A DNA stretch of 32,765 nt from Candidatus Bipolaricaulota bacterium (GTDB taxonomy: Bacteria > Bipolaricaulota > Bipolaricaulia > UBA7950 > UBA9294). A program made the translations under genes and the position numbers. The notes under the pieces are model-generated. The model was not told the origin of the DNA. It made no database searches and saw nothing but the letters and a program-made list of their open reading frames with translations. Of this stretch, positions 1-32,765 are shown piece by piece (the first letter of the stretch is position 1; each line of letters begins with the position of its first letter). The stretch spans positions 1 through 32,765 of the forward strand of contig JAYEFP010000111.1 in NCBI GenBank assembly GCA_034715975.1, written 5' to 3'.

Positions 1-1
1 T

Positions 2-262
2 TCTCCGATCATTGTGCAGGCATCATTCACGTTTGCTTTCTGCATAATCGCCGTAGCCTCGCTGGACTTCCTCGGGGTAGGCGTCCCTCCGTATATTCCA
101 AGTTGGGGCGGAATTGTTAGCGAAGGTCGGACATACCTAACGCGTGCTCCATGGATTATGACCTTTCCCGGAATAGCAATCGTCCTAACGACACTCTCGC
201 TCAACCTTGTCGGAGATGCACTGCGTGACGCACTCGACCCGCGGCTGCGGAGGCTCTTGTAG
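2..262 (+). CDS. Peptide/nickel ABC transporter permease (DppC/OppC-like), C-terminal part, truncated by window start
   Basis: Frame open from base 2 (SPIIVQ...). Has FLGVG-PP-SWG, APW...PG and NLVGDALRDALDPR motifs. Visibly paralogous to 4017-4916. Confidence 0.9.
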   Translation, partial: SPIIVQASFTFAFCIIAVASLDFLGVGVPPYIPSWGGIVSEGRTYLTRAPWIMTFPGIAIVLTTLSLNLVGDALRDALDPRLRRLL

Positions 263-409
263 CAGATCGTCTTGACCAGATAGAACCAGCTTTTCTTAAT
301 TGCACAAAGTCGGAAATGCTGACTAAAGAGTAGATCATTGGTAGTCACGGAAAAGCGGATCTGTCGAGAGGGAGGCTCTTTCCTAACGAGGTGTCTTGTG
401 CCCGGCGGG

Positions 410-438
410 TTGCCAACCGACACTCGTAATGCTATCAT
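410..438 (+). promoter_or_regulatory. Putative sigma70 promoter of the GntR/FadR gene
   Basis: TTGCCA (410-415), 17-nt spacer, TG-n-TATCAT extended -10 (430-438). Confidence 0.6.
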
Positions 439-481
439 ACAGCTTGACAAGATGACAGATCAAGCGAAGAGAAAAAGCTCG

Positions 482-1189
482 ATGGCCTTTGAGAAGGTGC
501 GGCCGCGCAAGGTCTCTGCGATCGCGGCGCAGCAGCTCATTTCCGCGATCAAGGACGGGATGTTCCCTGTGGGGAGCAAGCTTCCCTCCGAATCCGAGCT
601 TGGTGAACAGATGGGGGTCAGTCGCCCTTCGATCAGGGAGGCGCTCTCTGCGTTGCAGGCCGTTGGGTTGATCGCTTCTCGGCCCGGAAGCGGAAATTAC
701 GTTCTCAAGGTCCCTTCCTTAGATGAGGAACAGGACGCACCACACCTCATTGAGAACGAGGCTGGGTGCCTGGAAGTGATGGAGGCAAGATCTATCCTCG
801 AACCGCCGGTGGCGGCGTACGTCGCGCGTGAGTACTCATCCACAGAGATAGGGGCTCTCAGGGATACCCTTGTTAAGATGCGAGACGAAGCGCAAAGGGG
901 AGACTTTGCCCCGTACTTTGAGGCCGACAAGGCGTTTCACCGTGGCTTGGTGGACGCTGCACACAACCACCTGATTGCCGAGGCAATTATTCCACTGGTC
1001 GACACGATGGACCAGAAGCTGTATCGGGAGTTTACGCGCCACTACTACTTGAAGAATGTAGCTGATCTGGAGCAGGTCGTTGATGTTCACTGCGCAATCC
1101 TCGATGCCATTGTTGAAGGGAACCCGGAATTAGCGGCGGAGAAGGTGGATGAGCACTGGCGTAGGATGATGGAGATTTGGGAGGCATGA
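482..1189 (+). CDS. FadR-subfamily GntR transcriptional regulator (wHTH + FCD domain)
   Basis: GSKLPSESELGEQMGVSRPSIREAL wHTH and an FCD domain (EARSILE, ADKAFH, AHNHLI, H..I.DAI). Start moved from 338 to ATG 482 (452 also possible) because a promoter lies at 410-438. Confidence 0.92.
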   Translation: MAFEKVRPRKVSAIAAQQLISAIKDGMFPVGSKLPSESELGEQMGVSRPSIREALSALQAVGLIASRPGSGNYVLKVPSLDEEQDAPHLIENEAGCLEVMEARSILEPPVAAYVAREYSSTEIGALRDTLVKMRDEAQRGDFAPYFEADKAFHRGLVDAAHNHLIAEAIIPLVDTMDQKLYREFTRHYYLKNVADLEQVVDVHCAILDAIVEGNPELAAEKVDEHWRRMMEIWEA

Positions 1190-1193
1190 TTTC

Positions 1194-1253
1194 TATACTG
1201 TAATACAAGAGATGACTTTGCGTTACCTTACATAGCGGAGGTGAGACAAGAGA
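1194..1253 (+). promoter_or_regulatory. Putative -10 box with overlapping FadR-type operator upstream of the first dppA
   Basis: TATACT (1194-1199) overlaps the palindrome TGTAATACA (1199-1207). ACAAGAGA occurs twice in this leader. No clear -35. Confidence 0.45.
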
Positions 1254-1298
1254 AACTAGCAAAAATGGGCGCAAAGCACACAAAAAAAGGAGGCACTC

Positions 1299-2900
1299 AT
1301 GAATCGCAGATTGACCGTACGTAGTATTCTCGTAATCTCGTTCCTATTGATCGTTGGAAGCAGTTTGGTCTTGCTCGCTGGCGAAGGCCCACAGTATGGC
1401 GGAACGCTTCGTTGCGCCCTAGCCTCGGAGCCGGGAAAGCTCGACATGCAAATGGACACTGGTGTTGCGGCAAGCATACCGGCGCGGCACATCTTGGAGG
1501 GGCTGTTTGCGTTTGATGGTTCGTATACGCCACAGCCTATGCTGGCTCTCAGTTGGGAACTGGATGAATCAGGGACCGTTGCGATATTCAATCTGAGACG
1601 AGGGGTCCTGTTCCACAATGGCAAAGAGATGAAGGCGGAAGACGTTGTTGCCTCTCTTACCAGGTGGGGCGAGTATGGACTAACGTCGAAGGCGCTGTGG
1701 TCACACATTATCGATGTTGTTGCCCCCGATGAGTACACGGTGCAGCTAACCTTGGATGAGCCGTTCGCTCCCATGACGACATACCTTGGGAACATCTACG
1801 GCGGGCCAAGCATCTATCCGAAGGAGATCATCGAGAACGCCGGCGATCAGCCGCTTGCTCCCGAGAATGTCATCGGTACCGGGCCATACAAGTTCGCTGA
1901 ATGGAAGGCGGGAGACTACATTTTGCTTGAACGTTTCGCTGGTTATTCCAGCTCTCCAGCTGTGGCGAGCGGTTTTGCTGGGGAGAAGGTCGCCTACTTT
2001 GACAAGCTGCAGTTCTTCTTCGTTTCTGAAGACAATGCGCGGCTTATTGGGATCCAGTCCGGGACGTATGACTATGTGGCCAACATCCCCAACGACCTGT
2101 ATGCAAACGTGAAAGGGGACGCGAACATCGTTCCGATTATCACCGATCACCCTCCGATCTACCCGATCGCGCTGATCAACAACAGGAACAGCCTGATTGC
2201 GGACAACTACAAGCTGAAGCAGGCGATCATCACTGCTCTCGACTTCAACGCCATCATGCTCGCCGGATATGGGGATACTACCTTCTGGAGCCTGAATGCA
2301 AGCTACTTTGCCCCGGGAATCAGATGGTATACGGAAGACGCGAGTGCCGGGCTGTACAACGCCAACGACCCTGCCAAAGCCTGGCAGATGGCGCTCGATG
2401 CCGGCTACAACAACGAACCGATAAGGATCATTGTTGCGCAGGACATGACCTCCCAGTACAACCAAGCGCTTGTTATGACTGACGAGCTGAAGAACGCCGG
2501 ATTCACCGTCGACCTACAGGTCTACGACAAGGCGACCTTCTTCTCCGTGCGTAACAGCAAGAGTGATCCGGACAATCCGCCTTGGGAGATTGCATTCTCC
2601 TTCTACAGCACGACTCCGGACCCGTCGCTCGTGTTGATGCTTAATCCGAGCTACGCGGGTTGGTGGGACACACCCGAGATCCAGACGCTGCGTGGTGAGC
2701 TCAACAAGATCACCGATTTTGATGCACGCTACGCGAAGTGGGAGCAGATCATGGATCTGTGGTACCAGCAGATCCCGGCGATCAAGTTTGGAGATGCGTA
2801 TCAGCTCCATATGATCCGCACCGAGATTGGTGGCGGATACGGCACAGAGGCCAACCCGCCCATGCTGTCGCCCTACTTCTGGAATTCGTGGAAGAAGTAG
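1299..2900 (+). CDS. ABC transporter substrate-binding protein, family 5 (DppA/OppA-like)
   Basis: Signal peptide, PQYGGTL, LRRGVLFHNGKEMKAEDV, IGTGPYKF. RBS AAGGAGG. Confidence 0.93.
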   Translation: MNRRLTVRSILVISFLLIVGSSLVLLAGEGPQYGGTLRCALASEPGKLDMQMDTGVAASIPARHILEGLFAFDGSYTPQPMLALSWELDESGTVAIFNLRRGVLFHNGKEMKAEDVVASLTRWGEYGLTSKALWSHIIDVVAPDEYTVQLTLDEPFAPMTTYLGNIYGGPSIYPKEIIENAGDQPLAPENVIGTGPYKFAEWKAGDYILLERFAGYSSSPAVASGFAGEKVAYFDKLQFFFVSEDNARLIGIQSGTYDYVANIPNDLYANVKGDANIVPIITDHPPIYPIALINNRNSLIADNYKLKQAIITALDFNAIMLAGYGDTTFWSLNASYFAPGIRWYTEDASAGLYNANDPAKAWQMALDAGYNNEPIRIIVAQDMTSQYNQALVMTDELKNAGFTVDLQVYDKATFFSVRNSKSDPDNPPWEIAFSFYSTTPDPSLVLMLNPSYAGWWDTPEIQTLRGELNKITDFDARYAKWEQIMDLWYQQIPAIKFGDAYQLHMIRTEIGGGYGTEANPPMLSPYFWNSWKK

Positions 2901-2920
2901 CCGGAAATACAAATACGTGT

Positions 2921-2948
2921 CTCCTCGGCTGCCTACGCGGCCGGGGAG
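2921..2948 (+). other. GC-rich intergenic stem-loop after the SBP gene (mRNA stabiliser or partial terminator)
   Basis: CTCCTCGGCTGC-CTAC-GCGGCCGGGGAG, with no strong U-tract. Confidence 0.6.
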
Positions 2949-3053
2949 GCTGTTTAGTTAGTGATACAATAATATTAGGTAAAGCCTCATGTGAGGGCAT
3001 GTCAGCGTGAACGCGGAGTCATGTGGTAGTCAGTATGGAGGGCGAACAATAGA

Positions 3054-4001
3054 ATGTTAGCATTCGTTATCCGGCGTGGTTTAGGCATGCTGATAAGCAT
3101 TCTGTTAGTGATTGCCATCACGTTCATTCTGATGCAGCTCATTCCTGGAGACCCGGCGGCAGTCATGCTGGGATCGAACGCTACCCCAGAGCAGATCGAG
3201 CAGCTTCGCGTGAGCTGGGGGCTCGATCAGCCGATGTTGGTCCAGTTCTATCGCTACTTCGTCAACTTTCTGCATGGGAACCTGGGACAGTCCTTGTTCT
3301 ATCAACGGCCGGTGTTGCAGATAATAGGCCAGCGCGCTGAGACGAGCATGTTCTTGGGAATAATAGCGTTGCTCGTGGTCGTTGGTGTGGGCATCCCCGC
3401 GGGCGTGATATCTTCCCTCAAGCAGAATAGTTTGACGGATAACGCGTTACTCCTTGTCGCACTTGCCGGTGCATCGATTCCGAGCTTCTGGTTGGGACTA
3501 ATGCTGATGGTTCTCGTGGCAGGAAAGTGGCATTTCCTTCCGAGTTCCGGGTTTACGTCTGTACTGCAGACCGGGAATCTGGCCAACCTGAAGAATCTCA
3601 TCCTTCCCGCACTATCGCTTGGGTTTGTGAACGCTGCTCTCGTGGCGCGCACTGCCCGTTCGAGTATGCTCGACGTACTGCGTGCTGACTATATCACCAC
3701 CGCTAAGGCCAAGGGCCTTGCCGAACGTGTGGTCATTATCAAGCACGCCCTGCGCAACGCCTCCATCCCGATCATTACGGTGATCTCATTTACATTTGCG
3801 TCGTTGGTCTCCGGCGCGGTTGTAACAGAGAATGTGTTTGCTCTACCGGGTGTGGGGAGCCTGATTGTGCAGTCGGTGTTGAAGCGTGATTATCCCGTCA
3901 TTCAGGGGATCATGATGGTTGTAGCTGTCCTGTATGTATTGATTAATTTTGCAACGGACCTGACGTACGCCTCACTCGATCCGCGTATCCGCTATCACTA
4001 G
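3054..4001 (+). CDS. ABC transporter permease (DppB/OppB-like)
   Basis: PGDPA, GLDQP, EAA-loop region DYITTAKAKGL, VVTENVFALPGVG, RDYPVIQG, LDPRIR. Confidence 0.93.
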   Translation: MLAFVIRRGLGMLISILLVIAITFILMQLIPGDPAAVMLGSNATPEQIEQLRVSWGLDQPMLVQFYRYFVNFLHGNLGQSLFYQRPVLQIIGQRAETSMFLGIIALLVVVGVGIPAGVISSLKQNSLTDNALLLVALAGASIPSFWLGLMLMVLVAGKWHFLPSSGFTSVLQTGNLANLKNLILPALSLGFVNAALVARTARSSMLDVLRADYITTAKAKGLAERVVIIKHALRNASIPIITVISFTFASLVSGAVVTENVFALPGVGSLIVQSVLKRDYPVIQGIMMVVAVLYVLINFATDLTYASLDPRIRYH

Positions 4002-4016
4002 AGGAAAGGAGAAGAC

Positions 4017-4916
4017 TTGCCGACCACTGACCGCAGTTTAGAAGCGCTGATGAACAAGCCGTCCATCGCCAGGAGGATGCTTGGCGACACGCTCAAGTTC
4101 ATCACCAAGCGCAAGACGACGCTCTCAGCGGTGTTGATCCTTGTTGCGTTGCTGTTCATCGCTGCGTTTGGGCCGCTCATCGCGCCCTACGGCGCGAACA
4201 CGCTGAACCTCTCGGATCGACTGCAGGGGCCGAATTCCACTCACCTGTTGGGGACGGACAACTTTGGCCGCGATGTCCTCAGTCGTGCACTCTCCGGAAC
4301 CCGGGTCACGCTTCTACTGGGGCTGTCGATATCGGGGTTCGCTCTCATTCTTGGGTTGCCGATCGGCATGTTGTGCGGCTTCTACGACCGTTTTGGCATG
4401 GTCGTGATGCGCGTAGTCGACGCGATGATGGCCTTCCCCGCTATTATTCTCGCCCTGGCGTTAATGGCCATCTTCGGTAAGCCAGGGATCCTCAATGTGA
4501 TCATCGCCGTTGGTATCGTGTGGGCACCGCGGATGGTGCGTGTCGTCTACAGTTCCACACTCTCGTTGCGGGAGAACACGTACGTAGAGGCGGCGCGTGC
4601 GCTGGGAATGCAATCGTTCCGCATTCTTGTGCGTCACATCGCAATCAACCTTCTTTCACCGGTTATCGTGCAGGCGACGTTCACCTTTGCCTTCTCCATC
4701 ATGGAGGTGGCTGCACTCAACTTCCTCGGTGTGGGTATCCCCCCATACATCGCCAGTTGGGGAGGGATGATGAATGAGGGGCGCACCTATATCATCCGTG
4801 CGCCGTGGATCATTCTCTTCCCGGGAGTCTTCTTGGCGACAGCCGTGTTGTCGTTCAATCTATTGGGGGATGCCCTGCGAGACCGGCTGGATCCGAAACT
4901 ACGGAGGATTATGTAA
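4017..4916 (+). CDS. ABC transporter permease (DppC/OppC-like)
   Basis: HLLGTDNFGRD, YVEAARALG, GDALRD.LDP. TTG start after AAAGGAG. Confidence 0.93.
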   Translation: MPTTDRSLEALMNKPSIARRMLGDTLKFITKRKTTLSAVLILVALLFIAAFGPLIAPYGANTLNLSDRLQGPNSTHLLGTDNFGRDVLSRALSGTRVTLLLGLSISGFALILGLPIGMLCGFYDRFGMVVMRVVDAMMAFPAIILALALMAIFGKPGILNVIIAVGIVWAPRMVRVVYSSTLSLRENTYVEAARALGMQSFRILVRHIAINLLSPVIVQATFTFAFSIMEVAALNFLGVGIPPYIASWGGMMNEGRTYIIRAPWIILFPGVFLATAVLSFNLLGDALRDRLDPKLRRIM

Positions 4917-6073
4917 TGATCGTCATTGATGATGCAGTTTATCGTGAAACTATCGCCATACTGGAGAAGCTTGTTGCCATACGCAGCGTCAATCCGCCCG
5001 GCGGTGAAGATGAGATCGCACAGGTGGTCAAGAACTTGCTTTCCAAGAACGGGATCGACTCTACGAGTGTCCCCCTTGCGAAGGGACGAAGCTCTCTTGT
5101 TGCTCGTATCCCCGGCCGCGAGAGCGGATCGGTCGTCCTCTGTGGACACCTGGATACCGTGAACGCTGACGAGGAGAAATGGACGCGCCCTCCATTTGAA
5201 CCGCGAATAGAAGGCGATCGCATGTGGGGATTGGGATCGGCGGACATGAAGAGCGGCGTGGCGACGATCATCGAGATGGCTCTGCTTCTCACCCGTGGCG
5301 ACATGAGACCGAAGAAAGACACTGTCTTTGTGTTTACCGCCGATGAGGAATACGCGTACACGGGTGCTGCATCTGTAGCCAAATCAGGATTGATCGATGA
5401 CGCACAGTTCCTGTTGATCACCGAACCGACCGCAGGGAAGGCCTACTGCGGCCAGAAGGGCGAGCTGTGGGTGGAGGCAAAGTTCACCGGAAGAGCAGCG
5501 CACGGATCGATCCCCGCATCGGGGATCAGCGCGGTTCTTCCGGCGGCGCGTTTCTGCTTGGCCCTTAACCAGCAAGCGAAGGGCTTTGCGGAGTACCCGG
5601 GGCGGGGATGCACGTCGCTTAACATCGGCCAGTTTGACGGCGGCTGGCAAGTGAACATTGTTCCCGACACCGCACGGGTCAAACTCGACATACGTACCGT
5701 TTCGGTGGATGACAAGAAAATGGTCCTAGAACTGATCGAGAAACTGGGCCGCGACGAGGCCGCAAAAGAGGGAGCGCGGTTCGCGATGAATGTGTTTTCC
5801 GACAAGGACCCGATCGTCAGTAATGCCGATAACCAGTACGTCCAGGCTCTCCTGTCCGCTGCGGCGGGAAATGGCAGGTTACAGAAGGTAGAGATCGCCC
5901 CCTATTCGACCGACGCGGTGGAGATTGTCCCTCGCCTTGGCGTACCAGTTGTGATCTACGGGCCGGGAGACATCGTGCAGGCACATCAACCGGACGAATT
6001 CCTCGATCTTTCGTCCCTCAGGGAAGCGCTTGATGTGATAGCGTCGTTTATGAACGGAGCACTGGAGATATGA
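4916..6073 (+). CDS. M20 family metallohydrolase, ArgE/DapE-like deacylase or carbamoylase
   Basis: Metal ligand motifs GHLDTV, GSADMKSG, ADEE, EPT, AHQPDE. Start placed at the TAATG overlap with the dppC stop. Confidence 0.9.
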   Translation: MIVIDDAVYRETIAILEKLVAIRSVNPPGGEDEIAQVVKNLLSKNGIDSTSVPLAKGRSSLVARIPGRESGSVVLCGHLDTVNADEEKWTRPPFEPRIEGDRMWGLGSADMKSGVATIIEMALLLTRGDMRPKKDTVFVFTADEEYAYTGAASVAKSGLIDDAQFLLITEPTAGKAYCGQKGELWVEAKFTGRAAHGSIPASGISAVLPAARFCLALNQQAKGFAEYPGRGCTSLNIGQFDGGWQVNIVPDTARVKLDIRTVSVDDKKMVLELIEKLGRDEAAKEGARFAMNVFSDKDPIVSNADNQYVQALLSAAAGNGRLQKVEIAPYSTDAVEIVPRLGVPVVIYGPGDIVQAHQPDEFLDLSSLREALDVIASFMNGALEI

Positions 6074-6161
6074 ACCTCAAGCAAGATGGGGAAGATGGTC
6101 GAGGAACGATCATCGTGGAACAGAACCAGCAAAATATACAACACTAAAGAAAGGTGATACA

Positions 6162-7115
6162 ATGAGCAACGAAAAGAAAGTCACGGTTATCGCACTGGGT
6201 GGCAACGCCATCCTGCAACCCGGGCAGCGGGGGACATTCGCTGAGCAGATGAAGAACGTCGAGACCACGTGTCATCAGCTGGCGCAGATGGTCGAGTCAG
6301 GGAAGTACAAGATCATCATCACACACGGGAATGGTCCGCAGGTAGGGAACCTCCTGTTGCAGAACGAGACGGCGAAAGACGTCACCGCTCCAATGCCCCT
6401 TTACGTGTGTGGAGCCGAGAGTCAGGGACTGATCGGGTACATGATGCAGCAGACGCTGCACAACTTGCTCGTCGATAAGGACAAGGGAGGAATCCCGATT
6501 GCCACTGTCGTAACGCAAGTCATAGTCGATAAGCAAGACCAGGCCTTCCAGAACCCGACAAAGCCGGTTGGCCCATTCTACTCCGAGGAAGAGGCGAAGA
6601 AGCTGGAGTCGGAGAAGGGATATCACATAAAGGAAGATGCTGGCCGCGGTTGGCGACGCGTTGTTCCATCCCCAGATCCGATTGAGATCTTCGAGAAGGA
6701 AGCCGTGCGCCAGCTCGTCGAGGCTCGCTCGATCGTCATCGCTTCCGGTGGTGGAGGGATTCCGGTCCTCAAGGAAGGAGAGAAGCTAGTTGGTGTCGAT
6801 GCGGTCATCGATAAAGATCTCGCCGGTGAGCAGCTTGCAGTCGATGTTGAGGCGAAGATCTTCCTCATCCTCACGGATGTGGATCAGGTGAAGCTGAACT
6901 ACAAGACACCGGAGGAGAAGGGCCTCTCGCAGATCACCGTCGAAGAAGCGAAGCGGTACCACACAGAGGGTCACTTTGCTAAGGGATCAATGGAGCCGAA
7001 GGTACGGGCGGCAATCAGATTCATTGAGGCCGGCGGAGAGAGGGCGATCATTACGTCGCTTGATAAAGCGGTTGCCGCACTTGAAGGTAAAGCAGGAACA
7101 ACGATAACAAACTAG
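6162..7115 (+). CDS. arcC: Carbamate kinase
   Basis: ALGGNA, THGNGPQVG, PTKPVGPFY, RRVVPSP, GGGGIPV, AVIDKD, GSMEPKV. Confidence 0.96.
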   Translation: MSNEKKVTVIALGGNAILQPGQRGTFAEQMKNVETTCHQLAQMVESGKYKIIITHGNGPQVGNLLLQNETAKDVTAPMPLYVCGAESQGLIGYMMQQTLHNLLVDKDKGGIPIATVVTQVIVDKQDQAFQNPTKPVGPFYSEEEAKKLESEKGYHIKEDAGRGWRRVVPSPDPIEIFEKEAVRQLVEARSIVIASGGGGIPVLKEGEKLVGVDAVIDKDLAGEQLAVDVEAKIFLILTDVDQVKLNYKTPEEKGLSQITVEEAKRYHTEGHFAKGSMEPKVRAAIRFIEAGGERAIITSLDKAVAALEGKAGTTITN

Positions 7116-7121
7116 GCGATG

Positions 7122-7194
7122 GGTGAATAGTAAATGGTGAATGGTAAATGCAGACCGCAGACCCAACGAACCCTATGAACCCAACGAACCCAAT
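7122..7194 (+). repeat. Composite short tandem repeats (7-mers then 9-mers) between arcC and transcarbamylase 1
   Basis: RGTRAAT x4, GCAGACC x2, then ACCCAACGA / ACCCTATGA / ACCCAACGA / ACCCAAT. Confidence 0.8.
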
Positions 7195-7207
7195 TTAGGA
7201 GGTTCAG

Positions 7208-8245
7208 ATGTCCAACACAAGTTTACGAGGAAGGGATTTCCTCACCTGGTTAGATTTTTCGCGCGATGAGATCGAGATGATGCTTGATACGGCACACGAG
7301 TTGAAGCGCAAACAGATTCGCAGGGAGCTGCACCACATCCTGCCGGATCGTACGCTCCACATGCTGTTCTACAACTCCAGCCTGCGCACGCGCAATTCGT
7401 TCGAGGCGGGGATGACGCAGCTCGGCGGACACGCTCACTTCCTGCAGCCAGGAGCGGTGTATACGCCGGCACTCAAGGGAGAGGAGAAAGCGTACTCTAC
7501 CGAGCGCATATCCGATGTAGCGCGTGTCCTCGCTGAGATGGGGGACGCCATCGCTATCCGGATTTACGGCAAGCACACTGGATGGAAGTACGGCAAGGGG
7601 AACCTGATCGTGCGCGAGTTCGCCAAGTGGGCGCGCGTTCCCGTGATCAACATGGAGGATGACATGTACCATCCCTGTCAAGCATTGGCCGATGTGATGA
7701 CGATGCAGGAGAAACTGGGGCATAACCTGCAGGGAAAGAAATTCGTCATGAGCTGGGCCTATTCGGGGTCAGTGGAGAAGCCGCTCTCTGTCCCGCAGAG
7801 CGCGATCATCTCCGCGGCGATGATGGGAATGGACGTAACGCTTGCCCATCCCAAGGGACTCGATCTCGATCCGAACGTGCTTAACGCGACCAACAACCTG
7901 GCCAAGAAGCACGGCGGCGCGTTCAAGATCGTCAACGACATGGACGAGGCGTTCAAGGGCGCGGACGTTGTTTACCCGAAGGCGTGGACCGTCCAGCCGA
8001 CTGACGGCTCGGGAGTGATGGATCCGGAGAAGGCGAAGGCAATATTCGAGGCGAACAAGAACTGGATCACGACGCAGGAGAAGATGAATCTGACGGACGA
8101 TGCCTACTACATGCATTGTCTCCCTGCTGACCGCGATATGGAGGTCACGGATGATGTCATCGACGGGCCGAATTCGATCATCATCGAGGAAGCGGCGAAC
8201 CGTCTGCACGGACAAAAAGGGATGATGGCCACAATCATGGCCTAG
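7208..8245 (+). CDS. Knotted-type transcarbamylase 1 (YgeW / N-acylornithine carbamoyltransferase-like), substrate unknown
   Basis: SSLRTR, HPCQ and HCLPADR carbamoyl-phosphate motifs. WAYSGSVEKPLSVPQ and VYPKAW resemble YgeW. The OTCase DxxxSMG motif is absent. Confidence 0.88.
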   Translation: MSNTSLRGRDFLTWLDFSRDEIEMMLDTAHELKRKQIRRELHHILPDRTLHMLFYNSSLRTRNSFEAGMTQLGGHAHFLQPGAVYTPALKGEEKAYSTERISDVARVLAEMGDAIAIRIYGKHTGWKYGKGNLIVREFAKWARVPVINMEDDMYHPCQALADVMTMQEKLGHNLQGKKFVMSWAYSGSVEKPLSVPQSAIISAAMMGMDVTLAHPKGLDLDPNVLNATNNLAKKHGGAFKIVNDMDEAFKGADVVYPKAWTVQPTDGSGVMDPEKAKAIFEANKNWITTQEKMNLTDDAYYMHCLPADRDMEVTDDVIDGPNSIIIEEAANRLHGQKGMMATIMA

Positions 8246-8270
8246 TCGTTCTCTGACGAAGGAGGATTAT

Positions 8271-9296
8271 ATGAGTTGGTTTGACCTGAAAGGGCGCAGT
8301 TTAGTTGGAGAGCTCGATTGGACGCGCGAAGAGTACGATCTGGCGATGAAGCTTACCGACCAGATGAAAGGCCTATACTATAGCCGCAGCCCGCATCCGT
8401 ACCTAGAGTACAAGACGTTTGCGATGATGTTCTTCTCTGGATCGACACGGACGCGCATGTCGTTTGAGACCGCGATGACGCAGCTTGGTGGACATTCACA
8501 ATTCCTTAACCCGAGCACGATGCGCCTGTCTCTCGAAGACAAGCCTGGCGCCGGCGAGACGGTGAAGGACACGGCCAAGGCGATGTCCCGCTTCTGTGAT
8601 GGCATCGGTATCCGTCTTCTCGACGACCAGATCAAGTACTACGGTCACGGTAACGAGGTCTTGCGCAAGTTTGAAGAACAAGCCGATGTGCCGATCATCA
8701 ACATGGCGTCGGACATCAACCACCCGTGCCAGTCGCTGACCGACATCTACACGATGCACGAGAAACTGCAAGGTGATGTGAAGGGAAAGAAGATCGTTAT
8801 CACCTGGGCATACACGCCGTGGATTCGCGGCCGCTGCTCGGTGCAGGGGACAGCCCTCATCTCGTCGTTGTACGGGATGGATGTTGTCGTTGCTAACCCT
8901 CCCGAGTTTGACCTTGATCCAAACGTGATGCAGCAGTGCCGCGACGAGGCGAGCAAGTCCGGAGGGACGTTTGAGATCGTGCACGACATGGACAAAGCCC
9001 TCGAAGGTGCGACAGTCGTCTTCCCTCGCAACTGGTTCACCGGACAGCGCTACGACATCGGCAAGGAAGAGGAGCTGAAGCTTGCACAGAAGTATCAGGA
9101 CTGGTGTTACACTGCCGATAGGCAGAAGAAGCTCACCAACCCTGGTCACCTGCTGCAGTGCATGCCGATCGACCGTGGGAACGAGGCCGACCCCGAAGTG
9201 TGCGACAACGACCTGTCCTGGATCTACGATCAGGCAGAGAACCGCTTGCACACCCAGAAGGCGATCCTTACACTCACCATGGGAGGCAGGCTCTAG
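8271..9296 (+). CDS. Knotted-type transcarbamylase 2, divergent, substrate unknown
   Basis: GSTRTR, HPCQ, QAENRLH. Has TWAYTPWIRGRCSV, VFPRNW and QCMP in place of HCLP. No SMG motif. Confidence 0.85.
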   Translation: MSWFDLKGRSLVGELDWTREEYDLAMKLTDQMKGLYYSRSPHPYLEYKTFAMMFFSGSTRTRMSFETAMTQLGGHSQFLNPSTMRLSLEDKPGAGETVKDTAKAMSRFCDGIGIRLLDDQIKYYGHGNEVLRKFEEQADVPIINMASDINHPCQSLTDIYTMHEKLQGDVKGKKIVITWAYTPWIRGRCSVQGTALISSLYGMDVVVANPPEFDLDPNVMQQCRDEASKSGGTFEIVHDMDKALEGATVVFPRNWFTGQRYDIGKEEELKLAQKYQDWCYTADRQKKLTNPGHLLQCMPIDRGNEADPEVCDNDLSWIYDQAENRLHTQKAILTLTMGGRL

Positions 9297-9324
9297 GGGT
9301 ATAACCCTGATATTTCAGATAAGA

Positions 9325-9359
9325 TGGGGGCAGCCTCCGTTTCAGGTGTGCTGCCCCCA
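9325..9359 (+). other. Intergenic stem-loop between transcarbamylase 2 and the Mo subunit
   Basis: TGGGGGCAGC (9325-9334) pairs perfectly with GCTGCCCCCA (9350-9359). Confidence 0.6.
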
Positions 9360-9380
9360 ATTCATAGGGAGAGGAGAACG

Positions 9381-11678
9381 ATGAACGACGGTAGACGGGG
9401 TAACACCAAGAATAAAGGTTTGCCCCCAGGTGAAATGATCGGCGCACCCGTCCTTCGGCCCGATGCAATCGACAAGGTGCGCGGCGAGGCGAAATACGTT
9501 GGAGACCTTGTCTTCTCCGGCATGCTTCACGCTCGCGTCATAAGAAGTACCATGCCGCATGCGCGACTACGCGGAGTTGACCTGTCGAGTGTGGAGAAAG
9601 ATCCTTCCGTCGTTTGCACTGTTACGGCGGATGAGGTTCCAGGCGAGAACATCGTGCACGTCGTCTACGACGATCAACCGGCCCTGGCGAAAGAAATAGT
9701 GCGCTACATCGGCGAACCGATCGCCCTTGTAGCGGCAAGTGATCGCCTCGGAGCGGAGCGTGCGGCAAAGTTGGCTGTGATCGATTACGAGCCGCTACCC
9801 ATTGTCTCTGACCCGATTGTTGCACTTTCGGATGACGCTCCGGCGGTCGCCGTACCTGAGGTTGTGGAGGAGGGAAAGAACGTATTCAATCACATGCGCC
9901 TGCGCAAAGGAGATACAGAAGATGGCTTTGCCCAAGCGGACGTGATCGTTGAAGGCGAGTATCGCACCGGTTATCAAGAACACGCGTATCTCGAGACGCA
10001 GGGGGCGATTGCCGTCCCCGACGAGAACGGCTCGATGACGATCTACGGCTCGATGCAGTGCCCGTTCTACGTTCAGGGAGCCGTTGCGCGTGTCCTCGGC
10101 CTTCCGCTTGCCAAGGTGCGCGTGGTGCAAACCACGACCGGCGGCGCGTTCGGAGGTAAGGAAGATGTGCCATCGCTCGTCTCGTCGCTTGCCGCTCTCT
10201 TGGCGTGGAAGGCGCGGAAGCCGGTGAAGCTCATCTACGATCGCAGCGAGGACATCCTCACGTCGAGCAAGCGACACCCAGCTATTGTCCACTACAAGAG
10301 CGGGGCGAAGAGAGATGGCACGATCACCGCGATCGAAGCTGACTTTGTGTACAACGCGGGCGCTTATCAGACCCTGTCATCGGCGGTCCTCTGGCGCGGC
10401 CTGATGCATATTGCCGGGCCGTACCGCATCCCGAACGTCAAGGTTGACGGATACTCCGTTGCCACAAACACTGTTCCCTGCGGCGCATTCCGCGGGTTCG
10501 GGAGCCCCCAAGTAATATTCGCTCACGAGTCACAGATGGATAAGCTCGCCGACAAGCTGGGGATCGATCGCTTGGAGATGCGCCGCAGAAACGTGTTGCG
10601 AGTGGGGGACAAGACGAGCACGAACCAGTTACTGGAGGAGAGCGTCGGGGTACTGGAGACGATCGATAAAGCGGGTGAGATGGCCCATTGGCAGGAGAGG
10701 CTCTCCGGGATCGATGCGTTCAACGTTGCTTCTGAGGACCGCAAGCGTGGGATAGGGATCTCGACGATCACCTACGGTGTTGGCCTCGGCGGCAAGGCTC
10801 CGTTCCTGGACAAGGCGGGCGCGTACATGAAGCTGGAAGCCGATGGCTCAGTTGCCTTCTCCGTGGGCACGGTGGAGATGGGGCAGGGGCTGATCACCGC
10901 ACTGACCCAGATCGCCTCGGAGGCGCTACAGGTACCCGTGGAGAGGATCCACATGGCACAGGTCGACTCATCGCGCGTTCCCGACTCCGGCCCGACCGTT
11001 GCCTCGCGCGGAACGATGATAAGCGGGCTGGCTGTCGTTGATGCGGCGAGGAAACTGCGCGAGAGGATCGTCGGTGTTGCCACTGATCTCGGAATCTCCG
11101 AAGAGGATATCTCAGGCGAAATGCCTAAGATCGCGGAAACTTTCTGGCTTAGCAACCTTGACCCAGCGGTAGAAGGATGGAGCAAGACTGCTCCCGTTGA
11201 CTGGGACGCAGAGACCGGCCTGGGAAACGCGTACATGGTCTATGCCTACGCCACACACATCGCGGAGGTGGAGATCGACATGGCGACCGGGGAGGTCTCA
11301 GTGGAGGAATTTGTTGCCGTGCACGATTCCGGGAAGATCGTCAACCGCCAACTCGCTTCCGGCCAGGTAGAGGGTGGGATAGCGCAGGGCCTCGGCTATG
11401 CGCTGATGGAAGAGATTCCGCAGAAGGATGGAAAGCTGCTGACGAGCGGGTTCACCACCTACCGCATTCCCACAATCAGGGACGTGGCACCCAACACCAA
11501 AGTTGGCTTTGTCGAGGCAGTCTTCTCCTACGGTCCATATGGGGCAAAGGGCTTGGGAGAAGTCCCGCTCATGGCCTCCCACACCGCCGTCTCTCGCGCA
11601 GTTGCACACGCACTGAAGAGAGACGTCAACAGCTACCCGCTCTCACCCGATCGGGTGAAGGAGATTGCGAAACGCTAA
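9381..11678 (+). CDS. xdhA: Xanthine dehydrogenase family molybdopterin-binding (large) subunit
   Basis: QEHAYLE, GGAFGGKE, AFRGFG, EMGQG, GQVEGG, AKGLGE. Start moved to ATG 9381 behind RBS GAGGAG. Confidence 0.9.
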   Translation: MNDGRRGNTKNKGLPPGEMIGAPVLRPDAIDKVRGEAKYVGDLVFSGMLHARVIRSTMPHARLRGVDLSSVEKDPSVVCTVTADEVPGENIVHVVYDDQPALAKEIVRYIGEPIALVAASDRLGAERAAKLAVIDYEPLPIVSDPIVALSDDAPAVAVPEVVEEGKNVFNHMRLRKGDTEDGFAQADVIVEGEYRTGYQEHAYLETQGAIAVPDENGSMTIYGSMQCPFYVQGAVARVLGLPLAKVRVVQTTTGGAFGGKEDVPSLVSSLAALLAWKARKPVKLIYDRSEDILTSSKRHPAIVHYKSGAKRDGTITAIEADFVYNAGAYQTLSSAVLWRGLMHIAGPYRIPNVKVDGYSVATNTVPCGAFRGFGSPQVIFAHESQMDKLADKLGIDRLEMRRRNVLRVGDKTSTNQLLEESVGVLETIDKAGEMAHWQERLSGIDAFNVASEDRKRGIGISTITYGVGLGGKAPFLDKAGAYMKLEADGSVAFSVGTVEMGQGLITALTQIASEALQVPVERIHMAQVDSSRVPDSGPTVASRGTMISGLAVVDAARKLRERIVGVATDLGISEEDISGEMPKIAETFWLSNLDPAVEGWSKTAPVDWDAETGLGNAYMVYAYATHIAEVEIDMATGEVSVEEFVAVHDSGKIVNRQLASGQVEGGIAQGLGYALMEEIPQKDGKLLTSGFTTYRIPTIRDVAPNTKVGFVEAVFSYGPYGAKGLGEVPLMASHTAVSRAVAHALKRDVNSYPLSPDRVKEIAKR

Positions 11679-11734
11679 CTCGATAGGTCCTCGGCGGACA
11701 ACGTGGCGAGTAGAACACTTGGCGCGCTTCCAAG

Positions 11735-11992
11735 TCAATAACAAGTACCTACTGAAACAGTGGCGTGGTCCACCCGCGCGGCTACATCTGAGTCGAGACA
11801 ATATATGTTGAACTCCCACGTGACGCCAGGGCCTAGACTACTCATGTTATCCAGCCAGCTTGAGAGCAAAATGTCATTGACGTCGTAAAACTGAGCGTCC
11901 ACTTCGGCGTAATTCATTATGTAACCGACCACAGACCAGGGAAACCTACCCGACCCTTGACATCTCCAGCACCGACTCAAGAGCCTTGCCAA
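11735..11992 (-). pseudogene. FxLYD-domain-like secreted or lipoprotein gene remnant
   Basis: YAEVDAQFYD..DILL...LDNMSSLGPGVTWEF fits the FxLYD pattern, but there is no signal peptide or RBS and the N-terminus looks scrambled. Confidence 0.5.
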
Positions 11993-12222
11993 CTTTGGCC
12001 ATATTTCGATTCCTGATTATTAACAATCTCCATAACTCGCCAATTCTAGTGTTATGTTAACAGATGAACTGATTTCGATCAGACGTCTTCTTCAGGTGTT
12101 TCTTTTGATAGTAGAGAAATGGAGTCGTAGAATGCGTAACATTGGGGGAATCATAGCTTAGTAAAAGGGAGATTTTGGGTAGAATAAGCAGCTGGCTACT
12201 GATACGATAGGAGGAATGAGCT

Positions 12223-12696
12223 ATGTCGGAGGTTGCCAAAGCGATCATCAGTGCGGGCATTACGTCGTCGATGCTTGCCGTAGCGCTTGCATTCCTCCTC
12301 AAGAAGTGGCTCGCCGCGCGTATCGAGAAGTCCATCGAGTATGCCTACAACGTGCGCCTTGAGCGCATTCGCGAGGACATAGCGGTTAAGAACCGCGCGG
12401 CACTCGTGGCCGATCTGCTGTCCGAGTGGCTCAGCCGGCCCAAGGACTCGACAAGATTGAACCGGCTCACGTTTGAGGCCTATCTGTGGCTGCCCTCCGA
12501 CATTGCAGACGACTTGAGTCGTCGGCTTGCCAACCAGCCCGATGCACCCGACGTCCGCACACTTTTGGGACAAGTCCGGAAACACCTTCTGGGCGTGGGT
12601 GACAGTTTCGATCCCCAGAAGATCAACATCTTCCCCCCGCCATGGCCAAACAAGAACCAAATATATGGCCAACAACCACCTGCCCGCGACAAGTAA
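12223..12696 (+). CDS. Hypothetical protein with N-terminal TM helix and coiled coil; probable integron-cassette ORF
   Basis: RBS AGGAGG. Hydrophobic N-terminus (ITSSMLAVALAFLL). The 3' end overlaps an attC site. Confidence 0.8.
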   Translation: MSEVAKAIISAGITSSMLAVALAFLLKKWLAARIEKSIEYAYNVRLERIREDIAVKNRAALVADLLSEWLSRPKDSTRLNRLTFEAYLWLPSDIADDLSRRLANQPDAPDVRTLLGQVRKHLLGVGDSFDPQKINIFPPPWPNKNQIYGQQPPARDK

Positions 12697-12748
12697 AGGC
12701 CGTCGCGGACGGCGTCCTTCACTTGCGCGTGAGGTGAGGACGTTATTA
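12667..12748 (+). mobile_element. attC-like integron recombination site (single, no integrase in window)
   Basis: GGCCAAC ... GTTATTA. Arm CACCT[G]CCCGCG[A]C pairs with GCGCGTGAGGTG (two extrahelical bases, one mismatch). Central stem AAGT-AAGG-CCGTC/GACGG-CCTT-ACTT. Confidence 0.75.
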
Positions 12749-12838
12749 TGAGGTCTTTGGGATCGGCTTTAGCGCCTGGTCCTGCAATCCAAACACATTC
12801 ACCGGCCTTGTGTCTTTCTCATACCCATGAAACTGCGG

Positions 12839-13629
12839 CTTGTACAACGTTAGCGAGTTGGCACGTCCACACGAAAAGGCTTTGAGATGTGGGGCATGCG
12901 GAAACCTCGTGGCAAGCTACGGGGTTTCCAACCCACAGAGATTGAATAATCTGCCGCCGGCGGGTTGCCCAAGGCTTACTGACACCTACGGCGAGGACTC
13001 CTTCTTCCGTGTAACCCAACACTGCCACAAACTTCTGACAGGGATAGCGAGGCGGCTCTGTGGGTACAGGGATCCACGAAGCACTGGAGAACAATCCAGC
13101 AACGCCAAGAAACTCTTCTTGCTAAGATCAAGGCAGAGATCGCCGCGCTGAAGAACAGAGAGGAACGGTATCTCGTGGCCGCTCAACGAAACGCCGAGGA
13201 GGATGAACAGATGGGACGACGACTCGTTGCTCTGCTCTTGATTCCTGGGATTGGTCCGATTACTGCGCTCACCCTACTGGCACTGTTCCGTAAGTATCCG
13301 GGGGCCATACGCAGCCAGATCGTTGCACTCGCGGGCCTCGATCCAATCCAGTTTCAGTCGGGAACATCAGTACATGGAAAGACGCGGATTAGCAAGCGAG
13401 GAAACCGGGAACTGAGGAAGCGTTTGTATCAAGCAACGTTGTCGGCTGCTCGCTACAACCCCAGTGTGAAAGCCCTTCACCAACGGCTGAGGGGGCAGGG
13501 GAAACCGGACAAGGTGGCTCGAATCGCTGCAGCAAGAAAGCTCTTACTGATTGCACATGCCATCTACAAGAGCGGTGAAGAATTCCGCTCTCCTACCAAG
13601 GAGGTGACTTGACATTCAATACAGCATCT
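12839..13629 (+). mobile_element. IS110-family element, internally deleted (left boundary tentative)
   Basis: Right end TTGACAttcaatACAGCAT-CT directly after the transposase stop. Candidate left end CT-TGTACAAC. Structured non-coding region at about 12890-12970. Confidence 0.65.
13079..13612 (+). pseudogene. IS110 transposase/recombinase, C-terminal fragment
   Basis: IPGIGPITA, AGLDP..FQSGTS..GKTRISKRGN, A.ARKLL (Transposase_20-type domain). N-terminal DEDD/RuvC domain missing. Probable frameshift near 13105. Confidence 0.88.
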
Positions 13630-13740
13630 GACCCCAGATTCTCTACGAAAATTCCCCTGGAGGAGCTGTGAGAGGTAGAGAATGTAATAATAGAGACTTC
13701 TGCAACAAGCTCATTGTATCTCTGAATACGGGAGCGAGGT

Positions 13741-14601
13741 TTACCTCCCGTGAGTGGTGCGCGGGTCGATGATATCACGGATCCCATCTCCCAACATGTT
13801 AAAAGATAATACAGTGATAAGGATAGCCGCTCCAGAGAAGAGTGAGATCCAAGAAGCGTTGGTCAGGTAGTCCATCCCCTCGCGAATGATGCCGCCCCAG
13901 GTGGGGGTTGGCGGTGGAACGCCCAATCCGATAAAACTCAGGTTGGCCTCGATGCGAATCGCGGTGGCGGTCCACAGGGTTGCCATCACCAATACCTCCC
14001 CCATAACGTTCGGTAAGGCATGTCGGAAGATCACCCGCAGATCGCTGAATCCAAGGGCACGTGCAGCAGTTATATAGTCCTGTTCCTTAATAGCTAGTGT
14101 TGGTGCGTGGACAATTCTGACAAAGCGAGGGGCCATGATGACCCCAATAGCGATGATCAACTTTATCATCCCCGAACCGAGGACGGCCATCACCATCAAC
14201 CCCATGATCAGGTTGGGAAACGACATGAGAACGTCGACCGTTCGCATGATCACGTTCTCTACCGTTCCCCCCTTTATGCCGGCGATGATCCCCAGGCTTG
14301 TTCCAATGACCATTCCGATCAGCACCGAGGAAATCCCCACGATCAGTGAGACTCTCGCGCCGTAGATTACCCGGCTTAGGATATCACGTCCGAAGTTGTC
14401 CGTCCCCAAAAGGTGCCCTTGTTGGGGGGAGAGCAACCGGTGATAGACATCCTGGATCAATGGATCGTACGGGGCAATCACGGGGGCGAGGATCGCCACC
14501 AGGATTACGATCAACGCGATCACGGCCCCAGCAAAGGCGGTCTTGTTTCTGCAGAAGGTTCGCCACAATCGCCGGACCTCACCTATTCTCGTTTCAGTCA
14601 T
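13741..14601 (-). CDS. ABC transporter permease (DppC/OppC-like)
   Basis: HLLGTDNFGRD, YITAARALG, GDGIRDIIDP. Start placed at ATG 14601, overlapping the dppB stop. Confidence 0.92.
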   Translation of the reverse strand: MTETRIGEVRRLWRTFCRNKTAFAGAVIALIVILVAILAPVIAPYDPLIQDVYHRLLSPQQGHLLGTDNFGRDILSRVIYGARVSLIVGISSVLIGMVIGTSLGIIAGIKGGTVENVIMRTVDVLMSFPNLIMGLMVMAVLGSGMIKLIIAIGVIMAPRFVRIVHAPTLAIKEQDYITAARALGFSDLRVIFRHALPNVMGEVLVMATLWTATAIRIEANLSFIGLGVPPPTPTWGGIIREGMDYLTNASWISLFSGAAILITVLSFNMLGDGIRDIIDPRTTHGR

Positions 14602-15535
14602 AACGAATCCTTGGATCGACAATGCCATAAGCCAGGTCAGTGAACAAGTTAATAAAAACGACTATCGAACTGAAGATAACCATAATAGATTGTAGCATTA
14701 TGTAGTCCCGTTGTTTCATTGCCCCGACTAGCATCTTCCCTAACCCAGGACGGGAAAAGACGACCTCAGTCATTACCGAGCTTCCAATAAGAACGATGGA
14801 GAACATCCCGACAACAGAGAGGATCGGTAAAAGAGCGTTTCGCAAGACATGTTTGTATACGACGATCCGTTCACGAAGTCCTTTAGCGCGCGCGGTACGA
14901 ACGTAGTCCTCATTTAGGATGTCGAGCATCGACGACCGTGTCATACGCGTTACGTAGGACATCATGATTAATGCCAGAGTAAGCGCCGGCAGGAACAGGT
15001 AATACAGAGTTTCCCCGATATTGCTCAAATCACCTCCCCCAACTACCGGGAAGACCCCCAGTTTGATGGGAAACAAGAGCAGCAGCATGATCCCCAAATA
15101 GAAGGCGGGGACAGAGAGCCCCGTAAGCGAGAAGACACGTCCCATATAATCAACCACTGAGTTTCTCTTAAGTGCTGTGAGGATACCGAGAGGAACCCCT
15201 AGAATCGAACCGAGGATGATGCCACTTATTGTCAACTCGAGAGTGTAGGGAAGGACACTGGCAATCTGTGTCGCGACCGGCTTGCTTGTGATCAAAGACC
15301 GGCCCAGATCCCCATGGAGGAGGCCACCAAGGAATCGGAAGTACTGTACATAGAGTGGGGCGTTCAACCCCATCTTCTCGCGCAGGGCTTCCACTGCTTC
15401 CTTGGACGCATAATCGCCAAGAGCAGCAACCGCAGGATCACCCGGGGCGACCCGTACCAGCAGGAACACAAGCGTTAGAACAGCAAGCAGAATAGGAATA
15501 CAAAGCAAAACTCGCCGGACAAGATACCCAGTCAT
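14594..15535 (-). CDS. ABC transporter permease (DppB/OppB-like)
   Basis: PGDPA, DYVRTARAKGL, TEVVFSRPGLG, RDY, VDPRIRY. Confidence 0.93.
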   Translation of the reverse strand: MTGYLVRRVLLCIPILLAVLTLVFLLVRVAPGDPAVAALGDYASKEAVEALREKMGLNAPLYVQYFRFLGGLLHGDLGRSLITSKPVATQIASVLPYTLELTISGIILGSILGVPLGILTALKRNSVVDYMGRVFSLTGLSVPAFYLGIMLLLLFPIKLGVFPVVGGGDLSNIGETLYYLFLPALTLALIMMSYVTRMTRSSMLDILNEDYVRTARAKGLRERIVVYKHVLRNALLPILSVVGMFSIVLIGSSVMTEVVFSRPGLGKMLVGAMKQRDYIMLQSIMVIFSSIVVFINLFTDLAYGIVDPRIRYD

Positions 15536-15557
15536 AGCTTTTCTCCTCGATAAAAGC

Positions 15558-15586
15558 GCTGCGGGCCCTATTTAAGAGCCCGCAGC
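15558..15586 (-). other. Intergenic stem-loop after the second SBP gene
   Basis: GCTGCGGGC (15558-15566) pairs with GCCCGCAGC (15578-15586). Same position relative to the SBP gene as the 2921-2948 hairpin. Confidence 0.6.
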
Positions 15587-15600
15587 ATATGCATCCGGCG

Positions 15601-17202
15601 CTATTTAAGTATGCTGGTCTTCTCTGTAACCTGTGGGTAGAGCGCGACCGTCGATTTGAGGTCATAGCCCCAATCCACTTTCTCGCTGCGACCGAAGATA
15701 TACTTCAGCATAATCAGCGGATAGGAAGCCAGATACTCAGCGAGCTCCCGCTGGGCCTCTTTCCACAGGGCTACCTGCATGTCGGCGTCAACCTCTGCCC
15801 GGGCCTCTTCGATCAGGTCGTCGATCCCGGTGTAGTGAGAGAAATTGGTATCCGGCTTTGCACCAGTAACAACGATAGAGTCAGAGTGGTAGAAGCGGGT
15901 CAGGAAGACGTCAGCGTTCGCCCTCCACGCAATGTAGATGGTTACCGGATTGCTGTCTTCCCTGATCAGTGAGTGCATCGTGGAGTGATCGACAACCCTA
16001 AGCTTCAAGTCGATGCCGATCTGGGCAAGTTGAGCCTGTATTTGCTCGTAGATTCGACGATAGCTTGCTCGCTCCGAGGTCACCGCTTCCATGGTGAACC
16101 CATCGGCGAGTCCAGCATCGGCAAGTAGATCCCTCGCCTCATCCAGATCAGCGTTATAGGCCAACCCTGCTGCCTTTACCTCTGCATAGGTAAGTCCTCC
16201 GGCGAGGTAGTTCACCGGCACCGGTGAATACAACGCCTCTGCAGTGTCACCGAAGAACGCCAGGAACGCATCGCGATCCAGGGCGTAAGCAATAGCCTTT
16301 CTTACCGCTTTTGTTTCGATATAGTCACGCCTAAGGTTAAGGTGCAAGGTAACCGTCTCGCCCGGCCCGAAGACATCGACATCAATTCCGGGTTTATCTT
16401 CCATCATCGCAACCCAGTCTTGCTCACGACGCCCTTCAGCCACTTCCAGCTCTCCCGAGCGCAGACCTAACTCGCGACTGCTAACCTCAGGCATATAGAG
16501 CACCTCAACCGTCTTCAGAATTGGAGCACCGCGGAAGTAATCAGGGTTTCCTGCTAGAACGACCTTGTTCATAGGAACATACTCGCTGAGCATAAACGGG
16601 CCGGTCCCCACAGGACTGGTCTTGAACGCCTCGTCCCCCATCTCTTCGATCGGTTTCTTGGGGATGATGAATCCACCACAGTAGTCTGAAACTTTAGGCA
16701 AGAATAGCATTGGAGAGAGAGGCTCTTCCAGAGTAATCTTCACCGTGTACTTATCGACCGCTTCGAATGTCATCCCAGCGTATTCCCCTGCGTATGAGGA
16801 TCGATCGGGATCTGCCGCTTTGTTGAGCGAGTAGACTACATCCTCCGAGGTCAGCTCATAACTTGCATGGCCGTTCCAAGGGTGAATCATAACTCCCTGT
16901 TTTAGATCGAAGGTCCATACAAGGCCCCCATTCGTAGGCTCAGGGATCTCCACTGCTAGATCAGGTTCAAAGGCCGAGATATCCCCTGGCTTATAGCGAA
17001 CCAGCCCGTTGAACACCATATCGACGACGGCACGGTCCATGGTCGCCGCTGCACGATGAGGATCGAGCGTCTTTAGGTCTGCTGCATCCAGCGCGATGCG
17101 TAAGACTTGATTTTCCGAAAGTTCCTGCGCTGACGAACCGACCACAAAAAGGCCCATAACCAATGTAAATACCAGACCAACAACAAGCAACTTGTGCAAC
17201 AT
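15601..17202 (-). CDS. ABC transporter substrate-binding protein, family 5 (DppA-like)
   Basis: Signal peptide, TLDPH, PVGTGPF, VRKAIAYALDR. Start placed at ATG 17202 after AAGGAGG. Confidence 0.93.
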   Translation of the reverse strand: MLHKLLVVGLVFTLVMGLFVVGSSAQELSENQVLRIALDAADLKTLDPHRAAATMDRAVVDMVFNGLVRYKPGDISAFEPDLAVEIPEPTNGGLVWTFDLKQGVMIHPWNGHASYELTSEDVVYSLNKAADPDRSSYAGEYAGMTFEAVDKYTVKITLEEPLSPMLFLPKVSDYCGGFIIPKKPIEEMGDEAFKTSPVGTGPFMLSEYVPMNKVVLAGNPDYFRGAPILKTVEVLYMPEVSSRELGLRSGELEVAEGRREQDWVAMMEDKPGIDVDVFGPGETVTLHLNLRRDYIETKAVRKAIAYALDRDAFLAFFGDTAEALYSPVPVNYLAGGLTYAEVKAAGLAYNADLDEARDLLADAGLADGFTMEAVTSERASYRRIYEQIQAQLAQIGIDLKLRVVDHSTMHSLIREDSNPVTIYIAWRANADVFLTRFYHSDSIVVTGAKPDTNFSHYTGIDDLIEEARAEVDADMQVALWKEAQRELAEYLASYPLIMLKYIFGRSEKVDWGYDLKSTVALYPQVTEKTSILK

Positions 17203-17291
17203 CACTAACCTCCTTGAAAACATAGCTGTATCTGAATCACACCTTGTTATAAAATTTGTGGCTTATACATATCACCTCCTTAGCATGAAGG

Positions 17292-17408
17292 AAACAACTC
17301 TCTTGTTTAGACTAGCATAATGAGTGGAGGAAAATCAAGGACAAGACTTGTCTCATACAAGATGAGTATGAAGCGAGGGGTGTCTTTTCATGACACGCCC
17401 CTTGGCTT
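17292..17408 (-). promoter_or_regulatory. Promoter/operator region of the second dpp operon, with clustered palindromes
   Basis: Minus strand TTGATT-18-TAGTCT with extended TG. Palindromes AAACAA-N5-TTGTTT, GACAAG-A-CTTGTC, CTTGT-N5-ACAAG and TCATAC-N7-GTATGA. Hairpin at 17371-17408. Confidence 0.5.
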
Positions 17409-17457
17409 GTGTCGTTTACAGGTTTATCGGTATACTTCGTGGACAGAAAGGAGATGG

Positions 17458-17920
17458 TGAAGTGCACCCCTCAAGCTAGACACGTTGGGGCCGAGATTGA
17501 TACGTGCCATGGAGCCGACGTAATCGCTTGTTCAAACTCCACCGGACTGACATAACCAAAGTGCCGAATGCAACCGTTCTTGATTGTATATCAGTTCGAT
17601 GAATTCGCCAATCTTCTCCTTCACTTCCGTAAACGTCTGGTACTCCGAAACATAGACTTCCTCAACCTTCAATGTCTTCATGAAGCTCTCTGCTTGCGCA
17701 TTGTCATAGGATTCCCTTTGCGAGACATGCTGATAATGAACTTGTGTTCCTCGATGATCTCTATGTAGTCATCTGCTGCATACTGCACACCACGGTCGGA
17801 ATGGAATACACCCAGCAGAAGGGTGCCGCGCAGCAATGGCTGCCCTAAGCGCGGCACAGGTGAGTGCAGCATTAATGTGTCGCGACAACGCCCAACCAAC
17901 AACCCGACGTGAGTAGCCCT
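17458..17920 (-). mobile_element. IS3-family remnant: frameshifted DDE integrase core plus one terminal inverted repeat
   Basis: Across frames: YSRRVVGWALS, FHSDRGVQY, SMSRKGNP, DNAQAESFMKTLKVEEVY, YNQERLHSA. Terminal TGAAGTGCACCCCTCAAGCTAGACA at 17458-17482. Confidence 0.88.
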
Positions 17921-17988
17921 GAAGGCCTCCCTCCGTGGCTGGAGTTCGTTGGGGCCGAAGCCTGGCCCGGAAAGGGGGATTCGGCAGT

Positions 17989-18037
17989 TCAATCATTCAA
18001 TCACTCACTCGCTTAATGACTCACTTAATAACTAACT
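17989..18037. repeat. Degenerate 4-nt-period tandem repeat
   Basis: TCAA TCAT TCAA TCAC TCAC TCGC TTAA TGAC TCAC TTAA TAAC TAAC. Confidence 0.6.
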
Positions 18038-18102
18038 TCGCCAAATCGCTCTCTCAGCTATCGTTGCACCCATTCTGCCTCTGTAGTACCCTCTTAGTCA
18101 TC

Positions 18103-19095
18103 ATGCAAAGCTCCACAATGACTGATCACAATGGATATTCCGCATCTTCGTCCCTCATTATCGTCCCTCATGGAACCGACAGGATAACCGAAGGACGGAG
18201 GCGCGCAGCGTTGCTGCTGGCGCGTTCATCCCAGGAGGAGGATCTTGTCATCCGGGGGGCACATCCCGACTTGATAGAGCTTTCCGCCCCAGCAGGAAAG
18301 GAAAAGATCGGGATCGCACAGGTGCGCGAGGTGATTCACCAGGCACAGTTTGCCCCCACGCAGGCTCGTCAGAAGGTGTGCCTCCTGCCGCGCGCGGAGC
18401 AACTAACGATGGAGGCAGCAAACGCCCTGCTTAAGGTGCTGGAAGAGCCGCCGCGTGGCCTTGTCTTCCTCTTCCTTGCTGAAAACCCAGGTGATCTTCT
18501 GGCGACGATCGTGTCGCGTAGCCAGATTATCCGCGAGCGACCAAGCATCGATGTGGACAGCGTCTCCCGCCTGACCCAGGTCGGTTATGAGGAAAGGGAA
18601 GCTCATTACATTGTTGACACAGTGGAAAATGAGAGCGAGCTGGAACAATTCATCGCTCATCCGATCGACCTTGCACACGCAAAGAAGGAAGCGTCGCAAG
18701 TGGCGGCGGAGGCGACGGGGACTGAACTCATCACCCTTGCCCGCGGGAACGATTCGATCGTTCGACGTGCTGCTGCGTCGCGCCTCCTTCTTCGGCTTAC
18801 GGAGGGCGATCGCGAGCTCGCTGTCACGGGGGCGATTGCCGCCGCTCGCGCCGGTCGTGACGCTGCCGCACGGCTCCTGGCCAATCTTATTTCGATATCG
18901 TTCTCTGCGTTGCGTGAAGCGATCGAAAAAGAAAGTGCTCCTCGTACCGATCGATTAGGGCTGTTATCGATCGATCCGGCAGTTTGGGGCGTCACCTGCC
19001 GCCGCATTCAACGGGCACAACGGGGACTGGATCGCTATACTTATCCTGATGGGGTCTTCTTGTCGCTCTTTCTTAGCGTAGTCCGAGGTGAATAA
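18103..19095 (+). CDS. holB: DNA polymerase III delta-prime subunit-like protein
   Basis: HPD, AANALLKVLEEPP, TIVSR. Adjacent to a PSP1 gene as in the conserved holB-yaaT pair. Start moved to 18103 behind TTGCAC-17-TACCCT (18064-18092). Confidence 0.82.
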   Translation: MQSSTMTDHNGYSASSSLIIVPHGTDRITEGRRRAALLLARSSQEEDLVIRGAHPDLIELSAPAGKEKIGIAQVREVIHQAQFAPTQARQKVCLLPRAEQLTMEAANALLKVLEEPPRGLVFLFLAENPGDLLATIVSRSQIIRERPSIDVDSVSRLTQVGYEEREAHYIVDTVENESELEQFIAHPIDLAHAKKEASQVAAEATGTELITLARGNDSIVRRAAASRLLLRLTEGDRELAVTGAIAAARAGRDAAARLLANLISISFSALREAIEKESAPRTDRLGLLSIDPAVWGVTCRRIQRAQRGLDRYTYPDGVFLSLFLSVVRGE

Positions 19096-19916
19096 TGGCT
19101 GAAGAAAAGATATTTCTCGTGCGCGTTCTCGATATGGAGAGAGATAGTGGGTACTTTCACGCCCAGTCAGAAACGTTTGCCGCGGGCGATCGCTGTATCG
19201 TTGACCACAACGGCCTTCACATGGGCATCGTGATGAGTGTCCTCGCCGCGGGGGAGGGGATCGGCAAGCAGCTCGAACACCTCGTCCGCAAGGCAACGGC
19301 AAGCGACATGGACGCGTATGCCCACAACCAGGCCGAGGCCGAGCGGGTGCTCGCTTCAACGCGTGAGGTAATCGTGAGCCACGATCTGCCGATGCACCTC
19401 GTTGCCGCCGAGTACACGATCGATCGCGCACACTTGCGCATCTACTTCACGGCGCCTCATCGGATCGATTTTCGCGCCCTCCTGCGCGACCTCGCTGGAC
19501 GCTTTGGCGTGCGCATCGAGCTGCGCCAGATGGGGGCACGCGACGAGGCTAAGCTGAAGGGGGGAATCGGCCGCTGTGGCCGCGTCCTGTGTTGCCACCA
19601 GTTCTTGCACAATCCAACGCCCGTCCCGATGGAATTTGCTTACGATCAGGAGCTGTTTGTTCCTCCAGAACGGATAACGGGCGTCTGCGGACGCCTCATG
19701 TGCTGCCTGGCCTACGAGCATAACGCTTACAAGGATGAACTCGCAGGGATGCCCAAGCTTGGCACGTGGGTAAGCTACAAGGAGAAACGGGGAAAGGTGA
19801 TCGCCCACAACATCTTCAGACACACAGTCACGCTTCTCACTGGGGAGCACGACCGGATCGAGGCGGAGCTTGCGGACATCAAGACCCTTCCTACGTCACG
19901 GCGACAGAGGGATTAA
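19095..19916 (+). CDS. ricT: PSP1-domain Fe-S protein (RicT/YaaT)
   Basis: RIDFRALLRDL, RIELRQ.G.RDEA, GRCGRVLCC, GVCGRLMCCLAYE. Confidence 0.92.
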   Translation: MAEEKIFLVRVLDMERDSGYFHAQSETFAAGDRCIVDHNGLHMGIVMSVLAAGEGIGKQLEHLVRKATASDMDAYAHNQAEAERVLASTREVIVSHDLPMHLVAAEYTIDRAHLRIYFTAPHRIDFRALLRDLAGRFGVRIELRQMGARDEAKLKGGIGRCGRVLCCHQFLHNPTPVPMEFAYDQELFVPPERITGVCGRLMCCLAYEHNAYKDELAGMPKLGTWVSYKEKRGKVIAHNIFRHTVTLLTGEHDRIEAELADIKTLPTSRRQRD

Positions 19917-21222
19917 TCCGGCCGCCCTTGCTCATAAGACGCATTAGATCCTCTTTGGACAAGGTGGCTGTAATCTCGATTCCTTCCTTGGTGTAGCCAC
20001 AAATCGTCACCCTCTCCCGTCGCGAAAGGTTGTGCAGCTCCTGCATCATGCTGTAGGGGAGGAGGAGGGAAACGTCGCTCTTGCCCTGAGAGAGAGTCTC
20101 CTGTATGCGCGCGAGCAAGACATCCATGTTCTCGCCGTCACTTGCCGAAATGAAGACAGGCTTGTGAAAGGCTTCCGTGTCTATATCTTCTTGGGATGTG
20201 AGGTCAATCTTGTTCAGCACATCGATGAGCGGCGGACGCTGATCATCGCTTGCGAATACCTCATGATCGAGGGTGGCAATGACGGCTTCATGGTCCTCGA
20301 TACAACTCGAACGGGAGGAATCAACTACGTGAAGGATCAGATCCGCATCACGCACCATCTCCAGTGTGGAGGCAAAGGCCGGGATCAGTTGGTGCGGAAG
20401 CTTACGGATGAATCCGACGGTGTCTACGAACAGCGCCCACTGCGTGGTTCCGATTTTTCCCCGCCTGACGGTTGTTGTCAGAGTTGCGAAGAGCTTGTCC
20501 TCAACAAGCACGTCTGCCTCGCAAAGCCGGTTGAGAAGCGTCGACTTCCCGCTGTTTGTGTACCCGACGAGGGCGATGAGTGGGAGAGGCCCCGTGCGAC
20601 GCTTCTTGCTACGCAGCCCGCGTTCGCCGCGAGCCTTAACGAGTCGATCTTCGAGCGTGTGGATGCGACGATTGATCTTATTGCGATCGAGTTCAAGCTG
20701 CGTTTCACCTGGTCCTCTCGTCCCGATCCCTCCACCGAGCCGGGAGAGAGCGTTTCCCCAGCCGCGCAGCCGTGGGAGGAGATAGCGGAGCTGCGCAAGC
20801 TCCACCTGCAGCTTTGCCTCCTTTGTTGCCGCTCGCTGGGCAAAGATGTCCATTATTAGCTGCGCGCGATCGATCACTTTCGTCTTCATCTTCTCTTCGA
20901 GGTTCCTCGCCTGAGCTGGGGAGAGCTCATCATCGAAGATAATTACGTCCGCGCCCAGCTCGTGCGCTGCCGCCTTTACCTCGGCCATCTTTCCCTTACC
21001 GATGAAGAAGGATGAATCTGGCCGCGTGCGGTTCTGCACTACCTCAAGGAGTGTTGGAATTCCTGCCGTGGAAGCGAGGGCCGTGAGCTCACGCAGGGAT
21101 TCGTCGACCTTGCTCCCAGGTGTCTGTATTGCAACGAGGATTGCCTTTTCACTTCCATAGATGCGCGCCCGCTTTCCAAGGTGATCCTCGGGGAGAAGGG
21201 GCCTTCTAGCTAATTCGTTCAA
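19891..21222 (-). CDS. hflX: Ribosome-splitting GTPase HflX
   Basis: GTRGPGETQLE, GYTNSGKST, LFATL, DTVGF, NKID. TTG 21222 follows GGAGG. Confidence 0.96.
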   Translation of the reverse strand: MNELARRPLLPEDHLGKRARIYGSEKAILVAIQTPGSKVDESLRELTALASTAGIPTLLEVVQNRTRPDSSFFIGKGKMAEVKAAAHELGADVIIFDDELSPAQARNLEEKMKTKVIDRAQLIMDIFAQRAATKEAKLQVELAQLRYLLPRLRGWGNALSRLGGGIGTRGPGETQLELDRNKINRRIHTLEDRLVKARGERGLRSKKRRTGPLPLIALVGYTNSGKSTLLNRLCEADVLVEDKLFATLTTTVRRGKIGTTQWALFVDTVGFIRKLPHQLIPAFASTLEMVRDADLILHVVDSSRSSCIEDHEAVIATLDHEVFASDDQRPPLIDVLNKIDLTSQEDIDTEAFHKPVFISASDGENMDVLLARIQETLSQGKSDVSLLLPYSMMQELHNLSRRERVTICGYTKEGIEITATLSKEDLMRLMSKGGRINPSVAVT

Positions 21223-22453
21223 TTGCGCCTCCAACGCCGCGAAGTTTCTGTGCCAGACTCTCGTACCCGCGGTCGATCTGCTCTAGGTTGTCGATTGTGC
21301 TCTCACCCTTTGCGGCCAGGGCAGCAAGGATGAGTGCCGCACCGGCACGAATGTCGGGCGCGCTCGCGGCGGCCGCGTGTAGTTCATCGACTCCGGCAAT
21401 CACCGCTCTTCGCTCGCGCACGTCTATTCTTGCCCCCATCATGCGCAGGGTCGAGGTGTAGTTGAACCTATTCTCGAAGATCCGTTCTTCCACGATACTC
21501 TCTCCTTCGGTCAGGCTCAACAACGCGACAAGTGGAGGCTGTAAGTCCGTTGGAAAACCTGGATAGGGAGCGGTGGCCGTCTTGATCGGCTGTGGGCGTC
21601 CGTTCATCGCAAGTGTGATTGCATCATCAGCCTCGTCGATATCACAACCCGCCTGCGCAAGGAGGGAAAGAAGTGACCGCAAGTGCTCGGGGATGATTTG
21701 CTGTACCGTAACCGCGCCATTGGTGATTGCCGCGGCAAGGAGGTACGTTCCCGCTTCCATACGATCAGGGATCACGGCATGTCGTGCACCATGCAGGCCA
21801 ATTGTCCCTTGGATATAGAGTGATCCGTTCCGGTATTCGATCTCTGCACCCATCTTCCCGAGTAAGCTCACTAGGGCCATGACCTCCGGCTCCCATGCGG
21901 CGTTTTCGATCACCGTCTCGCCTGCGGCGAGTGTGGCACTCATCGCGATCTGTTCCGTCGCGCCCACCGATGGGAAGGGGAGGCTGATCTTCGCTCCGCG
22001 TAAGCGCTTGGCTATGAGGGTGACCGCGTTTTGCCCTTCGCTCACCTGTGCCCCGAGTTTTCGTAGACCGAAGAGGTGAAGGTCAACGGGGCGTGCGCCG
22101 ATCTTGCATCCACCAGGTAGGGGAACAACAGCACGGCCAAGACGAGCAACGAGCGGACCGAGGACGAGAAAGGAAGCGCGCATCTGTTCAACGAATGCCG
22201 CCTGCGCCTCAGAGTGGAGATCCTCCCCTCCCGCTATTGACACACTGTTCTCGTCTCGCACAACGCGCTTCCCGAGTGAGGAGATGGTGGAGAGGATCGT
22301 GGAGACATCGCGCAGGTGCGGCACGTGATCGATTATGACCTGTTCGTCGGTCAATAGGGAGGCAACACACGCCGGGAGCGCGGCATTCTTCGCGCCAGAG
22401 ATAGGAATTACTCCTGAGAGCGGGCGACCGCCCCGGATTACAAAGTGCTCCAT
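21206..22453 (-). CDS. murA: UDP-N-acetylglucosamine 1-carboxyvinyltransferase
   Basis: GAKNAALP, MRAS, LPGGCKIGARPVDLH (catalytic Cys retained), PYPGFPTD, DRGYE. Confidence 0.97.
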   Translation of the reverse strand: MEHFVIRGGRPLSGVIPISGAKNAALPACVASLLTDEQVIIDHVPHLRDVSTILSTISSLGKRVVRDENSVSIAGGEDLHSEAQAAFVEQMRASFLVLGPLVARLGRAVVPLPGGCKIGARPVDLHLFGLRKLGAQVSEGQNAVTLIAKRLRGAKISLPFPSVGATEQIAMSATLAAGETVIENAAWEPEVMALVSLLGKMGAEIEYRNGSLYIQGTIGLHGARHAVIPDRMEAGTYLLAAAITNGAVTVQQIIPEHLRSLLSLLAQAGCDIDEADDAITLAMNGRPQPIKTATAPYPGFPTDLQPPLVALLSLTEGESIVEERIFENRFNYTSTLRMMGARIDVRERRAVIAGVDELHAAAASAPDIRAGAALILAALAAKGESTIDNLEQIDRGYESLAQKLRGVGGAIERIS

Positions 22454-23475
22454 TAGCTAGGGAGGTAGCGCTGCGGGTCGACGGGGAACTCTCCGTTTCG
22501 TATCTCAAAGTGCAAATGGGGACCGGTGGAAAGGCCCGTGTTTCCTGACTCGGCGATCGGTTGTCCAACCTCGACGAACTGTCCCTTGGAGACGAGTACG
22601 CTTGAGATATGTCCATAAATGGTTAAGTAGCCATCAGCGTGCTGGAGGACGACCGCCGTTCCATATCCTTCAGGGTCATCATAGATCTGAGACACAGTCC
22701 CCGGCGCTGCAACGCGCACCATGGTTCCAACAGGAACGTCGATATCGATCCCGTTGTGATGATGTCGCGTTCCGAGGACCGGGTGGATACGCCACCCAAA
22801 CGGAGAGGTGATTTCTCCCCCCAACGGCCAGATAAACCTCGCATTCTGCCCATGCGAGAGACGAATAACCGCTTGCCACAGGTTGGCAGTCGCCTCAGGG
22901 ATGAGGATTCGCTGTCCAGCAAAGATGCGCCCGGGATCGGTGATCCCGTTGGCCTGCGCGATCTTATCGATCGATACGCCGTAAGTGATGGAGATATCGG
23001 TCAGCGTCTGGCCGCTCTTGATCATGTGCACTAGCCCATCGGATGAGGCATAGAGGGTCTCCCCCGCAGTGATCGCGCCGATGGAGACAAGGTTGTTGTC
23101 CGCCATGAGCTCTTCGGGAGTGACGCCCATTTGAGAAGCGATCTGGTTAAACGTCTCCCCTTCTGCCGCTACGTGCGTGAGAATTGCAGGACTTGTTGAA
23201 GTGACCTGCTCCCCCGGAGTTTCATCGCTCACATCTTCGCCTGGCAAACCATCGATATCGGCTGGAGTCGCCTCATCGTCAGACGGTGGTTCTGTCAACG
23301 GGGTCACATCAATTGGGCCAGGTGTGGCCTCTGCTGGCTGTGTCGTAGTTACTGTCGTTTGTTTGCTTGGCTTCGATCCCCCGGAACTGAGGAGGATGGG
23401 AATCAAAATAACGGCAACAAGAACGAGGAGCGCCAACAACACACGATCTTTGCGAATCGGCTTTTTCTCAGTCAC
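22453..23475 (-). CDS. LysM-containing M23 family peptidoglycan endopeptidase
   Basis: N-terminal TM, P/T/E linker, two LysM repeats, HNGID, YGH, STGPHLHFE. Confidence 0.93.
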   Translation of the reverse strand: MTEKKPIRKDRVLLALLVLVAVILIPILLSSGGSKPSKQTTVTTTQPAEATPGPIDVTPLTEPPSDDEATPADIDGLPGEDVSDETPGEQVTSTSPAILTHVAAEGETFNQIASQMGVTPEELMADNNLVSIGAITAGETLYASSDGLVHMIKSGQTLTDISITYGVSIDKIAQANGITDPGRIFAGQRILIPEATANLWQAVIRLSHGQNARFIWPLGGEITSPFGWRIHPVLGTRHHHNGIDIDVPVGTMVRVAAPGTVSQIYDDPEGYGTAVVLQHADGYLTIYGHISSVLVSKGQFVEVGQPIAESGNTGLSTGPHLHFEIRNGEFPVDPQRYLPS

Positions 23476-24718
23476 TACTCATCAGCTCGAGGAATTGCTC
23501 GTTATCCTTCGTCGCCTCCATCTTACTCTTTACAAACTCCAACGCCTTCTGCGTGTCGTTCAAGTTACTCATCATCTTACGCAGAATCCACACGCGATTC
23601 AATACCTTTGCCGGAATGAGGAGTTCCTCCTTCCGCGTGCCGCTCTGTTCAACGTCGATCGCCGGATAGATTCGCTTGTTCGACAGATTGCGATCGAGGA
23701 TCAGCTCCATGTTTCCTGTCCCCTTGAACTCTTCAAACACAACCTGATCGAGCTTGCTCCCCGTGTCGACGAGCGCGGTGGCGATGATCGTCAGGCTTCC
23801 ACCTTCCTCGATGTTTCTCGCCGCCCCGAAGAACTCCTTCGGTTTGTAGAGAGCGGTCGGGTCCATTCCTCCAGAGAGGAGCTTCCCGGACGAGGGAACA
23901 GAAAGGTTGTAGGCACGTGCCAGGCGGGTGACCGAGTCCATGAGAATCACCACATCGTATCCCGACTCCACCAGTCGTTTCGCTCTGTTGGTAACGATCT
24001 CGGCGATGCGGGTGTGGTGTCGTGGTTCCTGGTCGAAGGTTGCGGCTATGACCTCTCCATTATCTATCGAGCGGCTGAAGTCGGTGACCTCCTCCGGTCT
24101 CTCGTCGACCAGGAGGACGAAAAGCTTTATCTCGGGGTGGTTGGCATTGATTCCCTTGGCAATCTTCTTCAGGAGGGTCGTCTTTCCCGCTTTGGGGGGG
24201 GAGACGATCAGCCCGCGCTGACCTTTTCCGATGGGGCAGAAGAGATCGATGATCCTTGTGGAGATATCCTCGGGATCATACTCCAACCGGAGGTGTGTAT
24301 CAGGGTGAAGCGGAGTCAGATCGCGGAAGATTGGCCGATGGCGCGATTCCTCTAGGGTCATCCCGTTTATAGCTTCCAGTTTGAGGAGGGCAAAGTATCG
24401 CTCATCCTTCTTGGGAGCGCGAATTGGTCCGGTGATGAGATCCCCGTTTCGCAGACCAAAACGCTTGATCTGTGAAGGCGAAGTATAGATGTCATTCCTT
24501 GTAGGAAGACAGTTTTCGTTGCGCAGGAAACCGTAGCCATCGGGTAGGATCTCCAGGGGGCCATCGCTGAACCGAAGTTCGTTCTCCTTCGCCAAGTGGA
24601 CCATGATCGAACGCAGGAGATCCTCCTTCCTGAGATGCGTTCCATCCTTTATCTTCAAACCCTTTGCGGTTTCCTGGAGCGAATCGATCTTCTCTGTGCG
24701 TAATTCTTTTAGTTCCAT
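23468..24718 (-). CDS. rho: Transcription termination factor Rho
   Basis: [48 protein letters not shown]. Confidence 0.98.
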
Positions 24719-24730
24719 AGTTGTATCACC

Positions 24731-25729
24731 TCAAACATGAATTCCTCGATAGATGATTAAGCATATGCTTACAAGGTAAGCGACCAGGATGAGGGCAGCG
24801 TTGCCCCCCATCCCCAAAACGCGGCGCTTCGAGCGGTAGACGATCGCGGTTGTTGCGATCGCGGTTATTCCTATCCCTAGGCTCGCCAAGATTAACTGGT
24901 CTGTAACACCGTCTTTCAAGCTGGCGAAGATGGAGCCGCGGCGGAAGGCGACGTCGGCGAAGAAGACGGTCAGGATATTGAACATATTCGACCCGAACAG
25001 GTTCCCGAGGATCATGTTGTAGGCCTTAATCTTGAGGGCTCCGATCGAGGTGGCAAGCTCGGGAAGAGAGGTGACGATCGCGACCAGAATCGCTCCCATG
25101 AAGGAAGTCGAAAGAGCTGTCTCTTCGGCGATTGCCTTGCTCGCGTGGATGAGGAATATCCCGGAGATGATGATCACCACGCCGGAGAAACAGAACCCGA
25201 CGATCGCCCGTCTGAGCCCCATCGTCTCTTTCGTCTCCTCGGCCTCTCCGCCATCACGCCTCTCTATGCGATAGAGGAGGAAAACCCCAAAGACATAGGT
25301 GAACAGGATAATGAGACTGACCGGGTTCACCCCAAGGATCGCTGCATTCGGGGCGACCGTGATCCCCAGCATGACGAGGACGGTGAGGATGATGGCGATC
25401 CCCCCGCTGGCAGCGTGATAGGGTTTGACCAGGAGCAGGAACGGGCCGCGGCCAAGGAGGATGATATCCATGACAACAATGATGGCGATGTTGAACAGGT
25501 TGCTCCCCAGCGCGTTCCCCAACGCAATATTGGGGACACCGATCGTGGCCCCGGTGATGGTCGTCGTCAGCTCCGGGATCGAGGTGATCGTCGCCAGGAA
25601 GAGGAGGCCGATCCAGCCTTGTCCAATCCCGGTCCGCTTTCCCAGTGCCTCGCCGAATGAGGCGAGCTTGATCCCGGCAAGGATAATCGCCGTTGAGGTA
25701 AGAAGAAACGTGATCCATTGGATTAGCAT
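24731..25729 (-). CDS. Ca2+/cation antiporter (CaCA, YrbG-like)
   Basis: Two alpha repeats, TSIPEL...GNALGSN and TSLPEL...GNLFGSN. About 10 TM segments. Confidence 0.9.
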   Translation of the reverse strand: MLIQWITFLLTSTAIILAGIKLASFGEALGKRTGIGQGWIGLLFLATITSIPELTTTITGATIGVPNIALGNALGSNLFNIAIIVVMDIILLGRGPFLLLVKPYHAASGGIAIILTVLVMLGITVAPNAAILGVNPVSLIILFTYVFGVFLLYRIERRDGGEAEETKETMGLRRAIVGFCFSGVVIIISGIFLIHASKAIAEETALSTSFMGAILVAIVTSLPELATSIGALKIKAYNMILGNLFGSNMFNILTVFFADVAFRRGSIFASLKDGVTDQLILASLGIGITAIATTAIVYRSKRRVLGMGGNAALILVAYLVSICLIIYRGIHV

Positions 25730-25753
25730 CAGGTAATCAGACTCCTCGAGTCA

Positions 25754-25795
25754 AACCTACGGGTTGGACCCAACATGTTGGAACCAACGCGTTGG
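25754..25795. repeat. Three tandem 14-bp palindromic units upstream of the antiporter
   Basis: AACCTACGGGTTGG / ACCCAACATGTTGG / AACCAACGCGTTGG. Confidence 0.75.
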
Positions 25796-25867
25796 TACCC
25801 ATCGATACGTGTGAAACTCATGTGTGATCCGATCAACATTCACTTCGTGCAACTTCCTTGAAGTGTG

Positions 25868-26290
25868 TTACTCGATCTTGACGACTCGCCGCGCATGCCG
25901 ATCGCCGTCAAACGGAGTGGAGAGCCACTTCTCGACGATCTTCTCCGCCATACCACGTCCAATCACCCGTGCCCCGAAGCAGAGCACGTTGGCATCGTTG
26001 TGCCTTCGACTCATCTCGGTCGAATATGGTTCGCTGCAGCGCGCAGCACGAATTCCCTTCACCTTTCCAGCAGCCATCGCCATGCCAATCCCCGTGCCGC
26101 ATATGAGGATCCCACGTTCGACCTCACCGCGCGCCACAGCACGTGCTACAAGCTTTGCTATATCGGGATAATCCACGGATTCCTTGGAATTTGTCCCCAC
26201 GTCGGTAACCTCGTGCTCCTTGAGGACAGAATCGAGCAGGATACGCTTCAAATCCACTCCAGTATGGTCACAACCGATCGCTATTTTCAC
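25868..26290 (-). CDS. rpiB: Ribose-5-phosphate isomerase B
   Basis: GCDHTG, DYPD, ICGTGIG, RRHNDANVL, RHARRV. Confidence 0.95.
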   Translation of the reverse strand: MKIAIGCDHTGVDLKRILLDSVLKEHEVTDVGTNSKESVDYPDIAKLVARAVARGEVERGILICGTGIGMAMAAGKVKGIRAARCSEPYSTEMSRRHNDANVLCFGARVIGRGMAEKIVEKWLSTPFDGDRHARRVVKIE

Positions 26291-26294
26291 AATC

Positions 26295-26930
26295 TCAGAC
26301 CTTCTTGAACAGCCACTTGATCATGTCTCCGTACATCTTGAATCGTTCACGAATGCCATTTGAGAACCCACGCTTCTCTTCTTTGAGAACGTGAGTAACT
26401 CCCTCCAGTTTCACTTTTTCCTTGCTCCATCCTTCCTTCACGGCGAGCCTGGACAATGCGAATTCGATCCCGTAGTTCATCTCGTGTACGTTTGTTTTGG
26501 CCCGCTCCCACAGTTTCTTGGTCAACATGCGTTGTCCGGAGGCATACGGGTTGAACTTCTGGGCAAAATCCGTGTTCTTGCGTCCGTTGGCAAAAACACC
26601 GACTGCCATGTCGACACCGCTATCTACGTATGTATGAATGAACTTCTCGATATGCGCTTCCGTTAGCCCAACAAGATCCGCATCGAGGAACAGAAGAATG
26701 TCGTTACGGGCACACGTGACTCCTTTGTCGAGTGCTCTTGCCTTGCCGCAGTTCTCCTCTAGCTTGATGACCTGCACCGGGTACTGACGTGCCATATCGG
26801 CCGTTCCGTCCTCCGATCCGTCATCGACGACGATCACCTCATCAACGGCGGAGCAACCAACAAGGGGCTTCAGAACAGCTCCAATTCGAGAGGCTTCATT
26901 ATATGCAGGCACTACTGCGGAAACTTTCAT
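26295..26930 (-). CDS. Glycosyltransferase family 2
   Basis: VPAYNE, VDDGSEDGT, GKARA, FLDADL, SGQR. Confidence 0.9.
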   Translation of the reverse strand: MKVSAVVPAYNEASRIGAVLKPLVGCSAVDEVIVVDDGSEDGTADMARQYPVQVIKLEENCGKARALDKGVTCARNDILLFLDADLVGLTEAHIEKFIHTYVDSGVDMAVGVFANGRKNTDFAQKFNPYASGQRMLTKKLWERAKTNVHEMNYGIEFALSRLAVKEGWSKEKVKLEGVTHVLKEEKRGFSNGIRERFKMYGDMIKWLFKKV

Positions 26931-27026
26931 AGGTTCATGACTCGCGTGGATGAATCGTGGATACAGCGTTATTTATTGACAACATTCTACTCTCTTCCTC
27001 AAAGAAAGTCAATTCGGGACGCAAAG

Positions 27027-29513
27027 CTAGCTTTCTGGATGAAGCCATGTTTTGACCTCGGAGAGGAGCTCTTGTAAGCTAGCGACTCTCTCGCCCACCA
27101 CAGGAAGAGCGGCAGTAAACCGCTTTCCATAGCTCTTACGAAGGATGCGCTGGTCAGTGATGATGACAACGCCGTGGTCGCTCGTGGTGCGGATAAGACG
27201 CCCCACCCCTTGCCGTAGCTTGAGGATTGCGCGGGGGATCGATAGGTCGGAGAAGGGATCCTTGCCGAGTTTCGCAATCCTGTCGGCCAACGCAGAGAAG
27301 ACAGGATCGGTGGGGACGGGAAAAGGAAGGCGCGTGATAATGAGGATCTCTAATGCGTCTCCTGGTAGGTCAATCCCCTCCCAGAAGCTATCCGTTCCTA
27401 GCAGTACCGCCGATCCCTCGCTCTCTTTGAATCGTTCGATAAGCTTGCTGCGCGGCCCATCGATCCCCTGGGCGAGCACAAGTGCCTTCTCATCGAGCGC
27501 ATCGTGGACCGCATGCAATAGCTTGTACGATGTGAACAGGATGAGGATTTTGCGTCCGACCTCACTCACGATTCCCTGGATGCATTCGGTGAGCGCGTTG
27601 ACGTAGGCGTTGTTTGTGGCCGTCACTGGTGGGAAGAATTCGGGAATCAAGAGCTTCATCTCATTCTCATAAGAGAAGGGGCCTTGAACGACTGCCGGTT
27701 CTTCCTTGCCGGGAGCTTCTGAAAGGCCGAGAGATTCTTCGAGGTAGGCAAAGTCTCCTCCCTGCGAAAGAGTGGCTGATGTGAGAACGAGTGACTCAAC
27801 ACGCGAGTAGAGCGACTTCTCCAAGAACGGGGCGACGGAGAGCGGTGATATGCGAAGATATGGCTCTTCATTGATGAATTCGTACCAATGAACGCTGTTC
27901 TCATCTGGCGGGGAGAAGAGCTTGTGAAACGCAGCGACGATCTCGACATCCTCGATGATCAATCCATCAGCCTCGCGTTCGAGATCCGGCGCTTCCAGGG
28001 CATCGGCAAGGCTCTCGATGGATCTGGTGAGCGTTTCCAGTTCACGCACTACTTTAGCCATCTGATCCTCAAACGGGGAGAGATCTGGTGAGCGTCCGCG
28101 GCCAGGAGGGAGGCCGCGTGCAATCGAGGAGAAGAGGCGCGTGTTTGCACCGCGCAGCGTGTTTAGGAGATCGTGCACCTTCCGGATTCTGTCGTCGGTT
28201 CGCGCGTACGGTAGCCGAGCGAGCCACCCGCCGGTGCGTCTGCCCAGTGGGTGTTCGATGGCGCGTAACAAGGAATCCACGCTGTGCGTGGAGAGGGTGA
28301 TAGTGAACGCCTGTCGTGCGGCAGTTTCCATTGCGTGTGCCTCATCGACAATGAGGCACTGATAGTCGCCGAGGATCCCTTGATCTGTCTGTTGGTCTGC
28401 CAGGAGAAGCGAGTGATTGACGACAACGAGATCAGCCCTGCGCGCATGTCGCCGCGCGGCGACGGAGAAGCACTCATCGTAGAATGGACATGACTGACCC
28501 AGACACCGGTGAGGATCATCGTACATGCGCCGCCACAACACCTTTGCTTGCGGGTCGCTGAGAAAGGCGGCATTCTCTTCGATATCGCCCGTCTGTGTCG
28601 CAAGTAACCAACGCGCGACGGGAGCAAGGCAGGTCAGAAGATCCCGTTCCAACCCCTCGATGAGCTCTCCCAGGACGATCTGCCAGCGACGGAGGCAGAT
28701 GTAGTTCCTCCTGCCTTTTAGAAGAGATACCTGTAGAGACGGCAGAATATGACCGGAGAGGAAAGGAAGGTCCTTGTGAAATACCTGCTCTTGGAGCTGT
28801 TTCGTGCGCGTGGATAGGACAACGCGCACTCCCTCGTGGTCGCGCAAGTGGATGAGGGCAGGAATGAGATAGGCGAACGTCTTTCCCGTGCCCGGACCCG
28901 CCTCTACTACCGTTGTCCCTCCATGTTCCAGTACGTTCAATACGCGTTCCGCCATCTCACTCTGCCCAGAGCGCGCTTCGAATCCATTGAGGTCGCTTGC
29001 CAGCGGACCCTCAGGTGCCAACAGATCAGTAAGAGAGAGTTGAGGTGGATTCGTCGAAGGCGTGCGTTCACCCGTTGGCGCCTCTTCCTCAGGATGCGCG
29101 AATCTGATCATGCGACGGATTAGATCGTTGTTTGGGGGCGGGAGGAGCTCGGCAAGGAGCGCTAGCAGATCCGGCGATAGTTTCAGGAACCCCTCGATCA
29201 ACAATGAGAAAAGGGAGAAGAGTGTCTCCGGGCCTCTCCCCTCCGCTATCCCATAGTGTGAGCAGAGCTTTAAAAGTCCATGCCCGGGAAGAGTGGGGTG
29301 GAGAGTGCGCGCCAATAGGCGTAGGTCTAGCGTCTTTTCGTCGCCAACATAGGCAACACGCACAGCCTCTTCCGCTGGGGCACATTCAGATTCCGATAGT
29401 AGCCCGTGTACGAATAGGGCCGTCCTTCCATCGGCAGCGGCCAGTACCCTCTCCAGGCCGATCCCTTTCCACGGTACAGCCATCTCTTCAGAGGAGATGG
29501 CGGAGTAGGTCAA
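27027..29513 (-). CDS. dinG: DinG-family ATP-dependent helicase with degenerate N-terminal exonuclease-like region
   Basis: EAGPGTGKT, KGRRNYIC, Fe-S Cys cluster, DEAH, SAT, SFWEGID, QGVGRLIR. Confidence 0.92.
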   Translation of the reverse strand: MTYSAISSEEMAVPWKGIGLERVLAAADGRTALFVHGLLSESECAPAEEAVRVAYVGDEKTLDLRLLARTLHPTLPGHGLLKLCSHYGIAEGRGPETLFSLFSLLIEGFLKLSPDLLALLAELLPPPNNDLIRRMIRFAHPEEEAPTGERTPSTNPPQLSLTDLLAPEGPLASDLNGFEARSGQSEMAERVLNVLEHGGTTVVEAGPGTGKTFAYLIPALIHLRDHEGVRVVLSTRTKQLQEQVFHKDLPFLSGHILPSLQVSLLKGRRNYICLRRWQIVLGELIEGLERDLLTCLAPVARWLLATQTGDIEENAAFLSDPQAKVLWRRMYDDPHRCLGQSCPFYDECFSVAARRHARRADLVVVNHSLLLADQQTDQGILGDYQCLIVDEAHAMETAARQAFTITLSTHSVDSLLRAIEHPLGRRTGGWLARLPYARTDDRIRKVHDLLNTLRGANTRLFSSIARGLPPGRGRSPDLSPFEDQMAKVVRELETLTRSIESLADALEAPDLEREADGLIIEDVEIVAAFHKLFSPPDENSVHWYEFINEEPYLRISPLSVAPFLEKSLYSRVESLVLTSATLSQGGDFAYLEESLGLSEAPGKEEPAVVQGPFSYENEMKLLIPEFFPPVTATNNAYVNALTECIQGIVSEVGRKILILFTSYKLLHAVHDALDEKALVLAQGIDGPRSKLIERFKESEGSAVLLGTDSFWEGIDLPGDALEILIITRLPFPVPTDPVFSALADRIAKLGKDPFSDLSIPRAILKLRQGVGRLIRTTSDHGVVIITDQRILRKSYGKRFTAALPVVGERVASLQELLSEVKTWLHPES

Positions 29514-29922
29514 TTCTCTTTACCTGTCCTACCAGACGCCCGTTCTTGTCAATGACGGGGAGGAGCTTGATGTTCTTGCGAATAATGACCTCAGCCGCCT
29601 GTAGATCATCATCATCCTCGGTCACAACAATCATGTCCTTCTGCATGTACTTCTCAATTGGGTCACCCGAGATTTGCTCAAGTTTCTTGGAGATCTGGTT
29701 CATGTCAGGGATGAACGAGGCGGTGTGGAGCATGTCAAAGTAACCTGGGAGGCACGCTCTGATGATGTCCTTCTCCGATATGAAGCCGATGACCTTGTCC
29801 TCTTCATCGACGATAGGCATGTTCGGTGCACCAGCGCTATCAAGGATGAAGATCAATTCGCGTATCGATACGTCCTTCTCACACGATGTCAGGTCCTTGG
29901 TCATGATGTCGCGAACCTTCAT
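29488..29922 (-). CDS. CBS-pair protein
   Basis: VRDIMT, PIVD..KVIGFISEKDI, LPVID..GRLVG. Confidence 0.9.
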   Translation of the reverse strand: MKVRDIMTKDLTSCEKDVSIRELIFILDSAGAPNMPIVDEEDKVIGFISEKDIIRACLPGYFDMLHTASFIPDMNQISKKLEQISGDPIEKYMQKDMIVVTEDDDDLQAAEVIIRKNIKLLPVIDKNGRLVGQVKRIDLLRHLL

Positions 29923-29936
29923 TACGGAGCCTCCTG

Positions 29937-30893
29937 TTATAACTTGTTGATGGAGATTGTCTCCATGTGCTTCTCGATCCAGTCGATGTCCGAGCAGATC
30001 TTCTTGTCGCTCTCCGCGCTCATCATGCCCGCTGCCATGCCAAAGCGCAGCGCATGCTCCAGGCTTTCGCCTTTATTGAGCATGTGCACGATTCCACCGA
30101 GCAATACGTCATCAGCACCGACGAAATTCTTGAACTCGGTTGTCTTCGCAGGAGCAAGTATCTCCCACACCCCATCTGCTGTTATCGCAATGTCGCCTGT
30201 TACTTCATGGGAAACGATAACGATACCCGTTCCATCGGTGACCATCTTCTTTCCCGCGTCGATGATCTTGCTACGTGTCGTGAGGGGAAGGCCGTTACTA
30301 ATCGGCGTTTCGCGAATATCCGGCTTGACAATGTACGGTGAAGCGAGGAGCCCGCGACTTAGCGCGTCTCCCGTCGCGCTGATGACAACCCTCGCTCCCG
30401 CCTCTTTTGCCATGCTCGCTAAGACTCGGTATAGGTCTCCATCGACTCCAGGAGGAAGGCTCCCCGCGAGGATAACCCACGTAGCACGGTTGAGCATCCG
30501 CTTGTAGCGGCGGAGGAAACGGGTGATCTCTTCCTGTATTATTGCAGGGCCGGGTTCGTTGATCATTATTGGGACGTATTCGTGACCACGCTCTAGCACA
30601 ATCACGTTGGTGCGTGTTTCTCCGTTTACCCACACGAAGTTCGTCGTCACCCCTTCATCGCGTAGGTCGCGTACGACGACGTGTCCCACGTATCCGCCGA
30701 CAAAACCCATCGCCACGTTGTCCACTCCCAGGTGAGAAAGGAAGATACTTGTGTTGACTCCCTTTCCCCCGGCCGATGTCTCGCTCTTCCTCGCCCGCGT
30801 TAGGAACTCATCCTGCGTTTCCTTCGCCATCTTTAGCTGATCAACCCAATAGATCTTGTCGATCGCTGGATTGGGTGTGACTGTGATGATCAT
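29937..30893 (-). CDS. 1-phosphofructokinase-family (PfkB) sugar kinase
   Basis: TVTPNPAID, AGGKGVN, TRTN, AGSLPPG, VKPD. C-terminal motif is GADD rather than GAGD. Confidence 0.88.
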   Translation of the reverse strand: MIITVTPNPAIDKIYWVDQLKMAKETQDEFLTRARKSETSAGGKGVNTSIFLSHLGVDNVAMGFVGGYVGHVVVRDLRDEGVTTNFVWVNGETRTNVIVLERGHEYVPIMINEPGPAIIQEEITRFLRRYKRMLNRATWVILAGSLPPGVDGDLYRVLASMAKEAGARVVISATGDALSRGLLASPYIVKPDIRETPISNGLPLTTRSKIIDAGKKMVTDGTGIVIVSHEVTGDIAITADGVWEILAPAKTTEFKNFVGADDVLLGGIVHMLNKGESLEHALRFGMAAGMMSAESDKKICSDIDWIEKHMETISINKL

Positions 30894-32227
30894 TGCGCTC
30901 CTTGTGGCACCATAGAATCCGCCCGCTTTCCAACCAGCGCGGCTGCTGTTGCATCTTCGATAAACACCGGAACAAACTCACCAACGACCCCTTTATCCGC
31001 AATCACTACTGTGCGGTGATCATCCGTGCGCCCATAGGCCTCACCACTACGCGTCTTCCCTTCTATAAGGACCTCTAATTGTACCCCGATTCGGCTGCGG
31101 TTCTGCGTAAGAGCGATCTCGCGCTGCAGATCGAGGACATCATGCAAGCGGGTTTTCTTCGCTTCTTGGCTGACATTATCGTCAACGAGTGCGCTTCTCG
31201 TCCTCGGCCGCGGTGAGTACATGGCGACGAAGATCGACCCGAAGCGTGCCTGCCTGATGAGTTCGAGGCTGTCCGCGAAATCCTCTTCCGTCTCACCCGG
31301 GTAACCGACGATCATATCGGTCGTAATGTTAATGTCCGGAACCGCATTACGGGCTTCTTCGAGAATAGAGAGGAAATCCTGACGCGTGTAGCCACGGTTC
31401 ATCTCTCGCAGGATACGATCGCTCCCTGATTGGCAAGCAAGATGAATATGGTTGCAAATGTTGTCATGAGAGGCAATCTGCGCTATTACCTGCGACGTCA
31501 TGTCCTTGGGATGCGAGCTAATGAAACGGATGCGAGGCGTACCGATATCGGCTATGCGTTCCAATAGGTTAGCGAAGCTCCCGTATTGGGGCCGATCGGT
31601 TCCGTAGGAATCGACATTCTGCCCGAGGAGCAGGATCTCGGGGTAGCCATCTCGTGTAGCCTTTTCTGCCTCGCGGAGGATCTTGTTTGGATCGCGGCTT
31701 CGCAACAGCCCGCGCGCGTAGGGGACAACGCAGTACGAACAGAAATTCGAGCAACCCTGAGTAATTGTCACCATGGCCGTGACGGGGCTCTTCCTCTTAG
31801 ATGGAACCTCATCGATCCCGACAGGTGGAACCAAGTGCGCGATCCGTTTGTGTCGCGTGTCCGCTACTTCTTCCAGTATCCTTGGGAGAGTTGCGAGGTC
31901 GTTGGATCCGAAGACAAAATCGATCGCCTTGAACCGTTTCAGCAAATCTTCTCCTCGCACCTGTGCCAGACATCCACCAACGCCAAGGAGGACGTCGCGC
32001 TTGCGCTTTTCTTCAACGACAGCGCCGATACGACCGTACACCTTCTCCTCTGCCTTCTGTCTGACCATGCAAGTGTTGAAGATGGCGACGTCCGCGTCGG
32101 CAAGCGACTTGGTGAGGGTAAATCCATCACGTTCGAGGACACCAACAATCCCCTCCGATTGATGGATATTCATCTGGCATCCCCAGGTCTCTACGTACAG
32201 ACGTTTGGTCATTTCGATCACAACCAA
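30890..32227 (-). CDS. miaB: tRNA-2-methylthio-N6-isopentenyladenosine synthase
   Basis: TWGCQMN, NTC.VR.KAE, radical SAM CSNFCSYC, TRAM domain. Start could also be 32221 or 32212. Confidence 0.95.
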   Translation of the reverse strand: MVVIEMTKRLYVETWGCQMNIHQSEGIVGVLERDGFTLTKSLADADVAIFNTCMVRQKAEEKVYGRIGAVVEEKRKRDVLLGVGGCLAQVRGEDLLKRFKAIDFVFGSNDLATLPRILEEVADTRHKRIAHLVPPVGIDEVPSKRKSPVTAMVTITQGCSNFCSYCVVPYARGLLRSRDPNKILREAEKATRDGYPEILLLGQNVDSYGTDRPQYGSFANLLERIADIGTPRIRFISSHPKDMTSQVIAQIASHDNICNHIHLACQSGSDRILREMNRGYTRQDFLSILEEARNAVPDINITTDMIVGYPGETEEDFADSLELIRQARFGSIFVAMYSPRPRTRSALVDDNVSQEAKKTRLHDVLDLQREIALTQNRSRIGVQLEVLIEGKTRSGEAYGRTDDHRTVVIADKGVVGEFVPVFIEDATAAALVGKRADSMVPQGAQ

Positions 32228-32335
32228 TATACCTCATCGATCGAGGGGGATCAACGACAATTGACATCAAATTAAGCACTTGATCTCATTCTCGTTGGGC
32301 CGCGGGGAGCTTTTTGCGTATCATCCATAGTGACA

Positions 32336-32765
32336 ATGATCATTCATCGCTACGACCGATACATCCTTTCCGAGATGGTGGGCCCGTTTCTCGTCTCACT
32401 GGGTGGGTTATTGCTGTTCATCCTCCTTAACTTGATTCTCTCTCTATCAGATCTGATGGTCGATCGCGGGGTAGGGATCGCTTCTCTCATCCATCTGCTG
32501 GTGTTGAAGCTTCCCAGCTTGCTCGTCCTTGCTCTCCCGGTGAGCGGCCTGTTCGCCACGTTCCTCGGGTTGGGGCGCCTGGTGCATGATAGGGAGGTGA
32601 TCGCCTTCGAAGCGGCGGGAATCTCCCTGCGACGAATCCTTCTCCCGATCCTCGTCGTTGCCATCCTTGTCGCTGGAGCGGATTTTGCGTTGTACAATTG
32701 GGCTGTTCCATCATCGGAGCACCTCTACCAGCAGACGCTGAGGGGAATCATCTTTCGCGGAGGAG
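32336..32765 (+). CDS. LptF/LptG-family permease, N-terminal part (runs off window; absent from the ORF track)
   Basis: MIIHRYDRYILSEMVGPF...LKLPSLLVLALP...LGRLVHDREVIAFEAAGISLRRI, open to the window end. Confidence 0.9.
   Translation, partial: MIIHRYDRYILSEMVGPFLVSLGGLLLFILLNLILSLSDLMVDRGVGIASLIHLLVLKLPSLLVLALPVSGLFATFLGLGRLVHDREVIAFEAAGISLRRILLPILVVAILVAGADFALYNWAVPSSEHLYQQTLRGIIFRGG

Follow-up and report, generated by a model that had tools for sequence, protein, structure and literature searches.

Gene organization of the locus

We analyzed a 32,765-nucleotide stretch of DNA (hereafter, the window) from a Candidatus Bipolaricaulota bacterium (assembly GCA_034715975.1, contig JAYEFP010000111.1). 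The source genome is a metagenome-assembled genome of 283 contigs that is 92% complete; parts of the pathway considered below lie on separate contigs, and their linkage was seen in other genomes. Pfam and NCBIfam profiles identified nine genes at positions 482-11678, all on the + strand, which confirmed the co-directional run of the preliminary description. The features are as follows:

482..1189, +, GntR/FCD-family transcriptional regulator (Pfam GntR 63.6 bits, FCD 86.4 bits)
1299..2900, +, family-5 (peptide/nickel/opine type) ABC substrate-binding protein (Pfam SBP_bac_5 202.6 bits)
2919..2950, +, strong stem-loop of 14 pairs, 10 of them G-C, directly 3' of the binding-protein gene
3054..4001, +, ABC permease, DppB/OppB type (Pfam BPD_transp_1 132.5 bits, BPD_transp_1_N)
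4017..4916, +, ABC permease, DppC/OppC type (Pfam BPD_transp_1 98.7 bits, OppC_N)
4916..6073, +, M20 metallohydrolase, ArgE/DapE family (Peptidase_M20 and M20_dimer; TIGR01910 222.1 against a cut-off of 217.6)
6162..7115, +, carbamate kinase, CK (TIGR00746 447.9 bits against a cut-off of 358.25)
7208..8245, +, carbamoyltransferase TC1, AOTCase-like overall with YgeW-like substrate loops (NF003384 317.6 against a cut-off of 288)
8271..9296, +, divergent carbamoyltransferase TC2 (under every NCBIfam cut-off)
9324..11678 (alternative start 9381), +, XdhA-like molybdenum hydroxylase large subunit (Pfam Ald_Xan_dh_C, MoCoBD_1, MoCoBD_2)

The intergenic gaps along the run were 110, 153, 15, -1, 88, 92, 25 and 27 nt. 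The regulator ORF spans 338-1189, and comparison of candidate starts placed its likely start at ATG 482 or 452. Inspection of the start and ribosome-binding site of the M20 gene indicated that translation truly begins at ATG 4916, a codon overlapping the stop of the preceding permease gene (TAATG); the two genes are translationally coupled. The stem-loop at 2919..2950 is a lead to a possible attenuator separating the binding-protein gene from the permease genes; terminator-like sites were not commoner in the region (12) than in shuffles (10.3 ± 2.9). Domain scans of the window ORFs detected no ABC ATPase gene and, as noted previously, no arginine or agmatine deiminase. An IS110 remnant was located at 13175-13612, 3' of the XdhA-like gene.

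Conserved core and accessory import genes

Among 20 related loci that we fetched, a GntR homologue lay immediately 5' of CK in 16 and an XdhA-like gene immediately 3' of TC2 in nine, and the importer and window-type M20 were present in three. GntR-CK-TC1-TC2(-XdhA) forms the conserved core. The arrangement was met again throughout the phylum and in further phyla, far beyond what chance would give. The importer and M20 had been described as components of the pathway; they proved to be accessory to the core, and the M20 is not of the YgeY type. As a YgeY candidate it was rejected (NF009555 135.6 against a cut-off of 321; 24% identity to E. coli YgeY). The binding protein scored under every NCBIfam cut-off, and its orthologues adjoining the TC module were 59-81% identical in three genomes (G036, G070 and G160) and 66% identical in G091.

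The locus might instead serve to scavenge an imported carbamoylated or N-acylated compound, with ABC import, removal of an acyl or peptidyl group by M20 and ATP formation through TC1/TC2 and CK, purines not being the main input. The overlap of the permease stop with the M20 start is consistent with this, as is the same binding-protein and permease set beside the TC module in the four genomes above. Further, DppB/C-type permeases lay near TC1 in 5 of 53 loci from other phyla, mostly in Thorarchaeota without Xdh or SsnA in the fetched DNA. However, the importer and M20 are missing in 17 of the 20 related loci, GntR-CK-TC1-TC2-XdhA being kept regardless, and in several phyla SsnA, YgfK and Xdh genes directly adjoin the module. 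We therefore consider scavenging unlikely as the main function. It is compatible with a urate route, as a second input: the importer and the coupled ArgE/DapE-type M20 may form an accessory input module, probably for an N-acylated or ureido compound.

TC1 and TC2 retain carbamoyl-phosphate-binding residues

The closest solved relative of TC1 was the N-acetyl-L-ornithine carbamoyltransferase (AOTCase) of Xanthomonas campestris (229.7 bits). TC1 scored 175 bits on the YgeW model (cut-off 453), and its loops include the proline loop KPLSVPQ and YPKAW. Its 80's loop, longer than that of YgeW, is invariant (YTPALxGxExAYSTER), as are its carbamoyl-phosphate-binding motifs across 65 family members. 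In a tree, YgeW, TC1 and TC', a carbamoyltransferase considered below, formed one weakly supported group (supports 86-91). At the AOTCase positions Glu92, Asn185 and Lys302, the TC1 sequence shows Thr, a gap and Glu, and Thr replaces the substrate residue Trp77. TC1 is very unlikely to be a true AOTCase; it passed NF003384, yet lacks all three defining residues and has no arginine genes nearby.

TC2 is 39% identical to TC1. SxRTR, the Arg of the 100's region, HPCQ and NRLH are retained in both proteins; in TC2, QCMP replaces HCLP and Arg replaces the 240's-loop Lys. Among 121 TC2 orthologues, SxRTR was conserved in 118, HPCQ in all 121 and NRLH in 119, and the fourth motif was QCMP in 74, HCMP in 38 and HVMP in six. 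TC2 has invariant loop residues of its own (Arg85, Arg186, Ser190 and Arg253), and its relatives at E ≤ 1e-30 numbered 167 representatives among 1.84 billion. The 120's loop is extended in both proteins, the TC2 insertion bearing a single proline, and the predicted TC2 model (pLDDT 95.9) was nearest to knotted AOTCase structures (TM 0.88, ranks 1-10). These two points bear out part of the earlier description of TC1 and TC2 as knotted, the knot itself being putative. The possibility raised there, that the two are anabolic AOTCases or SOTCases or plain OTCases, was not borne out: TC1 lacks Glu92, Asn185 and Lys302, and the ornithine motif DxxxSMG of OTCase is absent from both.

Active sites of carbamoyltransferases are shared between subunits. 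TC1 and TC2 might accordingly constitute one hetero-oligomer, or TC2 might be a regulatory or substrate-channelling paralogue, with one carbamoyl phosphate per substrate. The invariable adjacency and order of the two genes (G129 excepted) and the deviation of TC2 from the HxLP motif point in this direction, as do the shared active sites. The conserved carbamoyl-phosphate-binding residues of TC2 argue against it, as do its four invariant loop residues, which suggest that TC2 has its own substrate site. Further, in G129, TC2 lies beside XdhA, distant from CK and TC1. We judge this arrangement to be quite unlikely.

Carbamate kinase and carbamoyl-phosphate supply

CK was the single match in the source genome and shared 47% identity with E. 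coli YqeA. It was found phylum-wide (161 of 184 genomes), including families without SsnA or TC1/TC2, and is therefore not specific to the urate route. The large subunit of CPSase was not found in the source genome and was present in 2 of 73 genomes of family f1 and 2 of 50 of family f3. Since CPSase is missing from nearly all module-bearing genomes, CK could work in the synthetic direction; formation of carbamoyl phosphate from carbamate by CK has been proposed for Pyrococcus. In such an anabolic module, CK would make carbamoyl phosphate, TC1 would be a true AOTCase and TC2 would be biosynthetic, for arginine or a ureido metabolite. The score of TC1 on the AOTCase equivalog and its closest solved relative fit this reading, as do the adjoining ArgE-family M20 and the presence of PyrB/PyrC-like genes and of ArgG/ArgH despite the absence of CPSase. 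Conversely, TC1 deviates at Glu92, Asn185, Lys302 and Trp77, searches of the source genome with E. coli queries found no ArgB or ArgC, and an ArgF-like protein of about 304 aa is encoded separately in sister genomes. Arginine genes occurred in none of the fetched flanks of the 53 TC1-type loci from other phyla and near 1 of 27 group-A loci. Moreover, families f6 and f7 carry CPSase and the module together, and the module shows linkage to genes for SsnA, YgfK and Xdh. An anabolic role is thus very unlikely.

Urate-pathway genes in the same genome and their linkage elsewhere

The XdhA-like protein scored under every NCBIfam cut-off (best, PucD, 554 vs 784 bits) and shared 30% identity with E. 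coli XdhA and 28% with XdhD. No gene for an Fe-S or FAD partner was present in the window; candidate partners lie on contig C92. As the counterpart of XdhD, the window protein was displaced by a better-fitting enzyme on contig C224, where an FAD subunit accompanies an Fe-S/Mo enzyme sharing 41.6% identity with E. coli XdhD.

The preliminary description had proposed a search for further pathway genes; SsnA, YgfK and a HyuA-type hydantoinase were indeed encoded elsewhere in this genome, on contigs other than that of the window. Contig C92 encodes SsnA (491.5 bits, cut-off 444) and YgfK (991.5 bits, cut-off 835), together with a GxxExxY protein, a ThrC-like PLP enzyme, a 2Fe-2S subunit, a MocA-like protein and an FAD subunit. 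The end of contig C15 carries a second PLP enzyme (c4), CysK/CBS-like at low score, and the N-terminal part of the hydantoinase; c4 and the ThrC-like protein are fold-type-II PLP enzymes. The source genome yielded no DpaL over the cut-off and no YgeW, YgeY or YgeX.

The tandem TC pair, whose conservation had been in question, occurs across Bipolaricaulota and in at least seven other named lineages. One Bipolaricaulota genome (G095) has pathway genes contiguous with TC1-TC2-CK, as do several other phyla; in G095, one strand carries the order LLM(F420)-SsnA-ThrC-like-c4-CK-TC1-TC2. Among the 53 TC1-type loci from other phyla, TC2 was found in 33, CK in 27 and an Xdh, SsnA, YgfK or LLM marker in 18; 20 lacked TC2 and 35 lacked a purine marker in the DNA fetched, many loci ending at contig ends. 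TC2 lay immediately 3' of TC1 in 23 of the 47 outside loci with room. YgeW and YgeX were absent from the fetched flanks of all 53. In families f8 and f11, SsnA was found in 0 of 18 and 0 of 9 genomes, and the best TC2 matches reached E values of about 1e-32 to 1e-45; there is therefore no TC2 orthologue there. The pathway genes are also split in the closed genome G006, with loci 530 kb apart.

The hydantoinase orthologue passed the dihydropyrimidinase/D-hydantoinase model (TIGR02033 409, cut-off 393), and YgfK-type reductases are related to pyrimidine reductases, by the UacX/PydA analogy (PMC12507026). Both observations would suit degradation of pyrimidines or hydantoins, in which TC1/TC2 would phosphorolyse N-carbamoyl-beta-alanine and N-carbamoyl-beta-aminoisobutyrate after ring opening by dihydropyrimidinase. 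However, SsnA, the published marker of the urate route (PMC12507026), is above its own cut-off, genes for Xdh-type Mo enzymes and for Mo-cofactor maturation occur with the module, and TC1+TC2 is replaced in two genomes by a YgeY+TC' cassette. We regard pyrimidine degradation as highly improbable.

TC1+TC2 as a possible substitute for YgeW and YgeY

These two genomes (G005 and G013) carry GntR-CK-YgeY-TC', and their genus-mate G006 carries GntR-CK-TC1-TC2. The M20 of this cassette shares 48-55% identity with E. coli YgeY (515-523 bits, cut-off 321). This alternation within a genus suggests that TC1+TC2 do the work of YgeW+YgeY, releasing two carbamoyl phosphates per urate. Six f1 genomes have both YgeY+TC' and TC1+TC2, in the order CK-TC1-YgeY-TC'-TC2 in G127 and G142; the pairs are therefore not strict alternatives, and their substrates may differ.

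The breakdown pathway of uric acid without oxygen was solved in gut bacteria in 2025 (PMC12507026; bioRxiv 10.1101/2025.04.24.650524). We consider it probable that the window encodes the ATP-yielding lower part of a variant of this reductive uric-acid (2,8-dioxopurine/yanthine) pathway. Of the readings offered earlier, gene context best supports a purine route in which both carbamoyl groups are recovered from 2,3-diureidopropionate. The urate pathway itself is known; the TC1+TC2 version is a new variant of it. In the proposed scheme, the Mo hydroxylases, YgfK and SsnA encoded on other contigs would reduce the purine and open its ring, and the hydantoinase, also encoded elsewhere, would give 2,3-diureidopropionate. 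TC1 and TC2 would each act on one ureido group, yielding carbamoyl phosphate by phosphorolysis, and CK would convert each carbamoyl phosphate to ATP, NH3 and CO2. The yield would be 2 ATP per urate, vs 1 in E. coli (YgeW), where YgeY hydrolyses the second ureido group. The resulting 2,3-diaminopropionate may be converted to pyruvate by c4 and/or the ThrC-like PLP enzyme, in place of E. coli YgeX. GntR may be the local regulator, and the XdhA-like subunit, probably paired with the SsnA operon's orphan Fe-S and FAD subunits, may hydroxylate a purine feeding the route. We infer all of these substrates and the 2-ATP stoichiometry.

Comparison with known systems

The E. coli/Clostridium cluster comprises xdhD-ygfM, ygfK, ssnA, hyuA, ygeW, yqeA, ygeY and ygeX (PMC12507026; bioRxiv 10.1101/2025.04.24.650524). 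The present system resembles that of E. coli in CK (47% identity to YqeA), hydantoinase (38% to HyuA), YgfK (40%) and SsnA (37%), in its Xdh-type Mo enzyme and XdhC-like and MocA-like maturation genes, and in the coupling of ureido phosphorolysis to carbamate kinase. In contrast, YgeW, YgeY and YgeX were not found here; there are two AOTCase-like carbamoyltransferases (34% identity to YgeW), c4 and ThrC-like PLP enzymes stand in the place of YgeX, GntR in that of YgeV and a peptide-type ABC importer in that of NCS2 permeases, and the genes are distributed over at least two loci. Some relatives have an F420 luciferase-like reductase in place of YgfK, as noted in Chloroflexota (PMC12507026).

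An extended 120's loop and a KPL-containing loop are features shared with X. campestris AOTCase (PDB 3kzc and others; review PMC4581275); Lys252 is kept in TC1 but is Arg in TC2. Unlike that enzyme, the carbamoyltransferases stand in a catabolic context adjoining CK, with no arginine biosynthesis cluster. With YgeW (YTCase), a knotted catabolic carbamoyltransferase, they share CK adjacency, and the KPLSVPQ and YPK(A/S)W loops are common to TC1 and TC'; however, TC1 and TC2 score 175 and 123 bits on its model against a cut-off of 453, and YgeW is about 50 residues longer. As in the arginine deiminase pathway, with its catabolic OTCase and carbamate kinase, a reversed carbamoyltransferase followed by CK would provide substrate-level phosphorylation from a ureido group; unlike that pathway, the window has no deiminase domain, the carbamoyltransferases lack DxxxSMG and two transferases accompany each kinase.

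A co-directional gene run around a carbamate kinase and two carbamoyltransferases

The preliminary description had reported a closely spaced run of genes on one strand, and this run is real: nine genes between 338 and 11678 were confirmed using Pfam and NCBIfam. Its intergenic gaps range from -1 to 153 nt, the second permease gene's stop codon and the M20 start codon overlap, and AGGAGG ribosome-binding sites precede the genes of both carbamoyltransferases (TC1 and TC2). The window is the entire 32.8-kb contig C111 of a MAG (G000) that comprises 283 contigs, totals 1.8 Mb and is 92% complete. The features of the window are as follows.

Features of the window
2-262, + strand: C-terminal end of a third DppC-type permease, within which the contig opens
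482-11678, + strand: gene run of a GntR/FCD regulator, SBP5 binding protein, two permeases, M20 hydrolase, carbamate kinase (CK), TC1, TC2 and XdhA-like protein
within the run, + strand: M20 hydrolase, ArgE/DapE subfamily (222.1 vs a cut-off of 217.6; YgeY model, 135.6 vs 321)
within the run, + strand: carbamate kinase (TIGR00746, 447.9 bits vs a cut-off of 358.25)
7208-8245, + strand: carbamoyltransferase TC1
8271-9296, + strand: carbamoyltransferase TC2
within the run, + strand: XdhA-like Mo subunit, under all named cut-offs
12223-13612, + strand: remnant of an IS110-family transposase, directly 3' of XdhA
13741-17223, - strand: second family-5 (peptide-type) binding protein and two permeases

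The M20 hydrolase is 24% identical to E. coli YgeY. The window contains no ABC ATPase gene and no gene for an Fe-S or FAD subunit, and a scan for promoters and terminators returned no more sites than shuffled sequences. The permease fragment at 2-262 is 66% identical to the permease at 4017-4916, so that another peptide-type ABC system lies just upstream of the regulator. The second family-5 binding protein, encoded with its two permeases and without ATPase genes, is 27% identical to the first. What can be recognised of the IS110 transposase is its C-terminal domain alone, at 13175-13612, which covers profile positions 218-342 of 343; the ORF at 12223-12696 matched no family. An ORF on another contig of G000 (C15, 523-1482) is 36% identical to the IS110 piece at 13175-13612 over 118 residues.

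The CK-TC1-TC2 core is conserved within the phylum

When 184 genomes of the phylum were searched in six frames, full-length TC2 orthologues (at least 52% identity) turned up in families f1, f2, f3, f6, f7 and f10. By hand count, the best E-value for TC2 was below 1e-100 in 123 of the 184 genomes, and a TC1 paralogue usually adjoined the TC2 orthologue. We fetched 20 loci and called their genes using a codon-usage caller trained on the window. Nineteen loci were picked for a TC2 match on a long contig and one (genome G093) for a TC1-like match alone, and the counts that follow are conditional on this choice. CK, TC1 and TC2 were consecutive in 18 of the 20 loci, and a GntR gene stood ahead of the module in 16. 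XdhA lay directly 3' of TC2 in nine loci and elsewhere within 20 kb in five more. The PLP enzyme c4 adjoined the module in 14 of 21 clustered sources (the window and the 20 loci), and a hydantoinase passing TIGR02033 was found in three f1 loci. The importer and an M20 of the window type were present in just three loci (G036, G070 and G160). Thus, of the pathway drawn in the preliminary description, the CK-TC1-TC2 core is kept, and the importer and M20 hydrolase are accessory and would form an input module.

Genes of the urate pathway are present in G000

In the route published in 2025, urate is converted by XdhD to 2,8-dioxopurine, which is reduced by YgfK and opened by SsnA and HyuA to yield 2,3-diureidopropionate (PMC12507026; bioRxiv 10.1101/2025.04.24.650524). 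YgeW then uses phosphate to release one ureido group as carbamoyl phosphate, from which YqeA makes ATP; YgeY hydrolyses the other ureido group, and YgeX converts 2,3-diaminopropionate to pyruvate (PMC12507026; bioRxiv 10.1101/2025.04.24.650524). SsnA is the published marker enzyme of the route (PMC12507026).

We found SsnA on contig C92 of G000 (G000:C92:398-1699; 491.5 bits vs a cut-off of 444), together with YgfK (991.5 bits vs 835.3). Further genes on C92 encode a GxxExxY protein, a ThrC-like PLP enzyme, a 2Fe-2S subunit, a MocA-like nucleotidyltransferase and an FAD subunit, after which the contig ends. SsnA was matched at E<=1e-100 in 128 of the 184 genomes. A HyuA-type hydantoinase orthologue occurs in locus L036 (TIGR02033, 409.3 bits vs 393.25), and G000 holds two partial hydantoinase copies at the ends of contigs C15 and C101, the former following c4 and comprising the start of the gene. 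The search for upstream partners proposed earlier therefore recovered SsnA, YgfK and hydantoinase in G000; DpaL/YgeX did not exceed its cut-off (best score, 51.9 bits vs 276). YgeY had no match in G000 at E<=1e-80, and the YgeW model scored 175 bits for TC1 and 123 bits for TC2 vs a cut-off of 453.

The molybdenum enzyme is probably split. The XdhA-like protein of the window shares 28% identity with E. coli XdhD and scored 266 bits in the XdhD-family model (cut-off, 1101.9). The Mo gene 3' of TC2 has no partner genes, and the Fe-S and FAD genes of the SsnA operon are orphans; the two sets complement each other. In the Chloroflexia loci L134 and L144, TC1-TC2-CK-FAD-FeS-XdhA-YgfK are contiguous. 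Contig C224 of G000 carries an FAD subunit and an Fe-S/Mo enzyme that is 41.6% identical to E. coli XdhD and scored 687 bits in the XdhD-family model, vs the same cut-off.

The closed genome G006 also has an SsnA operon of the C92 type, which 530 kb separate from CK-TC1-TC2. The lower-pathway genes and SsnA/reductase are thus on separate contigs in G000 and far apart in G006, and they are contiguous in genome G095 and in loci L130, L133, L134, L142, L144 and L153 (Chloroflexia, Gemmatimonadota and others). In G095 the order on one strand is LLM-SsnA-ThrC-like-c4-CK-TC1-TC2, where SsnA scored 527.6 vs the cut-off of 444 and an F420-type luciferase-like enzyme (LLM) takes the place of YgfK. LLM was not found in G000; an F420 enzyme has been described in Chloroflexota clusters (PMC12507026).

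Further proteins accompany these genes. The GxxExxY protein (TIGR04256, 157 bits vs a cut-off of 35; G000:C92:5138-5509, locus L186) is encoded between YgfK and the ThrC-like gene, and a relative lies between TC1 and TC2 in genome G132 (L036, 8952-9416). An XdhC-type Mo-cofactor insertion protein is conserved beside c4 in loci L040, L043, L085, L086, L179 and L181, as are NTPase_1/DUF2478 and PNPOx-like (F420/FMN-type) proteins, the latter two being fused in some of these loci.

TC1 and TC2 are exchanged with YgeY and a third carbamoyltransferase

Three genomes of one genus carry two versions of the module. G005 and G013, both at least 96% complete, have GntR-CK-M20-TC', where TC' is a third type of carbamoyltransferase, and G006 has GntR-CK-TC1-TC2. 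The M20 in this exchange is orthologous to YgeY, with 48-55% identity to the E. coli protein and 515-523 bits vs a cut-off of 321, and TC' shares 47% identity with TC1 and 37% with YgeW. Because the two arrangements alternate, TC1 and TC2 occupy the same slot as a YgeW-like transferase and YgeY. This position is the main argument that TC1 and TC2 jointly perform both decarbamoylations.

The complementarity of the two pairs is not strict. YgeY exceeded its cut-off in 14 of the 184 genomes, including six f1 genomes that also possess TC2. The gene order in G127 and G142 is CK-TC1-YgeY-TC'-TC2, and in G164 YgeY-TC' lies on another contig. The YgeY-TC' cassette was located in L085 (G005), L086 (G013), L179 (G127), L180 (G142) and L182 (G164).

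Two readings of the module had been offered, namely a variant purine route in which both ureido groups yield carbamoyl phosphate and the scavenging of carbamoylated compounds. Given SsnA, YgfK and hydantoinase in G000 and the exchange with YgeY and TC', the purine route is the best explanation.

Sequence features and relatives of TC1 and TC2

An alignment of 65 TC1-type and 43 TC2-type sequences, drawn from the phylum and from other lineages, shows little or no variation in either type at the residues that bind carbamoyl phosphate (SxRTR, the 100's-region Arg, HPCQ and NRLH). TC1 has HCLP and TC2 has QCMP. Among 121 TC2 sequences (the query and 120 matches), this fourth motif is QCMP in 74, HCMP in 38 and HVMP in six, indicating that the Gln in the window is a lineage trait and not damage. 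The DxxxSMG loop of OTCase is absent, being YPKAWT in TC1 and FPRNWFTGQ in TC2. Knotted carbamoyltransferases are marked by an extended 120's loop, a proline-rich loop and a 3-1 knot. Both enzymes carry a 120's insertion; the proline loop is KPLSVPQ in TC1 and contains one Pro in TC2. E. coli YgeW resembles TC1 in these loops (KPLSVPQ and YPKSW, compared with KPLSVPQ and YPKAW), and TC' is alike. Invariant residues specific to TC2 are Arg85, Arg186, Ser190 and Arg253 (in place of Lys).

TC1 is closest overall to the AOTCase of X. campestris and passed the NCBIfam AOTCase model (NF003384; 317.6 vs a cut-off of 288), which TC2 failed (226.2). AOTCases are defined by Glu92, Asn185 and Lys302 (PMC4581275). 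In TC1 these positions correspond to Thr98, to a gap following Leu193 and to Glu312; Thr98 and Glu312 are found in 98% and 100%, respectively, of the 65 TC1 family members. TC1 further has Thr at the position of the AOTCase substrate Trp. The catabolic reading in the preliminary description would have been refuted had both enzymes grouped with characterised anabolic AOTCase or SOTCase; TC1 exceeds the AOTCase cut-off yet lacks all three defining residues. If TC1 is catabolic, the NCBI model misnames such an enzyme in many MAGs and thereby skews arginine-biosynthesis calls in metabolic reconstructions.

The predicted TC2 model (pLDDT 95.9) is nearest to AOTCase structures (TM 0.88), followed by P. 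furiosus OTCase (0.84). In a tree of 93 rows, TC1, TC2 and TC' formed three separate clades (supports of 98, 100 and 98), all outside the ArgI/ArgF-like group; YgeW was placed loosely beside TC', with the deeper order weak. The rows comprised library representatives P0123-P0199 of 295-400 aa and the locus proteins, leaving out P0200-P0272 and shorter or longer representatives, and the named references were E. coli YgeW, ArgI and PyrB only. Members of cluster P0146 are named as Anaerolineales and Chloroflexota, and of P0126 as Thermococcus. TC2 is a narrow family: among 1.84 billion library entries, only 167 representatives reach E<=1e-30. The sequences most closely related to TC2 are labelled Candidatus Bipolaricaulota.

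The module occurs outside the phylum, in some loci with PLP enzyme genes

Conservation of the gene combination in other genomes had been set as a test of the proposal, and TC1-TC2-CK was found outside the phylum as well. A scan with a TC1-type profile (one genome per species) returned 80 loci. Fifty-three of these (group B) encode proteins 52-64% identical to TC1 and belong to Chloroflexota, Eisenbacteria, Caldisericota, Atribacterota, Gemmatimonadota, Thorarchaeota and other archaea. Group B loci contained TC2 (33/53), CK (27/53), the ThrC-like enzyme (12/53), c4 (11/53), an Xdh, SsnA, YgfK or LLM marker (18/53) and M20 (1/53). YgeW, YgeX and arginine genes (ArgB/C/H/G/F-like) were found in none of the 53 loci, many of which are cut by contig ends, and no arginine gene lay beside TC1 in any of the Bipolaricaulota loci (tblastn with E. 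coli and G000 queries, E<=1e-15, coverage of at least 50%).

The other 27 loci (group A, L098-L124) have as their closest relative a Chloroflexota cluster annotated as AOTCase by JGI and come from MAGs of Chloroflexota, Actinomycetota, Deltaproteobacteria and Spirochaetes. Their transferase is the nearest outgroup of TC1, and its neighbours include a PyrB-like transferase (12/27), CK (15/27), an amidohydrolase (14/27), M20 (7/27) and an arginine gene (1/27). Group A is probably a different CK-linked ureide-catabolic cluster whose transferase is misnamed N-acetylornithine carbamoyltransferase.

The enzyme c4 (~490 aa) matched CysK/CBS weakly (84 bits vs a cut-off of 351), scored 68 bits to the best solved structure and, in a protein atlas search, matched unnamed PLP clusters only. 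We rejected its identification as DpaL: it did not match the DpaL model, and the blastp alignment with E. coli YgeX spans only 44 residues. The ThrC-like gene on C92 is unlikely to be a housekeeping threonine synthase, because a second ThrC homologue (33% identical) lies on contig C14 and, outside the phylum, the ThrC-like gene accompanies the module in 12 of the 53 group B loci.

CPSase is scarce in families that carry the module

The CPSase large subunit was not found in G000, and it is present in few genomes of families f1 (2/73), f3 (2/50), f10 (0/4), f2 (0/4) and f9 (0/3). It is present in 14 of 18 f8 genomes and eight of nine f11 genomes, both families being without SsnA and TC1/TC2. CK was matched in 161 of the 184 genomes; G000, like most of the genomes listed, has a single match, and it still holds PyrB/PyrC-like genes and ArgG-ArgH. 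Given this combination, CK may also make carbamoyl phosphate, or biosynthesis may draw on carbamoyl phosphate released from purines. That pattern is no ground for taking TC1 as an arginine enzyme, because sister genomes have a separate ArgF-like gene (~304 aa), E. coli queries for ArgB and ArgC gave no match in G000, and CPSase and the module occur together in f6 and f7.

TC1-TC2-CK was found in Bipolaricaulota, Chloroflexota, Eisenbacteria, Caldisericota, Atribacterota, Gemmatimonadota and Asgard archaea. We consider it rather unlikely that the three genes are an old, widely shared unit for harvesting carbamoyl phosphate that in most Bipolaricaulota also serves as its anabolic supply, with CPSase lost and PyrB and ArgF fed from the ureido groups of purines or by reversed CK. 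If this were true, nucleotide salvage, ATP gain and the synthesis of pyrimidines and arginine would hang on one operon.

Comparison with the known urate pathway

If TC1 and TC2 phosphorolyse both ureido groups, anaerobes would gain two ATP per urate instead of one. The substrate-level yield of purine fermentation would thereby double for organisms that feed on necromass at the limit of energy supply, as Bipolaricaulota, Anaerolineae, Atribacterota and Asgard archaea reportedly do. Further, two carbamoyltransferase specificities and two PLP enzyme families would gain a concrete candidate substrate. In full-text literature searches, no paper linked carbamate kinase, SsnA or purine degradation to Bipolaricaulota or Acetothermia.

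Hydrolytic (UacY) and phosphorolytic (YgeW) cleavage have been presented as alternative energy strategies (PMC12507026) and as an energy trade-off for engineered uricolytic probiotics (PMC12507026; bioRxiv 10.1101/2025.04.24.650524), for which the two-transferase version would be a natural design. Neither paper, in the sections consulted, mentions two carbamoyltransferases, and the neighbourhood survey scores YgeW simply as PF00185 (PMC12507026; bioRxiv 10.1101/2025.04.24.650524). The module is most likely a variant of this published pathway and not a new kind of system. As far as can be seen, what is new is the exchange within one genus together with the YgeY-TC' cassette, the AOTCase residue test that TC1 fails while passing the HMM cut-off, the probable split of the Mo enzyme and the pattern of CPSase loss.
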